Assembly: GCA_045588675.1 (NCBI GenBank)
Contig: JAZNER010000071.1
Coordinates: 4,122-68,121, forward strand
From: Eubacteriales bacterium
GTDB taxonomy: Bacteria > Bacillota > Clostridia > Oscillospirales > CAG-272
Direction: 5' to 3'
Length of the DNA: 64,000 nucleotides
Every line of letters begins with the position of its first letter. Position 1 is the first letter of the stretch. The notes beneath the pieces were generated by a model. It saw only the letters and a program-made list of their open reading frames with translations, was not told the origin of the DNA and did no database searches. Positions 1 to 64,000 of the stretch are shown here, in pieces. Made by a program: the position numbers and the translations under genes.

Positions 1-2
1 AT

Positions 3-497
3 ATGTTTGTCGTTTGGGCGCTGACGGGTATCTGGCACGGCGCTAACTGGAACTATCTATTGTGGGGACTTTACTATTTCCTCTTCCTTGTTTTTGAAAA
101 ATATGTAATCAAGCCAAGCCCCAGCCCTCGCGGTATCATGAGAATTGTTCGTATTCTTCCGACCCTTATTGTCGTATTCTTTGGCAGTATGCTCTTTAAA
201 TTTACCGACTTCGCGGTGCTTGGAAAAGCATTTATCGGTGTTTTCGGTATCAGCGGCAACGGCTTTGCTGACACGGTTACAAGTATGACATTTAAGAACA
301 ATATTTTCTTTCTTGCCGCTTGCTGTGTCGCCTGCACACCTGTAATTCCCGCCCTTAAATCACTTGCAAGCAAGCACGAATTTACCAAAAAGGCTTGGGC
401 AATACTCGGAGCAGTTATGCCGACAGCTCTCATAATCCTCTCTGCCTGCGCGCTTGCGGGCGACAGCTACAACCCCTTTATGTATTTCCAATTTTGA
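3..497 (+). CDS. MBOAT-family membrane O-acyltransferase (DltB/AlgI-like), C-terminal part; 5' end lies outside the window
   Basis: The ORF is open to the window edge. WALTGIWHGANWNYLLWGLYYF resembles the conserved His region of MBOAT proteins. The rest is hydrophobic, and a DHHW-family partner gene follows. Confidence 0.8.
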   Translation: MFVVWALTGIWHGANWNYLLWGLYYFLFLVFEKYVIKPSPSPRGIMRIVRILPTLIVVFFGSMLFKFTDFAVLGKAFIGVFGISGNGFADTVTSMTFKNNIFFLAACCVACTPVIPALKSLASKHEFTKKAWAILGAVMPTALIILSACALAGDSYNPFMYFQF

Positions 498-544
498 TTT
501 GATTATATTGTTTTAATTGCCTTTTTGGCAAAATGGAGCTTTTA

Positions 545-1861
545 ATGGATAAAAATAAAAACAATCTACCAAAAAATAATAAAACTGATTTTTACATAAA
601 AGCCGATAATCTGAAAATGCTTCTTTTCGTTGCAGTCATGCTTTCTTTCCTGCTCATAGGCCTTGCCTTTTTCGCGCGGCCGAGCTATTCGGAGAACGAA
701 AAAAGAAGCTTGACAGAGTTTCCGAAATTCACCTTTTCAGGCTTTTTATCGGGCGAGTTTACAAGCAAGGTCGCGCTTTGGTACTCCGACACATATCCGC
801 TCCGCGAGCTTATGATTTCGGCAGACAGCGCGCTTGAAAGCACCTACGGCTTGCGAAAAGAGCAGATTATATCGGGCGGCAAGCAGGACGAAATTCCCGA
901 CGGGCCTATGACGCCTGTTGACCCCGACATTGTCTTCACACCCGTTGACGACGGCTCGGGAAATACGATACAAGGTCTTTATGTAAACCGAGATACTGCT
1001 TATCAGCTATACAACTTCAACGAAACAAATTCGAAAAATTATGTTGCTCTAATAAATAAATTTGCGGAGTCTGTAAAAGCAGGGGCAAATGTTTACGATA
1101 TGATAGTTCCTCTGCACTATCAAATCGCTTTAAAGCAGGAAACAATAAACAAAATCGGCGCGTCGGACTGCGAGAGCGCAATCAAATACATGTATTCGGG
1201 CTTGAGTGACAGCATAACCGCAGTAAATACTCTTGAAAATCTATACGCTCACAACTCCGAATATCTCTACTACCGCACCGACCACCACTGGACTGCTCTC
1301 GGCGCGTATTACGCTTTTGAGGCATTCTGTCAAGCCAAAGGTATTGAGCCGACACCGCTTTCAAGCTATGAAAAGCTTGAATTTTCAGGCTTTCTCGGCA
1401 CTCTTTACGCCGACGCCAAGCAGCCTCAGGATATGAAGCAAAATCCCGATACTGTTGAAGCCTTCGTTCCAAACGGAACAAATACGATAAAGGTTACCGA
1501 AAAAAGCGGAAATGTGACAGAATATCAGATTGTAAACAAGAAAACAGATATTTGGTACCCAGCCGCAGGTGCTAAATACAACTGCTTTATCGCAGGCGAC
1601 AATCCGCTCTCCGAAATACACAATCCCCAAAAGACCGACGGCTCAAGTATTGTGATTGTCAAGGAATCCTACGGAAACGCCTTTGTTCCCTTCCTTGTTG
1701 ACTCCTACGAATATGTTTATGTAATCGACTATCGATACTGGAGCGGTCATCTCGCTGATTTCGTTACTGAAAACGAAATTGATGATGTTCTTTTCCTCAA
1801 TGTAGTAAACATCACCTCAACCTCTGCGCGCCTGTCCGAGCTTGCAGAGATAATTCAGTAA
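545..1861 (+). CDS. DHHW-family protein (AlgX/AlgJ-like SGNH-type O-acylation partner)
   Basis: Contains the YRTDHHWT motif and an N-terminal TM segment. GGAG lies 6 nt before the ATG at 545; the listed ORF starts at 533. It is paired with the upstream MBOAT gene. Confidence 0.75.
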   Translation: MDKNKNNLPKNNKTDFYIKADNLKMLLFVAVMLSFLLIGLAFFARPSYSENEKRSLTEFPKFTFSGFLSGEFTSKVALWYSDTYPLRELMISADSALESTYGLRKEQIISGGKQDEIPDGPMTPVDPDIVFTPVDDGSGNTIQGLYVNRDTAYQLYNFNETNSKNYVALINKFAESVKAGANVYDMIVPLHYQIALKQETINKIGASDCESAIKYMYSGLSDSITAVNTLENLYAHNSEYLYYRTDHHWTALGAYYAFEAFCQAKGIEPTPLSSYEKLEFSGFLGTLYADAKQPQDMKQNPDTVEAFVPNGTNTIKVTEKSGNVTEYQIVNKKTDIWYPAAGAKYNCFIAGDNPLSEIHNPQKTDGSSIVIVKESYGNAFVPFLVDSYEYVYVIDYRYWSGHLADFVTENEIDDVLFLNVVNITSTSARLSELAEIIQ

Positions 1862-1975
1862 TCTCGTAATATCGGATTAATGCCGCAAACACCTTTACTA
1901 TTAATATCAAAACATTTTGGGCTGCCAATCAAAAGTGATTGGCAGCCCAAATGCATTATTTTCTTTTTTAAAAAA

Positions 1976-2503
1976 TTATTCAGCGGGATTGATGTCGTCC
2001 TCTTCAATAATGCAGCCAAGCTCACTTCCGCAAGCGGGACAGATAAGCTCTTCTTCATTTACAGACTCGTCAAAGCAAACTGTTTCTCCGCAAGAGGGGC
2101 AAACGATTTCAAAAAAATCATCATCGTCGCCGAACTCACATTCGTTACAGTCGCATTCGCAGCCGTAGCATTCACAGTCCTCGCACTCTTCACTTTCGCA
2201 ATCACAGTCGCAATCGTCACAATCACATCCGCAGCCGCAAAGATACTCCTCGTCATCGTCATATTCATCCTCGTCAAGAAGAACCTCCTCAACGTCGCCA
2301 AGGTCCTCGTCGAGCTCCTCACAGTAATCGATAAGGTCCTCAACATCCTCGCCAAGACACTCGATTTCCTCTGCCATATCATTGCAAAGGTCAATCAAAG
2401 CCTTTATTATTTTCGCTTCAGCCGTGTCCTTTTTGTCAAGCTCAAGGCCTTCGCAAAGTCCTTTAATATAAGCTGTTTTTTCAAGAATTGTCATTATGTT
2501 CAT
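1976..2503 (-). CDS. CD1247 N-terminal-domain-like protein with a Cys/Asp/Glu-rich run and a C-terminal zinc ribbon
   Basis: The N-terminus TILEKTAYIKGLCEGLELD is typical of this small clostridial family. It has a central CGCGCDCDDCDCDCESEECEDCECYGCECDCNECE run, and a C-terminal CPSCG...CPACG pair. Confidence 0.6.
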   Translation of the reverse strand: MNIMTILEKTAYIKGLCEGLELDKKDTAEAKIIKALIDLCNDMAEEIECLGEDVEDLIDYCEELDEDLGDVEEVLLDEDEYDDDEEYLCGCGCDCDDCDCDCESEECEDCECYGCECDCNECEFGDDDDFFEIVCPSCGETVCFDESVNEEELICPACGSELGCIIEEDDINPAE

Positions 2504-2523
2504 CCTCCGTTTTTTCTAAATAT

Positions 2524-2553
2524 ATAAAACGGGAGAGGGCTCCCGTTTTATTT
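2524..2553 (-). terminator. Intrinsic terminator after efp
   Basis: Hairpin ACGGGAG-aggg-CTCCCGT is extended by A/T pairs, with a T-rich tail on the minus strand. Confidence 0.6.
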
Positions 2554-2564
2554 TGCTGCTTGAA

Positions 2565-3122
2565 TTATGCGCGGGAGAGATATTCTCCTGTACGTGTATC
2601 AATCTTAAGCATATCGCCAACATTGATGAAAAGCGGAACCTTGATAACTGCTCCTGTTTCAAGAGTTGCGGGCTTAAGCGCGTTAGTTGCTGTGTTGCCT
2701 GCAAAGCCGGGGTCTGTTTCAGTAACCTCAAGCTCTACAAATGTGGGGGGCTCTACGCCAAACACATTGCCCTTGTAGGAAATGATTTTGCACATCATCT
2801 CTTCCTTAACAAACTTAAAAGCGTCACCAAGCTTGTCGCTGTTGAGAGGAAGCATATCGAATGTTTCCATATCCATAAAGTAATAAAGGTCACCATCGTT
2901 GTAGGAATACTGCATATCCTTTCTCTCGATATAAGCATTCTCATACTTATCTGTAGGGCTGAATGTCTTTTCGATTACACCGCCTGTAATAACATTCTTA
3001 AGCTTTGTACGAACAAAAGCTGCTCCCTTGCCTGGCTTTACGTGCTGGAATTCAACAACCTGATAAACGTTGCCTTCCATTTCAAAAGTGATACCGTTCT
3101 TAAAATCGCCGGCTACTACCAT
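2565..3122 (-). CDS. efp: Elongation factor P
   Basis: [44 protein letters not shown] is a canonical EF-P N-terminus. I chose the internal Met at 3122; the ORF is open to 3146. Confidence 0.95.
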
Positions 3123-3352
3123 ATTAGAATTACCTCCAAAACACAAAATTTGCGCATTTTTATATTATTTTGCCGCTCCCGGCAAATTTGTGCGCGAGTG
3201 TGTATATTTTTCATTTCATTATATAACAAAATCAGTTTTTTTTCAAGTGGTGTATCAAGGTTTTTTGTAAATTTTTTGTAACTTACGCGTTTTTTGAGCA
3301 TATTTTTATAATTACAAGCTCAAAAAGCGGATTTTCAGCCAAAAAAATCAAG

Positions 3353-3901
3353 TTACACCTTGCGGGACGCGATAACCTTACCGCCAAAATCCTTAATCTC
3401 AATCACACCGTTTTCATAAGTGGCAAAGCTTCTTGGATTATTCCCTTTAGGCAGACTTACAGAGCCCGGATTTAAGCAGACAATACCGTCAATCTCTGAA
3501 ATACTCAATATATGAGTGTGACCCGACAGAAAAATCGCTCCGCGTGGCAGCTTTGGCAATTTTTCAGGCGAATATTTGTGCCCGTGCGACATAAATAAAT
3601 ATTTTTTTGCATCTCCGTCATAAAAATACGCCGTGTCGGACATAATCGGGAAGTCAAGCACCATCTGGTCAACCTCGCTCTCGCAATTTCCCCTTACGCA
3701 TAAAAGCTTGTCCGATACCAAATTGAGCATTTCAATAACACGAGCAGGCGCATATCCTGCGGGAATATTGTTTCTCGGTCCGTGATAAAGCAGGTCGCCA
3801 AGCAAAAGGATTTTGTCTGCCCTCTCCTTCTCTGCTGTTTCAAGCAGCTCCCGACAGCAATCGGCGTCCCCGTGAATATCTGACGCAATTATCAATCTCA
3901 T
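3353..3901 (-). CDS. YfcE/MJ0936-family metallophosphoesterase
   Basis: Calcineurin-like motifs are present: SDIHGD, GDLLYHGPRN and GHTH. The start overlaps the proA stop by 4 nt. Confidence 0.8.
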   Translation of the reverse strand: MRLIIASDIHGDADCCRELLETAEKERADKILLLGDLLYHGPRNNIPAGYAPARVIEMLNLVSDKLLCVRGNCESEVDQMVLDFPIMSDTAYFYDGDAKKYLFMSHGHKYSPEKLPKLPRGAIFLSGHTHILSISEIDGIVCLNPGSVSLPKGNNPRSFATYENGVIEIKDFGGKVIASRKV

Positions 3902-5157
3902 TCTCTGATTTGCCCTTCCCCTCTTATAAGATACTTTTGGGTAGTAAGCGCCGACAAGCCCATAGGACCTCGCGCGTGAAGCTTTTGAGTGGAAATTCCA
4001 ATCTCCGCTCCAAAGCCAAACTCTCCGCCGTCTGTAAAGCGGGTAGAGGCGTTGACATAAACCGCCGCCGCGTCAACATATCTGCGGAAATACTCGGCGT
4101 TTTTCTCGCTATTTGTAATAATCGCCTCACTGTGCCCCGTGTTATACCTGTTTATATGCTCAACTGCCTCAGACAGTGAATTTACTACCTTTACGGCAAG
4201 AATATAGTCGTCATATTCAGTCTTATAATCATCTTCACAGGCTTCTGCTATTCCTTCAAGAATTTTGCGGCTTTCGGGACAGCCTCTTAATTCAAGCTTA
4301 TATTTTTCGGCAACTGCTGCCGCAAATCTCGGCAAAAATTCGTCTGCGCAAGATTTATGAACGAGCAAGGTTTCAATCGCGTTACAAACCGCAGGGCGAG
4401 AGCATTTTGCATTGATTGCCACTCTCACCGCCATATCAATATCAGCGTCGGCGTCAACATACAAATGGCAATTGCCCGCTCCTGTTTCAATCACGGGAAC
4501 CTTCGCGTTCTGAACCACCGCGTCAATCAGCCTTTTGCTGCCGCGCGGGATAAGAACATCAACAAGACCTCTTGCCGCCATTAAGGCGTCTGCGCTTTCG
4601 TGGCTATCACCAGGCTCTATGAAGCCGATACAATCGGGGCTTACACCGCACTCAAAGACAGCCTGCTTCATAATCTTGATAAGTGCAAAATTGGTGTTCT
4701 GTGCCTCTCTGCCGCCTCGCAAAACAACACAATTTCCTGTTTTTAAGCAGAGTGCCGCCGCATCAACAGTTACATTCGGTCTTGCCTCGTATATGATAGC
4801 AACCGTGCCAAGCGGCACGCGCTCACAGCAAATTTCAAGTCCGCCCTCAGTGGTGAAAACCTCACCTGAGCCAACAGGGTCTTTCAGCATAACCAACGCT
4901 GACAGCGAATTGCAAATAGCCTTTATTCTGCTCTCGTCAAGCATAAGTCTGTCAAGCATATGCGCGGGAACGCCGTTTTGCTCGGCAGATGCGAGGTCTT
5001 TCTTGTTTTGCTCAATCACATATTCTTTATTCTCAAGCAAAGCCTCTGCTATTTTTGACAAAATCTGATTTTTCCTTTTGGTGTTGAGCACGCCTATCTC
5101 CCGTGACGCTGATTTGGCTTTTGAGCACACAAGCTCAACAGTTTCCTTTACATTCAT
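3898..5157 (-). CDS. proA: Glutamate-5-semialdehyde dehydrogenase (gamma-glutamyl phosphate reductase)
   Basis: 419 aa. ProA-like blocks include PLGTVAIIYEARPNVTVDAAALCLKTGNCVVLRGG, the active-site stretch GNCHLYVD and NASTRFTDGGEFG. Confidence 0.95.
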   Translation of the reverse strand: MNVKETVELVCSKAKSASREIGVLNTKRKNQILSKIAEALLENKEYVIEQNKKDLASAEQNGVPAHMLDRLMLDESRIKAICNSLSALVMLKDPVGSGEVFTTEGGLEICCERVPLGTVAIIYEARPNVTVDAAALCLKTGNCVVLRGGREAQNTNFALIKIMKQAVFECGVSPDCIGFIEPGDSHESADALMAARGLVDVLIPRGSKRLIDAVVQNAKVPVIETGAGNCHLYVDADADIDMAVRVAINAKCSRPAVCNAIETLLVHKSCADEFLPRFAAAVAEKYKLELRGCPESRKILEGIAEACEDDYKTEYDDYILAVKVVNSLSEAVEHINRYNTGHSEAIITNSEKNAEYFRRYVDAAAVYVNASTRFTDGGEFGFGAEIGISTQKLHARGPMGLSALTTQKYLIRGEGQIRE

Positions 5158-5173
5158 AATTTTTTACCAATGG

Positions 5174-5689
5174 TTATTCCTTTACAAGAATTTTTGTTAT
5201 CTCAAGCACATAGAAGCGATGGAAATCCTTCGTGGGATAATGCTTTGTCTTCTCCTCGCCCAAAAAGCATTCTTCCTTGAGGTCGTCCGCGTAAAGCTTT
5301 TTGCAAAGCAAGATGATCTCTGCATCGTCAATCACGTGTATGTTGTCGATTTTCTCGACATTAAGCCCTAAATTGTCAAGCTTATCCTCATCTTTTCCTG
5401 AGCGAGTTCCGCAAACACCAAGCTCCCGTCGATATTGTTCACCTAAGAAGCAAAGCGATATTTCGTCTGTGTTCTCGACAAGCGAAAAGGTGTGCCTTTG
5501 AGGTCTTATATAAATAGTCGCCACAGGCTTATTCCAAAGCACGCCAAGTCCTCCCCAGCTTGCCGTCATAGCATTGGCTCCGCTTTTCTTTTTCTCATCC
5601 TTGGCTGTAATCAAGATCCAGTCCTTACCTATCATTTGAAAGGCCGACCTGTTTAATTCTTCGGGTGTGATCTGACGGTAATTCTTCAT
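5174..5689 (-). CDS. Flavin reductase-like FMN-binding protein
   Basis: 171 aa. The stretch ANAMTASWGGLGVLWNKPV is typical of the flavin reductase/flavoredoxin family. Confidence 0.75.
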   Translation of the reverse strand: MKNYRQITPEELNRSAFQMIGKDWILITAKDEKKKSGANAMTASWGGLGVLWNKPVATIYIRPQRHTFSLVENTDEISLCFLGEQYRRELGVCGTRSGKDEDKLDNLGLNVEKIDNIHVIDDAEIILLCKKLYADDLKEECFLGEEKTKHYPTKDFHRFYVLEITKILVKE

Positions 5690-5863
5690 AAAAAATCCTT
5701 TCGCTCGCTCTGAAACAAAGCAAGAAGTTATTGTGGGAGAATATTTTAGTTGAGTAAATTATATCACAAAACAGTCGTGATTTCAATACCTTTGCAAAAA
5801 CTAATTATATTCTGACCTAAAATTATTATATGCCAAAAGCTGAGCTTTGACTTTTATGATTAT

Positions 5864-5899
5864 AAAAATGCGGTACCGACCAAACGATACCGCATTTTG
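5864..5899 (-). terminator. Intrinsic terminator after ygiQ
   Basis: An 8-bp stem ATGCGGTA/TACCGCAT has A-run and T-run flanks, so it could act in both directions. Confidence 0.6.
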
Positions 5900-5970
5900 T
5901 GTTTAGATTGTTTCAATTCTCTGAACTTTTGCTTATAAAACATTTAAGAACATTATCCCGCTCGAATTTA

Positions 5971-8037
5971 TTAAGCTTTTTTGCTTTTCTTTAAATATGG
6001 CTTGTTCTTTGCTTTATTCGAGCCGGGCTTTGCCCAGCCCTTTTTATATTTAGGCTTGGACTTTTGCTGTTGAGGTAAATCCGAGCCTTGCTTTGATTTT
6101 TGCTTTGAGGAAGCTTCTGCCCTTTTGCTTGACGGCTTTTTGCCCGAAGAGCTGCTGATATTTTTCTTGCTCGATACGCTTTGAGCGTTAGCCTTCGGCT
6201 TTTTGCCTCCCTGACGGCTTCCCTCGACGCGAGAGCCTTCGGGTCGGATAAGGCAATCCTCTCCGTATCCAATCAAATCTTCTCTTCCCGCCATTCTCAA
6301 CGCCTCGCGCACAAGGGGCGCATTATCGGGGCGATTGTACTGGAGCAGTGCCCTTTGCAGCTGCTTCTCGTGATAATCGGTTGCGACATAGACATTCTTC
6401 ATATCAAGCGGGTTTATTCCCGTGTAATACATAACAGTTGAGGCAGTTCCCGGTGTGGGATAATAATCCTGCACCTGCTCGGGCGCATAGCGGTCACGCT
6501 TCAAGCACAGTGCAAGCTCGATAGCGTCGTTAAGAGTTGAGCCCGGATGGCTTGACATAAGATACGGAACAAGATACTGCTCCTTGCCTATCTTCCCCGT
6601 TATTTCAAAGAATTTTCTGCGGAAGCCCTCGTAAACCTCAAAATCAGGCTTACCCATACAGCGCAAGACCGCGCTTGAGCAATGCTCTGGAGCAACCTTT
6701 AACTGCCCCGAAACATTATCCTTGACAAGCTTATTGAAAAAGGCGTCGTTTTTATCTGCCATCAGATAATCAAAGCGAATACCCGAGCGGATAAAGACCT
6801 TTTTGATTTTAGGAATTTTCTCTATCTCCTCAATAAGATGCAAATACTCGGTGTGGTCAACCTTCAGATTTTTACAGGGAGTAGGCGCTAAGCACTTACG
6901 GCTCGGACAAACTCCGTCGCGAAGCTGCTTGTCACAGGACGGATAGCGGAAGTTTGCGGTCGGGCCGCCTACATCGTGTATGTAGCCCTTAAAATCGGGC
7001 ATTTCGGCAATAATTTTCGCCTCGGCAATAACGCTTTTTTCACTTCGTGAGCGTACAGTTCGCCCTTGATGGAAGGCAAGCGCGCAAAAATTGCACGCTC
7101 CAAAGCATCCCCTGTTATGAGTAAGTGAAAATTTAACCTCCTCAATAGCAGGCACTCCGCCCTCGCTCTCATACATAGGGTGATACGAGCGGGCATATGG
7201 CAAGCTGTACACACGGTCAAGCTCTTCTCTTTCAAGCGGCGGCATCGGCGGATTCTGAACAAGCATTTTACTGTCGTAAATCTCGCAGATTGCTTGTCCG
7301 TTTATCGAGTCTTGATTTTTATACTGAATACCAAACGCCTCTGCATATTTTCTCTTGTCGCTCTTTAAATCGTCATAATTAAAGGTCGCGGCAACGGGAT
7401 AATTTACCTTGTCCTCCGGTTTGCAAAGATAAACCGTGCCTCGCACATCACGGATTTTTTTAATCGGCACTCCCCGCTCAAGCAGCTCTGCAATTCGCAA
7501 AATAATATTCTCACCCATTCCATAGGTCAGAATATCAGCACGGCTGTCAACTATCACCGACCTTCTCACCTTATTGTCCCAATAGTCATAGTGGGCAAAT
7601 CGGCGCAACGAAGCTTCAAGTCCACCGAGAATTATCGGCACATCTCCATAAGCTTCTCTTATCCTGTTTGAATAAACTATTGTCGCGCGGTCGGGGCGTT
7701 TTCCCATTTTACCGCCTGCCGAATAGTAGTCATAGGTTCTTTTCTTCTTTGCGGCTGTGTAATGCGCGACCATAGAATCAATATTTCCCGCGCTTACCAA
7801 AAAAGCTAAGCGAGGCTTGCCAAATCTTTTGAAATCCTGTGAGGATTTGTAATCGGGCTGGGCAAGAAAGGCAACTCTGAAGCCCTTGTCCTCAAGGACA
7901 CGGCAAATAATAGCCGCGCCAAATGACGGGTGGTCAACATAGGCGTCGCCGCAAACATATACAAAATCGACCTCGTCCCAACCGCGAGAAAGCATTTCCG
8001 CTCTCGTCACAGGGAAAAATCGGTTGTTATTTTCCAT
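5971..8037 (-). CDS. ygiQ: YgiQ-family (UPF0313) radical SAM protein with a Lys/Ser-rich basic tail
   Basis: 688 aa. The N-terminus RFFPVTRAEMLSRGWDEVDFVYVCGDAYVDHPSFG and the radical SAM cluster motif GCFGACNFC are present. Confidence 0.9.
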   Translation of the reverse strand: MENNNRFFPVTRAEMLSRGWDEVDFVYVCGDAYVDHPSFGAAIICRVLEDKGFRVAFLAQPDYKSSQDFKRFGKPRLAFLVSAGNIDSMVAHYTAAKKKRTYDYYSAGGKMGKRPDRATIVYSNRIREAYGDVPIILGGLEASLRRFAHYDYWDNKVRRSVIVDSRADILTYGMGENIILRIAELLERGVPIKKIRDVRGTVYLCKPEDKVNYPVAATFNYDDLKSDKRKYAEAFGIQYKNQDSINGQAICEIYDSKMLVQNPPMPPLEREELDRVYSLPYARSYHPMYESEGGVPAIEEVKFSLTHNRGCFGACNFCALAFHQGRTVRSRSEKSVIAEAKIIAEMPDFKGYIHDVGGPTANFRYPSCDKQLRDGVCPSRKCLAPTPCKNLKVDHTEYLHLIEEIEKIPKIKKVFIRSGIRFDYLMADKNDAFFNKLVKDNVSGQLKVAPEHCSSAVLRCMGKPDFEVYEGFRRKFFEITGKIGKEQYLVPYLMSSHPGSTLNDAIELALCLKRDRYAPEQVQDYYPTPGTASTVMYYTGINPLDMKNVYVATDYHEKQLQRALLQYNRPDNAPLVREALRMAGREDLIGYGEDCLIRPEGSRVEGSRQGGKKPKANAQSVSSKKNISSSSGKKPSSKRAEASSKQKSKQGSDLPQQQKSKPKYKKGWAKPGSNKAKNKPYLKKSKKA

Positions 8038-8208
8038 TTTTATAAATCCTTTCAGCTTTGGCTTTTCGGGTCAATAAGCCTTGAATAGATGAATTGCTTT
8101 TATTTGACGCGGTTTTTATTGTTTTCTGCCTATTTCTTCTAACAGAAGAAATAGGCCTTAAAACTTGATTAATCTTAACAAAAAAACCGAAATAAGTACT
8201 TATACCCT

Positions 8209-8298
8209 TTATCTCTTTTTCTTTTCCTTTTTGATACCGAAAATTTTTCTCAAAATCGGCGCAAGGTATGACGGTGAACGAACAAGAACAATTTTCAT
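8209..8298 (-). CDS. spoVM: Stage V sporulation protein M-like micro-protein (29 aa); too short for the ORF track
   Basis: Hand translation gives MKIVLVRSPSYLAPILRKIFGIKKEKKKR. GAGGAGG lies 7 nt upstream of the ATG. It is an amphipathic basic helix similar to B. subtilis SpoVM. It sits directly downstream of thiN, as in Bacillus. Confidence 0.7.
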   Translation of the reverse strand: MKIVLVRSPSYLAPILRKIFGIKKEKKKR

Positions 8299-8378
8299 AA
8301 GAATGCCTCCTCAGATTATAATTGGATTCATCAACATTATATGTTGTCTTGCCCCGTTCTGCTATTTTTCGCTAATTT

Positions 8379-9005
8379 TTATAAATCTCTTGATTCGATT
8401 ATATAAATTCCGCCGCGCTTGACTGTAATCAATGCGCAATTTTTCTGAATCTCATTTGAAACAGCGAATTGCAGTCCTCGCTCGACAGTTTTGTTCTTAA
8501 GTGGGTATTTTGCGCCCTCAATGCTGACGCCCTTTGCAATCTCATCAACAGCAATCAGCGAAAAATATTTGTAATTTTCACTTCTTAACAGTATATGTCC
8601 GCTGTTTTTTATATATCTTACTCTGTTTTGACCGTTGACGATAATCGCACGGATTTTTCGCTTATACAGCCCTTCAAGAATAGAGAGCATAGAAAGCGCG
8701 TGGTCAAATCTCCCCCCCGTGCTTCCAATTATTATGATTTCATCTGCTCCCCTTTTGATTGCAAGCTCAACCGAGAGCTGAGTGTCGGTCATATCCTTCT
8801 CGGCTGGAACCTCTATAACCTCGTCAATATCATCGGGAAGTCGCTTCAAGGAATCAAAATCACCTATTAAAATATTGGTGTGAACTCCGAGAGCACTCGC
8901 ATTTTTATATCCCGAATCGGCACAGATAACCAAATCGTCACCCTCGGGGCGCTCACTTATGTATTGTGCGAAAATTTCGCCGCCTGCGAAAATAAAAGCC
9001 CTCAT
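8379..9005 (-). CDS. thiN: Thiamine diphosphokinase
   Basis: 208 aa. Contains CADSGY, IGDFDS and GSTGGRFDH motifs. The synteny position after rsgA also fits. Confidence 0.85.
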   Translation of the reverse strand: MRAFIFAGGEIFAQYISERPEGDDLVICADSGYKNASALGVHTNILIGDFDSLKRLPDDIDEVIEVPAEKDMTDTQLSVELAIKRGADEIIIIGSTGGRFDHALSMLSILEGLYKRKIRAIIVNGQNRVRYIKNSGHILLRSENYKYFSLIAVDEIAKGVSIEGAKYPLKNKTVERGLQFAVSNEIQKNCALITVKRGGIYIIESRDL

Positions 9006-9060
9006 AAAACCTCCCTGAAAATTGAATATGTCTTATTTATTAATTACTTATTCTGTTGCA

Positions 9061-9981
9061 TTATTTATCCCACTTATGCTTATTTTTCAGTATATCGTAA
9101 AGCATAAGGTAGCTGTCGTGTCGGCTCGCCGCAATCTCGCCACGCTTGACTCCCTCAACGATAGCGCAGCCCTGTTCCTTTGTGTGAGTGCACTTGGTGT
9201 ATTTGCAAAGTCCAATCCTCTCGTTGATTTCCTTAAAGCACAAGGGTAGCTGCTCAAGGTCAAAAAAGTCAAATCTTTCAAAATCAAGCATCGAAAAGCC
9301 GGGTGTGTCAGCGAGATAGGCGTCCTCCCCGATTTGATAAAGCGTCACCGCGCGGGTCGTGTGCTTTCCTCTCTCGATTTTTCTGCTAAGGTCACCCGTG
9401 CCAAGCTCAAGTGTCGGGAAAAGCTTATTCATTAGCGTTGATTTTCCAACTCCCGATGCGCCCGCAAAGGCGGCGATTTTCCCCTCGAGAGAGTTATTCA
9501 CAAGCTCGCGAATGCAGTCAATTCCCTCGTCAATCTTGCAGGACAGCACGAAAACTCTGTATCCCGCGCTCTCATAAATCTTCTTTATTCTATCGGCGTT
9601 TTCTCTGTCAAGCTCGCACTTACCGACAACGATAATCGGCTCAATATCGTTAAATTCCAAAATAGCCGTCAGCTTGTCTACAAGGTCGAGCGCGGGTTGT
9701 GGAAAGCTTGCCGCCATTGTAACAAAAACACAGTCAAGATTTGCAAGCGGCGGACGAATAAGAGAATTTTTGCGCTCCTTGATGTCAGAAATAATTGCAT
9801 TTCCCTCTCCCTCTGAAAAGTCAACCAGAGCTATATCGCCGACAAGAGGTGTCGTATTGCTGTGGCGAAATACACCTCGCGCACGGCATTGTATATCTTT
9901 ATTGCTATCGCCGTCTTTAATCCTTACTGTATAAAGACCGCCAACACAGCTGAGTATTCTTCCGCTTTTTATAAGTTCCAT
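9061..9981 (-). CDS. rsgA: Ribosome small-subunit-dependent GTPase A
   Basis: 306 aa. It has a circularly permuted GTPase (GASGVGKSTLMNKL, DTPGF) and C-terminal zinc-finger cysteines (CKYTKCTHTKEQGCA). Confidence 0.93.
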   Translation of the reverse strand: MELIKSGRILSCVGGLYTVRIKDGDSNKDIQCRARGVFRHSNTTPLVGDIALVDFSEGEGNAIISDIKERKNSLIRPPLANLDCVFVTMAASFPQPALDLVDKLTAILEFNDIEPIIVVGKCELDRENADRIKKIYESAGYRVFVLSCKIDEGIDCIRELVNNSLEGKIAAFAGASGVGKSTLMNKLFPTLELGTGDLSRKIERGKHTTRAVTLYQIGEDAYLADTPGFSMLDFERFDFFDLEQLPLCFKEINERIGLCKYTKCTHTKEQGCAIVEGVKRGEIAASRHDSYLMLYDILKNKHKWDK

Positions 9982-10782
9982 TCACTGCTCTCCAATTAAA
10001 AATTGATTACTGTCACCATCAAGGAAATCCTCTCCCTGACTGACGGTAAGGTTTATGATACTGCCTTCAAGCACCAATGCACCCTCTGGCAAGCTTTGAA
10101 AAATAACCGTCCCCTCATCTGCCTCGCTTGAATACTCAAGCGAGATGTCGCCAACCAAAAGTCCCTGTGCCATAATATCAAGACAGGCTTCTTCAATTAT
10201 ATATCCGTTGTAATTCTTCACCGAGATTGTTTTTATTTTTTCAAATCTGCTGACAAATAATGTGACCGTATCCCCTTCCCGAAGAGGAGTATCGGCCAGA
10301 GGCGTGGTTGATTGCACCAAATCTCCTGTGTCAAGCTCTTCACGGCTGAAATATATCGGTACGACCCGCACTCTCATACCCAAGCTCCGCAATTTCGCGC
10401 AAGCAAGAGCAAAGTCCTCTCCGTCAAGGCTCGGCATATACAGCTCCTCTTTTCCAAGACTTACGACCAAATCTATGATATGCTTTTCATTAAGTCTTTT
10501 TTTGCGCGAATTTGCAGTCGGTGATTGCGATATAACGACACCTCTCTCTACGGCATCAGAGCTCACATACTGCTTTCTTATCTTGAAATCGGCAAGAGGG
10601 GGTATGTCATCTGCTCTTTTTCCCACCAAATCGGGAACAGTTATGCTCTCGCTTTTTTCAAAATCCACAAAAAAGTATGAAAACACGCCAAGCGACACTG
10701 CAATAGCCAAAAGCACCGATACTATTGCCGAGGCAACAAGACCTCCCCATATTCTTTTTTCGTTATTTCTGTTTTTTGACAT
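9982..10782 (-). CDS. Membrane-anchored protein with three PASTA-like repeats and no kinase domain
   Basis: It has a short basic N-terminus and one TM segment (GGLVASAIVSVLLAIAVSLGVF). Three roughly 65-aa repeats follow, starting ITVPDLVGK, LYMPSLDGE and ISVKNYNGY. GGAGGG lies 5 nt before the ATG at 10782. Confidence 0.75.
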   Translation of the reverse strand: MSKNRNNEKRIWGGLVASAIVSVLLAIAVSLGVFSYFFVDFEKSESITVPDLVGKRADDIPPLADFKIRKQYVSSDAVERGVVISQSPTANSRKKRLNEKHIIDLVVSLGKEELYMPSLDGEDFALACAKLRSLGMRVRVVPIYFSREELDTGDLVQSTTPLADTPLREGDTVTLFVSRFEKIKTISVKNYNGYIIEEACLDIMAQGLLVGDISLEYSSEADEGTVIFQSLPEGALVLEGSIINLTVSQGEDFLDGDSNQFLIGEQ

Positions 10783-10825
10783 ATAATCCCTCCGCAAAAA
10801 ATATGTAAAGGAATTATAAACAAAT

Positions 10826-11872
10826 TTAAGCCTGGCTTTCCTCTCGGCGCAGCTGTCCGCAGGAGGCGTTGATGTCAGAGCCGAGTGTTCGGCGAACCGT
10901 AGCTCTTATTCCCTTTGCTTCAAGTGTTGCGGCAAACGCCTTTACTGCCAGCTTGTCCGAGCTCTTAAAGCCCGACTCGGTAACCTCGTTTACGGGAATA
11001 AGATTGACGTGTATCGGCATATTGTCCTGTCTTGTGCGAAGCTTGCGGTTTAACAGCTCGGCGAGCGCCAAAGCCTTTTGCTTTGTATCATTTTTGCCCG
11101 CAATCAGTGTATATTCAAAGGAAATCCGTCTGCATGTCACCTTGTAATAGTCGCGGCATGCGTCAAGCAAGCTATCAACGCCCCACGCGCGATTGACAGG
11201 CATAATTTCTCCCCTCGTTTCGTCGTCGGACGCGTGCAGAGAAATTGACAGAGTAATTGGCAAATTAAGCTTTGCAAGCTCGTAAATCTTTGGCACAACG
11301 CCGCAGGTTGAGAGAGATATATGACGATAGCCAATATTCACTCCATCAGGTAGATTGACAAGCTGCAAAAACTTAACAACATTATCGTAATTGTCAAGCG
11401 GCTCGCCTATTCCCATCATAACTATATTGGAAATTCTGATTGACAAATCTCTTTGTGCAGCTATAATCTGACCTAAAATCTCACCCGCTTCAAGATTTCT
11501 CACCATTCCCGCAATAGTTGACGCGCAAAAGCGACAGCCCATTCGGCAGCCAACCTGAGAGGATATGCAAATCGTGTATCCGTGCTCATATTTCATAACG
11601 ACAGACTCAATGCAGTTGCCGTCTGACATCTCAAAAAGATATTTAACTGTTTCGTCTATTCTTGAGCAGAGCTTTCTCTTAATTCGGGGAAGCGAGCAAT
11701 CTGCCGCCTCTGACAGCTTTTGCTTGGTTGCCTTGCCGACATTGGTCATTTCTTCAAGAGCAATTCCCTTATGTAGCTGTGTAAATATCTGACTTGCCCT
11801 GTATTTTGGCTCTCCAAGTGAAATAAGCAATTCACAGAGCTCGTCGGGTGTAAATGATAATATATTTTTCAT
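10826..11872 (-). CDS. rlmN: 23S rRNA/tRNA adenine-C2 methyltransferase RlmN (radical SAM)
   Basis: 348 aa. Contains YRASQIF, GCRMGCRFCAS and the C-terminal DINASCGQL motif. Confidence 0.95.
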   Translation of the reverse strand: MKNILSFTPDELCELLISLGEPKYRASQIFTQLHKGIALEEMTNVGKATKQKLSEAADCSLPRIKRKLCSRIDETVKYLFEMSDGNCIESVVMKYEHGYTICISSQVGCRMGCRFCASTIAGMVRNLEAGEILGQIIAAQRDLSIRISNIVMMGIGEPLDNYDNVVKFLQLVNLPDGVNIGYRHISLSTCGVVPKIYELAKLNLPITLSISLHASDDETRGEIMPVNRAWGVDSLLDACRDYYKVTCRRISFEYTLIAGKNDTKQKALALAELLNRKLRTRQDNMPIHVNLIPVNEVTESGFKSSDKLAVKAFAATLEAKGIRATVRRTLGSDINASCGQLRREESQA

Positions 11873-11880
11873 TATTCCTA

Positions 11881-13203
11881 TTATTCTTCTTTAATTTTCT
11901 TTAATTTAGCAATAAAAAATCCGTCTGTTCCGTCAATATCGGGGGAGAGAGATAGCATTCCGCCCGATGAACGTTTCTCTCCAATCGCGAAATCGCAGGG
12001 CACAAAATGAGAGTGCTCCGACAAAAATCTCTCAATATTCAAATAGTTTTCCTCAGGCAAAACAGTGCAGGTCGAATAAACAAGCTCTCCACCTGTCTTT
12101 AAATACCTTGCGCTTGCCGAAAGTATATCGTACTGAATTTGAGGAAGCTTTGCCATCTCCGATAAATCCTTATATCTGATTTCAGGCTTTTTAGCCACAA
12201 CGCCAAGCCCCGAGCAAGGAACATCACAAAGCACCTTGTCTGCCTTGCCGAAAAGCTCCTCGCAAGGTGCTCTGCCGTCACGCTCCGAAGCGCTTATTAT
12301 GTCAATTCCAAGCCGAAGAGCTCCGCTTGAAACAAGCTTCAATTTACTTTGGTGCAGGTCAAAGGAGTAAATCTGACCTCTGTTTTTCATATTGATTGCC
12401 AAGCCGAATGACTTTGAACCGGGACACGAGCAGGTGTCAATGACAAGCTCTCCCTCCCTCGCTCCGAGCGCCTCGACACAAATCTGTGATGCCTCGTCCT
12501 GAACGAAAAAGAAGCCTTCCTCAAATCCGCGAAGCGACGAAAATGCAACATCACGAAGGATTACCGCGTTATCCAGATTTTCCGACAAGCTGTATTCTAT
12601 GTCACTTTCAGATAACAGCTTTAAATACTCTTCTCTCGTTGTCCTCAGAGTATTTATGCGCAAGGTAAGCTTTGGCGGCTGATTGAATACATCAAGTATC
12701 TTCTTTGCTCTCTCATAGCCGTAAAGCTCGCAAAACCGCTGGCAAAAATCGCGCGGAAATGAATATTTGACCGACAAATATGCGATTTTGTCTGCATTCT
12801 CGTCGGGATAAAGCTTATCAAGCTCACCTCTTTCGCGACGGCGCAAAAATTCTCTCAAAATAGCATTTACAAAACCTGCGCTTCTCCTTGGCGCTAAACC
12901 CACAGTTTCATTGACCGCGGCATAGGTCGGTATTCTGTCAAGGCAAAGCAGCTGATAAAGCCCCATCTGCAAAAGTATTCTTGTATCTGTGTCTATCTGC
13001 TCGCTTTTTTTTGCTAAGCACGATATAATACGGTCAAGCGTCAGTCGCCTCTCGGTAACTCCCATAACTATCGCCGTAACAAGTGCACTGTCGGCTTGTG
13101 TCAGCTCGTGCCTTTTGAGCGCATTGTCAAGGGCGATATTTGAATATGTCGCGCCCGAGCTTGCGCTTTTCAATATTTTAAATGCCACGCGTCTTGCGCT
13201 CAT
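11881..13203 (-). CDS. rsmB: 16S rRNA (cytosine967-C5)-methyltransferase RsmB
   Basis: 440 aa. It has a NusB-like N-domain, a SAM-MTase core (DTCSCPGSKS, DVPCSGLGV, YSTCT) and a DGFFIAKL tail. Confidence 0.92.
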   Translation of the reverse strand: MSARRVAFKILKSASSGATYSNIALDNALKRHELTQADSALVTAIVMGVTERRLTLDRIISCLAKKSEQIDTDTRILLQMGLYQLLCLDRIPTYAAVNETVGLAPRRSAGFVNAILREFLRRRERGELDKLYPDENADKIAYLSVKYSFPRDFCQRFCELYGYERAKKILDVFNQPPKLTLRINTLRTTREEYLKLLSESDIEYSLSENLDNAVILRDVAFSSLRGFEEGFFFVQDEASQICVEALGAREGELVIDTCSCPGSKSFGLAINMKNRGQIYSFDLHQSKLKLVSSGALRLGIDIISASERDGRAPCEELFGKADKVLCDVPCSGLGVVAKKPEIRYKDLSEMAKLPQIQYDILSASARYLKTGGELVYSTCTVLPEENYLNIERFLSEHSHFVPCDFAIGEKRSSGGMLSLSPDIDGTDGFFIAKLKKIKEE

Positions 13204-13284
13204 ATATCTCCCTCCTTGCGCTTTTATCGTAAATTTAATGTGCTTTTATTTTTTGCACTTTTATTGTGATTTTCAGAAGCTCTT

Positions 13285-14016
13285 TTATCTTCTTCTGCCA
13301 GAGGCACCTGCCGCAATCAGAACAAATCTGAGCAAATATGCGAGTGATGTTGCAAGTGCGGCAACATATGTCATTGCGGCGGCAGACAAGACCCTTCTTG
13401 CGCCCGTCAGCTCGTCGCCGTAAAGAATTTCAGCCTCCTCAAGCGTTTTCATAGCTCTTGACGAAGCGTTGAATTCCGTCGGCAGAGTAATAAGTTGAAA
13501 AAGCGTACTAAACGAAAACAAAACTATACCGCCAAGCATACAGACTTCACCAATAGCCGAGCTGTCATATGAAAAGCCCGCCAAAAGCAAGCCTATCATA
13601 AACAAAGGCAAGGCAAGACGAGAGCCGAACTGTGTTATCGGTATGATAGCCGAGCGGACCTTGATAGGCAAATATCCCGTCGCGTGCTGAACTGCGTGTC
13701 CTGCCTCGTGAGCAGCCACTCCGAGAGCAGCAACGCTTGTGCTGTCATGAGTTGCCTCTGACAAGCGAATAACCCGTGCCTTTGGGTCATAATGGTCGCT
13801 CAAATGCCCGTGTGTTCTCTCAACCTTTACATCATAAAGTCCGTTTCGGTCAAGAATTCTTCTTGCCGCCTCTGCTCCGCTTATTTGACGTGTAGTTCTC
13901 TTTTTATTGTATTTTTCAAATGTCGATTGCACTCTAAACTGCGCAATCAATGCAAAAATCATTGCAGGGAGAAGAATGATGATTGTCCAATCTCCCCAAA
14001 AAAATCCAAAAAACAT
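13285..14016 (-). CDS. Putative neutral zinc metallopeptidase (membrane, HExxH)
   Basis: 243 aa. It has an HEAGHAVQH motif, an N-terminal TM segment and C-terminal TM segments, which is typical of the Zn_peptidase_2 family. Confidence 0.85.
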   Translation of the reverse strand: MFFGFFWGDWTIIILLPAMIFALIAQFRVQSTFEKYNKKRTTRQISGAEAARRILDRNGLYDVKVERTHGHLSDHYDPKARVIRLSEATHDSTSVAALGVAAHEAGHAVQHATGYLPIKVRSAIIPITQFGSRLALPLFMIGLLLAGFSYDSSAIGEVCMLGGIVLFSFSTLFQLITLPTEFNASSRAMKTLEEAEILYGDELTGARRVLSAAAMTYVAALATSLAYLLRFVLIAAGASGRRR

Positions 14017-14130
14017 AATTCACCCTTAAAAACTTTATTTACATTTAGTTTGCTTGCTTTTATAAGCTATAAACCTTACAATTTTTTCCGAAACAAGCTT
14101 GTTTTCAAAAGATTATGATGTCAAATCAAA

Positions 14131-15066
14131 TTATGATAGTAAATCGCCCTCGAAAAGCTTTCGTCCGCGAACAAAATCACCCGCGCTCATTTTTCCCTTG
14201 CCCTCAGGCACAACAGTTAAAATCGACAGTATTCCTCTGCCGCATGCAACCCTTATATCCTCTCCGACATATAGCACTCTGCCCGCCTCTTGCCCGTTGA
14301 TTTTTTCAGTGTCAAAAACTCGACTTTGAACGATTTTCAGAAGCTTGCCGTCAGGCGTATGGGTAAAGGCAAGCGGAATTGGAGAAAGTCCTCTTATTAA
14401 ATTATGCAGCTCCTGCGCCGACTTTGAAAAATCAAGCAAGCAATCACTTTTTTCAATTTTTGCCGCATAGGTTGCAAGGCTGTCGTCCTGAGCCTCGGGG
14501 CAAATCTCGCTACCCTCAAGCTTTGCTACCGTTTCAATCAAAAGTTTTGCTCCGCACTCGGACAATTTGTCGTGAATATCCTCAAAATTGTCATTCGGGC
14601 AAATTTCAACCTCGGCTTTCAGCAGCATATCGCCCGTGTCAAGCCCTGCCGCCATAAGCATCGTTGTAATTCCCGTCACGCTCTCGCCGTCAATAATTGC
14701 TCTTTGCATTGGTGCTGCGCCTCTGTATTTCGGCAGAAGCGAGCCGTGAACATTGACACAGCCGTATTTGGGGTAATCAAGCACATTCTGGGGCAAGATT
14801 TTTCCATATGCAACAACGACGATAAGCTCAGGGTTAAGCTCTTCTAAAAGAACGACAAATTCCTCTGTTCTAAGGCTCTGCGGCTGATAAACTGCTATGC
14901 CCTGCTCCTCGGCATAAACCTTAATAGGCGGCGGTGTCAGGTGATGTCCTCTGCCCTTTGGCTTATCAGGCTGGGTGACAACGCCTATAATATCGTGCTC
15001 CGATTTGCAAAGCTCGCGCAAGGTAGGCAATGCAAAATCGGGTGTTCCCATAAATAGTATTCTCAT
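14131..15066 (-). CDS. fmt: Methionyl-tRNA formyltransferase
   Basis: MRILFMGTPDFALPTL, VVTQPDKPKGRG and HGSLLPKYRGAAP are present. GGAG lies 8 nt before the ATG at 15066. Confidence 0.95.
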   Translation of the reverse strand: MRILFMGTPDFALPTLRELCKSEHDIIGVVTQPDKPKGRGHHLTPPPIKVYAEEQGIAVYQPQSLRTEEFVVLLEELNPELIVVVAYGKILPQNVLDYPKYGCVNVHGSLLPKYRGAAPMQRAIIDGESVTGITTMLMAAGLDTGDMLLKAEVEICPNDNFEDIHDKLSECGAKLLIETVAKLEGSEICPEAQDDSLATYAAKIEKSDCLLDFSKSAQELHNLIRGLSPIPLAFTHTPDGKLLKIVQSRVFDTEKINGQEAGRVLYVGEDIRVACGRGILSILTVVPEGKGKMSAGDFVRGRKLFEGDLLS

Positions 15067-15095
15067 TTTCAAAACTCCAATTTAAAGACTTATGT

Positions 15096-15581
15096 TCAGT
15101 CCCCGTCGGTCATTTCCTTTATTTCCTCGGGCGTGAGCATCCTTTCGGCAACGCTTGGATAAAGCTTTCCGTCAAGGTGGTCAAGCTCGTGGCAGAATGC
15201 GCGTGCAAGCAGCTCCGAGCCCGTGTAATCAACAAGCTCTCCGTGTCTGTTTGTCGCGCGTACTGTTACGTGCATTGGTCGTTTTACAATTCCCCACTGA
15301 CCGGGCAGAGAAAGACAGCCTTCAAGCCCCTCCTGCTCACCCGAATAAGCGATAATTTTGGGATTGATGAGCTCAATCAGCTCGCCCTCCTCGACCTCGA
15401 TAACGACAATTCTGCGCAAAACGCCGACCTGCGGTGCGGCAAGACCTACGCCGTTTGCTTCTCTCATAGTTTCAGCCATATCGTCAAGCAGAGTAAGCAC
15501 TCTGGGTGTAATATTTTCAACAGGACGGCAGACCTTATTGAGTGCTTCGTCGCCAACCTTTACAATTTTCAATTTTGCCAT
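15096..15581 (-). CDS. def: Peptide deformylase
   Basis: 161 aa with the three deformylase motifs: GVGLAAPQVG, EGCLS and HELDHLDG. Confidence 0.95.
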   Translation of the reverse strand: MAKLKIVKVGDEALNKVCRPVENITPRVLTLLDDMAETMREANGVGLAAPQVGVLRRIVVIEVEEGELIELINPKIIAYSGEQEGLEGCLSLPGQWGIVKRPMHVTVRATNRHGELVDYTGSELLARAFCHELDHLDGKLYPSVAERMLTPEEIKEMTDGD

Positions 15582-15606
15582 ATCTATTCTTCCTTTCAGT
15601 TACATT

Positions 15607-18105
15607 TTATAGTCCCGTCGGGTTAAAATCAATCGACAGTGATGCCTTTCCTCGACTGTTTCCGCCGTATTCGGTGAGCAGACGGGAGAAAAGCTCACGC
15701 GAGCGTTTATTAAGACGACATTTTATTACCATTCTCATTCGGTACTTTTCCTCGACCTTATAGACAGGCGCTTCAAAGGGACCGAAAATTATCATTTCGA
15801 CATCTTTATATTCTGACGCAACAAGACTGTCAAGCTCCTCTCTAAGTCGCTTTGCTCCAACGACCGCCTGCTTTTCGTCAGCGCAAATCAAGCTCAAGAG
15901 CGCAATGTCGCAATAGGGCGGGAAAACAAGGAGTTTGCGAAGCCTGATTTCAGATGCATAAAACGCCTCATAATCCTGCTTGCAGGCAAGCCGTATCGTA
16001 TCGTTGTCGGGGTTATTGGTCTGTATTACCGCCAAGCCCTTTTTCAGGGCTCTGCCCGCTCTGCCGATTACCTGTGTCAGCATTGAAAATGTGCGCTCAT
16101 TGGCGTGATAATCGTCCATATACAGCGACATATCCGCCAAAAGCACGCCAACCAAGGTCACATTCGGGAAATCGTGTCCCTTTGTTACCATTTGTGTGCC
16201 CAGAAGTATATCTGCCTTTTTGTCCTTAAACTCGCTCAAAAGCTCATTTAAGGAGTTCTTCTCACTCGTGCTGTCAGCATCCATTCGCAATATTTTTTTG
16301 TCGGGCAAAAGGTCGTTTAGCTCCTGCTCGATTTTTTGAGTTCCAAAGCCTATTTTCACCAAGTGCTCTGAATTGCAGGACGGACATCTTTGCGGTGCGC
16401 TTTGCCTGTGTCCGCACCAATGACAGAACAAAAATCCGCTTTCATAATTGCCCTTTTTTGTATGATAGTTCATAGAAATCGAACAGTGTGGGCAGCTTAT
16501 GTAGTCGCCGCACGACTTACAGCTGACTGAGGTATTATATCCCCGTCGGTTTAAAAACAAAATCGCTTGCTCTCCGCGCTCGGTCACCTCGATGAGCTCC
16601 TGCTTTAAAAGACTTCCGAGTGGCGACATATTGCCAACTCTTTGCTCTTTTCTCATATCGTAAATCTTTACACGGGGCAGCTCTGCTCCGCCAAATCTTT
16701 CGCGAAGCTTCACAAGCGTATATTTTCCGTTTTGCGCCTTGGTATAGCTCTCAATTGAGGGCGTCGCCGAGGACAAGAGCAAGACCGCGTTATTTTTAGC
16801 ACACCTGAACCTTGCAATATCTCTCGCGTGATACTTCGGCGAGGTCTCGGATTTATATGTGCTCTCGTGTTCCTCGTCAATAATGACAAGTCCGAGATTT
16901 TTAACGGGAGAGAAGATTGCAGAGCGCGTGCCCAGGACCAAGTCAGCCTCTCCCGAGAGGATTTTTGCATAGGCGTCATATCTCTCTCCCGCTGAGAGTG
17001 AGGAGTGCACGAGCGCAATCCTCCGTCCGTAGCGGGAGCTGAAAATCTTTAAGGTTTGCGGAGTTAATGCAATTTCGGGAAGCAGCATAATTACTCCGCG
17101 CCCCTCTTCAAGCGCTTTATCAATCGCTTTGATAATTACACTTGTTTTTCCGCTTCCTGTAACGCCGTGTAAAAGAATAGCACTCGGAGCGTTCTTTTCG
17201 AGATGCTCCTTGACCGTATTATAGGCATTTGCCTGCTCCGAATTTAATTCATATTCAATTTTTTCCTGTATATCACCGTCAATGTAGCTATCTCTCCAGG
17301 TCCTGCGCGCATCAACCCTTAAAAGACCCTTATCAAGCAAAGCCTTCAGCTGTGCCGAGCTTACAGAGCAGTTTTTGCGGATTTCGTCGGCAGAAAGCTC
17401 TCCGCGCTCCGCAATCAAGGACAAAATTTCCTTGTGAGAATTTGAACGAAGCTTTGTTTTTGAATTGCCCGAAAGTATATTGTCACATTCCTTTTTGTCG
17501 ATTGCCAATGAGTAAAAGCTCTCAAAGCTATCCCGCATCTTTGACGAGGCAAGCAAATCCTTTTTGATATATCCTTTGGCAATAAGCTTTTCAATTGCAG
17601 ATTGCACAGCCGCCACTCCAAACTTAGCCTTGATCGCGTCAATGCTCTTCCTGCCACTCTTGACAATAAATTCGTAAACAAATAAATCAACAGGCTCAAA
17701 GCCCGAAGAAGAGTTTGGCCCTGACGAGCTTACCGCATAGTAATACTCTGTCATTTTTCCGAGCGCCGACGACGGCAAAATGCACCTTACCGCCTCTCCT
17801 ATAGTGCAGAGATATTGCTCCTTCATATATTCGCAAAGAGATAGCATTTCCTCGCTCAAAGCACCTCTGTCAATACACACGTCCCCAATCGCCTTGACCT
17901 CGCTGTATTCAGGACAGTGCAAAAGACGGCTGACAATTGCCATCTGCTTTCTGTTTCCCCTGCCAAAAGGAACTGTAACGAATGAGCCGACCTTGACGTA
18001 TTCTCTCAGGGTAAGAGGTATAAAATAATCATATCTATGGTCTATGCAATAAGGATTATCCAAAAGATAAACAGACGCATATTCGTGCGATACTGTGCTT
18101 TCCAT
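15607..18105 (-). CDS. priA: Primosomal protein N' (replication restart helicase PriA)
   Basis: Walker A is LLHGVTGSGKT and the DEAH-like box is IIDEEH. Cys-rich zinc motifs are CKSCGDYISCPHC and CHWCG...CPSC. GGAGG lies 5 nt before the ATG at 18105; the ORF is open to 18171. Confidence 0.93.
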   Translation of the reverse strand: MESTVSHEYASVYLLDNPYCIDHRYDYFIPLTLREYVKVGSFVTVPFGRGNRKQMAIVSRLLHCPEYSEVKAIGDVCIDRGALSEEMLSLCEYMKEQYLCTIGEAVRCILPSSALGKMTEYYYAVSSSGPNSSSGFEPVDLFVYEFIVKSGRKSIDAIKAKFGVAAVQSAIEKLIAKGYIKKDLLASSKMRDSFESFYSLAIDKKECDNILSGNSKTKLRSNSHKEILSLIAERGELSADEIRKNCSVSSAQLKALLDKGLLRVDARRTWRDSYIDGDIQEKIEYELNSEQANAYNTVKEHLEKNAPSAILLHGVTGSGKTSVIIKAIDKALEEGRGVIMLLPEIALTPQTLKIFSSRYGRRIALVHSSLSAGERYDAYAKILSGEADLVLGTRSAIFSPVKNLGLVIIDEEHESTYKSETSPKYHARDIARFRCAKNNAVLLLSSATPSIESYTKAQNGKYTLVKLRERFGGAELPRVKIYDMRKEQRVGNMSPLGSLLKQELIEVTERGEQAILFLNRRGYNTSVSCKSCGDYISCPHCSISMNYHTKKGNYESGFLFCHWCGHRQSAPQRCPSCNSEHLVKIGFGTQKIEQELNDLLPDKKILRMDADSTSEKNSLNELLSEFKDKKADILLGTQMVTKGHDFPNVTLVGVLLADMSLYMDDYHANERTFSMLTQVIGRAGRALKKGLAVIQTNNPDNDTIRLACKQDYEAFYASEIRLRKLLVFPPYCDIALLSLICADEKQAVVGAKRLREELDSLVASEYKDVEMIIFGPFEAPVYKVEEKYRMRMVIKCRLNKRSRELFSRLLTEYGGNSRGKASLSIDFNPTGL

Positions 18106-18112
18106 ATTAACC

Positions 18113-18346
18113 TCCATTCCGCCGCCTTCGCGGCGGCACAAATACAATCGTTGAATTTTGCAGAAAGGCAAAATTCGCGCGTGAAACAGTTAATTTACCT
18201 ATGAATAAGAAGTAACTTTCACGCTAAATTCCATTGCGCCGTCTTCGCGGCGGCACAAATGCAATCGTTGAATTTTGCAGAAAGGCAAAATTCGCGCGTG
18301 AAACAGTTAAATTACCTATAAGGAGGATGTAACTTTCACGCTGCCC
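18113..18346. repeat. Two tandem, structured 117-bp direct repeats between rpoZ and priA
   Basis: 18113-18229 and 18230-18346 align end to end, with only a few substitutions clustered near one end. Each unit holds three hairpins, for example GAATTTTGC/GCAAAATTC and CCGCCG/CGGCGG. Confidence 0.85.
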
Positions 18347-18426
18347 TCCTACCCAAAATTATCTTACTAAAAAACCGCGTGGCGCCGCCCGTCATTTCGG
18401 GCCGCGCCTCACGTCAATATATAATC

Positions 18427-18813
18427 TTAAATATCCTCTTCCTCGGATAAGCCGTCTTCAATATCATCATCTTCTTCCGCGAAGATTTTTCTAAGGTCAA
18501 CAAACTCTTGCTGCGGCTTCGCCTCGGCTACCACCCGCGGCACATAGCCCTCAGGGCGACGCACGATTTCAAATTCGCCGTCGTGAATTCTCTTAATAGC
18601 TGTTCTGACTGCCTTTTCGTCGCGGAGCTCCTTGTTTATCAAGGTGTTGATAGGCTTGTCTGTGTCCTTGTTTCCTGTCTGCGACTTTTCTGCTTCCTCT
18701 CTCTGCTTGACATACTCGTCGGTAACTATGCGCGCGCATTTTGCTGTTGCCAAGGAAAGCTCGTAACGGTTGAATTCTCCCTTTGTAAGTTCGTTGATTG
18801 TTGGGTAAAGCAT
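18427..18813 (-). CDS. rpoZ: DNA-directed RNA polymerase subunit omega with an acidic C-terminal extension
   Basis: The N-terminus MLYPTINELTKGEFNRYELSLATAKCARIVTDEY is omega-like in Clostridia. The position between remA and priA also fits. Confidence 0.8.
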   Translation of the reverse strand: MLYPTINELTKGEFNRYELSLATAKCARIVTDEYVKQREEAEKSQTGNKDTDKPINTLINKELRDEKAVRTAIKRIHDGEFEIVRRPEGYVPRVVAEAKPQQEFVDLRKIFAEEDDDIEDGLSEEEDI

Positions 18814-18867
18814 ATATTTTTCTCCTAAAAAATTAGTTTTTATTTCAAATTAAGTATCCTTGACGAA

Positions 18868-19143
18868 TTATCCCTCGTCGTCCTCTTGCTCTTCATCGCT
18901 GATATCCGAATCGGCATCAAGTCTGTTTGCAACAGTTTCTGCTTGAAGCGCAGACAAAATAACGTGGTCGGAATCGGTAATTATAACCGCTCTCGTTTTT
19001 CTTCCGCAGGTCGCATCAATGACCCTGCCCTCGTCCTTCGCGTCCTGAATAATTCTCTTGATTGGAGCTGAATCGGGACTGGTCAAGGTAATAATTCTAT
19101 CAACGGCAACCATATTTCCGTAGCCTATGTTAATAAATTTCAT
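18868..19143 (-). CDS. remA: RemA-family (DUF370) biofilm/extracellular-matrix regulatory protein
   Basis: [66 protein letters not shown] closely matches the RemA pattern. I chose the ATG at 19143. Confidence 0.9.
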
Positions 19144-19170
19144 TTCCAAAATACCTCTTTTTGACTGTCT

Positions 19171-20058
19171 TTATTCAATATTTTGAATTTGCTCTCTTAT
19201 TTTTTCCATCTCGGTCTTTGCTTCAACCACCAGATGAGCAATAGCCGAGTTTCCGCATTTCGAGCCTATCGTGTTTATCTCTCTGTTCATCTCCTGAACA
19301 AGAAAATCAAGGCTTCTTCCAACCGCTTCGTTTGATTTTAAGTAATCGTAAAACGCTACGAAGTGCGATTTCAAGCGGACAATTTCCTCGTCAATTGCGG
19401 CGCGGTCGGCGTAAATTGCACATTCTGTCAAAATGCGATTTTCATCAACCGTAATATTGTTGTCGGCAAGCACCGCCTTGATTTTCTCTTCAAGGCGAGA
19501 GCGATACCCGCCAATATCGTCGCGTGAAAGCACCTCAATCTCATCAACAACGGCGCGGATCTTCTCAATCTTTGCCGCGAGGTCGGCTTCGATCCTGCCT
19601 CCCTCCGCTGAGCGCGCATTGATGAATTTTTCAACGGCAGAGGCAATTACACTCTTCAGATCCTGCCAATCCTCTTCTATGTTTTCTTCAGCCTTTTTAA
19701 AGCTGAAAACCTCTCTGTCGCGGGCGACCTCCATAACCGAAACCTCGCCCGACAGCGAAAATTGCTCTTTTAGCTGTCTTAGCGCAGAGATATACTTTTC
19801 GGCGTAATCGGAATTTATGGCAATTTCCTCGCCGATCTTCTCTCCAAATTCAACATAAATACCGACATCGACCTTGCCTCGCATAATTCCCTTTTCCTGA
19901 AGGTAGGGCTTTATCCTCTGCTCAATCGGGGCATATATATGAGGCAATTTGATTTGGCAATCAAAATACCTGTTGTTGACTGACTTTATCTCAACCGTAA
20001 TATCCTTGCCGCCGACAGTCTGTCGGTCGCGTCCAAAGGCGGTCATACTTCTTAACAT
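19171..20058 (-). CDS. YicC/YloC-family endoribonuclease
   Basis: It has an MLRSMTAFGR start and the C-terminal DFLVQEMNREINTIGSK motif. GGAG lies 6 nt before the ATG at 20058. Confidence 0.88.
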   Translation of the reverse strand: MLRSMTAFGRDRQTVGGKDITVEIKSVNNRYFDCQIKLPHIYAPIEQRIKPYLQEKGIMRGKVDVGIYVEFGEKIGEEIAINSDYAEKYISALRQLKEQFSLSGEVSVMEVARDREVFSFKKAEENIEEDWQDLKSVIASAVEKFINARSAEGGRIEADLAAKIEKIRAVVDEIEVLSRDDIGGYRSRLEEKIKAVLADNNITVDENRILTECAIYADRAAIDEEIVRLKSHFVAFYDYLKSNEAVGRSLDFLVQEMNREINTIGSKCGNSAIAHLVVEAKTEMEKIREQIQNIE

Positions 20059-20172
20059 ATTTTTCTCCAAGCTGTGAGTGCTTTATTAAATAAAATTAAT
20101 TAAGCAATATAGTAATTTAACATTATTACAAAAGGGTATATATATTTATTTTAATACATTTTCTCCCTGTTG

Positions 20173-20694
20173 TCAAGACTTTTTGCTCTTAAAAACCAAA
20201 AGCTTACTGACAAGATAATTCGACACAAGAACAACAATTGAAACAATTATTTTTGTAAAAAACTCGGCGTCGAGCGTTACATTTAAAAGCCACAGAGAAA
20301 GTGACAGATCCTCGCCCCGCATTATTGCGTCAAAGGCCAAAATGCCAAGGTACGCCAGTACAACATCAAGCAAAAAGGTGAGCAATCTTCCGCCTGAAAA
20401 AACCAAAAGCTGCTTTAGCGTTGAAGCCTCTCTGTCAGCATCTGTAAAAACCCACTTTTTGTTTGTATAAAATGCAAACAGTACCGCAAGCACCCATTGT
20501 AGCACCTGCGCTATACTGTAAACCGCAATATACGCCCCGCTTTTCTTATCGTCAAGAGGAATTTGCAGGAGATGTTCGCTTACGACAAAGGTAAGATAAT
20601 ATGTCACAAGAGCTACGACTGTTGTAGCTACACCAAATACGATATATCTTATAATCTCGCCGTGCTTTTTATATAATTCCTTTATTTTGTTCAT
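20173..20694 (-). CDS. GtrA-family membrane protein
   Basis: 173 aa with four TM segments. The YIVFGVATTVV start and LLVF tail are typical of GtrA-like proteins. Confidence 0.75.
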   Translation of the reverse strand: MNKIKELYKKHGEIIRYIVFGVATTVVALVTYYLTFVVSEHLLQIPLDDKKSGAYIAVYSIAQVLQWVLAVLFAFYTNKKWVFTDADREASTLKQLLVFSGGRLLTFLLDVVLAYLGILAFDAIMRGEDLSLSLWLLNVTLDAEFFTKIIVSIVVLVSNYLVSKLLVFKSKKS

Positions 20695-20704
20695 TAAAAA
20701 TCAA

Positions 20705-22156
20705 TTATCCAATCTTAAAGGTAGTACCTGCCGATGTGTCAATCAAAGTAACGTTTTTCTCAGCCAGATACTGTCTTATGCGGTCTGCCTCGGCGAAATT
20801 CTTATCCTTCTTTGCTTGCTTTCTCTTTTCAATCAAATCAAGTATCTCAACAACCAGAGGGTCACTCATATCATATTCGGGAGTAGCATTTTTCTTTGCC
20901 TCCTCTGCCTGTCTTTCTGCTCTCATTTTGTCAGCCGCAGAGATAAGGCCTACCGACAGCACCTTATCAAAATCGGCAACAAGAGCAAGCTTTGTTTTGC
21001 CGTTTGTTTTGAGCTTGAGAACATCATAAAGCGCGGTAATTGCGAGAGAGGTATTGAGGTCATTGTCAAGCGCATCGGTAAATTTCTTCTTGCCCTCGGC
21101 AAACGCCGCCTCGTCAAGCTCTCCGTCACATGGGTCAAGCTGGGCAAGACGGGTAACGAATTTATTGTATGCAACAGTTGCGTTGTCAAGGTTTTCATAT
21201 GTGAAGACCAAATTCTTTCTATAATGCGACTGCAAGCAGAAGAACCTGTATGCAAGTGGATTATAGCCCTTTGATTCAAGCAAGGAAACTGTCAAAAATT
21301 CACCTGTTGACTTTGACATTTTACCCGAATTTGTGTTTAAATGAAGAACGTGGAACCAATATTTGCACCACTTATGTCCTAAATAGGCCTCAGATTGAGC
21401 AATCTCATTCGTATGGTGTGGGAATGCGTTGTCAATTCCGCCGCAATGGATATCAAGGTACTCCCCAAGATATTTCATGCTTATTCCCGAGCACTCGATA
21501 TGCCAACCGGGGTAACCTATCCCCCAAGGAGAATCCCATTTGAGCTCCTGGTCATCAAACTTTGATTTTGTAAACCAAAGCACAAAGTCCGCCTTATTCT
21601 TCTTGTTGTCATCGCCCTCAACGCCCTCGCGAACTCCAACCTCAAGGTCTTCCTCGGAAAAATCGTTGAAAACATAGTACTGCTCAAGCTTTGAGGTGTC
21701 AAAGTAAACATTTCCGCCTGCTACATAGGCAAAGCCCTTATCAAGCAAGCCCTGAACAAGCTCAATAAACTCAGCGATACAGCCTGTCGCAGGCTGAACT
21801 GTGTTTGGTATCTTAATATTCAATTTAGCGCAATCCGCAAAGAATGCGTCTGTGTAGAATTTCGCTATTTCAAGCACGCTCTTGCGCTCTCTTTTAGCGC
21901 CCTTGAGCATTTTGTCCTCGCCCGTATCCCCGTCGCTTGAAAGGTGTCCGACGTCGGTGATATTCATTACTCGGTTAACCTCATAGCCTGTGTAGGAGAG
22001 ATATTTTTCAAGAATGTCCTCCATTATATATGTGCGAAGATTTCCTATGTGCGCAAAGTGATAAACAGTAGGTCCGCAGGTGTACATACTGACCTTGCCC
22101 GCCTCGCGCGAAACAAATTCTTCTCTTTTTCTTGTGAGTGAATTGTAAAGTAACAT
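20705..22156 (-). CDS. cysS: Cysteine--tRNA ligase
   Basis: 483 aa. Class I signatures are the HIGH-like HFAHIGN and KMSKS. The PGWHIEC zinc site is also present. Confidence 0.95.
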
Positions 22157-22180
22157 AATTATATCTCCAAGTCAAATAAT

Positions 22181-23056
22181 TTAATTCAAAGTCAAGTCAG
22201 ACATATTCATAAGTCTTTCTGCCGCCGACAAAATCCTTTTGCCGAGGTCGGCTCTGACAGCCGCCTTGCCCGAGAGCGCCCACGCGCTTACCTCAACATC
22301 TAAAATACCCGAAAAATCAGATGCTTTAATTCCTTGGGCAACATCAGACCAATCAATCAAGCCCTCAAACGGCACAAGGTGCTTATCCTTAACACCGTCG
22401 TTATCGTGGATATGTAAAATATCAATCCTATTTTTCAAAATCTCCATTTGCTCTGATATTTTATATCCGCTCACATTGGCGTGTCCGACATCAAAGCAGA
22501 CACCAACAGAAAGCTTTTCGGCAAGAGATGAGATATTGATTGCGCAAGAGCCGTAAAGATGGTCGCCCTCGGCCTCTCTCATCCTGTCACTCGGCATATT
22601 TTCGATACAGATTTTAACTCCCCGTCCTTTAGCATATTCGACTATCGGCAAGAGAAATTTCATATTGGCTCTGACCCAATCTCCGTATTTTACCTTTGAG
22701 GAATAAAGGGCAATCGGGTGAGCGACCGCAAGCTTAATTCCCATAAATGCCGCCGCGTCTATTCCGCATTTGAGCGTCTTTGAGTATTGCTCCATAAGAA
22801 GCTCATTGTCGGGTGAGGGCATATAAAACGAGAGGTGGCACGCAGGTATTTCTATCTTCTTTTCCTTGGCTTTTTTAGCAACGCTGTAAAGCACGCTGTG
22901 ATAGCCGTCGTCAAGATAATTAAGCTTCTCAAACGACATATCTATCGCGCCTATTCCTGTCTTTTCAAAATAGTCGATCATCGCCGTATAAGAAAATTTA
23001 CCGCCCGGATAATCCTCATATATTCTTGACGGCGCGCAAAGAATAATTTTTTTCAA
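22181..23056 (-). CDS. Sugar phosphate isomerase/epimerase (xylose isomerase-like TIM barrel)
   Basis: 291 aa. The blocks ICIENM, CFDVGHAN and LHIHDN are typical of the AP_endonuc_2/TIM-barrel family. Confidence 0.7.
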   Translation of the reverse strand: MKKIILCAPSRIYEDYPGGKFSYTAMIDYFEKTGIGAIDMSFEKLNYLDDGYHSVLYSVAKKAKEKKIEIPACHLSFYMPSPDNELLMEQYSKTLKCGIDAAAFMGIKLAVAHPIALYSSKVKYGDWVRANMKFLLPIVEYAKGRGVKICIENMPSDRMREAEGDHLYGSCAINISSLAEKLSVGVCFDVGHANVSGYKISEQMEILKNRIDILHIHDNDGVKDKHLVPFEGLIDWSDVAQGIKASDFSGILDVEVSAWALSGKAAVRADLGKRILSAAERLMNMSDLTLN

Positions 23057-23262
23057 GTATAGCCCTCCTCTCCTAAATTCTTTTTATTTATATATAAATA
23101 AAACTCCATCTTATATTATATCAAAAACGAAAGGCTTTGTCAACTTAAATTAAGTCGTTTTTCAAATAATCTTCGATAAAATTTCTGCTCGATCATACAG
23201 ATTAATGCAAAAATTGTACAAAAAGCCATTCTTTATACTATTAAAATTCTGCTATAAGGCTA

Positions 23263-23291
23263 TTGACAAACCGTTGCGTTTATTGTATAAT
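23263..23291 (+). promoter_or_regulatory. Sigma-A-type promoter for the alcohol dehydrogenase gene
   Basis: TTGACA (23263-23268), a 17-bp spacer, then TATAAT (23286-23291). Confidence 0.5.
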
Positions 23292-23390
23292 TTAAAATAG
23301 TATAGTAGGCGCAATTATAATAGCTTTTCTATTCTGTAAGACAACCATCACTGAGAAATGACCTTGACCGTCATTTGCGAAAGGAAGCAT

Positions 23391-24548
23391 ATGCAAAGCT
23401 TTAATTTACACACCGCGATACACTTTGGCGCAAACTCTTTAACCCGTCTTGCCCAAATAGATTTCAAAAAAGTATTTATCGTATCCGACCCGTTTGTTGT
23501 TTCAAGCGGTCTTATAAAAAATGTAACCAAGCACCTCGACACTATAGGTGCAGATTACACCGTATATTCAAATGTTGTTCCCGATCCCACTATGGATAAG
23601 GTGGTTGAGGGTGTCACCGCGCTTATGCAGGACAAAGCGCCCTGTGTTATTGCAGTAGGCGGCGGCTCGGCAATCGACCTGACAAAATGTATCCGTCAGT
23701 TTGCCAACAAAATCGACACCTCTTATTTCCCATACTTTATCGCAATTCCCACAACCAGCGGTACGGGCAGTGAGGTTACGGCCTTTGCGGTGGTTACCGA
23801 TACCGAGAAAAATATCAAGCACGCTTTGATCGATAACAAGTTGCTTCCCGAGGAAGCGATCCTTGACGTAGATATGGTCAAGAGCGTTCCCGCAAGCATT
23901 ACGGCAGATACAGGTCTTGATGTTCTCACTCACTCGATTGAAGCTTATGTAAGCACAAACGCAACGGCGTTTTCCGATATTTATTCAAAAAAAGCAACAC
24001 AGGTTTGTAAGGATTACCTTGTTCGCTCATATAATTACGAGCTTAATACAAGCGATGTTATCGCAAGAGAAAAAATGCACTTTGCATCAAACCTTGCAGG
24101 TATTGCCTTCAATGCCGCGTCCCTCGGACTTAATCACGGTATGGCACACCAGCTCGGCGCGCAGTTCCACATTCCTCACGGACGCGCAAACGCAATCCTC
24201 CTTCCGACAATTATCAGCTATAATACGGGTATTGAAAGCACAACAATGTCCTTGACAAATCTTTCGCCCTGCATTAAAAAATACGCTAAGCTGGCAAGAT
24301 ATATCGGGGTTGGAAGCTACAACGACATAGCTTCGGTAAAAACACTTATGAACTACATAGATGAGCTCCGTATTCAGATGAATGTTCCTCGTTGCATAAG
24401 AGATGCCGCTCCCAATATCACCATGGATGAATATATGTCCAAGGTTGAGGATATGGCAGAGGCTGCACTCCATGACAGATGCACTCCCACAAACCCAAGA
24501 GTACCCACAAAGCAAGAGGTTATAGCTCTGTTTGAAAAGATATTCTGA
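23391..24548 (+). CDS. Iron-containing (group III) alcohol dehydrogenase
   Basis: Contains GGGSAIDLTK, the TTSGTGSEVT nucleotide loop and His-rich metal motifs (NHGMAHQLGAQFHIPHGRAN). I chose the Met at 23391. Confidence 0.88.
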   Translation: MQSFNLHTAIHFGANSLTRLAQIDFKKVFIVSDPFVVSSGLIKNVTKHLDTIGADYTVYSNVVPDPTMDKVVEGVTALMQDKAPCVIAVGGGSAIDLTKCIRQFANKIDTSYFPYFIAIPTTSGTGSEVTAFAVVTDTEKNIKHALIDNKLLPEEAILDVDMVKSVPASITADTGLDVLTHSIEAYVSTNATAFSDIYSKKATQVCKDYLVRSYNYELNTSDVIAREKMHFASNLAGIAFNAASLGLNHGMAHQLGAQFHIPHGRANAILLPTIISYNTGIESTTMSLTNLSPCIKKYAKLARYIGVGSYNDIASVKTLMNYIDELRIQMNVPRCIRDAAPNITMDEYMSKVEDMAEAALHDRCTPTNPRVPTKQEVIALFEKIF

Positions 24549-24599
24549 TTTAAATAGCTTTACAAAAAAGCGGTTGAGCAAATGCTCAACCGCTTTTTA

Positions 24600-25757
24600 T
24601 CATATTACTCTTACACGCATAATTCCTTCGATTTGCGAAAGCTTTTCGCGAGATGCGCTTGAAACCTCAACGTTTGTATCAAGCAAGGTATATGCCACAT
24701 CTCCGCGCGACTTGTTTGTAAGGTTTTCAATATTAATTCCCTCTTGAGAGCAAATTGAAGTAATATTGGAAATCATAGCAGGAATGTTCTTATGAAGAAC
24801 ACAAAGACGTGATGTGCCTGTGCGAGGCATCGACACCGCGGGGAAGTTTACGCTGTTGCGGATATTTCCGTTTGCGATATAATCAGACAGCTCCTGCGCC
24901 GCCATAACCGCACAGTTGTCCTCACTTTCCTCAGTAGATGCTCCAAGGTGAGGGATTGCAACAACACCCGAAACATTCAAAAGCTCAGCACTTGGGAAGT
25001 CGGTAACATAAGCCGCTACCTTACCCGAAGCAAGTGCTTCCTTTATGTCGTCGGCAACGACCAGATCTCCCCTTGCAAAGTTGAGAATTCTGACGCCGTC
25101 CTTCATTTTCGCAATAGTTTCTTTATTGATCATTCCCTTTGTCTGAGGAGTTGAGGGAACGTGGAGCGTTATATAATCAGAGCAAGCGTAAATATCGTCA
25201 TATGTAGCCGCCTTGTTGATGTGATGGTTCAAATTCCAAGCCGCTTCAACAGACAGGAAGGGGTCACAGCCAACAACGTCCATACGGAGATGCACAGCGG
25301 TGTTTGCAACCATTCCGCCAATCGCTCCAAGACCGATTACACCGAGTGTTTTTCCTGCAACCTCAACACCTGCGAAGTTGCCCTTGCCCTTTTCAACCTG
25401 CTTTGCAACGTCATCCTTCAATCCGTTTGCCCATTGAACTCCGCCCACAACATTACGGGACGCAAGCATAAGTCCGCAAATAACAAGCTCCTTTACCGCA
25501 TTGGCATTTGCACCCGGAGTGTTGAAAACTACAATTCCCGCCTCAGTGCAACGGTCGATCGGGATATTGTTGACGCCTGCACCCGCGCGGGCAATCGCGC
25601 GAAGCTCGGGGTTAAACTCCATTTCAAGCATATTTGCCGAGCGAACCATTATTCCGTATGGCGCGTCAACATCCTCGCCTACATTAAACAGCTTGCGGTC
25701 GAGCTTATCCGTGCCGACCTTGGCTATTTTGTTTAAAAGCTTTATATTCTTAATCAT
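24600..25757 (-). CDS. serA: D-3-phosphoglycerate dehydrogenase with a C-terminal ACT-like domain
   Basis: 385 aa. The Rossmann motif is GVIGLGAIGGMVA, with the GASTEESE block. It lies next to serC. Confidence 0.88.
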   Translation of the reverse strand: MIKNIKLLNKIAKVGTDKLDRKLFNVGEDVDAPYGIMVRSANMLEMEFNPELRAIARAGAGVNNIPIDRCTEAGIVVFNTPGANANAVKELVICGLMLASRNVVGGVQWANGLKDDVAKQVEKGKGNFAGVEVAGKTLGVIGLGAIGGMVANTAVHLRMDVVGCDPFLSVEAAWNLNHHINKAATYDDIYACSDYITLHVPSTPQTKGMINKETIAKMKDGVRILNFARGDLVVADDIKEALASGKVAAYVTDFPSAELLNVSGVVAIPHLGASTEESEDNCAVMAAQELSDYIANGNIRNSVNFPAVSMPRTGTSRLCVLHKNIPAMISNITSICSQEGINIENLTNKSRGDVAYTLLDTNVEVSSASREKLSQIEGIMRVRVI

Positions 25758-25781
25758 AGCATTAATTCCCTTTCAAAATGA

Positions 25782-26879
25782 TTACGCCTTTGGGTTTTCC
25801 TCGGCAAACTTCTTCATAAAGGCAACGAGCGCCTCAACTCCCTCGTAAGGCATAGCGTTGTAAATTGAAGCTCTCATACCGCCAACGGAACGGTGTCCCT
25901 TGAGGTTTTTAAGTCCTGCCTTGCCTGCCTCGCTTGCGAACTTCTTGTCAAGCTCCGCGTCGCCCGTTACGAATGTTACATTCATCATAGAGCGAGAGCT
26001 TTTCTTGACAGGAGCTGTGTAATAATCCTGACTGTCAAGATAATCGTAAAGAAGATTTGCCTTCTTTTCGTTCATCTTCTTCATCTCGTCAAGACCGCCG
26101 AGGCTCTCTATCCAATCATAAACAAGTCCTGCCATATAAATCGCATAGCAAGGAGGAGTGTTATACATTGAGTCGTTATCAGCCATAACCTTCCAGTCAA
26201 GCATAGTGGGAGCATTCTCTTCACAAAGACCGAGCAAGTCCTCACGCACGATTACAAGTGTAAGTCCTGCGGGAGCCATATTCTTTTGCGCGCCTGCATA
26301 AATCACACCGAATTTTGTTACATCAACAGGCTCTGAAATAATGCAGGAGGAAAGGTCAGCAACAAGTGGAACATCTCCGCAGTCGGGAATATAGGAATAC
26401 TTTGTTCCGTAAATCGTATTGTTAAAGCAGATATGCAAGTAAGATGCGTCCTGGTCAACCATATCCTTGGTTATTGTGGGAACATGGTCAAAATTATCGT
26501 CCTTTGTCGTTGCGATACACTTTACATTGTAGCCCATCTTCTGAGCTTCCTTATACGCCTTGCCCGAGAACTGTCCCGACACTGCATAAAGTCCCTTCTT
26601 TGAGGGAGCGCGATTAATCAGGTTAAGCGGAACACAGGAGAACTGTGTAGAAGCTCCGCCCTGAAGGAATAGCACCTTATAATTATCGGGAATGTTCATA
26701 AGAGAGCGCAATTTTTTCTCTGCCGCCTCAATAATTGCCTCATAGTCGGGTGAGCGGTGGCTCATCTCCATAACCGACATACCCGAGGAGCCGTAACAAA
26801 CGAGCTCGTCTGCCGCGCGCTCAAGTACGGGGAGCGGAAGCATAGAAGGACCTGCTGAAAAGTTAAATACTCTGTTCAT
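25782..26879 (-). CDS. serC: Phosphoserine aminotransferase
   Basis: It has an MNRVFNFSAGPSMLP start and the blocks MSHRSPDY and GAQKNMAPAGLT. GGAGG precedes the ATG at 26879; the ORF is open to 26954. Confidence 0.93.
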   Translation of the reverse strand: MNRVFNFSAGPSMLPLPVLERAADELVCYGSSGMSVMEMSHRSPDYEAIIEAAEKKLRSLMNIPDNYKVLFLQGGASTQFSCVPLNLINRAPSKKGLYAVSGQFSGKAYKEAQKMGYNVKCIATTKDDNFDHVPTITKDMVDQDASYLHICFNNTIYGTKYSYIPDCGDVPLVADLSSCIISEPVDVTKFGVIYAGAQKNMAPAGLTLVIVREDLLGLCEENAPTMLDWKVMADNDSMYNTPPCYAIYMAGLVYDWIESLGGLDEMKKMNEKKANLLYDYLDSQDYYTAPVKKSSRSMMNVTFVTGDAELDKKFASEAGKAGLKNLKGHRSVGGMRASIYNAMPYEGVEALVAFMKKFAEENPKA

Positions 26880-27065
26880 AATATTGAACCTCCGATTTTT
26901 GTTAGAAATATTAGAAATTATTACTATTATATACCTATTTTTTTGTTTCGTCAAGAGATTTTATCAAATTAAAGCACTAAACTGTCAATATTTGTAGAAA
27001 CTTACACAAAACTTTTTTGTGTGAAAATAATTTTGTTAATTTTGTTGCAGAAAACAAGGCGAAAC

Positions 27066-27095
27066 ACAAAAGGGCAGAAAATTCTGCCCTCTTTT
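27066..27095 (-). terminator. Intrinsic terminator after the small membrane protein gene
   Basis: Stem AGGGCAGA/TCTGCCCT has A-run and T-run flanks. Confidence 0.6.
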
Positions 27096-27097
27096 AA

Positions 27098-27334
27098 TTA
27101 TTCCTCGTCGTCCTTGATAACGATTTCCTCTTCGACCTCTTTGTTTGCATTTTCGTCAATGTGAAGAGCCTTCGTCACCTTTTTCTTTGCGCGTCTTACA
27201 AAAATTACAACAGCCGCGCCAAGCGCAATTGCAACGGTGCTTATTGAAACAAGCAGAGTTGAAACGGCTGACGGGTCTATATATGCCGCGTTTACATTAG
27301 TCAAAAGCTGTTTTGCCAAATCAAAAATAAACAT
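27098..27334 (-). CDS. Small single-pass membrane protein with an acidic tail (hypothetical)
   Basis: 78 aa. AGAGGAAAAG lies before the ATG. It has one TM segment (LLVSISTVAIALGAAVVIFV) and an EVEEEIVIKDDEE tail. Confidence 0.55.
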   Translation of the reverse strand: MFIFDLAKQLLTNVNAAYIDPSAVSTLLVSISTVAIALGAAVVIFVRRAKKKVTKALHIDENANKEVEEEIVIKDDEE

Positions 27335-27420
27335 TTTCTTTTCCTCTTTGATAATCTTTATAATTTTAACCTGTAAGTCTAATTATATCACCGCAAAAGG
27401 TCTTTGTCAACAAAAATATT

Positions 27421-29490
27421 CTATTTGCCGCTTGATTTTTTCCCTGTCAGCTTACTAAGGATATACCTCGCTCCGACCTTGTTTGACGAGCCTACATTAT
27501 AAACCGCGCACTCGAGCGCTCTGTTTATCTTATCCTCATATTCTGTGCCGTTTTCGAGCATTTCGGAGATGTATCTGCTAATATTTTTGACCTCGTCCTT
27601 TTCAATAGAAATGCCGATTTCGTCACGCAAGGTAATCTCAATAGGCTCACAGCCTATCTTCTCCCAGTTTTCATTCAAAACCTTCATTTTGGTATTGATA
27701 AACAGCGTCGGTCGTTTTGTTGCAAAGCTGAACTCAAACGAAATTCCCGACCAGTCGGTAATCATTATATCCGAAGAGTAAATTGACTTATTGCTTGAAA
27801 AATCAAGCTCAAAGGTAAGCCCCTCGCCAACCTTATCTGCCCACTTGTCAACCGTCGCCTGCATTCTTGCTCCGTATCTCTTGACATATTCGGGGTGAGG
27901 ACGGACTGTAATGTGATAATCGTCGCACAGCAAGCCCTCGAGAAGTGTATCAATACACGAGTCAAGAATATTGTCCTCGTTCCATGTCGGAGCAATCAAT
28001 ATCTCTTTTCTTCCGCTTGTTTTATGAGTTTTCCTTTCGGCTTCTCCGACCTCGATCAAGTCGTCAAGTAAGGGGTAGCCAAATTCGACAAGCTCCTTTT
28101 CCTTCAAGCCGTAACACTTTTCTGTCGCTCTGACCTCACGGGCAATATGCTCACCTGCACAGAAAACCGTATCAAAGGCGTCAAGCGAGCCCTCTCTCAT
28201 TCCCATATGCATACTCATAAGCGCGTGAGGAATGTAAACATACTCAATGTCGTTGCTCATAATCGACCTTTTAAGATAATATTTATCAAGATCGGGCGTC
28301 GTCATAACTATCATATCACATTCAAGCTTCATCATAAGCGGAATCGTCTTTTTAACGCCGATATAGTAAGGCTTGATTTGCTTATTGCTCTTGGCAATCT
28401 CAAAAATTACATCATTCGGGTCATTTGTAACATAGTGGATTATAATGCTTGACCTTTTTGTCAGCTCCTCAATAAGTCCCTTGAAATACTTATAAAATCC
28501 GCTCTTTTCGGAATAAATTACAAGGTGCTTGTTGACGATCTTGAAAAATCTCCTGTAATCCTGACGCTCTCTCCTTTTGTTCTCGCGCGCACTCGGGTCT
28601 TTTTTATCCTTAGGCTCAAGCTCCTCAAGCCTGCGAAGCTCCTCACGGCTTCTCTCAAGCGCGGGGTAATCAACATATTTTTTCGGATTGATAACAGCGT
28701 TCAAGATGTAAAGCTGGAGCACCGACAAAACATTTCCCGCGATCCAATAAAGCGCAATTCCCGCAGGCACGAAGCAACCGAGATAAACCGACAGACAGAC
28801 CGAAAAGACCATAATTCCGTATTGGTTCCATTTTCCCTGCTCGTGCTGAAGAACATTCGCCCTGTTTTGCGCAAAGCACAAATAAAACGAGGACGCTCCC
28901 GCGATTACAGGCACAAGCGAATAAATTCCCCAAACCGCCACAGGCACCGATGTCAGATCAAGAGATAAAAATGACAGGTCAAGCGTTCTTATCGCCTCGC
29001 TGTAAGCAGAAAAATCAATTATGTTCGGAATGCTTTTCCACTGTCTGATTATTTGAAGCTCATAGGACGACGACTCCGTGCTTATCTTCAAAATATCCGC
29101 CATCTGCAACACTGTCGCCTCATCAATACCCAAAAGATATGTCAGGGGTCTGTTTATAATGTAAACCACACCCAAAAGCAAGAGGATTTGCAAAAGCAGT
29201 GGCACGAGAGATAGCATTGGGCGGTATTTTGCCTTTTTGAAGAGCTTTGCCTGCTCCTCGGCAATCGTATCTCCGTCGCCGTAATATTTAACCTTTAAAA
29301 AGTTGATTTCGGGCTGAATCTTTACCATCAGAATAGAATTCTTATGAATCCAGACCGAAAGAGGCAAAAGTACGATTTTAGTCACCAGAGTGAAAAGCAA
29401 AATCGCTATTCCGTAATTCCCTACTATCTCCCAGCACAGCTTCATCAGCGCTCCGAGAGGAATACAAATATAATATAAAAGCGTATCCAT
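27421..29490 (-). CDS. Fusion protein: YidC/Oxa1-type membrane insertase domain plus CDP-glycerol glycerophosphotransferase (TagB/TagF-like) domain
   Basis: The N-terminal half has YidC blocks NYGIAILLFTLVTKIVLLPLS, IQPEINFLKVKY and AGIALYWIAGNVLSVLQ. The C-terminal half has TagF-like blocks ILIAPTWNED, VRPHPE and ITDWSGISFEF. Confidence 0.7.
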   Translation of the reverse strand: MDTLLYYICIPLGALMKLCWEIVGNYGIAILLFTLVTKIVLLPLSVWIHKNSILMVKIQPEINFLKVKYYGDGDTIAEEQAKLFKKAKYRPMLSLVPLLLQILLLLGVVYIINRPLTYLLGIDEATVLQMADILKISTESSSYELQIIRQWKSIPNIIDFSAYSEAIRTLDLSFLSLDLTSVPVAVWGIYSLVPVIAGASSFYLCFAQNRANVLQHEQGKWNQYGIMVFSVCLSVYLGCFVPAGIALYWIAGNVLSVLQLYILNAVINPKKYVDYPALERSREELRRLEELEPKDKKDPSARENKRRERQDYRRFFKIVNKHLVIYSEKSGFYKYFKGLIEELTKRSSIIIHYVTNDPNDVIFEIAKSNKQIKPYYIGVKKTIPLMMKLECDMIVMTTPDLDKYYLKRSIMSNDIEYVYIPHALMSMHMGMREGSLDAFDTVFCAGEHIAREVRATEKCYGLKEKELVEFGYPLLDDLIEVGEAERKTHKTSGRKEILIAPTWNEDNILDSCIDTLLEGLLCDDYHITVRPHPEYVKRYGARMQATVDKWADKVGEGLTFELDFSSNKSIYSSDIMITDWSGISFEFSFATKRPTLFINTKMKVLNENWEKIGCEPIEITLRDEIGISIEKDEVKNISRYISEMLENGTEYEDKINRALECAVYNVGSSNKVGARYILSKLTGKKSSGK

Positions 29491-29510
29491 TTATCTTCTC
29501 CGCCACAAAT

Positions 29511-31328
29511 TTATTTGACAATGTCGGTGCTATTGGCTATCTCCCAATTATCTCCGTCGTTTGCCGTTCCTCTAATCCTGTATTCGACAAGCTTGTTATA
29601 TTTATAGCCGTTGTTTGTTTTGTTTCTATAGACCTCGAACAAAAATCTCCTTACTCTGTCCTCACCCTCAGGAATATCAAAGAAGGAATCTCCTCTCTTT
29701 TTGTCAAGCATTCCCTCAGACTCATAAATCGTCGCCCAAAGCTCGTCCTGCGAAATTTGCGAGCTTGAGGTCTTGAGCGCCATACCGCTCTCTCCGCTCT
29801 TTTTGAACAGCATAGCGGTAACTCGCGTTCCGTCGTCATCGCGTCTGTCCGTTTCGCCAATAAGCTTACTGTCGCTCAGAATTGCGCCGTGGTCGCCTGT
29901 TATTATGATAGTCGCGTCATCATATAAGCCAAGCCTCTTCATTTCATCAATATACTGATAGATAAATTCAAAGGTAAGCTCTATATTTTCAATCGTGCTT
30001 TTTGTAGTATCGTGACAGCCGTACAGATGGATAAAGGTAAACTGTCCTCGGCTCTTGACTGTTGAAAGCCCTGCCTCTGACAAGCGTTCAAGCGACAGAG
30101 AGGTGCTGTTCTCGTCAACTGTGTACATATCGTCGTCGCCCCTGTAGATAGCGTGAGCATTGAAATCGGGAGTGCTGAGATAACCCGCCCAGCTCTTCGC
30201 GACAAAGGGCAAATGAGAGTTGAGCGACAGCCGTATCATATCCCAAGACAGAGCAATTTTGCTGTCTATATAATACATATCGATATCAGATGTGTTAGAA
30301 GCATACTTGGACAGAACAGCTGCATCGTGGTAGGCGTAATTCTTTTCCGTATAGAGATTGATGTTATATCCGCTATTTTTGAGCGTTTGCAAATGTCCGC
30401 CCTTTGAATAAATTTCTTTAAAATTCTGCTCCTTTGATTTTGTCAAATCAGCCTCATATCCCGTAAGAATAGACATAACGGCAGGATAGGTCCTGCAATA
30501 AAGGCTCGTATAATCATCATAGTAGGTAAAGCCGTCGAGCCTATCAAAAAACTCAGGCTGCTCTGCCGCCATTTTTCTGTAATATTTTGCATCGAAGCGG
30601 TCAACTATGAAAAAGACAATATTATTTTTATCTGCAAGCGTGTTAAAATTCTCGTATGTCAGGACGGTTTCATCAAAATCCACTTTTCCTGATTTATCCC
30701 CCTGTGCTTCATCTCCTCTCGCCGTTACGTTTAGATAAACGTCACTTGTTAGAGAAAGCGTAGCAAAGCTGATTATCTGAGCTCCCAAAATAGCGATAAG
30801 CCCAACATTGAAGGCAGTCATTATCGCTTCTATGTGCTTTTTACGAAGAAAAATGACCGCGCATATTATTCCTGCACCGACTGCAAGCCAAATCAAAGCA
30901 TTTATAATTATCACTCCGATTGACGCGCTTGCCGTTCCGACACCGTCGCCCGCTACCGCATTAATTCCAAGATTAAGATAATTTCTCTGCACGAAGAACA
31001 TAAGGCTGAGCCAGACAATCACTCCAGAGGTAATTTCATAGGCTTTGCCGTCAATCAGCATTAAGGATACAAAAATCACAGATGCAAACAGGAGAGAAAA
31101 AATGGCGCAAAGCGCAAAAAAATCGCCGAGCGAAAACAAAAACTCCTGCATATTCGAGTAATATATTTCAAACGGGCCGAAAAAGCAAACCGTCAAGGGC
31201 GCTGTAAGAGAGAGCAAAAGGGCTGGCAATATCTTCTTTTGCACAGAGTATTTACGCTCAGTCCTTTGGGCTTTTTGAGTGCCTTTGCCGTTGTTTTTTA
31301 TAGCCTTGCGAGAGCTTTGGGAACTCAT
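29511..31328 (-). CDS. LTA synthase-family (sulfatase-like) membrane protein
   Basis: 605 aa. It has a multi-TM N-terminal half and an extracellular alkaline-phosphatase-superfamily domain (FFIVDRFD, IIITGDHG). Confidence 0.78.
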   Translation of the reverse strand: MSSQSSRKAIKNNGKGTQKAQRTERKYSVQKKILPALLLSLTAPLTVCFFGPFEIYYSNMQEFLFSLGDFFALCAIFSLLFASVIFVSLMLIDGKAYEITSGVIVWLSLMFFVQRNYLNLGINAVAGDGVGTASASIGVIIINALIWLAVGAGIICAVIFLRKKHIEAIMTAFNVGLIAILGAQIISFATLSLTSDVYLNVTARGDEAQGDKSGKVDFDETVLTYENFNTLADKNNIVFFIVDRFDAKYYRKMAAEQPEFFDRLDGFTYYDDYTSLYCRTYPAVMSILTGYEADLTKSKEQNFKEIYSKGGHLQTLKNSGYNINLYTEKNYAYHDAAVLSKYASNTSDIDMYYIDSKIALSWDMIRLSLNSHLPFVAKSWAGYLSTPDFNAHAIYRGDDDMYTVDENSTSLSLERLSEAGLSTVKSRGQFTFIHLYGCHDTTKSTIENIELTFEFIYQYIDEMKRLGLYDDATIIITGDHGAILSDSKLIGETDRRDDDGTRVTAMLFKKSGESGMALKTSSSQISQDELWATIYESEGMLDKKRGDSFFDIPEGEDRVRRFLFEVYRNKTNNGYKYNKLVEYRIRGTANDGDNWEIANSTDIVK

Positions 31329-31650
31329 TTTTCAAAATCTCCTCAAAAATTAAAATTATATCTGAAATAAAGCACATTATATTTAATAATTATGATACAA
31401 CAACATCTCTCTTTTGTCAAGTGATTATATGTTAATTTTTACCACAGTGATAATTTGTCGAAAAAGATATTTTCCGCATAAAATGTAATAGAAGGTCGAA
31501 AAACAGTAGGCCTTCTGTCCTGAAAAATTTCTGCAAGGATATTTTAATTTTGATGTTTAAACCGCTATGCCTTGCGGCAAAAATATTCCTGTAATCAAAA
31601 GAAACAATCTTGCCGCGGGTGTGGCACAGAGTGGAAAGGAATGTTTTATA

Positions 31651-32106
31651 ATGATGCCGAATATCAGAAGAGGAGATATATTTTATGCCGATTTAAGTCC
31701 CGTTGTGGGCTCTGAGCAAGGCGGCTTGCGTCCGGTACTTATCATACAGAACGACGTTGGAAACCGTTACAGTCCAACGGTAATTGCCGCCGCCATAACC
31801 TCGCGAATGGGTAAAACAAGACTGCCGACTCACATTGACATTTTCGCAGACAGAGTGGGGCTTGCCAAGGATTCGGTTATCTTGCTCGAACAAATAAGAA
31901 CGCTTGACAAGCGCAGGCTTAAAGAAAAAATGGGGCATCTTGACAACGCGGTCATGACACAGGTCAACAACGCAATCGCAGTAAGCTTCGGTCTTGGTAT
32001 TGCCCCCGATTCTTATGTCGGCGAGATGGTCAGCAACAATCAATCGGGAGCAGTCGCCTCAACAGCCGAGCTTACAGGCGATAACGGTGGCTCTCTGCTC
32101 GGATAA
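31651..32106 (+). CDS. mazF: MazF/PemK-family endoribonuclease toxin with a roughly 40-aa C-terminal extension
   Basis: [47 protein letters not shown] is a canonical MazF core. I chose the Met at 31651. Confidence 0.85.
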
Positions 32107-32304
32107 TATATGCTTTTTAATCATTTTTTGCGGAATGATGCTCCTTGTGGGCATTATTCCGCAAAAGTTCGTAAATAAAGAAAAAAGTGAATTTTCTTGT
32201 AAAAATTTTGCTCTTTCTATTGATTTTGGCTAAATTATGTGTTAAAATACTAATGTTAATCAAAATTCAGTAAAAAGACTTTGCTAAGAAAGGTACTAAA
32301 GAAC

Positions 32305-33264
32305 ATGGCACTTGTTACAACAAAAGAAATGTTTAAAAAGGCTTACGAGGGCGGCTACGCTATCGGTGCCTTTAACATCAACAATATGGAAATCGTGCAA
32401 GCCATCACCGAAGCGGCAGGCGAGCTCAATTCTCCCGTTATTCTTCAGGTTTCGGCAGGAGCGCGCAAATATGCAAAGCAGGAATATCTCCTGGCTCTTG
32501 CAAATGCGGCAATCAAGGACAGCGGTGTTGACCTCGCTCTCCACCTTGACCACGGCGCAGATTTTGAGATCTGCAAGGCTTGTATCGACGGTGGCTTTAC
32601 ATCTGTTATGATCGACGGCTCTCATCACTCCTTTGCCGACAATATTGAAGTTACCAAAAAGGTAGTTGAATACGCGCACGAGCGCGGTGTCGTTGTTGAG
32701 GGTGAGCTCGGCGTTCTCGCGGGCGTTGAGGACGATGTAGTTGCAGAGCATTCCTCTTACACCCGTCCCGACGAGGTTGAGGAATTCGTTACAAAGACAG
32801 GCGTTGACTCTCTTGCTATCTCTATCGGTACATCTCACGGAGCATATAAGTTCACTCCCAAGCAGTGCACAAGAAACGAGCAGGGTATTCTTGTTCCACC
32901 CCCACTTCGCTTTGATATTCTTGAAGAAATCGAGAAAAGACTTCCCGCCTTCCCAATCGTTCTTCACGGTGCTTCCTCTGTTCCCCAGGAATGTGTTAAG
33001 GAAATTAACGCTCTCGGCGGCAAGCTCCCCGACGCGGTAGGTATTCCCGAAGAGCAATTGCGCAAGGCCGCTTCTATGGCAGTTTGTAAGATAAATATCG
33101 ACTCGGATATCCGTCTTGCTATGACAGCAGGTATCCGTCGCGTTATGAGCAATCAGCCTGATGTTTTTGACCCCAGAGCATATCTCACGGTAGCGCGTGC
33201 TGAGGTTAAGAAGATGGTTATGCACAAGATCCAGAACGTTCTCGGCTCTGCCAACACTCTTTAA
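32305..33264 (+). CDS. fba: Class II fructose-1,6-bisphosphate aldolase
   Basis: Contains MALVTTKEMFKKAYEGGYAIGAFNINNME, LHLDHG, the DGS motif and GTSHGAYKF. Confidence 0.93.
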   Translation: MALVTTKEMFKKAYEGGYAIGAFNINNMEIVQAITEAAGELNSPVILQVSAGARKYAKQEYLLALANAAIKDSGVDLALHLDHGADFEICKACIDGGFTSVMIDGSHHSFADNIEVTKKVVEYAHERGVVVEGELGVLAGVEDDVVAEHSSYTRPDEVEEFVTKTGVDSLAISIGTSHGAYKFTPKQCTRNEQGILVPPPLRFDILEEIEKRLPAFPIVLHGASSVPQECVKEINALGGKLPDAVGIPEEQLRKAASMAVCKINIDSDIRLAMTAGIRRVMSNQPDVFDPRAYLTVARAEVKKMVMHKIQNVLGSANTL

Positions 33265-33403
33265 TCAGAAGGATAATCCGACAGGACGGCAGATAAGCTC
33301 TCCGCTTTTTATGCAAAAAATTTTCAACCTACAGGCTTTGACTTTCCGCGTCAAAGCCTGAATGTTTATAAAATGTGTTTATAAAAGTTATAAAAGGTTA
33401 TAT

Positions 33404-34156
33404 ATGAAATATTCAGAAAATTATAATATCAGCTGGCACGATACCGATGCCAACAGAGTGGTTGCTGCAAGCAAAATCGTTACATATTTGCAGGAAACGG
33501 CAAATCACCAATGCGAAGGCTCAGGCCTTCCGCTTGACCGTTTGCGCGACGAGAGGGGTCTTGGCTTTATCCTCGCTTCTCTTTCTCTCAAAATATTAAA
33601 GCCCTTGCACGCCTATGAAAAAATTGAGGTTTTGACCTGGTGCCAGCCCTCGCGCGGATACACCTTTAACCGCTATTTTGAAATAAAGCGTGACGGTGAG
33701 CTTGTGGCGATGGCGTCAACGGTATGGGTATTGCTTGACATACATCAGAAAACAATGGTTCGCGCGTCAACTATTGCTGAGTTTGACGGTTGCTTTTACT
33801 ATGACGAGCCGATTTCACCTGACGCCGTGCCCCCAAGAGCCAAAATTGCAAAGGATGCCGAGCTTTGCGAGATTGGTCGGCGCAAAATCGTATATTCGGA
33901 TATTGACTACAATCAGCATATGAATAACACCCGTTATCCCGATATGCTTTGCGATTTTCTACCCGAAATGACGAGCATATCCCCTGCATACCGCATCTCG
34001 TCGCTCTCTCTTTCATATATCAAGGAGTCTGCGCTCGGCGACACGCTGACAGTTTACAGAGGAGAGGCGCGCGAGGACGGAGCTATCCCCCTTCAAACAA
34101 AAAATCAATCGGGTGACATCTGCCTTGAAGCACTTCTCACTCTTGAAGAGGTCTGA
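33404..34156 (+). CDS. Acyl-ACP thioesterase
   Basis: About 250 aa. It has the double hot-dog pattern (SWHDTDANRVV ... DIDYNQHMNNTRY) of the FatA/B-like family. Confidence 0.82.
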   Translation: MKYSENYNISWHDTDANRVVAASKIVTYLQETANHQCEGSGLPLDRLRDERGLGFILASLSLKILKPLHAYEKIEVLTWCQPSRGYTFNRYFEIKRDGELVAMASTVWVLLDIHQKTMVRASTIAEFDGCFYYDEPISPDAVPPRAKIAKDAELCEIGRRKIVYSDIDYNQHMNNTRYPDMLCDFLPEMTSISPAYRISSLSLSYIKESALGDTLTVYRGEAREDGAIPLQTKNQSGDICLEALLTLEEV

Positions 34157-34236
34157 ACATAAAATCGGCTAAATCCTGCGTGACTTACTCTAAATTACAG
34201 TCTTAAAATCAATAGAATATATTACCCGTCAACAGC

Positions 34237-34276
34237 AAAAGGACAGAGAGTGTTTTAGTTCTCTGTCCTCTTTTCT
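34237..34276 (+). terminator. Intrinsic terminator after the thioesterase gene
   Basis: Stem GGACAGAGA/TCTCTGTCC is followed by TCTTTT. Confidence 0.65.
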
Positions 34277-34366
34277 TGACAATTGCTTACTTATTGTTAT
34301 CTAAATTATGAGTTTGTATAATATTTATGTTTTACAAATAATATTTTTTCAAATTCTCAAGCTTTA

Positions 34367-34395
34367 TTGACAAATCGTCAGAAATGTGGTAAAAT
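34367..34395 (+). promoter_or_regulatory. Near-consensus sigma-A promoter with an extended -10
   Basis: TTGACA (34367-34372), a 17-bp spacer, then TGgTAAAAT with the -10 at 34390-34395. Confidence 0.65.
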
Positions 34396-34401
34396 ATACT
34401 C

Positions 34402-34557
34402 GTCACACAACTGCATATGCTACAACCAGTGAAGGGAAAATACTTTTGGTAAAAAGTGTTTTCTCCTTTCCTCATACCTTCACTGGTAGAGCATTTGTGT
34501 GACAACAATTAAGGGAAAGCATTTTTTCGGTGCGTTCCTTTTGGGGCGCACTTTTTT
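34402..34557 (+). ncRNA. Unclassified structured RNA (sRNA or cis-acting leader), about 155 nt from promoter to terminator
   Basis: A long imperfect hairpin spans 34402-34503; its arms GTCACACAA...CCAGTGAAGG and CCTTCACTGG...TTGTGTGAC enclose a second hairpin. A terminator follows at 34530-34557 (GUGCGUUCC-uuuu-GGGGCGCAC plus T6). Confidence 0.45.
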
Positions 34558-34625
34558 ATTCAATAATATTTGCGTTGCGGTGATGTCGCAGAACAAATAT
34601 TGTTATATGCTGATAGGGGGAACAT

Positions 34626-34796
34626 ATGAGAAATGATATTACAAAAAAGGCAATAGACATTACCGGCGTAGAGCTTACACCCGGAGAACCTGCCGTTTGT
34701 CTTGGCAACGGAGAGCGGGGCTTTGAGTGTTGTTGCGACGAGTGCGACTACTATTTGCTTTGTTTCCCCGAATTTGACCCAAAAAGCAAAGAATAA
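34626..34796 (+). CDS. 56-aa Cys-rich micro-protein (hypothetical); too short for the ORF track
   Basis: Hand translation gives MRNDITKKAIDITGVELTPGEPAVCLGNGERGFECCCDECDYYLLCFPEFDPKSKE. AGGGGG lies 5 nt before the ATG, and a terminator follows. Confidence 0.5.
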   Translation: MRNDITKKAIDITGVELTPGEPAVCLGNGERGFECCCDECDYYLLCFPEFDPKSKE

Positions 34797-34854
34797 GACA
34801 AATCATTGCTTTTGTCGATTTCTTAAGGCTTTTTAGTATATCCCGACAGATATA

Positions 34855-34895
34855 AAAAACACTTATGGAAATTTCTTGCCATAAGTGTTTTTTGC
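34855..34895. terminator. Bidirectional intrinsic terminator between convergent genes
   Basis: A 10-bp stem ACACTTATGG/CCATAAGTGT is flanked by A6 and T5. Confidence 0.7.
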
Positions 34896-34964
34896 ATTGC
34901 TTTGTCGTTTGGGTTGATGTCCTTAAGGGTACAAAGCATATGATTTAGCCGATTTTTTGTTTAA

Positions 34965-35852
34965 TTATTCAAATTGAAGCGTATAGAAATTACCTTGGTT
35001 GCCCGAATAGTACATCCTGCCCTCATAAACATCTAAGAGCTCGGGCTCGGCGAAAAGACCGCAATCCTTAAGCTCAAAGTAGAATATCTGTTCCTCTTTT
35101 TCAAGGTCATATATACGGAATTTTGGCGGGAACACAGAGCCAGGTGTCACATAAGTTCCGCCCTCGACCGAATAAAGAAGTCCGTCATAGCAAACCGCTC
35201 CTTGAATAAAGTCGCAATAATCCACATCAAAATATGAAATAATATCCTCTACGCTCAGCACAAGCTCGCGAGCTCCCCATTCTGCATTTAATTCTCCCGA
35301 AGTAAAGCCTGGCATCTTGAATTTGAAGATGCGCATCTTCCTTTCCTGGTCACGAAGAACATATACACAAAGCGTATTTGACTTCTTGTCAAGCACGAAA
35401 TTTCCGTATGGGCGAATATCCCGTCTATCCTCTGAGTACCAGTATTCACTTCCCTTTGCAAAGCCAACTCTTATTACCTGAACAAGCTCTGACGAAAAAA
35501 CAAGGCCATCTCTTGTAATTCTGTAAACACAGCAAATCCCCTCTTTTTTGTCCTCTGCCTTATCATAGGTGTTATATATGTTTGTGTAGAAAAGTGGGAA
35601 TTCATCGCCCTCTTCATAGTATTCGGTGCCAAAGAATACGGCGTTGCTGTGAGGCTTCAATAAATCGACCTTGTCCAGCGTAAGCCTTGAAACCTTTTTG
35701 TAATCACTCATTCTGTAAATGACACAGCTTCCGGATGGACCGAAGCGAAACAAAAATCCGCCCCAAATCGCTCCGTCCTGACCGCCTGGGTCGATATCTG
35801 AAAGCTTTGTCGGCTTAATTGTTTTAGCATTTTCAAAATAAAAGCTGCTCAT
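34965..35852 (-). CDS. Hypothetical protein (295 aa, aromatic-rich, probably all-beta)
   Basis: It is a long ORF with coding-like composition. I recognise no family. Confidence 0.5.
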   Translation of the reverse strand: MSSFYFENAKTIKPTKLSDIDPGGQDGAIWGGFLFRFGPSGSCVIYRMSDYKKVSRLTLDKVDLLKPHSNAVFFGTEYYEEGDEFPLFYTNIYNTYDKAEDKKEGICCVYRITRDGLVFSSELVQVIRVGFAKGSEYWYSEDRRDIRPYGNFVLDKKSNTLCVYVLRDQERKMRIFKFKMPGFTSGELNAEWGARELVLSVEDIISYFDVDYCDFIQGAVCYDGLLYSVEGGTYVTPGSVFPPKFRIYDLEKEEQIFYFELKDCGLFAEPELLDVYEGRMYYSGNQGNFYTLQFE

Positions 35853-35872
35853 TTTCCTATCTCCAATCTGTG

Positions 35873-36253
35873 TCAGTTAAAATATATTTTGCTTTTCATA
35901 GCTTCAAGCATAATAGTTGCACTGCTTGCATTGGTTGCAAGAGGTATGCGCTGAACATCTCCCAGTCGCAAAAGCGCAGAAACATCGGGCTCGTGAGGCT
36001 GAGCTGTCAGCGGGTCGCGCAAGAAAATAATCAGGTCAAGGTCGCCGTTTGCAAGCATTGCACCGATTTGCTGGTCGCCGCCGAGAGGTCCGCTCTTCAT
36101 TCTGTGAATGGCAAGTCCTGTTTCTCCCATTATAAGCGTACCCGTCGTTCCCGTAGCGTAAAGCTCGTGGAGTGCCAGAACATCCTTGTATTTTTTCGCA
36201 AGCTCAATAATCTCGTCCTTCTTCTTATCGTGTGCTATAAGCGCAATCTTCAT
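35873..36253 (-). CDS. mgsA: Methylglyoxal synthase
   Basis: Contains [31 protein letters not shown] and [12 protein letters not shown]. Confidence 0.93.
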
Positions 36254-36463
36254 AGTAATATCCTACCTTGTTTTTGTTTTGTCAGCATTTAGTCTTTGAC
36301 AAGTATAATTTTATCATATTTTTAAACAAAATTCAATAGATAATGATAATATTTCCAAAATGTTTTTTCGCTTGACAGCAGGCATATGTAAATTTTTTGT
36401 TCTATTATTGTAAAAGCCGAAAAACTATGTTATAATAATTGTATATATATTTTTGAGGTGCAT

Positions 36464-38083
36464 ATGAGTACAAAATTTCTGCAAACAATGAAGGAAACCT
36501 TCTATTCATCGCTGCCTCTTGCTGTGATTATTATTCTCTGCCTGTGCGTGTCGCCGCTTGACAGCGCAGAAGCATATCTGAGAATAATTGTCGGCTACAT
36601 ATCGGTCGTTATCGGTCAAGCGCTCTTTCTTATAGGCCTTGAAACGAGTATCCTGCCGATCGGGCGTATGGTGGGAGGTTCTTTTTCAAAATATAATAAT
36701 CTGTTTTTCATTCTGACCTTTGGCTTTGTTTTCGGCCTGCTCGCAACTGTTGCCGAGCCTGCGCTTGCAGTGCTTGCGCGTCAAATCGGCGGGATTATGC
36801 CTATTGTAAACAGTACCCTGTTTATCTGGATCACAGGCACGGGTATTGGTATCGGCGTGGCGATAGCCCTTATCAGAATTGCAAAAAACATCAATATAAA
36901 AATAGTTTTTGCCGCTTTATACATAATTATATTTATCCTTGTTATCTTCTCTCCCGAGGAGTTTATCGCGCTCGCCTTTGACGGTAGCGGCGCAACGACG
37001 GGAGATGTTTCAGTTCCCTTTATTCTGGCTCTTGGAATTGGTATCTCGACCACCTTTTCAAAGAGCAAAACAAACGACGACTCGCTTGGAATTATCGGCA
37101 TTTCGTCGGCAGGGCCAATCGTTGCCGTATTGCTTTACGGCATCATTTTGAAAGCACGAAGCGGCGGTGTACTGCCGGATGAAAACGAATATCTTATGTC
37201 ATCGGGAAGTGAGCTTGGTGATATTTTGCTTGGAAACATTACAGATGTTGCTCTCGCGGTTCTCCCAATCGTCATAATCTCTATTCCCTTCTTGCTGTTT
37301 CTCATAAAAATCCCACGCCGTGAGTTTACAAAGCTGCTGCTTGGAGTGCTCCCCGTATATATCGGCTTGCTGATTTTCCTGTCGGGAATTGATTACGGAT
37401 TTGCTTTCGTGGGACAGTATATCGGCAAAATCTTTTTCGAAGATTCACGCCCCGAATACTTCCGCTGGCTTTTGCTTGCGGTAGGCTTTATTCTCGGAGC
37501 GGCAATTACGGTTTCAGAGCCTGCCGTTACCGTTCTTGGCTCGCAAATCGAGGAGCTGACCAACGGTCACATTCGCAAGATGACGATTCGTGTCACTCTG
37601 GCACTCGGCATTGGAATTGCCTCTCTGCTTTCGATTTTGAAGATATTGACAGAAATCAACATACTTTATTTTTTAGTTCCCCTGTACTTAATTTCACTTA
37701 TTATGATGAAATTTACCCCGAAGCTCTTTGTCGCTCTTGCCTTTGATTCGGGCGGAGTTACGGGAGGAGCCTTGACCTCAGCATTTCTTACTCCTCTGAC
37801 TCTCAGTATTGCCAGCGCGGTGGCTGAAGCGGGCGGTGGGAAAATGTCGATACTTACAAATGGCTTTGGAATTATATCCTTTATATCGGTAACACCCTTG
37901 ATTGCCATTCAGGCACTTGGAATTATTTACAATATCAACATCAGTCGCGCTAAGGAAGAGGCTCTTGAAGAATCCTTTGACGATTTGGAATGTTATATTG
38001 TTGAATCAGGCGAGGGCGTAAAAACTGAGGCTCTCGAAGATGCGAAGACCTTGACAGAAAGCGAGGACATAAAAAATGGATGA
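36464..38083 (+). CDS. DUF1538-family integral membrane protein, double-length (two homologous halves)
   Basis: About 540 aa and polytopic. Both halves share blocks, for example EPALAVLARQIGG versus EPAVTVLGSQIEE, and AFDGSGATTGDVSVPF versus AFDSGGVTGGALTSAF. Confidence 0.75.
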   Translation: MSTKFLQTMKETFYSSLPLAVIIILCLCVSPLDSAEAYLRIIVGYISVVIGQALFLIGLETSILPIGRMVGGSFSKYNNLFFILTFGFVFGLLATVAEPALAVLARQIGGIMPIVNSTLFIWITGTGIGIGVAIALIRIAKNINIKIVFAALYIIIFILVIFSPEEFIALAFDGSGATTGDVSVPFILALGIGISTTFSKSKTNDDSLGIIGISSAGPIVAVLLYGIILKARSGGVLPDENEYLMSSGSELGDILLGNITDVALAVLPIVIISIPFLLFLIKIPRREFTKLLLGVLPVYIGLLIFLSGIDYGFAFVGQYIGKIFFEDSRPEYFRWLLLAVGFILGAAITVSEPAVTVLGSQIEELTNGHIRKMTIRVTLALGIGIASLLSILKILTEINILYFLVPLYLISLIMMKFTPKLFVALAFDSGGVTGGALTSAFLTPLTLSIASAVAEAGGGKMSILTNGFGIISFISVTPLIAIQALGIIYNINISRAKEEALEESFDDLECYIVESGEGVKTEALEDAKTLTESEDIKNG

Positions 38084-38393
38084 CGGCGCAAAGAAAAAAT
38101 TACAATATTTCGTTCTTATATGCAACCCCAAAAAGCAGGACACATATACCGCGCTCCTCAAGGAGCACGGAGCACGCGGCGTAAGTGCGGTTTACGGTCA
38201 CGGCTCGGCGGCGGTCGGAACTCTGGCTCGCGCCTTTGGCTTTGAGGGCGTGCAGGGAAAAATACTTATTACCTGCCTTCTCCCAAATGAAAACGCGGCG
38301 GAAATGATTGAAATTTTATACCGCGAATACAATTTTGACAAACCGAATACGGGTATTGCCTACTGCGTATCCGTTGAAGGCTTGATGTTTTAA
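38076..38393 (+). CDS. Divergent P-II-like small protein
   Basis: 105 aa. The start overlaps the DUF1538 stop by 8 nt. It has a beta-alpha-beta pattern (YFVLICNPKK...GARGVSAVYGHGS). Confidence 0.55.
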   Translation: MDDGAKKKLQYFVLICNPKKQDTYTALLKEHGARGVSAVYGHGSAAVGTLARAFGFEGVQGKILITCLLPNENAAEMIEILYREYNFDKPNTGIAYCVSVEGLMF

Positions 38394-38487
38394 ATCTGTC
38401 GGCAGCTTATTAAATTTGCCGCCAATAAGCTTTTTAAGCTCAATATTGAATTTTTTGTACCGCGTACGCGGTTGAAAGGAATTGACT

Positions 38488-38811
38488 ATGAAAGAATTAA
38501 AGGCTCTTTATATTATCGTAAACGCGGGATTTGCATCAGAGGTAGTTGATATTGCACGCGCGGCAGGAGCTACAGGCGCAACGATTATCAATGCGCGCGG
38601 CTCGGTCGCCAAGCCACAGACGATTCTCGGCATTACGATCGACACCGAGAAGGAAATCGTGCTTAGCGTTGTTGAAAAAGAGGTTGGTATTAAAATTATG
38701 GAGAATGTCAAGGCAAAGGCAGGCGTTGGAACTGCCGCTCACGGGCTTTGCTTCTTCGTTCCCGTTGAAATGACAACTCTCAATTTCGACGGCAATCAAG
38801 CAGAGCAATAA
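38488..38811 (+). CDS. P-II-family signal transduction protein
   Basis: LYIIVNAGFASEVVDIARAAGATGATIINARGS resembles the P-II fold signature. AAAGGAA lies before the ATG at 38488. Confidence 0.7.
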   Translation: MKELKALYIIVNAGFASEVVDIARAAGATGATIINARGSVAKPQTILGITIDTEKEIVLSVVEKEVGIKIMENVKAKAGVGTAAHGLCFFVPVEMTTLNFDGNQAEQ

Positions 38812-39060
38812 TTATTAATATTCAAATAAAAATGGGCTGTATCGGGCAAATTTGGCTTGATACTGCCCGTTTTTTTGTCTTGTTTTTTTCTTTTTTCGCC
38901 GCCCGAAAGCTTCAAAGTGCCCTGCTCTTTTAATTTAACATATCCCGATTGAATAAAAAATCATTACGCTGTAAAAAATAACTGCAAGTTATAAGCAAAA
39001 TCAAAATAACTACGCCGTGTTATACTCAATTGCAGAAGGGATTAATTATGAAAAAAATAT

Positions 39061-40344
39061 ATGAAACAATTGAACAAGCCGACTAAATTTCTAAAAAGCT
39101 CGATTTTGGTATTGATAGGCACGATACTGATAAAGGGCTTCGCGGGAAGCGGAATAAATATGACCGCAAGCCTATTTCTATCCCCCGTTGCCGAGGATAT
39201 CGGCGTGGGTATCGGCACTCTGTCACTATATTTCAGTATAGCTTCTATCGTTATGATTTTTTGGCTTCCTCTCGCGGGGCGCTTAATGGGCAAATACAAT
39301 GTAAAGGCTCTCGTTATAATCTCGGCGTTTTTGCAGGCGCTTTCCTTCGCTTCCCTAGGTCTTTTCAACAGCATCTGGGGCTGGTATGTTATGGCTATTC
39401 CCCAAACGATAGGCGCGGCAATTCTTGTAAATCTTCTCAGTCCTATTATGGTCAACCGATGGTTTCCGAGCAAAACAGGGCTTATTCTCGGTATTCAAGC
39501 GGCATTTGTCTGGCTGTTCGCGGCGGCTCTTCAGCCAATCACCTCGTCTATTATTGAAAATCAAGGCTGGAGATATGGCTATATCGTTTTAGGTCTTGCA
39601 ACCTTCACTGTTGTAATCATTTCCGCTCTGTCACTGCTGAGGAACAAGCCAAACGATGAGGAGCGAGCACTTCTTGATAAGCAAATTGGTGGCGGTGAGC
39701 AAAAAAAATCAAATCACATTGACATTGATGAAAAGGAAGCTGTTCACTCGCGTTCATTTATAATGCTTTTGATTTTTATGGTAGCATTGACGGGTGCGGC
39801 GGTTTTTACTCAGCACATTCCCACCTACGCCACTCTTATAAATTACCAGCTTTCGCAAATCGGTATGGCGATGGCTCTGTCGTCAATCGGCGGAGCTGTC
39901 GGGGCAATTACGATAGGGATAGCTTCCGACAAAATCGGCGGTCTTAAAACCTGCTTTGGAATAATCATTCTCTGGATTTTGGCGGTGATTGGCTTTATTT
40001 TCGGAAAATCGAGCTTCCCGATTTTTGCTCTTTCCTGCTTTTTGCACGGAGTAGCAAGCTCAAGCATTGCAATCATTTCTCCAATTCTCACGCTTCTCTT
40101 TTTCGGCAAGCAGGATTACGAAAAAATATACGCAAAGGTAGCGATGGGCGCGCCGATTGCGTCAATTCTGCTCGTTCCCGCCTACGGCTTTGTTTACGAC
40201 GCCACAGGAAGCTATCTTCCTATTCTGATTTTGTTGTTCGGGCTGTTAATCTTAGCGGCTATAAGTATAATATACGGCTGGAAAATCCGTTGCGACCAAA
40301 ACGGCTGTCCCGTGAGGCAAAAACCGCATCGAGCTTCAAAATAA
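39061..40344 (+). CDS. MFS transporter
   Basis: 427 aa with about 12 TM segments and a central hydrophilic loop. An MFS-like GRLMGKY motif follows TM2. Confidence 0.78.
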   Translation: MKQLNKPTKFLKSSILVLIGTILIKGFAGSGINMTASLFLSPVAEDIGVGIGTLSLYFSIASIVMIFWLPLAGRLMGKYNVKALVIISAFLQALSFASLGLFNSIWGWYVMAIPQTIGAAILVNLLSPIMVNRWFPSKTGLILGIQAAFVWLFAAALQPITSSIIENQGWRYGYIVLGLATFTVVIISALSLLRNKPNDEERALLDKQIGGGEQKKSNHIDIDEKEAVHSRSFIMLLIFMVALTGAAVFTQHIPTYATLINYQLSQIGMAMALSSIGGAVGAITIGIASDKIGGLKTCFGIIILWILAVIGFIFGKSSFPIFALSCFLHGVASSSIAIISPILTLLFFGKQDYEKIYAKVAMGAPIASILLVPAYGFVYDATGSYLPILILLFGLLILAAISIIYGWKIRCDQNGCPVRQKPHRASK

Positions 40345-40355
40345 ACAAAATCCTT

Positions 40356-40396
40356 AAGCAAGAGCATATCCTTTTATGCTCTTGCTTTCTTTTTTA
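40356..40396 (+). terminator. Intrinsic terminator after the MFS gene
   Basis: A 12-bp stem AAGCAAGAGCAT/ATGCTCTTGCTT is followed by TCTTTTTT. Confidence 0.75.
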
Positions 40397-40461
40397 GACT
40401 TTGCATATTAATTGTGTCAAATATTATGAAATTGTTGACAAGGAGCGACAGGTGAGAATTA

Positions 40462-40490
40462 TTGACAAGCGGGCGGCAGTATGTTAAAAT
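40462..40490 (+). promoter_or_regulatory. Sigma-A-type promoter for fucU
   Basis: TTGACA (40462-40467), a 17-bp spacer, then TAAAAT (40485-40490). Confidence 0.5.
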
Positions 40491-40523
40491 AAAATTACAA
40501 ATAAATTTTTGCGAGGTTTTAAT

Positions 40524-40967
40524 ATGCTTAAAGGTATCCCGAAAATTCTATCCCCCGAATTATTAAAGGTTTTGTGTGAAATGGGACACAGCGACAGAAT
40601 TTGCATCTCCGACGGAAACTTCCCTGCCGAGAGTATGGGCAAGGATTGCAAGGTCATTCGTATGGACGGACACGGCGTTCCCGAAATTCTTGACTCAATC
40701 CTCACAGTCTTCCCTCTTGACACCTATGTTGAAAAGCCCGCAACGCTTATGCAGCTTATGGATTGCGACAAGGGCAGGATTGCTACTCCAATCTGGGACG
40801 AATATCGCTCAATAATCGCAAAGCACGACGAGAGAGGCGCTGACGCCGTTGGAAACATTGACCGCTTTGATTTCTACGACGAGGCTAAACGGTGCTATTG
40901 CATAGTTGCAACAGGAGAGAGTGCGGTTTATGCTAACATTATGCTCCAAAAGGGCGTAGTTATCTGA
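40524..40967 (+). CDS. fucU: L-fucose mutarotase (RbsD/FucU family)
   Basis: MLKGIPKILSPELLKVLCEMGHSDRICISDGNFP matches the FucU N-terminus. It lies within a fucose locus. Confidence 0.85.
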   Translation: MLKGIPKILSPELLKVLCEMGHSDRICISDGNFPAESMGKDCKVIRMDGHGVPEILDSILTVFPLDTYVEKPATLMQLMDCDKGRIATPIWDEYRSIIAKHDERGADAVGNIDRFDFYDEAKRCYCIVATGESAVYANIMLQKGVVI

Positions 40968-41046
40968 TATTTGCTTTTATTTGCTACAAAAGGCTGTATT
41001 TGTTAATATACAGCCTTTCTATAAATTAAAAAAAGGAATTGATATT

Positions 41047-41664
41047 ATGTCTAATCTTGTAAATGTTTTTCGGGTTTTGGGTATGGATGCGAATAACCCT
41101 AACCAAACCGTACAGCTTTTCTCAAGCCTTTTTGGCATATCGCCATTAACGATCTTTATCGTCGCTCAAGCGCTTGGAATTGTCGGACTTGTAATTATCG
41201 TTTCGTCGTTTCAATGCAAGAGCAACAAAAGCTTTTTCTTGATGCAGGGATTTGGAAGTATGTTCTTTTTCCTGAACTTCCTTCTGATAGGAGCATTTGG
41301 CGGAGCTTTCTTCAATCTTGTAAACCTTTTGCGCGGATTGCTTTTTGCAAAGAACCGCGAAAAATTGTGGAAGCTTATCACCGTAAATGTTGCATACACT
41401 CTTTGCTTCGTCTTCTCGATATGCCTGAACCCTGCTCCCTGGCAAATCTTCTTGGTGGCAGTTCCCTTTGCCGCGCTCTTCTATATGAGCATATTGATGT
41501 ACCGCGGCAACGACAAGCATATCCGCGCTTTCCAGATTGCACTTATGTCGCCCGCGTGGATATTCCATAACATTTTCAATCTTTCAATTGGCGGAATTGT
41601 CTGTGAAGCCTTCAATATGATTTCCTCTGCTATCTACTTATTAAGAAACAGAAAAACAAAATAA
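41047..41664 (+). CDS. YgjV-like inner membrane protein
   Basis: About 205 aa with 5-6 TM segments and duplicated halves. The family assignment is tentative. Confidence 0.5.
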   Translation: MSNLVNVFRVLGMDANNPNQTVQLFSSLFGISPLTIFIVAQALGIVGLVIIVSSFQCKSNKSFFLMQGFGSMFFFLNFLLIGAFGGAFFNLVNLLRGLLFAKNREKLWKLITVNVAYTLCFVFSICLNPAPWQIFLVAVPFAALFYMSILMYRGNDKHIRAFQIALMSPAWIFHNIFNLSIGGIVCEAFNMISSAIYLLRNRKTK

Positions 41665-41679
41665 TCTTTATCATATCGC

Positions 41680-41727
41680 AAAAGAAACCGAGATAAGCCT
41701 TAGCTTATCTCGGTTTCTTTTATTTTT
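41680..41727. terminator. Bidirectional terminator between convergent genes
   Basis: A 15-bp stem GAAACCGAGATAAGC/GCTTATCTCGGTTTC has A-run and T-run flanks. Confidence 0.75.
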
Positions 41728-41758
41728 TGACAACTCGGTAACGCCCGAACTGCTTGTT

Positions 41759-42646
41759 TTATTGTTTGGAAAAATCGGTAACGCCCGAGCTGCTTGTTTT
41801 CTTTCTGTATGCTATCGGGGAAATTCCCTCAACTTTTTTAAACGCCTTGAAGAAAAGCACATGGTCCTGATAACCGCACATCTCTCCTATCTCGGTAGCA
41901 GATAGGTCTGTTTCCTGCAACAGCTTCTTTGCGTGCTTAATTCTCTGGCTTCTCACATACTGCATCGGCGGTGTGCCTATGTATTTTTTAAAAACGTGAG
42001 AAATATAGTATTTACTGACATGAAGATCATTGCAAATCTGGTCCATTGACTCTATTTTTGCAAAATTCTTGTTTAAATACTGATGTATCTGCAAGAAAAT
42101 TGCATTGGTTACAAATTTCGCCTCAGAAATATTTGCAAGGCGCAAAATGCCGATCAGAATAAGTCGTGCCAAGTATTTGGCAATCAGCTCATTATATTGA
42201 GTATCGGTTCTTATCTCCTCAACAAGCGACATAAAATAAAAACGGAACTTCTCCTCATCCTCGCCTGTATGTAAAACACACGGAGTCGAATTATCTATTA
42301 AATGATCGGGCGGAAGGTCGTTTATTTTAAAATTAGTAATACCGAAAAAGGCGAGCTCCATTCCCGCATCTCCAAGAGTTCCCTCCTCGTGCAAGGCATT
42401 TGGATTGTAAATAATTATATCTCCCTTTTTTATCGTATATGACACTCCGTCAATTATTGCTTCCCCTATTCCCGACAAGACAAACAAAATCTCGCAAAAC
42501 GGGTGCTTGTGAGCCTTCTCTCGCCATCGTTTGATTCTTTCCAGCTTGCCTGCATATAAGCATTTTGTATCAAGCTTTATTACATCTGCCATGGAATATG
42601 ATACTTTTCTATTATCAGTATAATTGTTGTCAAGCATTTCTTTCAT
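41759..42646 (-). CDS. AraC-family transcriptional regulator (cupin sensor plus HTH)
   Basis: 295 aa. It has an N-terminal cupin-like domain and a C-terminal AraC HTH (VSKYYISHVFKKYIGTPPMQYV ... TEIGEMCGYQD). Confidence 0.88.
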   Translation of the reverse strand: MKEMLDNNYTDNRKVSYSMADVIKLDTKCLYAGKLERIKRWREKAHKHPFCEILFVLSGIGEAIIDGVSYTIKKGDIIIYNPNALHEEGTLGDAGMELAFFGITNFKINDLPPDHLIDNSTPCVLHTGEDEEKFRFYFMSLVEEIRTDTQYNELIAKYLARLILIGILRLANISEAKFVTNAIFLQIHQYLNKNFAKIESMDQICNDLHVSKYYISHVFKKYIGTPPMQYVRSQRIKHAKKLLQETDLSATEIGEMCGYQDHVLFFKAFKKVEGISPIAYRKKTSSSGVTDFSKQ

Positions 42647-42948
42647 TCATTTCCTCCAAAAACACTCCCTTGTTTTTGTGCAATCCGCTCAAAAAATAGT
42701 GTTTTTTATTGCTTTTTATATTTTTGTACATTTTTGTGAATTTTAACCTAATTTAGTTGGCTAAAATATGGAATTTATTTAATTTTTGTTGATTTTCTTC
42801 TTATATTATAACATATTCTTTTTAATTTTGCAATAGGTTTTCGAAAATTTTGTGTCTTTTTTTGTGAAAAACTATGCACTTTAAACTATTGAAAAAGATG
42901 GGTGTGAGCGTTACAATATATGTAGAAGACGAGAAAGGGGGCTAAACC

Positions 42949-44448
42949 ATGCAAAAAACAATTCTTGAAATGAGCGGAATACATAAAAGATTTCACGGCG
43001 TTCACGCGCTCAAGGGCGTTCATTTCGATTTAAAGAGCGGTGAGGTTCACGCGCTTATGGGAGAAAACGGCGCAGGTAAATCAACGCTTATGAAGGTTCT
43101 TTGCGGTATCCACAAGCGAGATGAGGGAGATGTCGTTCTCTTTGACAAGTCGGTTAACTTTTCAAATATAAAAGAATCACAAGACGCGGGCATCAGTATG
43201 ATCCACCAGGAATTAAATATGATGAACCACCTGACCGTTGCTCAGAATATTTATATAGGCAGAGAGCCTATGATAAACGGCGTCTATATTGATGATAAGA
43301 AGATGGAAAGCGACGCCGCAGAGCTATTTAAAAAAATCGGTGTAAAAATTGACCCGTCTGTAACTCTTGGAACATTGACAGTCGGCAAGCAGCAGATGGT
43401 TGAAATTGCAAAGGCAATTTCAAGAAACGCGCAGATTTTGGTTCTTGACGAGCCCACGGCGGCTCTCACACAACCCGAGGTTGAGGAGTTGTTCAAGATT
43501 ATGAACGACCTCAAGAGCAAGGGTATCGGTATGATCTACATTTCTCACCGTATGGACGAGATAAACAGAATTTCAGACCGAGTAACAGTTATGCGCGACG
43601 GCGAGTATGTCGGAACTCTTATTACAAAGGACTCGACAAAGGACGAAATCGTTAAAATGATGGTTGGCCGCGTTATTTACGGCGACCAGAAGCAGCACAG
43701 CACAGTTCCCGAGGACGCGCCTGTTGTTCTTGAGGTTAAAAATCTGAATCGCGGCAAGGAAATAAGAAATGTAAGCTTCTCTCTCCGCCGCGGCGAGATT
43801 CTTGGCTTCTCGGGACTTATGGGTGCGGGTAGAACCGAGGTTGCAAGAGCAATTTACGGGGCTGACGAAAAAGACAGTGGAGAAATATATATAAATGGAG
43901 AGCAGGTGAACATCAAAACTCCCGCAGAGGCAGTTCGGCGCGGTGTTTGCTATCTCTCTGAGGACAGAAAGAGATACGGTCTTTTGCTTGACAAATCAAT
44001 TGCCGAAAACTCAGTATTAAGCTCACTTGACAACTACATCAAGTTCGGCTTCATTGACGAGGACGCAATCGAGAGAGATGCAAAGGCTGAAAACAGAAAG
44101 CTCAGAACAAAAACACCGTCAATAAGACAGCTCGCAAAGAACCTGTCGGGCGGTAACCAGCAAAAAGTAATTGTGGCAAGATGGCTGATTAAAGACTCGG
44201 ACATTTTTATCTTTGACGAGCCTACACGAGGCATTGACATCGGTGCAAAGAGCGAAATGTACACTCTTATGGAGGAATTGGCTTCACAAGGCAAATCAAT
44301 TATTATGATCTCCTCAGAGCTTGCTGAAATTCAACGCCTCAGCGACAGAGTAATCGTTATGTGCGAGGGCAGAATTACAGCAGAGCTTGATATTGAGGAC
44401 GCAACTCAGGAAACAATTATGAAATACGCTACAATGAGAGAGGAATAA
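42949..44448 (+). CDS. Sugar ABC transporter ATP-binding protein (duplicated ATPase, RbsA/MglA type)
   Basis: 499 aa. Walker A is GENGAGKST, and there are two LSGG-type signatures (LTVGKQQ, LSGGNQQK). Confidence 0.92.
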   Translation: MQKTILEMSGIHKRFHGVHALKGVHFDLKSGEVHALMGENGAGKSTLMKVLCGIHKRDEGDVVLFDKSVNFSNIKESQDAGISMIHQELNMMNHLTVAQNIYIGREPMINGVYIDDKKMESDAAELFKKIGVKIDPSVTLGTLTVGKQQMVEIAKAISRNAQILVLDEPTAALTQPEVEELFKIMNDLKSKGIGMIYISHRMDEINRISDRVTVMRDGEYVGTLITKDSTKDEIVKMMVGRVIYGDQKQHSTVPEDAPVVLEVKNLNRGKEIRNVSFSLRRGEILGFSGLMGAGRTEVARAIYGADEKDSGEIYINGEQVNIKTPAEAVRRGVCYLSEDRKRYGLLLDKSIAENSVLSSLDNYIKFGFIDEDAIERDAKAENRKLRTKTPSIRQLAKNLSGGNQQKVIVARWLIKDSDIFIFDEPTRGIDIGAKSEMYTLMEELASQGKSIIMISSELAEIQRLSDRVIVMCEGRITAELDIEDATQETIMKYATMREE

Positions 44449-44452
44449 ACAA

Positions 44453-45649
44453 ATGGCAAATAATAACGGCTTTAAAAGAGGCCTTAGAAGAACAAAGAAT
44501 AAGTTTATTGACTTTGTCAGCACTAAGGGTAAGCAAAACCTTATCGTTGTTGCGGCATTGGCTGTGCTTGTTGTAGTTTTCTGGGCACTCAATCCAAACT
44601 TTTTAAGAACAACTAACATCGTAAGTATGGCGCAGTCACTTGCTCCCTACGCAATTTTGGCTCTCGGTGTTACATTCGTAATCGCAACAGGCGGCATCGA
44701 CCTTTCGATCGGTACTGTTTGTATCGCCTCTGCGGTAATCGCAGGTAAGCTCTATGTTCCCGTAGAGCAGGGTGGCTGGGGAATGATTCCCCTTTGGGCT
44801 ACGATCCCTGTTATGATTATCATCGGTACGGTCTTTGGCTTTATCAACGGTATCCTCGTTGCAAAGCTTAAGCTTCCCGCATTTATCGCAACGCTCGGAA
44901 CTATGATGTTCTCTCGTGGTATCAGTGCGATCATAGCGACAGTACCTAACATTTTCTTCCCAAGCGGAACTTGGTTCAACAAAACCTTCTCAAATGCAAA
45001 CGGTATTCCCACAGGTCTTTTCTGGATTTTGGCCTTCGCGCTTGTTTGTATGTACCTTATGTACAAGTGCAAGATCGGAAGATACATTCTTTCAATCGGC
45101 TCTAACGAGGAAGCAACAAGACTTTCGGGTATCAATGTAGATAAGTACAAGGTGATCGCTTATACATTCAGCGGCGTTGCGGCAGGTATCGCGGCAATCT
45201 TCTGGGCAGCATCCTTCCCCACAGTTGCAGCAGCAACAGGTAACGGAATGGAGCTTGACGCGATCGCGGGTGTTTATATCGGCGGAACAAGCTCTGCGGG
45301 CGGTACAGCCTCAATCGCAGGAAGCGTTATCGGTAACATTATGCTTGTAGTTATCCGTAGCGGTCTTAACTTCGTTCTTGCAAAGTTCGACCTCAACCTC
45401 AACTCAACATATGTGACATACGCGCTCACAGGTCTTATAGTTGTTGCGGCAGTTCTTATGGATGTTATTAAGAACAAGAACGCGGCAAAGGTTAAGATCG
45501 AAACAGAAAAAGAAGCTCAAAAGAGAATTCGTAAGCAAGCTTTAGCAGACCTTGAGGATGAAATTGATGCAGTTTTAGCTTCTCCCTTCTCAAAGGAAGA
45601 AAAGAATGCTCAGGTTGCGCTTATTGAAGAAAAGATCGCAAAGCTTTGA
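44453..45649 (+). CDS. Sugar ABC transporter permease (RbsC-like) with a hydrophilic C-terminal extension
   Basis: 398 aa. It has a polytopic core with a GGIDLSIG block. The last roughly 70 aa are charged and helical. Confidence 0.88.
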   Translation: MANNNGFKRGLRRTKNKFIDFVSTKGKQNLIVVAALAVLVVVFWALNPNFLRTTNIVSMAQSLAPYAILALGVTFVIATGGIDLSIGTVCIASAVIAGKLYVPVEQGGWGMIPLWATIPVMIIIGTVFGFINGILVAKLKLPAFIATLGTMMFSRGISAIIATVPNIFFPSGTWFNKTFSNANGIPTGLFWILAFALVCMYLMYKCKIGRYILSIGSNEEATRLSGINVDKYKVIAYTFSGVAAGIAAIFWAASFPTVAAATGNGMELDAIAGVYIGGTSSAGGTASIAGSVIGNIMLVVIRSGLNFVLAKFDLNLNSTYVTYALTGLIVVAAVLMDVIKNKNAAKVKIETEKEAQKRIRKQALADLEDEIDAVLASPFSKEEKNAQVALIEEKIAKL

Positions 45650-45720
45650 TTTCCCAAAAAACTTTAACAGAATGTAACGGCAATGCCGTACATATAAAAA
45701 ATTATAAAGGAGAAAAACTC

Positions 45721-46749
45721 ATGAAAAAAGCATTATCCCTTATATTAGCACTTGTAATGCTCGTTGCAGTATTCGCAAGCTGCGCAACCACAGACGAAAA
45801 GACCATCGCAGTTATCGCGAAGGGTGAATCACACGCTTTCTGGCAGTCGGTTAAGGCCGGCGCAGAAGCAGCAGGCGCAAAGTATGGCTACAAGGTAACA
45901 TTCCGTGGCCCTGCTTCCGAGTCCGCAAAGGACCTTCCCTCTCAGATGGAAATGGTTCAGACAGCTATCGCTAACAATGCAAGCGCTATCGTTCTTGCAA
46001 CAATCGGCGAAGGCTTCACAGATATGCTCACAACAGCATACAACAACAATACTCCCGTTGTTCACTTCGACTCAGGTATCTGGGCAAACGACATCGCAGC
46101 TCTTGACAAGGCTGGCAAGAACCCCCTCAAAGCACACGTTGCTACATCTAACTACAAGGCAGCTGAGCTCGCAGCTGAAAAGTTCTTTGAAGCTATCAAG
46201 GCTGACATCGCAGCTTCCGCAGGCGACTATGTAGTAGGTGTTATCCAGCACGACGAAACACAGACAGGTATTGACAGAGCAGCAGGCTTCGTTGATAAGT
46301 TCACAGCTCTTGCAAACGCTGATGCTTCCACAAACGGTAAGTACACAATCGCAAAGGAAGTTAAGCCCGGCGACGCAAACAACGCATACAAGGATGCTCT
46401 TGAAGCTCTCTACGAGAAGAGCGTTGACGCTATCTTCATGACAAACGAGGGTGTTGTTAAGCAGGTTTACGACGCAATCGGCGCAGCAGGCAACAAGTAT
46501 GACGCAATTAAGTTCTGCGGCTACGATGCAGGCTCAAAGCAGATTCAGTGGATGAAGGCTACAAGCGGTCCTAAGCTTATCGGTGCAGTTGCACAGGATT
46601 CTTACCAGATCGGTTACCAGGCAGTTGAGCAGGCTATCTTCGCACTTGAGGGCAAGACAGTTACAGCTAAGGTTGAAATCGCAGGCGCTTGGTGGGATGC
46701 TTCCAACGTTGACGAAATGATTAAGAATAACCTTGTTTACGAGGGCTAA
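45721..46749 (+). CDS. Sugar ABC transporter substrate-binding lipoprotein
   Basis: It has a signal peptide with lipobox LVAVFASC and a periplasmic-binding-protein type I pattern. AAAGGAG lies before the ATG at 45721. Confidence 0.86.
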   Translation: MKKALSLILALVMLVAVFASCATTDEKTIAVIAKGESHAFWQSVKAGAEAAGAKYGYKVTFRGPASESAKDLPSQMEMVQTAIANNASAIVLATIGEGFTDMLTTAYNNNTPVVHFDSGIWANDIAALDKAGKNPLKAHVATSNYKAAELAAEKFFEAIKADIAASAGDYVVGVIQHDETQTGIDRAAGFVDKFTALANADASTNGKYTIAKEVKPGDANNAYKDALEALYEKSVDAIFMTNEGVVKQVYDAIGAAGNKYDAIKFCGYDAGSKQIQWMKATSGPKLIGAVAQDSYQIGYQAVEQAIFALEGKTVTAKVEIAGAWWDASNVDEMIKNNLVYEG

Positions 46750-46860
46750 TTTACAAATCATATTTTTAATGAAACTTACCAATCAATAAGGTTTATTAAC
46801 CGATTGATATAGGGCGAAAGCTAAATAAAAAAATCATTAAATTGATTAACAATGTTTTCA

Positions 46861-46896
46861 AACCCTCCCTGTTATTCGGGGAGGGTTGCTTTTATA
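46861..46896 (+). terminator. Intrinsic terminator after the ABC genes
   Basis: Stem AACCCTCCC/GGGAGGGTT is followed by GCTTTTAT. Confidence 0.65.
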
Positions 46897-46993
46897 TTAA
46901 ATTTTTAAATTTGAAAATTAATTTTGCGCTGCAAAATATTTTATATACAAGTAATAAATAAAGAACAAACAATAAAATCAGGAGGAAAAATTT

Positions 46994-48829
46994 ATGGCAC
47001 AAAACAGATATGTAGGCGATTATCCCGTAATAGGCATTCGTCCTATCGTTGACGGAAGACGCGGCCCGCAGATGATGCGCGAATCGCTTGAGCCTCTCGT
47101 ATGGGCAATGGCTGAGTCAGCTAAGAAGCTCTTTGAAGAAAACCTCTTCTACTCTAACGGCGAGCCTGTAAAGGTAGTTATGGCAGACACCTGTATCGGT
47201 CGTGTTCCCGAGGCAGCGGCTTGCGCTAACAAGTTTAAAAAAGAGGGCGTTTCTATAACTCTTTCCGTTACTCCATGCTGGTGCTACGGCTCGGAAACAA
47301 TGGATATGGATCCTCACACAATAAAGGGTGTTTGGGGCTTTAACGGAACAGAAAGGCCCGGTGCGGTTTACTTGGCAGCAGTTCTTGCAGGTCACGCTCA
47401 AAAAGGACTTCCCGCGTTTGGCATTTACGGACACGAGGTGCAGGACAGAGATCAGGTTGACGGAATTCCCGAGGATGTAAAGGAAAAGCTCCTCCGCTTT
47501 GGCCGTGCGGCTGTTGCTGTTGCAACTATGAGAGGAAAATCCTATCTCCAGATAGGTTCTCAGTGCATGGGTATCGCAGGCTCTATTATGGATCAGGCTA
47601 TGCTCGAAGAGTACTTCGGCATGAGAGTTGAGTCTGTTGACGAGGTTGAGATCCTTCGCCGAATGGAAGAGGGTATCTACTGCGAGGAAGATTTCCAAAA
47701 GGCTCTTGCATGGACCAAGGAGCACTGCAAGGAAGGCAGAGATGACAACCCCGAAGAGGTTGAGTTCCTCGGCGAAAAGGTTAAAATTAAGTTCACTCCC
47801 GAAGAAAAAGAAAAGCAGTGGGAATTCACTGTTAAAATGTACTGCATAATCAAGGACCTTATGGGAGGCAATCCCCGTCTTTCCGATAAGTTCGAGGAAG
47901 AAAAGGTTGGACATAATGCAATCGCAGGTGGCTTCCAGGGTCAAAGACAATGGACAGACCATTGGCCTAACTGTGACTACCCCGAGGCACTTCTCTCCTC
48001 TACATTTGACTATGAGGGCGCTCGCGAGCCATACACATTGGCTACCGAAAACGACATTCTCAACGGTATAAGTATGCTTATGATGAGACTCCTTACTCAC
48101 CGCGCTCAGATTTTCGCTGACGTTCGTACATATTGGTCAGGCGAAGCTACCGAGAGAGTTACAGGCTACAAGCTTGAAGGCAAGGCAGCTGAATCTAACG
48201 GTATTATCCACCTTCTCAACTCCGGTGCGGCTTGTCTTGACGCTTGCGGCGAATGCACAGACGAGAACGGCAACGCTATTATGAAGCGTTGGTGGGAGGT
48301 TACCGACGAGGACATCAAGAAGATGACCGATGCAACCGTTTGGTGCGAAGCAGGTCAGGATAACTTCCGCGGCGGCGGATTCTCCAGCCACTACACAACA
48401 AGAGCCGAAATGCCTTGTACAATGATAAGACTTAATCTTGTTAAGGGACTTGGCCCTGTTCTTCAGATTGCTGAAGGCTGGACAGTTAATCTCCCCGACG
48501 AGGTTTCGGACGCGCTTATGGAAAGAACTAACCCCACTTGGCCTTGCACTTGGTTTGCTCCTCGTTGCGACGGCAAGGACGGCTCACCCTTCAAGACTGC
48601 TTACGAGGTAATGCAGAACTGGGGTGCAAACCACGGCGCTATTTCCTACGGACACGTCGGCGCAGACCTTATCACAATGTGCTCAATGCTCCGTATCCCC
48701 GTATGTATGCATAACGTTCCCGAGGACGATATCTACCGTCCTGCTGCTTGGAACGCATTCGGTATGGATAAGGAAGGACAGGACTACCGCGCTTGCGCAA
48801 CCTACGGTCCTCTCTACAAGAGTATGTAA
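46994..48829 (+). CDS. fucI: L-fucose isomerase
   Basis: 611 aa. [21 protein letters not shown] matches the FucI N-terminal signature, and the size and context fit. Confidence 0.92.
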
Positions 48830-48849
48830 TAGCTTTAATGCTCAAATAT

Positions 48850-48880
48850 AAAAGGGATGGTCATATGACCATCCCTTTTG
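48850..48880. terminator. Bidirectional terminator between fucI and the fibre locus
   Basis: A perfect palindrome GGGATGGTCATATGACCATCCC is flanked by AAAA and TTTT. Confidence 0.75.
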
Positions 48881-48946
48881 TTGTCAAGGCTTCGAGCCTA
48901 AAAATATATATGTTTTGAAATCATTGATTCATAATAAGCATTTAAC

Positions 48947-49693
48947 CTATCCCAATTCATTCACTTCCGTCGGTTCTGTGTCGGTTGAAACCTCTTCGCT
49001 TGAATCAATTTCAGGTGCTGTGGTTTCGATTTCAGTATCACTTTCAGTAGTCGTTTCTTCGGTGGCGGTTTCTTCAGTAGTTGCTTCTTCAGTAGTTGCT
49101 TCTTCAGTAGCTGTTTCGGTAGTTATTCCTTCGGTAGCTGTTTCTTCTGCAGTCGATTCTTCCGGAGCTGTTACCGGCGTCGATTCTTCCATATTCAAAT
49201 AGTATGTATCGTTCTTAAGTGTTCTTTCGGATTCGGCTTTACTTGAAACACCCCAACAAGTAATTATTTCTATTTCTTTATCTTCGCTGAACCTCAGTGT
49301 AAAGGTAATAACATTTTTCCCCGGCAAGGTAGATACCTGCTCTGTATAACACGAAATATCATCTACAACAAAAACGCAATATGCAGAATTTGCAGAACCG
49401 TCGGCTCTTATTGTAATCACATAGTCCTTATTTTTTTCAAAAGTATATTTCTCAATTATATTGGTATCTTCAGTTTCACCGCTTTTTACGGTAACTGTCA
49501 CATCGCAGTGTGCCGATTGAATATTATTTGCAGACGAAGATACATCCGCAAAAAACCACGCGAAGGTTGTCGAACAAAGAGCTATCATACAAAAGAGAAT
49601 GCCAAAAACAGAAATCGTAATACTTTGCTTAAAAGCTTTGTCTGTCAAATTTTCTTTGTCGGAGCCAAATATTATATTTTTAATTTCTTTCAT
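48947..49693 (-). CDS. Secreted protein with a SipW-cognate-type signal peptide and a Thr/Glu-rich repetitive tail
   Basis: The signal region is ITISVFGILFCMIALCSTTFAWFFADV. The C-terminal tail is ATEEATTEEATTEETATEETTTE. GGAGG lies before the ATG. Confidence 0.75.
   Translation of the reverse strand: MKEIKNIIFGSDKENLTDKAFKQSITISVFGILFCMIALCSTTFAWFFADVSSSANNIQSAHCDVTVTVKSGETEDTNIIEKYTFEKNKDYVITIRADGSANSAYCVFVVDDISCYTEQVSTLPGKNVITFTLRFSEDKEIEIITCWGVSSKAESERTLKNDTYYLNMEESTPVTAPEESTAEETATEGITTETATEEATTEEATTEETATEETTTESDTEIETTAPEIDSSEEVSTDTEPTEVNELG
49040..49155 (-). repeat. Imperfect in-frame tandem repeats of about 15 nt that encode the Thr/Glu-rich tail
   Basis: Units of ttcttcagtagttgc recur head to tail on the + strand. 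Confidence 0.7.
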
Positions 49694-49849
49694 ACGTTTA
49701 GCCTCCTTTCGTGAGGTGAAAAAATACTTTCAGCAATCAAAAGGTACAAACTTATTAACTGTTACTAACTGATTTATTTCTACTGAGAGCTTATGCCTTT
49801 TGATTGCCGCCTATCCCTCATGGGGAGGGATAGGACAGACTTTTATTCT

Positions 49850-51607
49850 TTAGTTGTTTGGATAAACAACGGTTACACCGTCATAGGTCTTCAGACCGGA
49901 AACACCCTGTCCGCCACCAAACAACTGATCAAATACGATGAGTACATTATGCGACTCGTCAGTATTGTGGTTACAAGCGGAGAGATCAATACCGTCCGTG
50001 CCGGTACCTGCTTCAACACGTGCGTACTTGTATTCGCCGGGACCGTTATAACTACCAGCCCCAAGATCGGCATCTTCACAATAATGATAGTTTACCCAAT
50101 CACCATAGATAACCTTTACGTTTTCGCAAGTAACATAGCCAGTGGGATCAGCAACTCCATTCACACCGTCAACATGACCGATCAGCATACCACTGTAACG
50201 GTAGAGCCAGTACTGATAATTCGCTGCAACGTCATTGATTGCGTCAAGCTGGCAAGCAACGGTAATGTCCTTGAACGTTACATTGTTACCGGCGTGAACC
50301 AAACCGACAACACCACCGAGGCGAACATCATAGGTGCCCCAAAGAGGACCGATAACGGTATCTTCATCAACTGCAATATTGGTGAAAGAACAGTTACCAT
50401 AGCACTCAGCTGCAACACCGCCGGCAGAGTTATTGTAAGCAATCAAAGTTGTATTGGAAATTATGATATCAGAGAATGTAGTATCAACAGCATTACCTAC
50501 AACACCTGCTGCTTCATTTCTTCCGCTGGAGATGTATGCATCGGCAACAGTCACATTTTTAATGGTAGCACCATTGGTATAAGCAAAGAGGCCATAATAT
50601 TCGCCCTCATACTGCCATGCGTTAAGGTCGCTCTGCTCGTACATATTAGAAATTGTGTGTCCCTGACCGTCAAAAACGCCATTAAATGATTGACCGTTTG
50701 CAGAATGACCAATCGGATTGAATGGAATGGAAGCAAGGTCTATATCACTATCCAGTTTAATTGTTTTGCCTGCAAAATTATTGCCGCCGTCTACAAGAGA
50801 AGCTAAGCCAGCAACGGCTTCCGCAGTGTTCAACGTAAACTCTGTATCTGTATCATTGTACCACGAGGTATCAGCGGTGCCGTCCCAAACATCAGCAGTT
50901 GCAAGTTCGGGATATGCAGCATCCTTATCATACTGGTTGCCGAAGCTATCGTTCTCATAAGTAAATTGAGTTGCAAGAACATTGATGCCGAAGGTGATTG
51001 TGGGAATATCGGTGCCGTTGTGGTTAGCCTCGTTGCCAACGCTTTCAGCCATATCGACCTTTACGATCAGATACTTGGAAGTACCGGGCAGCAGCATTTC
51101 GTCAGCTCCAAGAACATTTGCGTTTTTAAAGGAAGCTGTATTGGTGTACTGCAATGTGCTTTCGTCGCCGAAAGCCACTCCAAGCAGAACATCGCCCATT
51201 GCCCCAGTATCCATAATAATCGAATCAACGGTAAGAATGTCTGAGAGAACGATATTAGCACCGTCTTTAGTCTTACCGATGGTCTCGTTAACAATGTTCA
51301 TATTGGCATTGTATTTCAAAGCCAAAGTACCATTGTTCTTAATACGGAGAGCGACTACCTCTGTGTGACCGGGCTCCCAAAGTCCCTTCTGGAACAGATC
51401 GGTTGCACCGTCAAGTTCGTTCCAGTTTTCACCGTCAAGCGTATACTCAACAACAATGTCAAGATTGCCTGCGGTAATCACGTTGCTGCCGGAAGCAGCA
51501 CTGTCTGTAAACCACGCGAACGTCGTGCTAAGCAGCATGGAAAAGCAAAGGAGCAGTGCCATGACGCTTGCAAGGAGTGCGCGCTTTGTGGATTTTGTGT
51601 TAGTCAT
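49850..51607 (-). CDS. TasA/camelysin-like N-domain protein with a SipW-cognate signal peptide and a GLUG-type beta-helix C-domain (585 aa paralog)
   Basis: The signal is KRALLASVMALLLCFSMLLSTTFAWFTDS. The TasA-like block is GNLDIVVEY...WEPGHTEVVALRIKNNGTLALKY. The C-domain has WDGTADTSWY...FNGVFDGQGHTISNMY and AGGVA/LGGVVG repeats. Confidence 0.75.
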   Translation of the reverse strand: MTNTKSTKRALLASVMALLLCFSMLLSTTFAWFTDSAASGSNVITAGNLDIVVEYTLDGENWNELDGATDLFQKGLWEPGHTEVVALRIKNNGTLALKYNANMNIVNETIGKTKDGANIVLSDILTVDSIIMDTGAMGDVLLGVAFGDESTLQYTNTASFKNANVLGADEMLLPGTSKYLIVKVDMAESVGNEANHNGTDIPTITFGINVLATQFTYENDSFGNQYDKDAAYPELATADVWDGTADTSWYNDTDTEFTLNTAEAVAGLASLVDGGNNFAGKTIKLDSDIDLASIPFNPIGHSANGQSFNGVFDGQGHTISNMYEQSDLNAWQYEGEYYGLFAYTNGATIKNVTVADAYISSGRNEAAGVVGNAVDTTFSDIIISNTTLIAYNNSAGGVAAECYGNCSFTNIAVDEDTVIGPLWGTYDVRLGGVVGLVHAGNNVTFKDITVACQLDAINDVAANYQYWLYRYSGMLIGHVDGVNGVADPTGYVTCENVKVIYGDWVNYHYCEDADLGAGSYNGPGEYKYARVEAGTGTDGIDLSACNHNTDESHNVLIVFDQLFGGGQGVSGLKTYDGVTVVYPNN

Positions 51608-51639
51608 TTTGTTTAACCTCCTTTGAAGACAATCAGAGA

Positions 51640-53178
51640 TTAGCCCTTGCGGTAAACTTCAATGCCGTCAATATTGATGATAGCAACACGACCCGAGTTC
51701 ATCTTGCCGGTAGTACCATAGGAACCGTTATAGGTGGTGTTGTTAACATTGATCGTACCGCCAGAGCTGAACACCTGGAATGCCAATGCGTTTGCATCGG
51801 AACCCGCGTAGACCTCACAGTTATTGATAGTCAAAGTAGCACCGCCTGCGACTGCAACAGCGTGAGACTTTTCTGCCTTGATAATGCAATTTTCGATAGT
51901 CATATCACCCATAGCATATACAGCAGGCTGCATGTTCTTGGTGTTTTTCGCAGTAATGGTAGCATCCTTAACAGAAGAACCTTCGGGCAGAAGCAGACCG
52001 GTCGTTGCTTCAAAAGTACCACCGTTGATCTCTACGCTGAGATTGCTTCCATCATAATAAGAGCAATCCAATACATATCCGTTAGCTGCGGTGCTCGTAT
52101 AATTAACATCATTCAGAACAATCTTGATTTCACCGTCACCGTCAGGCTTAATCAAAGTAGAACCTGCATCGTCAGAAATGAAGCTACCGCCATTGATTTC
52201 GATAGTAGCATTCGCCCCTGCGGCAACATCGACCAATCCGTTCTTGCCCAGCTTAACTTCTTCGTCAGTTCCTTCGATTTTTACAGTAACATCGCTTCCA
52301 GAAGCTACGAAGAAAGCACTATCGAGGGCGGAGGCATCCATATCAAAACCGTTCAGATCAATCGTAACATTGTCGGCAACAGCAATAGTTTCCGTCAAGG
52401 AAATGTCAGCCTCAAACTTTACGCTCTTACCCTCTGCAAGAGCATCGGAAAGACCTGCTGCATCAACCACAGGATACTCCGCGTCTGCATCATACTGATT
52501 ACCGAAGCTATCATTTTCATAAGTAAACTGAGTAGCAAGAACATTGATACCGAAGTTGATGGTAGGAATGTCTGTACCATTGTGGTTAGCTTCGTTAGCA
52601 ACAGCTTCGTCCATATCAACCTTGATGATCAAATAGTGCTCTACACCGGGAGCAAGCTCAACATCACTGCGAAGAATGTTACCTGCTTTGAATGTAGCGG
52701 TATTTTCATAAGCCACGCTACTTTCACCGTTAAATGCAAGCATAAGTGCAATATCACCAACACCCATATCATCGTTAGCCTGCTGAACAAGAGTACTTAC
52801 GGTAAGAATGTCTGAGAGAACGATATCAGCACCATCCTTAGTCTTACCGATGGTCTCGCTGGCAATGTTCATATTGGCAGCATATTTCAGAGCCAAAGAA
52901 CCATTGTTGGTGATACGGAGAGCGACTACTTCTGTGTGACCGGGCTCCCAAAGTCCCTTCTGGAACAGATCGGTTGCACCGTCAAGCTCCTTCCAGATTT
53001 CGCCGTCAAGCGTGTACTCGACAACAATGTCAAGGTTGCCTGCAGTGATTACATTGCTACCTGAAACAGCGCTATCTGTAAACCACGCGAACGTCGTCCC
53101 AAGCAGCATGGTAAAGCAAAGGAGCATTGCCGTGATGCTTGATAGAAGTGCGCGTTTTGTTGAATTTTTGTTAGTCAT
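51640..53178 (-). CDS. TasA/camelysin-like N-domain protein with a SipW-cognate signal peptide and a different parallel beta-helix-like C-domain (512 aa paralog)
   Basis: The first roughly 235 aa are almost identical to the 585-aa paralog. The C-terminal half has repetitive beta-strand units (VTIDLNG, ATIEINGG, LSVEINGG, LTINNC). Confidence 0.75.
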   Translation of the reverse strand: MTNKNSTKRALLSSITAMLLCFTMLLGTTFAWFTDSAVSGSNVITAGNLDIVVEYTLDGEIWKELDGATDLFQKGLWEPGHTEVVALRITNNGSLALKYAANMNIASETIGKTKDGADIVLSDILTVSTLVQQANDDMGVGDIALMLAFNGESSVAYENTATFKAGNILRSDVELAPGVEHYLIIKVDMDEAVANEANHNGTDIPTINFGINVLATQFTYENDSFGNQYDADAEYPVVDAAGLSDALAEGKSVKFEADISLTETIAVADNVTIDLNGFDMDASALDSAFFVASGSDVTVKIEGTDEEVKLGKNGLVDVAAGANATIEINGGSFISDDAGSTLIKPDGDGEIKIVLNDVNYTSTAANGYVLDCSYYDGSNLSVEINGGTFEATTGLLLPEGSSVKDATITAKNTKNMQPAVYAMGDMTIENCIIKAEKSHAVAVAGGATLTINNCEVYAGSDANALAFQVFSSGGTINVNNTTYNGSYGTTGKMNSGRVAIINIDGIEVYRKG

Positions 53179-53300
53179 TTTTTATTACCTCCTTTTTGGC
53201 ATATTTCTTTAGACTAACTATGTAAAGCGGTCTTTCCGCACTACATCAAATCAAGTTTGATTTGTTATTTCTTCGGGTACATACCCGCTATTAACAGTGT

Positions 53301-55190
53301 TTATTTGTTGTTGTAAATAACTTTTACACCATCGTGTGTTGGAGATCCGTAAACACCTTGACCTCCTCCGTAAAGCTGGTCGAATGTACATTCAATAAAG
53401 TGATCCTCACCTGCGTTATGAACATGATTATCGTCGACAACTTCATTTCCGTTTGCATCAGTAGGATGTCCGTATCTAGGATTTGAATAAGCGCTGTTGC
53501 TGACACCGGCTTGAACTCTTACATAAGGCCAACTTGTTCCTGCAAACTCGCAGTAGGTGTAATTTGCCCATTCACCATAAGTAACGGTAACATTTTCGCA
53601 AGTCAGCTGAGGAGCATCTGCATATGTAGTGCCATCAACTACTACAGTCTTACCGGGATTGCCGATCAACATACCGCAACGGCGGTATGCATACCACTGA
53701 TACGAAGAGGTAACATCGTTGTACGCATCTATGCGGCAAGCAACATTACAATCTTTCATGTAAATCGTTGCACTTCCGCCTGCTCCGCCTATTATACCGC
53801 CAGTAGAGTTGTCAAAATCTCCCCACTGTGCTGCGATGGTGGTGGAAGCATCTACATCACAATTAATGTACTGATGGTTACCGCTCGCCCAACCAACTAT
53901 GCCTCCTGCATAGTACTGATAGTCTGCGCCTTTTGAGTTGCTTACTTTGATATTTTCAAATGTGCAATCTCCGTAAGCTGTGGCAGCAACGATACCAACT
54001 ATAGCAGATTCACCCGAAATGTCAGCACCATCCATATTCAAATTCTTAATGGTGGCATCCTCAACCATTCCAAACAGACCAAGGCCAAGATCTCCGTAGT
54101 AGTAACCGTTATTAAGCTCCCATGTGTTCTGGCTCAAATTCTTTATCGTATGGCCTTGACCGTCAAACGTACCGGTAAATGCCTTGTCTTGTCTATACGA
54201 GCCTATGGGATCAAAGCATATATTATTAAGATCTACGTCCTCATCCAGCTTAACAGTTTTTCCTTCAAATGTTACGGGCAGAGTTATCTCTGATGACGCG
54301 TCAGCGGGAATAGCCGCTGTGCCGTCAACGAGGGCTGCAAGTCCTGCCAAGGCCTCTGCACTATACAGAGTAAATTCGGTTGCCTCTGGATTTTCTAAAT
54401 ACCAAGAAATATCAGCAGTGCCGTTCCAAATGTCAGGAAGCTCGGGATATGTAGCATCCTCGTCATAATCACTACCGAAGCTATCGCTTTCATATGCAAG
54501 CTGTGTAGCAACCGCGGTCAGAGTGAAATCGATCTGGGGAATATCTGTTCCGTTGTGATTTGCCTCGTTGGTAACCGTAGTGGGCATAGAGATCACAACA
54601 AGAACGTAAGCAGAACTGTAAGCGCCGTTTGTGGCGTCGTTAGCGGAGAAAGCAACACCGTTCTTGATTACGGCGATTTCATCCTTCAAGGAAGCTACAC
54701 CAGAGTTAGCGGCGCTACCCCACGCAAAGCTATCAAGGCTCTCACGGGTGGTGTAGAAGTTGCTCTCCATTTCAGTGGAAGTGGTAGTCATATATTTAAC
54801 TTGCAGATAATCGGAAAGGCTGAACTTTTCGCCTGCCTTGTTTGTCCCCTGTTTTTCGCTTGCAACATTTACGGCAAGGTCATAGCGGAAAGCAAGAGAA
54901 CCGAGATTTTCAACCTTCAGCCATACAGCCTCGGTGTAGCCTGGCTCGTAAAGAGCATCTTTGCCGAAAAGAATTGTGCTTTCCGTTACTTCCGTCCATT
55001 CGGTGTTCTCTGCACCGTAGGGCTTATAAGACAGTTTCATATCCAGATTACCTGTCTTAATGATGTTGTTTCCGCTGGTTGCGGAATCTGTGAACCACGC
55101 GAACGTCGTCCCAAGCAGCATGGTAAAGCAAAGAAGCATCGCCATGACGCTTGAGAGTAGTGCGCGCTTTGTTTGTTTTGTTTTAGTCAT
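53301..55190 (-). CDS. TasA/camelysin-like N-domain protein with a SipW-cognate signal peptide and a GLUG-type beta-helix C-domain (629 aa paralog)
   Basis: The signal is KRALLSSVMAMLLCFTMLLGTTFAWFTDS. The N-domain is more divergent. The C-domain is homologous to the 585-aa paralog (WNGTADISWY...FTGTFDGQGHTIKNL). Confidence 0.75.
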   Translation of the reverse strand: MTKTKQTKRALLSSVMAMLLCFTMLLGTTFAWFTDSATSGNNIIKTGNLDMKLSYKPYGAENTEWTEVTESTILFGKDALYEPGYTEAVWLKVENLGSLAFRYDLAVNVASEKQGTNKAGEKFSLSDYLQVKYMTTTSTEMESNFYTTRESLDSFAWGSAANSGVASLKDEIAVIKNGVAFSANDATNGAYSSAYVLVVISMPTTVTNEANHNGTDIPQIDFTLTAVATQLAYESDSFGSDYDEDATYPELPDIWNGTADISWYLENPEATEFTLYSAEALAGLAALVDGTAAIPADASSEITLPVTFEGKTVKLDEDVDLNNICFDPIGSYRQDKAFTGTFDGQGHTIKNLSQNTWELNNGYYYGDLGLGLFGMVEDATIKNLNMDGADISGESAIVGIVAATAYGDCTFENIKVSNSKGADYQYYAGGIVGWASGNHQYINCDVDASTTIAAQWGDFDNSTGGIIGGAGGSATIYMKDCNVACRIDAYNDVTSSYQWYAYRRCGMLIGNPGKTVVVDGTTYADAPQLTCENVTVTYGEWANYTYCEFAGTSWPYVRVQAGVSNSAYSNPRYGHPTDANGNEVVDDNHVHNAGEDHFIECTFDQLYGGGQGVYGSPTHDGVKVIYNNK

Positions 55191-55265
55191 TTTTTGTTAC
55201 CTCCTTATTGGTGTGTTTCGCTAAACTAACTCTATATAAAGCGGTGTTGCCGCAATACGCTAAAA

Positions 55266-55997
55266 TTATGTTTGAGCCGTCGTATCGTCGGCACTGTTTT
55301 CGGTCGTTAGTGTGAAATTTGCTTCCCCGCCCTCTTTCTTGGCAAGCTGTGCTTTGAGCTCAAGCAGCTCAGCCATCATACGCTGACTTTCAGCGCGTTC
55401 TTCCTCGAGCTTTGCTCTTTCAGCCTTCATTTCTTCCATTTGTTCCTTTTTATATTTGCGGAACAGGCGAACACAATTAAGCCCCTGTGAAAGAATAAGA
55501 AGCAGAAAAGGAACGAGAATACAAAGAATATATCCGGGTGTTGTTTTAAGAAAAGCAAAAAACAATCCTACCTTTGGTATTCTTCCCTGATATTTGCCAA
55601 CGACATATTCATGTGTAACGATAGTTTCATCATCGGTATTTGTGGTCGTACCGTAGGTAATAAATCCCGGGTTGCCATAAACGTCGGTTGTAAGCTTTCT
55701 GATTTTGTGTGTTACCGTTTCTCCAAAGCTGTTCGGATCTTGTGACAAAAAGGTTATGATGTCGCCTTCCTTCAGCGTTGCAGGATCTACATTTTTGGAT
55801 ATTGCTATATCACCTGCATCAAAATCAGTTGCTGACATTGAGTCGGTTTGCACTATAAAAAATTTAAAACCAAATAAATTTCTATCCGTTTGATTGAAGG
55901 TGTTTACCGAGAAAATGGTGAAAATCATCATTCCTACTGCTATTGCGACTATGGTCCATACCAACACGGCTTTTGCGATCTGTAATGCTTTTTTCAT
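55266..55997 (-). CDS. sipW: SipW-type (archaeal/ER-like) signal peptidase I with a C-terminal coiled-coil extension
   Basis: It has an N-terminal TM segment, a catalytic Ser context VQTDSMSA, GDIITF and His context VTHKI, and a second TM segment. The pattern matches B. subtilis SipW. A charged helical tail follows. Confidence 0.85.
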   Translation of the reverse strand: MKKALQIAKAVLVWTIVAIAVGMMIFTIFSVNTFNQTDRNLFGFKFFIVQTDSMSATDFDAGDIAISKNVDPATLKEGDIITFLSQDPNSFGETVTHKIRKLTTDVYGNPGFITYGTTTNTDDETIVTHEYVVGKYQGRIPKVGLFFAFLKTTPGYILCILVPFLLLILSQGLNCVRLFRKYKKEQMEEMKAERAKLEEERAESQRMMAELLELKAQLAKKEGGEANFTLTTENSADDTTAQT

Positions 55998-56007
55998 TCA
56001 GTCCTCC

Positions 56008-56556
56008 TTAATCACCAAAATCCATCTGTGGATTGTTTTGCTTTTGGGTTGCATTAGCTGTGATGTTAAAGGACACTGTCTGCCCCTGCGCGCTGTTATC
56101 AGTGTCGGAAGAAAAATAGAATTCGATATAAAGCGTCTTTTCTTCTCCTGCGGCAAGCGAGCTTACTGCAACCTTATCGGCTCTCAGCTCATTCATCGTG
56201 CCTTTGCAAAGAACAGTGCCGTCTTTTTCTTTAATAGTAACAGTAATGAAATCCTTGAGGGGACCCTCCACCTCGGTAAAATAAACGCGATACCACACAT
56301 CAAAGGATCCAAGATTAGCAATAGGAAATTCGCTTCGATATGTTCCGCCCGGTTCGTAAAATACATCTGTAACGTCAACTACCGGGTTGCCTTCGTTTAT
56401 CTTAAGCTCCACGCCCATACTCATGGCAAAACGATTGTTTCGCACACTGACAATTGAGCTTACCAAAGCCAAGCTGGTAATCGTCAGCCCACAAACAAGG
56501 AGAACAACGGTCGCGATCATAATATTAAGTTTTTTCTTCAGACTTTGTTCGTTCAT
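56008..56556 (-). CDS. Small TasA-like single-module protein with an N-terminal TM/signal segment
   Basis: 182 aa. After the hydrophobic segment, EPGGTYRSEFPIANLGSFDVWYRVYF and GEEKTLYIEFYFSS resemble the TasA/camelysin beta-sandwich pattern. AAGGAG lies before the ATG. Confidence 0.6.
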   Translation of the reverse strand: MNEQSLKKKLNIMIATVVLLVCGLTITSLALVSSIVSVRNNRFAMSMGVELKINEGNPVVDVTDVFYEPGGTYRSEFPIANLGSFDVWYRVYFTEVEGPLKDFITVTIKEKDGTVLCKGTMNELRADKVAVSSLAAGEEKTLYIEFYFSSDTDNSAQGQTVSFNITANATQKQNNPQMDFGD

Positions 56557-56571
56557 TCACCTATGTCTCCT

Positions 56572-58263
56572 TTACTGTAATTGCCACGAAAAATCGGCGG
56601 TAAGGCTTTCGCCTGCATATTCGTTACCGACCTCTGCGCCATTGGTGTAAACGGTTATTCGGTAATAGATCGGGGTGACGGTCTTGGCGTTTGCCGTCAC
56701 GCTCACGCCAACGACAGTACAATCCTTTATCAATCCGTCATACAAAATTTTGTCTTGAGCCTGGGGGATAAGCTGTTCAATTTTTACTCTTAATACCTTT
56801 GAAAGCTTTTGTGATGTGTCAACGGCGATATCAAAACAAACATTCTGTTTGCTATCGTGAGTGACCGAAACACAATAATACTGCTCTGCTCTGTCACCGG
56901 GCAACATATTCTTTACATCAAACGGGATATTAGCATAGCCATCCTTCGCCGTCAGCTCAATTGCCGTTGCTGTTACCGGCGGTTGGGGAGGAGAGGGCGG
57001 ACTTGGCGGACTTGGGGGATCTGGAGTATCCGGTGGCGTATAAGGCTTATCATATGCAACAAAGCTGTTGCTTGGCACTTTAAGCTGCTCGCTTGTTTCT
57101 TCCAGCGTCCAAGACAAATCGCACACAAGCTTGGTTTCACAATATTCTTCTGTCAATCCGTCTGCGGTAACAGTTACCTTGTAATACACCGTCGTTTTGT
57201 TGTTATCATTTTTGGGAAGCATATGCTCAACGTTGAGATCTTTGAGCAGTCCTTCGTAAAGCGTGTCGTTTCCGTCTTCGCCGACAAGCTCTACCTTGAC
57301 TTTCAGCACCTCGCCGAGCTTGCTGTCAAGCACGACCGCATTGTTGATAGCCACCTTGATGTCCTCTCCGTGTGTCACTTCAAAAGCGAAATATTTTGTC
57401 TGGCTGTCACCGTTTTTTATGTCCTTCATATCAAAAGCGGTGTTGTCGCCTTCGTTTACTTGAGAAAATTTCAAATCGGGATTTATTATCGGAGGAGAGG
57501 GCGGCGTCGGCGGGTCGGGAGGGGTTGCTTTGGAAACCGTAGTAAACTCGTGGTTTGCGACTGTGATATTATCCTGTCCCTCTATCCACCAAGACATATC
57601 CGCTATCAGCTTTTGTCCGTAATATTGATCATCAAGAGAAGCATCGAGATAAATCGTGATACGGAACAGATACTCTATTGTTGTATTTATGTCTGTGTTA
57701 AGTGCAATTTCAATCGCAGGCATATCTGCCAGCAAGCCGCGATACAGCAGCTTGTCGCCCTCTGCGCCGACAAGCTCAGCTTTAATATTCAATATCTCAG
57801 CAAGCTTTTGGAACTCCTCGTTTTCGCGTATAGTCATATCATATTTCAAAATGAAATCCGAGTTATATGTAGCAATCACACGATAGAAAATGCTCGCGCT
57901 ACCACCTTCGTCCATTCCTTCGATATAAAACGGGAGATTTTCCTCGTCGCTGCCTTTGCTAAATTCCAAATCAGCTTTTGAAATAACGACAGGTGGAGGC
58001 GGATCGATGACATTTCCCGGGATCTCCACAGAGCCGTGCGACACTTCTCCGCCCTGACAGCCACGTAGCGTTAAGCTTATTGAGGTAAGCGCTAAAATCA
58101 ATATTCCAATTATAACAGCAACTCTCTTCAGGTTGTTGATCTGTTTAACTGCTGCCAGCGGATCGTTCTTCCCTATTATTTTTTCAAATTTAGCAATAGA
58201 AAAAAATTTACCAATGCCTCGCCCCACAGAAGCTACGATATTTTGAAATTTGTTTCTTTTCAT
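56572..58263 (-). CDS. Membrane-anchored protein with three tandem TasA-like modules joined by Pro-rich linkers
   Basis: 563 aa with one TM segment (VAVIIGILILALTSISLTL). The three roughly 140-aa modules end in DMSWWIEGQ, CDLSWTLEE and ADFSWQLQ. The linkers are TPPDPPTPPSPP and TPPDTPDPPSPPSPPSPPQPP. Confidence 0.7.
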   Translation of the reverse strand: MKRNKFQNIVASVGRGIGKFFSIAKFEKIIGKNDPLAAVKQINNLKRVAVIIGILILALTSISLTLRGCQGGEVSHGSVEIPGNVIDPPPPVVISKADLEFSKGSDEENLPFYIEGMDEGGSASIFYRVIATYNSDFILKYDMTIRENEEFQKLAEILNIKAELVGAEGDKLLYRGLLADMPAIEIALNTDINTTIEYLFRITIYLDASLDDQYYGQKLIADMSWWIEGQDNITVANHEFTTVSKATPPDPPTPPSPPIINPDLKFSQVNEGDNTAFDMKDIKNGDSQTKYFAFEVTHGEDIKVAINNAVVLDSKLGEVLKVKVELVGEDGNDTLYEGLLKDLNVEHMLPKNDNNKTTVYYKVTVTADGLTEEYCETKLVCDLSWTLEETSEQLKVPSNSFVAYDKPYTPPDTPDPPSPPSPPSPPQPPVTATAIELTAKDGYANIPFDVKNMLPGDRAEQYYCVSVTHDSKQNVCFDIAVDTSQKLSKVLRVKIEQLIPQAQDKILYDGLIKDCTVVGVSVTANAKTVTPIYYRITVYTNGAEVGNEYAGESLTADFSWQLQ

Positions 58264-58303
58264 CGCTGTCCTCCTTTCTTAAAATCACATAGGAGTTATA
58301 ATC

Positions 58304-58594
58304 TTATTTCTTTTTCCTCGGTTGTAATAACATATATCCACAATCTGGGCAAATGGAATCTCCAGCTGTAAGGGGGGCGTTGCAAATTATGCAACGCGGC
58401 GCAGTCACAGCGTTCTCACATTTTACGCAAACAAGTGCCCCTTCGGGGATAATTTCTCCACAAGAAATGCAGGTGTTTACATTCTCAGCATAATAACTCG
58501 TTTTGCTTCTGATTTCCGTGATTTTTTCTGTTTTTTTTCTGTCTTTTCTTTTCAATTCTATCTCCGCGTACAATTTGTGTTGGTTTTTCCACAT
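58304..58594 (-). CDS. Small double zinc-ribbon protein (start uncertain)
   Basis: It has four cysteine pairs in CISCGE...CVKCEN...CIICNA...CPDCG. The only ATG gives a 110-nt overlap with the tetR 3' end and has no clear RBS. Confidence 0.45.
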   Translation of the reverse strand: MWKNQHKLYAEIELKRKDRKKTEKITEIRSKTSYYAENVNTCISCGEIIPEGALVCVKCENAVTAPRCIICNAPLTAGDSICPDCGYMLLQPRKKK

Positions 58595-59189
58595 CTTTAA
58601 AATATGTCGCCATCATACAGTATAGAACATTGAAGATATGCGGTGTATTGATATCGCTATCCTCGAGCTCTCCGTTATACACGCGGATGCCGAAATCTAA
58701 TAAGGTGGTAAAAACGCTGTGTAATATAGAAACGACGTCCGCTTCTTCCTTGAAGAATGGAGCCATTTCAGCTACTATTTCCCCAAAAAGCTTTTTATGA
58801 GCTTCAAGAGAGTGTCCCTTGAAATAAATTGAATAGTAATATCTTACATAGCAGCGGCACCGTTCCTCATTTCCCAGAATAAATCTCCATGCCATCAAAA
58901 AGAATTTGTACAGTCTATCTTTTGAATCAGATGTAAATCCGCCGAGCGCTTGAACTCCGTGCCGAAAAGCATAAAACAATTCGTTATCCAAGCAAACGAA
59001 AGCTGCTTCGTATAAGTTTTCTTTGTTTCCAAATAAACGGTAAATATAAGCCTCGTTCATTTTAAAGTCAGGCAACGACCCTCTGCAATGAGTCAACTCC
59101 TTTGTTGTCGCCTTTTCAAAGCCACCTTCGGCAATAAGCCTTATGGCGTTACTGATAAGTAATTCTTTAATCTCTGCTTCGCGTTTCAT
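58485..59189 (-). CDS. TetR/AcrR-family transcriptional regulator
   Basis: The N-terminal HTH is AIRLIAEGGFEKATTKELT with an all-helical remainder. GGAGG lies 10 nt before the ATG at 59189; the ORF is open to 59255. Confidence 0.82.
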   Translation of the reverse strand: MKREAEIKELLISNAIRLIAEGGFEKATTKELTHCRGSLPDFKMNEAYIYRLFGNKENLYEAAFVCLDNELFYAFRHGVQALGGFTSDSKDRLYKFFLMAWRFILGNEERCRCYVRYYYSIYFKGHSLEAHKKLFGEIVAEMAPFFKEEADVVSILHSVFTTLLDFGIRVYNGELEDSDINTPHIFNVLYCMMATYFKDVEKPTQIVRGDRIEKKRQKKNRKNHGNQKQNELLC

Positions 59190-59340
59190 TTCGGTCATAC
59201 CTCCATTTAATTTATACACCGAATTATTAACTGATTTCGCTAGGGCTTGTAGCAAACACTACACCGCGTCCTTAAAAAAATCCCTATCCTTGTAGGCACA
59301 TATTTAAGTATGCAGTTTTTGTTTGCTGAGAGTAAAAATG

Positions 59341-59393
59341 ACATAACGAGAGTTATGTCATTTGTGACAAAACATAACGAGAGTTATGTGATA
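59341..59393. repeat. Left inverted repeat (IRL), 53 bp
   Basis: It is the exact reverse complement of 59641-59693. It contains two copies of the 18-bp palindrome ACATAAC-GAGA-GTTATGT. Confidence 0.95.
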
Positions 59394-59402
59394 AAATATA
59401 AT

Positions 59403-59432
59403 AAAAAAAAGAGGGTTTGTTGCTTATCCCTC
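59403..59432 (-). terminator. Possible minus-strand terminator inside the switch
   Basis: On the minus strand, GAGGG plus a 12-nt loop plus CCCTC is followed by T8. The stem is weak at 5 bp. Confidence 0.35.
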
Positions 59433-59578
59433 GTTCAAAAAACGAAAAAAAGAGCGCAACGATAAAACTTTCGCCAAATTTTTTCAGAAAATTTGCACGA
59501 AAGGCGTTTTTGTTGCGCATTTTTTATGTCAAATTGAATAAACTTTACAGGGTGTCTTAATTTTTTTTGCGGAAGCTC

Positions 59579-59607
59579 TTGACTTTGCTTAAATTATGTG
59601 CTATAAT
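59579..59607 (+). promoter_or_regulatory. Near-consensus sigma-A promoter inside the putative invertible segment
   Basis: TTGACT (59579-59584), a 17-bp spacer, then an extended -10 TGcTATAAT with the -10 at 59602-59607. It currently points at the 3' end of the recombinase gene. Confidence 0.65.
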
Positions 59608-59640
59608 TCGCTATGTATCTGAAAAATGTTGGATACTTAA

Positions 59641-59693
59641 TATCACATAACTCTCGTTATGTTTTGTCACAAATGACATAACTCTCGTTATGT
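59641..59693. repeat. Right inverted repeat (IRR), 53 bp
   Basis: It is the exact reverse complement of 59341-59393. Confidence 0.95.
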
Positions 59694-59729
59694 TGCTTTT
59701 GTTCTCGATGTATTTACATCGGGACTTTT

Positions 59730-60572
59730 TTAAATAATGAGCTTCATATGCTCCATCTTACGCCTGTGCTCCGCTCCCGTCGTGACAATATAAATACGGG
59801 TAGTGTTGATGCTTGCGTGTCCCAAAATATCCGCAAGCTTCGCAATATCCTTTTCAATTCCATAAAAGGTACGGGCGAACAGATGACGCAGATTGTGCGG
59901 AAACACCTTGCTCGGTGCGACCTTTGCCTGCTCACACAGCGACTTCATTTCCTTCCATATATTATTGCGGCTAATAGGCTTACCTCGTCTGGTAATAAAT
60001 ATTGCACCCGAAGCGATCTTCTGCTCCTCGACATATCGGAGCAGTTTTTTCTTTAGCCCGGCAACTATGAAAATACGGCGGTTTTTTCCCTTACAATTAA
60101 CTACTGCTTCTCCCCGTTGCAACGATTCTACTGTAATATACTGCAGCTCGCTCACTCGAATCCCTGTTCCACAAATCGTTTGAATTATTAAATTCAACCG
60201 CTCATTGTGTTTTGCATTTGCCGCATCAAGCAATCGCAGATATTCCCCTCGGGTTAGTTCTTTTTCCTCTGAACAATAGGCTTCTCTTTGCACCTTGAAT
60301 TGCTTGACACAAAGATCATGCCAGCCGCAGAAGCGCAGAAATGAATTCAGTGCCGCGATCATAGAGTTTGCACTTGCAACGGCGTATGAGGAGCCGAGCT
60401 TGTTCTTATATTCTAACACGGTTTGCTTTGAGATCTCTGCTGTTCCGGCAAACTCGGCAAAACATCTCAAGTCCCGCATATATTTTTCAATAGTTGCCAC
60501 ACTTTTTTCTTCATCTGTCAAAAACAATTGAAATTCTTTAAATTTCTTTATTCCAACAACTCTTTTTTTCAT
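59730..60572 (-). CDS. Tyrosine-type site-specific recombinase (phage integrase family)
   Basis: Catalytic signature residues lie in GIRVSEL (Arg), HNLRH (His-x-x-Arg) and GHASINTTRIY (His...Tyr). AAGGAGAG lies before the ATG at 60572. Confidence 0.88.
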   Translation of the reverse strand: MKKRVVGIKKFKEFQLFLTDEEKSVATIEKYMRDLRCFAEFAGTAEISKQTVLEYKNKLGSSYAVASANSMIAALNSFLRFCGWHDLCVKQFKVQREAYCSEEKELTRGEYLRLLDAANAKHNERLNLIIQTICGTGIRVSELQYITVESLQRGEAVVNCKGKNRRIFIVAGLKKKLLRYVEEQKIASGAIFITRRGKPISRNNIWKEMKSLCEQAKVAPSKVFPHNLRHLFARTFYGIEKDIAKLADILGHASINTTRIYIVTTGAEHRRKMEHMKLII

Positions 60573-60778
60573 AAAGTACTCTCCTTTATTGGGTATTAAT
60601 GCTATTATTTCACCAAACAACTTCGAATAATACCGAAATCCTTGATAAAGTTACATAAATATCCTATCTGAACGCCAGAAATAAAGAAACAAAAAAAACA
60701 GAACGCTTCCGAGCGGTCAAGTGCTTTCAATTCAAAAATAATGAAGATATACCTGTGAAAGTCTGAAAATTAAGGAAT

Positions 60779-60820
60779 AAAAAAGCGGAGAAATCTTTTG
60801 ATTTCTCCGCTTTTTCTTTT
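60779..60820. terminator. Bidirectional terminator upstream of the recombinase gene
   Basis: An 11-bp stem GCGGAGAAATC/GATTTCTCCGC is flanked by an A-run and a T-run. Confidence 0.75.
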
Positions 60821-60911
60821 CTAAAAAGATCCGTGTTTAAAATCACGAGGATACACTTCCCCCCCTGGCGACGATAGAAGCTGCCCTTGTTTGCTATCTA
60901 CGGGTGCAGTG

Positions 60912-61505
60912 CTACACTAACAAACTAATATTTGCAAAAAGAATAAGCAACGGCAATGCAACAAAACACATAACAATTAACAAAACAATTCTTCGTTTGC
61001 TGCCTTTTGATACTTTTGCGTTGATATCCGGATAATATTTTCTCGATTTAGAAAGAAGAAACAGCGGCGCATGCATAAGCACTATTTTCCTTTTTCTCGT
61101 ATATATGATGGCATGACACCTATACTTCCTATACTTAGGGTTAAATAATTTTCGTCTTCTCGGTATTTTAATTTCATATTCCATTTTAACGATTTCGTTC
61201 CACTTAATAATGCCGTCTTTGTAGTGTATCCCATCATCATTTAAGACACAAATAATTTTTCCAAAAATGCGGCGATTTAGAACAGATAAGAAAACAAAAG
61301 GAAATGAACAGACGAGGCATCCTTCAAAACTAATCAAAAGACCTGAAAGCCATTCTGACAGTTGAAATTCACCGAATGTGAATTGGAAAACCAACAAACT
61401 GTAAGAAACCCAAACCGCACATGAAAGCAATACCAAGATAGGAACTGTAAAATATTGCCAACGAATTTTTGTGCCTTCTATTTTACTGAGTCGATTTGTC
61501 TTCAT
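60912..61505 (-). CDS. Hypothetical membrane protein (197 aa)
   Basis: It has two N-terminal TM segments, a basic soluble region and a C-terminal TM segment. AGAGGGAAAA lies before the ATG. I recognise no family. Confidence 0.5.
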   Translation of the reverse strand: MKTNRLSKIEGTKIRWQYFTVPILVLLSCAVWVSYSLLVFQFTFGEFQLSEWLSGLLISFEGCLVCSFPFVFLSVLNRRIFGKIICVLNDDGIHYKDGIIKWNEIVKMEYEIKIPRRRKLFNPKYRKYRCHAIIYTRKRKIVLMHAPLFLLSKSRKYYPDINAKVSKGSKRRIVLLIVMCFVALPLLILFANISLLV

Positions 61506-61674
61506 TTTTCCCTCTTGTCCGTTTTTTAAGTGATACGGAAGTCAATGTTCACTTCTCTTCATTAATTATATCATAAATTAGTTAATAATGCAATACCTTA
61601 AGTGTCTGAACGATTGAAAATTTTACAAAGCAGAAAAAAGTATATTTTTCTCTGCAATTGTTGCAAATTAGCTC

Positions 61675-61703
61675 TTGACAAAACCGTCGTTTTATGAGAT
61701 AAT
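61675..61703 (+). promoter_or_regulatory. Sigma-A-type promoter for the ZTP riboswitch and pflB
   Basis: TTGACA (61675-61680), a 17-bp spacer, then TGaGATAAT with the -10 at 61698-61703. Confidence 0.55.
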
Positions 61704-61737
61704 ATAGAGGAAGAAGATATATTTTTTAACTGAATAG

Positions 61738-61866
61738 CATTTGCAGGACTGACGGATAACGCGGAGCACCGCGGGGAACTGCAAATGAGAGCAACTCATT
61801 TTTGAGAACTGCTTGTGCCGACCGTCTGGGTAAAACTGTTTTCTCAAAACAGCTTTGCCTTTTTTT
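61738..61866 (+). ncRNA. ZTP (pfl motif) riboswitch with a terminator expression platform
   Basis: P1 is CAUUUGCAG/CUGCAAAUG. The conserved core is GACUGACGG...CGCGG-agca-CCGCGGGGA. A linker precedes the 3' subdomain CCGACCGUCUGGG, where CCGUC can pair with GACGG as a pseudoknot. An overlapping 14-bp terminator plus T7 lies at 61829-61866. Confidence 0.8.
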
Positions 61867-61902
61867 GTTGTAAAAATGATACATATTAGGAGGACTTAAC
61901 CG

Positions 61903-64000
61903 TGAAACACACCAACTGGACAGGCTTCAACAGCGGCGTATGGCAGGACGAGATAAATGTCCGCGACTTTATACAAACTAACTACAATGCCTATGAGGGA
62001 AATGCTGATTTTTTAGCTGCCGCAACCCCCCGCACTCAAGCATTGATGAAAAAAATACAGGGGCTTTTCGCCCTCGAAAGACAGTTCGGCGGCGTTCTGG
62101 ATATTGATACTGCTACTGTTTCTTCCCTCGCCAGCTTCTCGCCCGGATATGTGGACAAGGAGAACGAAATAATCGTAGGTATGCAGACCAACCGCCCACT
62201 CAAGCGCAGCGTCAACCCATTCGGAGGTATTCGTATGGTTAAACAGGCCTGTGAGGCATACGGCTACAAGCTAAGCCCGAAGGTTGAGGAGGAGTTCCGC
62301 TTCCGCACCACCCATAACGACGGAGTGTTCCGTGCCTACACCGACGAGATGCGCGCCGCCAGAAAGTGTCACATCATTACAGGCCTTCCTGATGCCTACG
62401 GCCGCGGCCGTATTATTGGCGACTACCGACGCGTTGCGCTCTATGGCGTAGATCGTCTTATAGAGGAAAAGATCAAGGATAAACAGAAGCTGGCAGAAAA
62501 GTGCTTCAACACCGACGAGATCCGCTTGGACGAGGAGCTCTATCAGCAGATAGCCTTCCTCGGTTATCTCAAGGAAATGGCTCAGATGTACGGCTTTGAC
62601 ATCAGCCAGCCCGCAGCAAACGCTCGCGAGGCTATTCAGTGGACATACTTTGGATATTTGGCCGCTATCAAGGAGCAGAACGGCGCCGCTATGTCGCTGG
62701 GACGCGTCAGCACCTTCTTTGACATTTACATTGAGCGCGATATGGCTAACGGCACTCTCACCGAGGAAGGCGCCCAGGAGCTTATGGACGACTTTGTTAT
62801 GAAGCTTCGTATCGCTCGTCATCTCCGCACCCCAGAGTACAACGAGCTCTTTGGCGGCGATCCTATGTGGATAACCGAGGTTGTTGGCGGTATGGGTGAA
62901 GACGGCAGAACACTTGTCACCAAGAGCAGCTTCCGTATGCTCCACACGCTCTACACTCTGGGTTCATCTCCCGAGCCCAATCTGACGGTGCTGTGGTCAA
63001 CAAAGCTCCCCGAAAACTTCAAAAAGTACTGCGCCAAGGTGTCAGCAGATACCGACTCTATCCAGTATGAAAGCGACGACCTTATGCGCCCGATATACGG
63101 CGACGACTATGCAATAGCTTGCTGCGTTTCGGCTATGAAGGTGGGTAAGCAGATGCAATTCTTCGGCGCAAGATGCAATCTGGCAAAGCTTCTCCTCCTG
63201 GCTATCAACGGCGGATACGATACCTCAAGCACTATGCACATCGGTCCACAGATGCCTGTGATGGACGGAGATACCCTGGACTATGACGAGGTCATGGCTC
63301 GTATGGAGATATATATGGCATGGCTGAGCCGTCTCTATGTTAACACCATGAATATCATTCACTATATGCACGATAAGTATGCCTATGAAAAGATTCAAAT
63401 GGCTCTTCACGATACAGATGTAGATAGATTTATGGCCTTCGGTATAGCAGGACTTTCTGTAGTGGCCGATTCCCTCTCTGCTATCAAGTACGCCAAGGTT
63501 GCTCCCGTCAAGAATGAAAACGGATTCATTGTTGACTTCAACACCACGGGCGAATTTCCCAAGTTCGGTAACGACGACGACCGAGTGGATCTCATCGCAA
63601 AGGATATGACTCACCGTATGATCGAGGAGCTCCGCAAGACCCCCACTTACCGCAATGCTATCCATACTCTGTCAGTGCTGACTATTACTTCAAATGTTAT
63701 GTACGGCAAGAACACAGGCGCAACCCCCGACGGCCGTCGCAACGCCGAGCCCTTCGCTCCCGGCGCTAACCCTATGCATAACCGCGAGGAAAACGGTGCT
63801 CTGGCTTCGCTTAACTCAGTAGCAAAGATAAGCTATGACGACTGCCGCGACGGCATTTCCAACACCTTCTCTATCACTCCCGAAGCACTGGGAAAAACCT
63901 ACGACGAGAGAATCGAAAATCTCGTTCACATTCTGGACGGATACTTTGCAAAGGGCGCGCACCACATCAATGTAAATGTACTGAACCGTGAAACGCTTAT
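61903..64000 (+). CDS. pflB: Formate C-acetyltransferase (pyruvate formate-lyase), N-terminal about 699 codons; 3' end outside the window
   Basis: It is not in the ORF track because it has no stop in the window. It has a GTG start 8 nt after GGAGG. Hand translation gives [28 protein letters not shown]...[26 protein letters not shown], which is canonical PflB. Confidence 0.93.

Follow-up and report, generated by a model that had tools for sequence, protein, structure and literature searches.

The window, the stretch of 64,000 nucleotides that was analysed, comes from an uncultured gut Clostridia bacterium. Between positions 48947 and 59189 it carries nine ORFs on the minus strand, all in one direction, and each of the co-directional genes that a previous interpretation of the letters (the sequence-only reading) had listed there was recovered at the same position. 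An AAGGAGG-type ribosome-binding site lies 6–10 nt ahead of ATG in eight of the nine ORFs. The intergenic gaps are 10, 15, 32, 40, 75, 122 and 156 nt, which agrees with the earlier range of 10–156 nt except that the genes for the TetR-family regulator and the zinc-ribbon protein overlap. The flanking genes encode L-fucose isomerase and a PFL-like glycyl-radical enzyme, in accordance with the placement of the locus between fucose genes and pflB. The operon shares with the convergent fucose isomerase gene a bidirectional intrinsic terminator (48850–48879; a 13-bp GC-rich stem between A and T runs, intergenic fold z = −5.3). Bidirectional terminators had been thought to bound the whole locus, but its 5' boundary is formed by an invertible promoter element and a recombinase gene (59328–60572), which lie just beyond the coordinates of the sequence-only reading and are absent from that account. 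Around 58.5–62 kb the G+C content drops to 0.34–0.40. The notion of an accessory island is partly supported, as the same cassette occurs in different genomic contexts among relatives, in some of which genes for TnpV, an HTH protein and a relaxase are found beside the recombinase gene. Taken together, the results of profile and fold searches speak for a SipW/TasA-like locus, and the interpretation built on this reading stands in part.

Proteins encoded by the locus

The first gene downstream of the switch (58485–59189, minus strand) encodes the expected TetR-family regulator of 234 aa (Pfam TetR_N, 26 bits), with GGAGG 10 nt before the ATG. Its orthologues are 73–86% identical in most related loci and 37–46% identical in L008 and L014, and the gene is missing from L003; in the window it lacks the stop codon of the relatives, and the C-terminal tail is ~30 codons longer. 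The following gene (58304–58555, minus strand) encodes a double zinc-ribbon protein (Pfam DZR, 33.6 bits), again as predicted, and its start at TTG 58555, giving 83 aa, was set by alignment with relatives, the ORF being open from 58594.

A SipW-type (archaeal/ER-type) signal peptidase I of 243 aa is encoded at 55266–55997 (minus strand), scoring 62.4 bits with TIGR02228, the archaeal-type signal peptidase I model (cutoff 51.85), and carrying a second TM helix and a charged coiled-coil tail of ~65 aa. The Ser/His dyad on which this assignment hinged is present, Ser53 (DSMS) and His97 (THKI) being invariant across 11 homologues. The TTFAWF motif that had been reported in the N-termini of four proteins lies at residue 42 of the 248-aa protein; the 585-, 512- and 629-aa proteins carry it at residue 28 and also pass TIGR04088, the SipW-cognate signal peptide model, which supports the class assigned to their signal peptides. 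As read before, C-terminal LPxTG signals are absent. The 182-aa subunit has no match to TIGR04088 and no FAWF motif in its signal region, and its processing is therefore uncertain.

Three headed subunits, in which a TasA-like N-domain is followed by a C-terminal head, are encoded on the minus strand at 53301–55190 (629 aa, N-domain at residues ~1–250), 51640–53178 (512 aa) and 49850–51607 (585 aa). With TIGR04088 and Pfam Peptidase_M73 (PF12389), the 629-aa protein scores above both cutoffs, the 512-aa protein 23 and 27.5 bits and the 585-aa protein 20 and 21.4 bits, the last value being just under the cutoff; the Peptidase_M73 gathering score is exceeded by the 512-, 629- and 182-aa proteins. 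The 585-aa protein is a paralogue of the 629-aa protein (43% identity over the full length), and in the N-domain it shares 73% identity with the 512-aa protein, which in turn is 98% identical to a homologue from another species' locus. In a Foldseek ranking of PDB structures against the AlphaFold model of the 629-aa protein, a comparison that had been suggested with the sequence-only reading, the TasA fibre (8aur) comes first, followed by IgA1 protease (7uvl), an archaeal TasA-like bundling pilus (7ueg) and CfaB. Similarity to 8aur is limited, with E = 9e-4, 19% identity and a TM score of 0.40 on the target, and sequence-profile searches of the PDB found no TasA chain. This best fold match, together with the Peptidase_M73 scores of the 512- and 629-aa proteins, supports a TasA/camelysin-like N-domain in the headed proteins. 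Eight of the 22 invariant positions of the N-domain fall within residues 31–49, which are unpaired and of low confidence in the monomer model (pLDDT 33–50). With 5948 cluster representatives, and more than 2355 homologues of the 629-aa protein, the headed N-domain family is large yet uncharacterised. Of the best 150 relatives of the N-domain, 142 reach a length of 350 aa or more and carry this domain N-terminally, and the heads found on it in relatives are of the Beta_helix (58.6 bits), NosD-like or BspA-type LRR (145 bits) type.

In the 629- and 585-aa proteins the head resembles the N-domain of IgA1 protease, and in the 512-aa protein it is of the pectate-lyase type; tailspike and pectate-lyase-like structures are among the fold-search matches. 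Two heads may be GLUG-like, as described: the FxGxFDGQGHTIxN motif is genuine and almost fixed across the family, there is fold similarity, and the Pfam Glug model matches below threshold (E = 0.13). The third head is a right-handed parallel beta-helix, as proposed (Beta_helix PF13229, 24 bits, just under the cutoff of 25.9). A conserved His-rich motif is present in the 629-aa head, with H589, H591 and H597 invariant or nearly so. The 629- and 585-aa heads have in common with the N-terminal domain of the S. pneumoniae IgA1 protease (Peptidase_M26_N, GLUG; 7uvl) a beta-helix fold as well as the region of the G-x-F-D-G-x-G-H-x-I motif. The Pfam M26_N match has E = 1.6e-4 and the Foldseek match to 7uvl has E = 0.015; in BFVD, a 'putative IgA1 protease' aligns with the 629-aa protein at an rmsd of 4.4 Å over 318 columns (E = 1e-5). 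However, an M26 catalytic domain is absent here and both Pfam matches are under gathering scores; the heads are therefore not an IgA1 protease and represent a related non-catalytic beta-helix module.

The 182-aa protein (56008–56556, minus strand) is a bare TasA-like subunit, in keeping with the small TasA-like protein recognised before: it scores 32.4 bits with Peptidase_M73 (cutoff 22.5), and hhalign aligns it to the N-domains of the headed proteins with a probability of 96.4% (E = 1.3e-9). The 563-aa protein (56572–58263, minus strand) has a single N-terminal TM segment (about residues 44–69) and three Ig-like beta-sandwich modules of ~140 aa split by Pro-rich linkers (AlphaFold pLDDT 82), and is a candidate stalk or anchor. 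The TM segment and the three modules had been correctly described, but their likeness to TasA is not supported: Foldseek retrieves tandem Ig-like adhesin or matrix proteins (CupB6, AgI/II, RbmA, CfaB, integrins), TasA is absent from the top 50 matches, and the profile-profile probability is only 29%. There is no Pfam match for this protein, whose family has 71 members, some with 4–5 modules. The 248-aa protein (48947–49693, minus strand), encoded by the last gene of the operon also in relatives, was rejected as a TasA-domain protein. Peptidase_M73 finds no match in it, and its hhalign alignment with the headed proteins covers 55 residues only, namely the signal peptide and the first strand (probability 97%, E = 7e-11); the remainder is an unrelated Cys-containing domain of ~100 aa and an acidic Thr/Glu-rich tail. 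This layout is donor-strand-only and TapA-like, which makes the protein a candidate nucleator or cap, with no sequence similarity to TapA found.

Co-occurrence of the gene set, a further comparison suggested earlier, holds for a conserved core consisting of the bare subunit (62–80% identity among relatives) and the 563-aa protein (56–73%). The headed genes vary from one to four per related locus and in head type; some lack a bare paralogue nearby (L001, L017), and the headed homologue in L001 stands alone with no sipW nearby. The switch is absent from L008.

Inversion of the upstream promoter segment

The gene at 59730–60572 (minus strand) encodes a Xer-type tyrosine recombinase of 280 aa (Pfam Phage_integrase, 94 bits, with a SAM-like N-domain), the candidate invertase of the adjacent switch. 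It scores 114–141 bits with the NCBIfam XerA/XerC/XerD models, under their equivalog cutoffs, and only 30–34 bits with FimB/E-type invertase models. Its catalytic residues are intact (R139, H226-x-x-R229, H252 and Y261, invariant in 12 orthologues), and the gene adjoins the switch in each related switch-bearing locus whose contig extends so far. Two inverted-repeat arms of 66 nt, 92% complementary and 247 nt apart, lie at 59641–59706 (recombinase-proximal) and 59328–59393 (operon-proximal). Each contains two 18-nt core sites (59645–59662 and 59676–59693; 59341–59358 and 59372–59389) of the sequence ACATAAC-GAGA-GTTATGT, in which 7-nt inverted arms surround an asymmetric GAGA/TCTC centre; the window contains four copies, where chance predicts 0.01. 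The core sites are duplicated, each side having between one and three copies at a spacing of 31 nt, and 12 of 13 related loci retain the identical cores although the DNA around them diverges.

The invertible segment of ~255 bp between the inner core sites (59390–59644) contains a sigma-70-type promoter with an extended −10 element (59579–59607, plus strand; TTGACT-17-TGcTATAAT, agreeing with the consensus at 11 of 12 positions and having a TG), which faces away from the operon. An equivalent promoter (TTGATT-17-TGgTATAAT in most) occupies the same position of the segment in all 12 related switch-bearing loci. The segment also carries a long hairpin with T-runs on both sides (59454–59518), with an RNA folding energy of −30.3 kcal/mol (z = −2.8), which may insulate or terminate in both directions; it is followed by UCUUUUUUUCGUUUUUU in the operon direction and is conserved in L003 and L004. 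Because the promoter points away from the operon in the window, the locus is predicted to be OFF; the segment aligns with that of L004 only when flipped (score 79.5 vs 10).

The segment inverts in natural populations. Related loci are found in both orientations (seven ON-like, five OFF-like), and ten contigs encoding an identical recombinase protein comprise five OFF, three ON and two that are cut at the repeat. L010 and L013, whose recombinase genes are 98.5% identical, have segments that are 98% identical only with one of them flipped; likewise, L021 and L028 share flanks of 100% and 98.8% identity, with a segment identity of 98% that is reached only after flipping. These inversions are seen in relatives, and the sole contig of apparently the same species that enters the segment (L018) is also OFF. 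The recombinase and the invertible promoter probably decide whether the locus is expressed, the neighbouring recombinase presumably performing the flip and the inversion setting expression.

Proposed fibre assembly and alternative explanations

We consider it fairly likely that the locus forms an operon under phase variation and encodes TasA-type surface fibres that depend on SipW and carry modular binding heads. In this scheme, the Xer-type recombinase would recombine the inverted cores and flip the segment with its strong promoter and hairpin insulator, and in the ON orientation the promoter would drive the genes for TetR, the zinc-ribbon protein, the stalk, the bare subunit, SipW, the three headed subunits and the small protein, with transcription expected to stop at the 48850–48879 terminator. 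By homology, the precursors would leave via Sec, and, if TWA|AF of TasA is a guide, the cognate peptidase would cleave at TTFA|WF. The SipW site of TasA has Phe at P2' (PMC10269814), and the predicted cut would likewise leave Phe at P2' and expose the highly conserved N-terminal strand WFTDS-TSG-N-I--GNLD. This strand may be inserted into the beta-sandwich of the next subunit by donor-strand exchange, the mechanism of TasA fibres (PMC9674648), which would yield homo- or heteropolymers of the 182-aa and headed subunits with the beta-helix heads projecting. TapA acts as a nucleator by strand donation (PMC10151520), and the 248-aa protein, which has a donor strand without a TasA-like acceptor domain, would therefore nucleate or cap the fibres in the same manner. 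The 563-aa type-II membrane protein might serve as the stalk or anchor, its link to the fibre being purely conjectural. Adhesion or aggregation in the gut is most likely the role of such fibres, and ON/OFF switching together with exchange of head cassettes would then vary the display on the cell surface.

It is possible, though we doubt it, that the headed proteins do not polymerise and that any fibre consists of the 182-aa subunit alone, the headed proteins being tip adhesins or monomeric surface proteins whose TasA-like domain merely docks them to the fibre, stalk or envelope, as with FimH on type 1 pili or as proposed for archaeal AbpB. A conserved core with headed genes variable in number and head type is typical of tip adhesins, AbpB with its TasA-like and distal domains has been proposed as an initiator/adhesin (PMC9245690), and bulky heads of 270–390 aa on each subunit might impede packing. 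However, neither the donor strand nor the TasA-like sandwich is curtailed in the headed proteins, so that the sequence sets no bar to donating and accepting; moreover, the headed form is the rule in the N-domain subfamily, and some headed genes occur without a nearby bare paralogue. That the products are secreted enzymes forming no fibres, with polysaccharide lyases, hydrolases or proteases as heads and the camelysin-like domain as a carrier or cell-association module for nutrient acquisition, is improbable. Enzymes of these kinds are frequent among parallel beta-helix proteins and include the M26 family, but no catalytic-domain family is over threshold; the M26 match is limited to the non-catalytic N-terminal region, and the relatives' heads include BspA-type leucine-rich repeats, which are binding modules and not enzymes. 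'Camelysin' itself is considered a likely misassigned peptidase (10.1101/2024.11.04.621531). The hits to Beta_helix, NosD and the M26 N-terminal region, the His-rich motif and the tailspike- and pectate-lyase-like fold matches fit an enzyme, as do the adjoining fucose utilisation genes, but related loci lie in unrelated genomic contexts and the fucose neighbourhood is therefore incidental.

The repeats and the recombinase might also be remnants or ends of a mobile element, for example an integrase with attachment sites, the operon being read from another promoter. The TnpV, HTH and relaxase genes of some relatives, the changing genomic contexts and the low G+C content point in this direction, but the segment of ~250 bp is found in both orientations between near-identical flanks, the cores are perfectly conserved amid diverging DNA, the consensus promoter keeps a fixed position and the segment always lies between the recombinase gene and the first operon gene. 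Such features define an invertible promoter and not the ends of an element, and we regard a mobile-element origin of the arrangement as very improbable.

Comparison with known systems

The B. subtilis tapA-sipW-tasA operon (8aur; PMC9674648, PMC10151520) likewise places a dedicated ER-type peptidase beside its substrates, which have an aromatic residue at P2' of the cleavage site. TasA, too, is a beta-sandwich whose conserved N-terminal strand stays free in the monomer, and TapA, like the 248-aa protein, has an N-terminus of the donor type, followed by a small beta domain containing Cys and by a disordered tail. On the other hand, sequence similarity is marginal, being detected solely via Pfam M73 and fold comparison, and the peptidase scores 70.8 against 190 with the Bacillus SipW equivalog model. 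There are two substrates in B. subtilis and five predicted ones here, three of them headed; the membrane-anchored Ig-like protein is additional; and control would be by a DNA inversion switch and TetR instead of SinR. The sipW-bsaA-bsaB-bsaC operon of C. perfringens (PMC7395162; 10.1101/2024.11.04.621531), another SipW operon from clostridia, encodes a number of TasA-like paralogues and a large binding-domain protein (vWA in BsaC), and heteropolymers formed by donor-strand exchange have been proposed by the authors for such multi-paralogue operons. The vWA domain of BsaC is not described there as fused to a TasA-like domain, whereas the heads here are fused directly to the fibre module, and the bsa operon is temperature-regulated with no invertible promoter described.

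The switch resembles E. coli fimS with FimB/FimE and the C. difficile RecV switches of cwpV and flgB (PMC2784873, PMC7446863) in its segment of ~250 bp with inverted repeats upstream of surface-structure genes, in a tyrosine recombinase with the full catalytic set and in the occurrence of both orientations in natural populations. It differs in its duplicated core sites and its SipW/TasA-type cargo, a literature search finding nothing that joins 'TasA' with 'inverton'; RecV serves many sites, while the Xer-like recombinase is encoded beside one dedicated switch. Archaeal AbpA/AbpB pili (7ueg; PMC9245690) and chaperone-usher/type V pili are built, as proposed here, from TasA-like or Ig-like subunits by donor-strand complementation, and AbpB is a larger paralogue with extra distal beta domains. 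The archaeal Abp operon has no dedicated signal peptidase, in contrast to this locus, which in turn shows no sign of the chaperone or usher of chaperone-usher pili. Unlike the adhesins of tip-adhesin pili, the heads here are C-terminal on a subunit that keeps its own donor strand.

An invertible promoter beside the operon

The interval that the sequence-only reading described as a SipW/TasA-like secretion and fibre locus (48947-59189) ends directly 5' of the TetR gene, and the next 540 nt, containing a switch that this reading missed together with its recombinase, turn out to be the most informative feature. Two inverted-repeat arms of 66 nt each (59328-59393 and 59641-59706), which are 92% complementary, lie 247 nt apart. 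Each arm carries two copies of an 18-nt site, ACATAAC-GAGA-GTTATGT, composed of 7-nt inverted half-sites around an asymmetric centre; four copies are present in the window against 0.01 expected by chance. This layout is that of a tyrosine-recombinase core site. Between the arms are a long hairpin with T-runs on both sides (59454-59518) and the sequence that scored best as a promoter in the scanned region, TTGACT-17-TATAAT, extended by a TG (59579-59607, plus strand; 11 of 12 positions). This promoter points away from the operon, the orientation called OFF. An Xer-like tyrosine recombinase of 280 aa is encoded at 59730-60572 on the minus strand (Phage_integrase, 94 bits). The XerA, XerC and XerD models match it below their equivalog cutoffs, and its catalytic Arg, His-x-x-Arg, His and Tyr are intact and invariant among relatives. 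In view of its adjacency, this recombinase presumably performs the inversion, and the orientation of the segment would set transcription of the operon. A terminator-like hairpin on the plus strand (59703-59724), between the switch and the 3' end of the recombinase gene, could stop OFF-state transcripts running antisense into this gene. A bidirectional terminator with a 16-bp stem is located 5' of the recombinase gene (60780-60815).

Thirteen related loci (L003-L015) were fetched via homologues of the 563-aa protein of the operon; the source MAGs are of sheep-colon and faecal origin, and their labels read Clostridia, Eubacteriales, Monoglobaceae or Acutalibacteraceae bacterium. Their common gene order is recombinase, switch, TetR, often a Zn-ribbon protein, the 563-aa stalk, a bare subunit, sipW, one to four headed genes and a small protein; L003 has no TetR, several loci have no Zn-ribbon, and short contigs show the order in part. 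The 18-nt cores are perfectly conserved in 12 of the 13, flanking 222-255 nt, and the promoter is conserved too, while the proteins are only 56-86% identical. In L008, the locus has neither recombinase nor switch. The promoter (TTGATT-17-TGgTATAAT) faces the operon, the ON orientation, in L004, L005, L010, L011, L012, L014 and L015, and the segment is OFF in the window and in L003, L006, L007, L009 and L013. The recombinase genes of L010 and L013 are 98.5% identical, and the two segments are 98% identical only when one of them is flipped (56% otherwise). Likewise, in two contigs with the recombinase, L021 (OFF) and L028 (ON), the flanks show 100% and 98.8% identity, and the segments reach 98% only after one of them is flipped. 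One identical recombinase protein is encoded by ten metagenome contigs, each from a different sample; five of these are OFF, three are ON and two end inside the repeat. Since both orientations occur among near-identical relatives, the element inverts in nature. In the species of the window itself, the only other informative contig (L018, recombinase 99% identical) is also OFF. Many public recombinase contigs end 70-90 nt past the gene, inside the repeat (e.g., L019, L024 and L026), an assembly break expected from mixed orientation in a sample.

A pattern of one versus two core-site copies was considered as a marker of orientation through use of the outer sites, and it was rejected because the 2+1 pattern of several OFF loci is also found in L010, which is ON. 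In a more distant SipW/TasA-like locus (L002), an integrase gene adjoins TetR and there is no long inverted repeat; the switch is thus specific to the clade with the 563-aa stalk gene. A metagenome pattern scan for paired core sites returned two short contigs only. On one of them (L016, 74-362), the neighbour of the switch is an unrelated ORF of 590 aa on the opposite strand. In a further variant of the arrangement (L017, 3578-4296), the first gene after recombinase and switch is a headed TasA-like gene, TetR and the stalk gene being absent.

Invertible promoters driven by tyrosine recombinases are well known, as in fim of E. coli and in cwpV and flgB of C. difficile (PMC2784873, PMC7446863). 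A limited literature search found no report joining a TasA-family protein with an inverton or DNA inversion. A TasA-type locus with a demonstrable inversion switch offers a clear and testable case of phase variation in non-pathogenic gut Clostridia, and supplies defined 18-nt recombination sites together with a dedicated recombinase.

Secretion and TasA-like subunits

The nine co-directional minus-strand ORFs of 48947-59189 are present with the lengths previously given, and an AAGGAGG-type ribosome-binding site lies just 5' of the ATG in eight of them. The gaps of 10-156 nt hold for the operon junctions but not for TetR and the Zn-ribbon gene, which overlap by 71 nt in the window. In an alignment with four relatives, the Zn-ribbon gene begins at a conserved GGAG-N6-TTG (58555; 83 aa), not at the ATG of the ORF. 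The TetR gene of the window lacks the stop codon of its relatives and runs on for about 30 codons through an A-rich tract with an A8 run (58485-58594). A frameshift at the A8 run was rejected, as the alignment shows that the stop codon is simply absent. An exact-sequence look-up of the window's TetR and SipW returned no record.

The assignment of the 243-aa protein as a SipW-type signal peptidase is borne out by the archaeal/ER-type signal peptidase I model TIGR02228, which it passes with 62.4 bits (cutoff 51.85), whereas the bacterial-type TIGR02227 gives 17 bits. Its dyad is Ser/His and not Ser/Lys, Ser53 (DSMS) and His97 (THKI) being invariant among 11 homologues. With the Bacillus SipW equivalog model NF046067 it scores 70.8 bits, below the equivalog level of 190, and for this reason it is a SipW-like enzyme and not an orthologue of Bacillus SipW. 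A second transmembrane helix is followed by a charged coiled-coil cytoplasmic tail of about 65 aa (RLFRKYKKEQMEEMKAER...LELKAQLAKK, 55266-55460), which is almost invariant among relatives and missing from the shorter SipW paralogue in L002.

The predicted substrates of this peptidase likewise agree with the sequence-only reading. SipW-cognate signal peptides are recognised in the three headed proteins by TIGR04088 (cutoff 19 bits), with 20.0 bits for the 585-aa, 23.1 for the 512-aa and 19.9 for the 629-aa protein; the same model has no match in the 182-aa bare subunit. The TasA/camelysin-like domain is detected by Peptidase_M73 (PF12389; TasA/CalY/BsaA/camelysin family, cutoff 22.5 bits) in the 182-aa (32.4 bits), 512-aa (27.5 bits) and 629-aa (24.3 bits) proteins. 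The 585-aa protein falls just under the cutoff (21.4 bits), but in the N-domain it shares 73% identity with the 512-aa protein. The bare subunit is homologous to the headed N-domains (hhalign probability 96.4%, E = 1.3e-9).

Queried with single sequences and profiles (the 629-aa protein, the alignment of its family, the 182-aa protein), the PDB yielded neither TasA nor any other significant chain; the link of the headed proteins to TasA in the PDB was reached only by fold comparison. The best PDB match in Foldseek of the 629-aa AlphaFold model, built on 37 homologues with a pLDDT of 73.5, is the TasA fibre 8aur, in keeping with a TasA-type jelly-roll or Ig-like beta-sandwich fold of the N-domain, although the match is of modest strength (E = 9.2e-4, probability 1.00, 227 columns, TM 0.40 on the target). 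The pneumococcal IgA1 protease 7uvl, matching on the head, ranks second, followed by the TasA-like archaeal bundling pilus 7ueg and then by donor-strand pilins.

Residues 31-49 are the most conserved part of the N-domain. They include 8 of the 22 positions invariant within the first 250 residues of the family alignment (A31, W32, F33, T34, D35, N42, G47 and L49). This stretch is unpaired and of low confidence in the monomer model, and it is the only part also conserved in the 248-aa protein of the operon. TasA is cleaved at TWA↓AFND. By analogy, the headed precursors would be cut at TTFA↓WFTD, with Phe again at P2', a position occupied by Phe in the SipW site of TasA (PMC10269814). In TasA fibres, donor-strand exchange has been demonstrated (PMC9674648), and the conserved, unpaired N-terminal strand and the predicted Phe P2' site would fit the same mechanism. 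For polymerisation of the TasA-like subunits into fibres by donation of this strand, the evidence is indirect, and the mechanism is proposed here by analogy with TasA.

Heads, stalk and the 248-aa protein

The beta-helix heads reported for the headed proteins are real, as indicated by both profile and fold matches, but the name GLUG suits them in part. Pfam Glug (PF07581) stays below its cutoff (13.2 bits vs 20.5, E = 0.13), while structural similarity to IgA1 protease 7uvl (E = 0.015) and to a 'putative IgA1 protease' of a viral contig in BFVD (E = 1.2e-5, rmsd 4.4 Å over 318 columns) supports a related fold. Peptidase_M26_N (PF05342) gives 21.4 bits on the heads of the 629- and 585-aa proteins (gathering score 27.7, E = 1.6e-4), and Beta_helix gives 24 bits on the 512-aa head (cutoff 25.9). 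In relatives, the same N-domain carries Beta_helix (58.6 bits), NosD-like or BspA-type leucine-rich repeat heads (145 bits), all of them modules characteristic of binding proteins. The head family of the 629-aa protein has a His-rich motif, D-x-N-H-V-H-N-x-G-E-D-H (53301-53500), in which H589, H591 and H597 are invariant or nearly so. It lies, with several invariant Cys, in a low-confidence part of the model at the C-terminal side of the head, and this region may be a metal site. One relative (L001) has a lone headed gene, and the 10 kb around it contain no sipW.

Between the 585- and 512-aa proteins, N-domain identity is 73% while the heads are unrelated, and the motif at the N-domain/head junction, DSFG-x-x-YD-x-DA-x-YP, is conserved. 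Similar N-domains with unrelated heads and a conserved junction are consistent with swapping of heads at this point. Between the 512-aa protein (51640-53178) and its counterpart in a locus from a sheep-colon MAG (L004, 15346-16881; L005, 15364-16899), the identity reaches 98%, while the other genes of these loci are 64-84% identical to those of the window, and because of this difference the gene looks like a recently exchanged head cassette that crossed species. Together, ON/OFF switching and the apparent exchange of cassettes between species point to strong diversifying selection, for example by host, immunity or phage.

The 563-aa protein had been read as a membrane-anchored protein with three TasA-like modules. 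It has a cytoplasmic N-terminus, one transmembrane helix and three beta-sandwich modules of about 140 aa separated by Pro-rich linkers (AlphaFold pLDDT 82), so that the anchor and the number of modules stand, and the TasA likeness is unproven. A weak match with collinear motifs is obtained when 90 module sequences are aligned with the N-domain profile (hhalign probability 29%, P = 6e-4). The 50 best structural neighbours in Foldseek are tandem Ig-like proteins of a generic kind (CupB6 tip adhesin, antigen I/II, RbmA, CfaB and integrin legs), TasA not being one of them, and Pfam at E up to 10 finds nothing for the three modules or for the 248-aa protein. The models show a protein best described as a predicted membrane-anchored Ig-like stalk. 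It belongs to a small family of 71 proteins, in some of which the modules number four or five. A lipoprotein signal was considered for the conserved L-R-G-C after the transmembrane helix and rejected, since Arg at position -2 does not fit a lipobox. A C-terminal LPxTG signal is absent from every operon protein, as had been noted.

The 248-aa protein does not have a TasA domain. PF12389 does not match it, and its similarity to the headed proteins is limited to 55 residues that span the signal peptide, the TTFAWF site and the first strand (hhalign probability 97%, E = 7e-11). It aligns at the TTFAWF motif and yet stays under the reporting threshold of TIGR04088. Beyond the first strand follow an unrelated Cys-containing domain of about 100 aa and an acidic Thr/Glu-rich tail. 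TapA of B. subtilis is alike in having a SipW-type signal peptide, a donor-like N-terminal strand, a small Cys-containing beta domain and a disordered tail (PMC10151520). A PDB search with a profile of five orthologues of the 248-aa protein, taken to E = 10, did not find a TapA chain, and because sequence similarity to TapA is lacking, the resemblance is one of architecture and not of family membership.

Distribution and setting of the locus

Most of what is known of TasA-type fibres concerns biofilm matrix scaffolds, which Bacillus and C. perfringens build from bare subunits. In the present locus, the TasA-like module is the N-terminal carrier of large and diverse heads. A search of 1.84 billion cluster representatives (50% identity clusters) with the N-domain gave 5948 matches (E up to 1e-3), 1179 of them with E no higher than 1e-30. 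Of the best 150 among the 5948, 142 have the domain at the N-terminus of a protein of 350 aa or more (up to 1197 aa), and the headed architecture is thus the norm in this subfamily. Nearly all of its members derive from uncultured Clostridia of gut and rumen and carry the annotation hypothetical. For the 629-aa protein, homologues number more than 2355; those few with a name are listed as 'hypothetical protein' from Clostridia MAGs. An earlier case in which a larger TasA-like paralogue is proposed to serve as initiator and adhesin is archaeal AbpA/AbpB (PMC9245690).

The core of the sequence-only reading (SipW-type peptidase, cognate substrates, TasA-like N-domains and beta-helix heads) is right, and its fibre assembly is unproven. 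The locus is a phase-variable, head-bearing version of the SipW/TasA fibre system and stands for a large uncharacterised family found in gut Clostridia, with the fibre itself putative and the effect of the switch on expression presumptive. A broader proposal, made tentatively and with the balance somewhat against it, is that such loci encode a widespread and undescribed class of gut-Clostridia pilus. This pilus would be built without sortase or chaperone-usher from donor-strand-exchanged, SipW-processed TasA-type modules, every subunit or chosen subunits bearing an exchangeable C-terminal adhesin head (beta-helix, LRR or others). The multi-Ig stalk would be its membrane root and a donor-strand-only protein its nucleator, a dedicated Xer-type invertase would turn it ON and OFF, and heads would be exchanged between species. 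If so, it would be the Firmicute counterpart of the phase-variable fimbriae of Enterobacteria and Bacteroidales, and if the headed proteins polymerise like TasA, they would amount to a major class of adhesive surface organelles that has gone unrecognised in the gut microbiota. A putative self-assembling fibre module that tolerates C-terminal fusions of 300-750 aa might also be engineered as a natural display scaffold.

The suggestion of an accessory island is partly supported, in that the context of the locus differs between genomes, at times beside TnpV, HTH and relaxase genes. On the left, a bidirectional terminator with a 13-bp stem (48850-48879) adjoins the operon, whose neighbour is an L-fucose isomerase gene preceded by a gene for a sugar-binding protein. 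A low-G+C stretch (58500-62000, 0.34-0.40; flanks 0.43-0.53) covers the switch, the recombinase gene and a gene for a 197-aa multi-pass membrane protein with no family match (60912-61505, minus strand). An Rfam scan of the locus found no known RNA element, for example no c-di-GMP riboswitch. On the right, a gene for a PFL-like glycyl-radical enzyme starts at about 61890 and continues past the window end, and directly 5' of it lies a ZMP/ZTP riboswitch (pfl motif, RF01750; 61735-61838, plus strand) with 55.8 bits against a gathering score of 39.

Follow-up and report, generated by a model that had tools for sequence, protein, structure and literature searches.

The window, by which we mean the whole 64-kb stretch of DNA analysed here, in all probability holds a site-specific invertible promoter (inverton) that is driven by the adjacent Xer-like tyrosine recombinase, stands in its OFF orientation as sequenced and controls a TasA-like operon (Table 1). 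We take it to be most likely a real ON/OFF switch because the segment occurs flipped either way in related gut Clostridia; with both orientations found between collinear flanks, and with near-identical loci that differ by a flip, the proposal of the first-pass annotation, a recombinase-linked invertible promoter switch caught in the OFF state, is largely supported. We infer that the flipping is the work of the recombinase, that switching continues in this genome and that the orientation of the segment sets the expression of the operon.

Table 1. Features of the switch locus and the downstream operon (positions in the window)
Feature	Position	Strand	Basis or detail
Left (operon-side) arm	59341..59393		Two cores, 59341-59358 and 59372-59389, CGAGAG orientation on the + strand; spacer between cores CATTTGTGACAAA
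Invertible inner segment, 247 bp	59394..59640		Both orientations between collinear flanks in relatives
Central long hairpin, bidirectional terminator-like	59454..59518		T-runs on both strands; inside the segment, upstream of the promoter
Promoter TTGACT, 17 nt, (TG)cTATAAT	59579..59607	+	11/12 consensus positions, extended -10
Conserved hairpin at the transcript 5' end, just 3' of the -10	59615..59636	+	Fold and conserved alignment block
Right (recombinase-side) arm	59641..59693		Cores 59645-59662 and 59676-59693, CTCTCG orientation on the + strand; spacer between cores 13 nt
Predicted intrinsic terminator just outside the recombinase-side arm	59703..59731	+	9-bp stem and T6
Xer-like tyrosine recombinase, 280 aa	59730..60572	-	Phage_integrase 94.3 bits and Phage_int_SAM_1; transcribed toward the switch
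Leader, switch to first gene	59190..59340	-	Hairpin and T7 at 59296-59274; palindrome GTAGTGTTTGCTAC at 59262-59249
TetR-like regulator, first gene past the switch	58485..59189	-	TetR_N (PF00440) 26.1 bits, cut-off 24
Small double zinc-ribbon protein	58304..58555	-	DZR 33.6 bits; start uncertain; overlaps the end of the TetR-like gene
563-aa protein	56572..58263	-	Homologues 59-73% identical at the same position in relatives
182-aa TasA/camelysin-family fibre subunit	56008..56556	-	Peptidase_M73 32.4 bits, cut-off 22.5
SipW-type signal peptidase I	55266..55997	-	TIGR02228 62.4 bits, cut-off 51.85; SipW model E = 1e-19
Three large proteins	53301-55190, 51640-53178, 49850-51607	-	SipW-type signal peptides, TasA-like N-terminal regions
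248-aa protein without assigned family	48947-49693	-

Crossover sites and orientation in related loci

The segment is bounded by a perfect 53-nt inverted repeat: direct comparison of the two arms bears out the 53/53 match given at first pass, 59341-59393 being the exact reverse complement of 59641-59693. The match had also been described as ending abruptly on all four sides, which holds for the inner sides, where pairing stops immediately, but not quite for the outer ones, because 8/13 of the next bases still pair and the arms extend outward to 66 nt at 92% (59328-59393 and 59641-59706). Each arm consists of two copies of the 18-mer ACATAACGAGAGTTATGT, spaced 31 nt, a near-palindromic core that reads ACATAA-CGAGAG-TTATGT and has four matches in the window, all at the switch locus, where 0.01 would be expected by chance. 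The functional unit is this 18-bp core, and the 53-bp arm is a doubled core. Two relatives, the nearest with sequence extending to the switch (loci L001 and L002, with recombinases 99% identical to that of the window), carry one core in the right arm, so the window has an exact 31-bp extra unit; generally, the number of cores per arm ranges from 1 to 3 and differs between otherwise identical sequences. We know of no description of a variable number of crossover sites per arm for invertons. Crossover would take place at the 18-bp cores, in which two 6-bp arms flank a 6-bp centre whose asymmetry would give each core its direction, and as the cores of the two arms point opposite ways, recombination would invert the 247-bp segment, not delete it.

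The cassette is found in 58 other complete loci from metagenomes and metagenome-assembled genomes (MAGs) of gut and rumen Clostridia. All of them share an identical core and have collinear flanks; identity to the window is ~77-82% at the 3' end of the recombinase gene, ~70% in the inner segment and 100% in the core. The gene order is constant, with the recombinase followed by the switch, the TetR-like gene (in nearly all loci) and the SipW/TasA-like operon, and in all 59 switches the recombinase gene is directed to the switch and the first downstream gene away from it. Comparing related genomes for the two orientations, a check proposed at the outset, brought both to light: the 59 complete switches, including that of the window, divide into 29 ON (promoter to operon), 29 OFF (promoter to recombinase) and 1 uncalled, a 29:29 count that does not stand for 58 independent events, because many of the loci are one strain in different samples. 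Among 30 species-level MAGs, 17 are ON, 12 OFF and 1 is uncalled. The flip itself is captured in two near-identical pairs, with 99% flanks, that differ solely by an inversion of the inner segment. Locus L051 (OFF) and locus L054 (ON) agree at 398/400 positions upstream and 270/273 downstream, and their inner segments at 242/243 when one is flipped but at 109/177 when it is not; for L028 (ON) and L032 (OFF) the flipped inner segments agree at 242/244, between stretches matching at 120/123 and 257/259. These natural inversion breakpoints coincide with the cores.

A metagenome scan with the two-core pattern gave 2 loci only. Short contigs that end at or near a core were considered as a sign of mixed orientations within one sample and set aside: contig ends also occur ~200-300 bp upstream of the recombinase gene, and genomes whose flanks differ share a recombinase block at 95-100% identity. 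We do not count the breaks as evidence, because they may reflect a repeat shared between genomes.

Recombinase, promoter and terminators

The adjacent minus-strand gene had been named a tyrosine recombinase at first pass, and its domain matches and active site confirm this: the reading frame is intact, and all six catalytic residues (R, K, H, R, H, Y) align to XerD and XerA. Wherever a related locus has enough flank, a homologue occupies the same position and points the same way. The protein scores 33.8 and 29.6 bits against the FimB/FimE-type invertase models NF007370 and NF007371, far below their cut-offs of 221 and 222, and also stays below those of the XerA, XerC and XerD equivalog models (141/220, 114/335 and 116/330 bits); its nearest solved relatives in the PDB are XerC-like 4a8e and XerA 5hxy, and exact-protein look-ups with either start codon gave no match. 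We presume that it is the invertase of the switch.

The promoter described at first pass as near-consensus on the plus strand holds up equally well, as the top promoter-like site within 58200-61000 and through the conservation in relatives, at the corresponding end of the inner segment, of TTGAyTT...TGTGnTATAAT. As sequenced, it points to the 3' end of the recombinase gene, which is the OFF orientation. Within the segment, a bidirectional terminator would come first, then this promoter, strong and of the sigma-A type, and last a short leader hairpin.

The folding energy of the central hairpin is -28.8 kcal/mol (z = -3.6) on one strand and -26.3 kcal/mol (z = -3.5) on the other; of 32 distinct central regions, 31 have it, and U-runs follow in 37/39 and 39/39 cases. 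Support for it comes from such per-sequence folds; RNAalifold, run on the full inner-segment alignment and on its central part, did not recover it. The terminator outside the recombinase-side arm lies on the strand that the promoter reads as now oriented, its T-run overlapping the recombinase stop codon, and is part of a fold of -33.2 kcal/mol (z = -5.9); it is kept in nearly all related loci, with compensatory changes in its stem. Less can be said for the minus-strand hairpin with T8 at 59403-59432, which the first-pass annotation had offered as a block to leftward read-through: it folds at -6.9 kcal/mol (z = -1.1), an energy that 32 of 200 shuffles reach too, and it sits in an 11-nt insertion unique to this genome among the relatives compared. 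The conserved blocks to read-through are instead, to judge by the predicted folds, the central bidirectional hairpin and the terminator outside the recombinase-side arm, and with one lying upstream of the promoter and the other on the recombinase side, the switch is predicted to be insulated.

In the OFF state, the promoter would fire at the recombinase gene and its transcript would end immediately at the dedicated terminator, and the central terminator would halt read-through coming from the recombinase gene. After inversion, the promoter would lie at ~59455-59427 on the minus strand, with transcription starting near 59420; the ON transcript would cross the left arm and a ~230-nt leader and continue through the TetR-like gene and the SipW/TasA-like fibre operon to 48947.

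The fibre operon, its leader and competing explanations

What would such a switch turn on? The nine co-directional genes that had been read as a SipW/TasA-like operon are borne out by the open reading frames, which lie on the minus strand and reach 48947, by family matches and by a predicted fold. The locus encodes a SipW-type peptidase together with TasA/camelysin proteins bearing SipW-type signals, and is in this sense a SipW/TasA-type fibre locus. The AlphaFold model of the 182-aa protein (pLDDT 79) finds its best PDB match in the TasA fibre 8aur_A (E = 2.1e-5), with the archaeal TasA-like filaments 7pnb and 7ueg also ranking high. The three large proteins score 19.9, 23.1 and 20.0 bits against TIGR04088 (cut-off 19) and 24.3, 27.5 and 21.4 bits against Peptidase_M73 (cut-off 22.5), and PF12389 is above its cut-off in three proteins of the operon. 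Homologues of the zinc-ribbon protein occur in many related loci, and the 563-aa protein matches nothing in Pfam or NCBIfam. Within the nine-gene block there is no strong promoter or terminator, their counts being at chance level. The first gene past the switch, whose homologue takes the same place in nearly all related loci, has a recognizable TetR-family N-terminal helix-turn-helix domain, a marginal assignment because its PF00440 score lies so close to the cut-off; the gene has no NCBIfam match, and we take its start to be the ATG at 59189, which has GGAGG upstream.

Of 43 distinct leaders compared, 37 carry a hairpin with a T-run (T5-8) and 36 the palindrome GTAGyGTTyrCTA, and both elements are missing from loci without the TetR-like gene. 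An Rfam search of 58900-60900 gave nothing near gathering score, and therefore no known riboswitch in the leader. The hairpin and T-run could terminate the ON-state transcript, partly or wholly, and the palindrome could mark a separate, regulated promoter. Because both are conserved, the ON orientation may be necessary but not sufficient for expression; they point to a further level of control that is conditional and may be exerted by the TetR-like protein.

Pressed further, the same elements lead to an account that we regard as unlikely, though worth weighing: the segment inverts, but the operon uses a promoter of its own in the leader, at whose palindrome the TetR-like protein acts, and the switch merely modulates the operon or acts mainly on the recombinase gene. 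The leader hairpin and T-run would then end the transcripts coming from the switch, and the recombinase gene would be affected by transcription converging on it and by a 3' untranslated region that changes with orientation, in the way that fimE is under orientational control. Besides the conservation of hairpin and palindrome, and their joint absence where the TetR-like gene is missing, this agrees with a weak TTTAGG-17-ACTAAT that overlaps the palindrome in relatives (as read from the alignment), and with the absence of a terminator in its own direction between the recombinase gene and the switch. However, the leader of the window has no promoter-like site of at least 9/12, the recombinase-side terminator would shield the recombinase gene from the OFF-state promoter, and in some genomes the same cassette precedes other cargo, TnpV-DUF6809 and variable genes (methyltransferase, ATPase), with neither hairpin nor palindrome. 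Moreover, with a mean of -4.6 kcal/mol (-2.8 in the window), the leader hairpin is weak beside the recombinase-side terminator (mean -11.6 kcal/mol across loci), a disparity that fits a switch reading out on the operon side.

It is a good deal less plausible that the family inverts and this copy alone is a frozen relic, permanently OFF. The single orientation seen here and in the two closest relatives, L001 and L002, which share the OFF state of the window, does count against active switching, and an HTH gene that most relatives have ahead of the recombinase is missing from the window. Yet the frame and catalytic residues of the recombinase are intact, as are the promoter and the two terminators, the four cores are without a mismatch, and identical 53-nt arms would be unexpected for decaying sites.

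Finally, we give next to no credence to a reading of the 353-bp unit as a miniature transposable element, or of the cores as mere operators of a DNA-binding protein, without programmed inversion: it would account for the terminal inverted repeats, for cores near-palindromic in the manner bound by dimeric regulators and for a recombinase-plus-switch block that is 95% identical between loci with unrelated flanks, but natural inversions break at the cores, the cores accompany the recombinase even without the TetR-like gene, viral contigs and phage records lack them and plasmid records give weak partial matches only, and in place of the many loci with target-site duplications that the first pass had named as a refutation, the core lies at one locus in 64 kb and once per genome in 30 MAGs, each time flanked by the same two genes.

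Known systems and significance

The invertible promoter proposed here would be an inverton of the known fimS type, placed before a SipW/TasA-type fibre operon. fimS is a short invertible segment between inverted repeats, with an internal promoter into a surface-fibre operon and an adjoining tyrosine recombinase gene. The anatomy of fimS/FimB/FimE of Escherichia coli (type 1 fimbriae) matches that of the present switch: inverted repeats, here perfect arms with four cores, around a short DNA segment, an outward-facing internal promoter, at the level of sequence, a nearby tyrosine recombinase with a complete active site and, for the family, both orientations in natural populations. It differs in having two recombinase genes, where we find one, Xer-like with an N-terminal SAM-like domain, and single 9-bp repeats in place of 18-bp cores, often in tandem arrays of 1-3; the terminators built into the segment and placed outside the recombinase-side arm set the present switch apart, and fimS regulates chaperone-usher pili, not SipW/TasA-type fibres. 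Of the three precedents named for a neighbouring tyrosine recombinase at first pass, fimS/FimBE stands, but the Mpi and RecV switches do not have one. Mpi of Bacteroides is a serine recombinase, a master invertase acting globally.

RecV of Clostridioides difficile acts in trans on several distant sites, cwpV, flgB, cmrRST and pdcB, and its switches resemble ours in being inversions of regulatory segments by a tyrosine recombinase, in Clostridia, upstream of surface or motility genes, with regulation that can act after the start of transcription (PMC9286219, PMC7446863). In contrast, the recombinase here is adjacent, with one site pair seen per genome fragment, and the reported C. difficile switches include no TasA/SipW-type targets. 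Invertible promoters of gut Bacteroidales, which govern capsular polysaccharide, fimbriae and resistance genes, likewise belong to gut commensals, create heterogeneity in surface structures and have an orientation that is readable from metagenomes (PMC8748976, PMC10403206). They are found, however, in another phylum, with another repeat motif and Bacteroides-type promoters, not TTGACA/TATAAT. Xer/dif shares the short arms around a 6-bp asymmetric centre, but is a single site at the replication terminus, not inverted site pairs around a promoter. In tapA-sipW-tasA of Bacillus subtilis, as here, a SipW signal peptidase is encoded with TasA-family fibre proteins. That operon is controlled not by DNA inversion but by circuits of transcription factors, SinR/SinI among them.

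Phase-variable control of a TasA/SipW locus had been put forward as undescribed, and our literature search agrees: it gave no paper linking SipW, TasA or camelysin to inversion or an inverton, and none containing the core sequence, although supplementary tables of large inverton surveys may still list the locus. DeepInverton mentions biofilm functions in general terms only.

The presence of the same recombinase and switch before different genes invites a broader and more tentative idea, namely that they might be a self-insulated, portable unit of phase variation, dispersed among gut Clostridia and wired to different cargo, mostly SipW/TasA-type fibre operons, with arms that are expandable arrays in which all copies are active, copy number outpacing point mutation and tuning the rate or bias of switching. 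Transposon-like ends were sought on the conserved TnpV-to-switch block, whose left edge holds a promoter region of the usual kind and nothing that resembles a core. As to a phage or plasmid origin, which we considered and rejected, the plasmid matches were two, in plasmid-collection records of Subdoligranulum variabile.

The compact design, with one recombinase, 18-bp sites and terminators where needed, might find use in Firmicutes as a genetic part, and the variable number of crossover sites per arm offers a testable idea on how switching rates evolve. Because the core is invariant, the ON/OFF ratio could be taken directly from existing metagenomes for dozens of species, and compared between hosts, diets and disease states. 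TasA-type fibres are the biofilm scaffold of Bacillus, with related fibres in archaea; to our knowledge, nothing is known about the control of TasA-like loci in uncultured gut Clostridia. If the switch works as proposed, these bacteria would hedge their bets on the production of surface fibres, with effects on adhesion, aggregation and recognition by phages and host immunity.

Orientation of the probable switch in related loci

What do related loci reveal about the switch? Our main explanation, which we hold to be likely on comparative grounds, is that an invertible promoter lies upstream of a SipW/TasA-type fibre operon and would be turned by the adjacent Xer-like recombinase. The first-pass annotation had proposed this ON/OFF switch, and the interpretation is now supported by strong comparative evidence, both orientations being present in relatives. 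Loci were gathered in three ways: from contigs encoding chosen homologues; by searching species-representative genomes for a two-core pattern, which yielded 30 metagenome-assembled genomes (MAGs) of sheep, roe deer and human faecal origin, labelled Clostridia, Eubacteriales, Acutalibacteraceae, Monoglobaceae, Lachnospiraceae and Candidatus Flemingiibacterium; and by one metagenome scan, which gave 2 loci. Relative to the window, the recombinase 3' end is about 77-82% and the inner segment about 70% identical, while the crossover-site core is unchanged. Gene order is constant: the recombinase gene reads toward the switch, and the gene first downstream of it reads away. Almost everywhere this downstream gene codes for a TetR-like homologue; wherever the flank is long enough, genes for SipW and TasA-like proteins come next.

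Among 59 complete switches, the window included, 29 are ON (promoter facing the operon), 29 OFF (promoter facing the recombinase gene, as in the window) and one is unplaceable, a count that does not represent independent events, many being one strain in several samples; the 30 species-level MAGs comprise 17 ON, 12 OFF and one unplaceable. Two pairs of closely matching loci are close to decisive for inversion. L051 (OFF) and L054 (ON) match at 398/400 positions upstream and 270/273 downstream, and their inner segments at 242/243 only when one is reverse-complemented (otherwise 109/177); L028 (ON) and L032 (OFF) match at 120/123 and 257/259 in the flanks and at 242/244 in the flipped inner segment. 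It is at the cores that collinearity gives way to inversion. The compared assemblies stem from different projects and assemblers, and as the repeats span only 18-24 bp, an assembler would have no reason to flip the segment erroneously. The orientation pattern is the one predicted for programmed inversion.

L028 and L032 are short contigs, 97.6-99.2% identical at the locus and opposite in orientation, binned into MAGs of different families (Monoglobaceae and Acutalibacteraceae), through either a binning error or a recent transfer. Many recombinase contigs span only 1-2 kb (e.g. L009-L013, L050-L055, L069-L073), stopping either at or close to the core or some 200-300 bp upstream of the recombinase gene. 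Metagenome assemblies seem to be interrupted by the cassette, because its orientations are mixed, because co-resident genomes share it, or for both reasons.

Proposed crossover cores and tandem units

The two 53-nt arms are, as claimed, exact reverse complements of each other. Their abrupt ends hold on the inner sides but not quite on the outer ones, where the pairing detected by a repeat finder continues to 66 nt at 92%. Each arm carries two copies, 31 nt apart, of the 18-mer ACATAACGAGAGTTATGT, with CATTTGTGACAAA as the spacer between them; with four occurrences in the 64-kb window against 0.01 expected, the 18-mer is confined to the switch locus. It is near-palindromic, with ACATAA and TTATGT around an asymmetric 6-bp centre, CGAGAG, which gives the core a direction, opposite in the two arms of the window switch. 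The core is invariant in every related locus collected.

The 53-nt arms of the window are a doubled core. Its nearest relatives, L001 and L002 (recombinase 99% identical), have one core in the recombinase-side arm, the difference being an exact 31-bp unit of spacer and core. Given as (recombinase arm, operon arm), the cores number (1,1) in 29 of the 59 switches, (2,1) in 13, (1,2) in 9, (2,2) in 5 and (3,1) in 3. One recombinase cluster has 100% identical flanks and inner segments, yet its arms are (1,2), (2,1) or (2,2), and in a second, otherwise 100% identical sequences have (2,1) or (1,1). As unit number varies among 100% identical sequences, it changes faster than point mutations arise. 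Any given spacer type occurs on either arm, beside either end of the inner segment, a distribution expected if any core can cross over and an extra unit is carried across with the flip. Units of 31-33 bp, one to three per arm, vary in number among otherwise 100% identical sequences in the locus groups L056-L063 and L064-L071.

Predicted transcription from the switch and its control

The promoter claimed from the sequence (TTGACT, 17 nt, TATAAT with TG extension) lies inside the 247-bp segment and matches at 11/12 positions. Once turned to a common orientation and aligned, the inner segments have three conserved blocks: a central long hairpin, the promoter (TTGAyTT...TGTGnTATAAT) and a short hairpin at the transcript start. 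The central hairpin (-28.8 and -26.3 kcal/mol on the two strands, z = -3.6 and -3.5) was found in 31/32 distinct central regions, is followed by U-runs on both strands (37/39 and 39/39) and looks like a bidirectional terminator. The recombinase gene lacks its own terminator in the switch direction; as the central hairpin stays upstream of the promoter in either orientation, it would halt read-through from that gene. The hairpin with T8 to which a blocking role had been given does not bear it out, being weak (z = -1.1) and within an insertion peculiar to the window genome.

Features of the switch locus and its surroundings in the window
Feature	Position	Strand	Remarks
248-aa protein	48947-49693	-	no family
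Three large proteins	49850-55190	-	SipW-type signal peptides, TasA-like N-termini
SipW-type signal peptidase	55266-55997	-	TIGR02228, 62.4 vs 51.85 bits
TasA/camelysin-family protein	56008-56556	-	182 aa
563-aa protein	56572-58263	-	no family
Small double zinc-ribbon protein	58304-58555	-	
TetR-like regulator	58485-59189	-	likeliest start ATG 59189 behind GGAGG
Palindrome	59262-59249		GTAGyGTTyrCTA
Leader hairpin	59296-59274	-	followed by T7
Operon-side arm	59341-59393		
Inner segment	59394-59640		247 bp
Hairpin with T8	59403-59432		
Central long hairpin	59454-59518		
Promoter	59579-59607	+	
Short hairpin	59615-59636		
Recombinase-side arm	59641-59693		
Intrinsic terminator	59703-59724		followed by T-run
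Tyrosine recombinase	59730-60572	-	280 aa
Terminator-like hairpin	60780-60815		16 bp, A-run before, T-run after
Predicted membrane protein	60912-61505		197 aa, no Pfam match

Outside the recombinase-side arm, an intrinsic terminator, its T-run overlapping the recombinase stop codon, is oriented against transcripts leaving the switch toward that gene; almost every locus retains it, and compensatory changes are seen in the stem. As it stands in the path of the promoter, transcription in the sequenced state would give no more than a short, roughly 115-nt RNA.

On the operon side, 37 of 43 distinct leaders have a hairpin followed by T5-8, with compensatory variants, and 36 of 43 a palindrome about 20 nt past it; both are absent in loci without the TetR-like gene, and no Rfam family matches either. 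We read them as a second, conditional control layer, a candidate attenuator and a candidate operator for the TetR-like protein, so that the ON orientation would be required, yet might not suffice, for operon expression. Alternatively, the leader hairpin could stop the switch transcript, with the operon driven by its own regulated promoter; we regard this as improbable. The hairpin is weak (mean -4.6 kcal/mol, -2.8 in the window) compared with the recombinase-side terminator (-11.6). Within the nine-gene block, promoter- and terminator-like sites are weak and no commoner than in shuffled sequence.

Recombinase, fibre operon and other contexts

The tyrosine recombinase reported beside the switch is present, and in alignment each of the residues R, K, H, R, H and Y pairs with its XerD and XerA counterpart. 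Gut metagenomes contain thousands of close homologues, of which the best 120 are 79-99% identical; among solved structures, XerC-like and XerA proteins are the nearest. A strong bidirectional terminator-like hairpin separates its promoter region from the membrane-protein gene; in the window, therefore, the recombinase seems to be transcribed as a separate unit. The plasmid collection gave only weak matches, covering 110-190 bp of the recombinase gene at 70-73% (OY725857.1:159037-159229 and OY725846.1:52277-52390). Both lie in large replicons of Subdoligranulum variabile, a hint that a cultured relative has related recombinases.

Leftward of the switch lie the nine co-directional genes described initially. 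Family matches and the AlphaFold model of the 182-aa protein (pLDDT 79), whose best PDB match is the cryo-EM TasA fibre 8aur_A (E = 2.1e-5), with the archaeal TasA-like filaments 7pnb and 7ueg also ranking high, identify them as the SipW/TasA-type fibre locus already recognized there. The zinc-ribbon gene overlaps the TetR-like 3' end by about 70 nt in another frame if TTG 58555 is its start, which is uncertain. Otherwise the window is ordinary chromosome (PriA, YidC, fucose isomerase, sugar ABC transporter); at 62000-64000, GC climbs to 51%, against 37-46% elsewhere, and the ORFs listed there appear to be wrong-frame or antisense readings, the actual gene running off the window end.

In many relatives, TnpV, DUF6809 and XRE-type HTH genes, absent from the window, precede the recombinase gene. 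L003 and L005, two such loci (6693-9159 and 6694-9157), share the TnpV-DUF6809-HTH-recombinase-switch block at 95% identity, between flanks unrelated on both sides; the block starts about 80 bp before TnpV and reaches the outer edge of the operon-side core. Hence the cassette either changes contexts or is conserved to an unusual degree, and horizontal movement or homologous replacement is suggested. The left edge of the block has no core-like site or transposon-like end, and no sign of a mechanism of movement was found. A MITE, raised initially as the alternative, is excluded: each genome has a single locus, its position never varies, and viral contigs and phage records contain none.

In anatomy and inferred mechanism the switch matches a fimS-type inverton. 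Among the three systems first cited as parallels, only fimS likewise has a tyrosine recombinase encoded next to it; Bacteroides Mpi belongs to the serine recombinases, and the target sites of C. difficile RecV are distant. The window recombinase differs from FimB/FimE in falling below the NCBIfam cut-offs for that family, as for Xer equivalogs. In the literature searched, the core sequence appears in no paper, and in agreement with the first-pass annotation none was found linking TasA, SipW or camelysin to DNA inversion; the supplementary tables of large inverton surveys may nevertheless include the locus.

Judged from sequence comparison, the locus is most likely a self-insulated, Xer-like inverton, widely conserved among uncultured gut Clostridia and variable in its crossover-site arrays, which would control the SipW/TasA-type fibre operon. 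By gene order, the cassette is not specific to TasA loci: in L064-L071 (e.g. L064:2297-6840), HTH, recombinase and the same switch, OFF in 8/8 loci, are followed by TnpV, DUF6809 and variable genes (an HsdM-type methyltransferase, an ATPase_2/DUF4143 protein), with an nSTAND NTPase on the opposite strand. The cassette may put other cargo under phase variation too.
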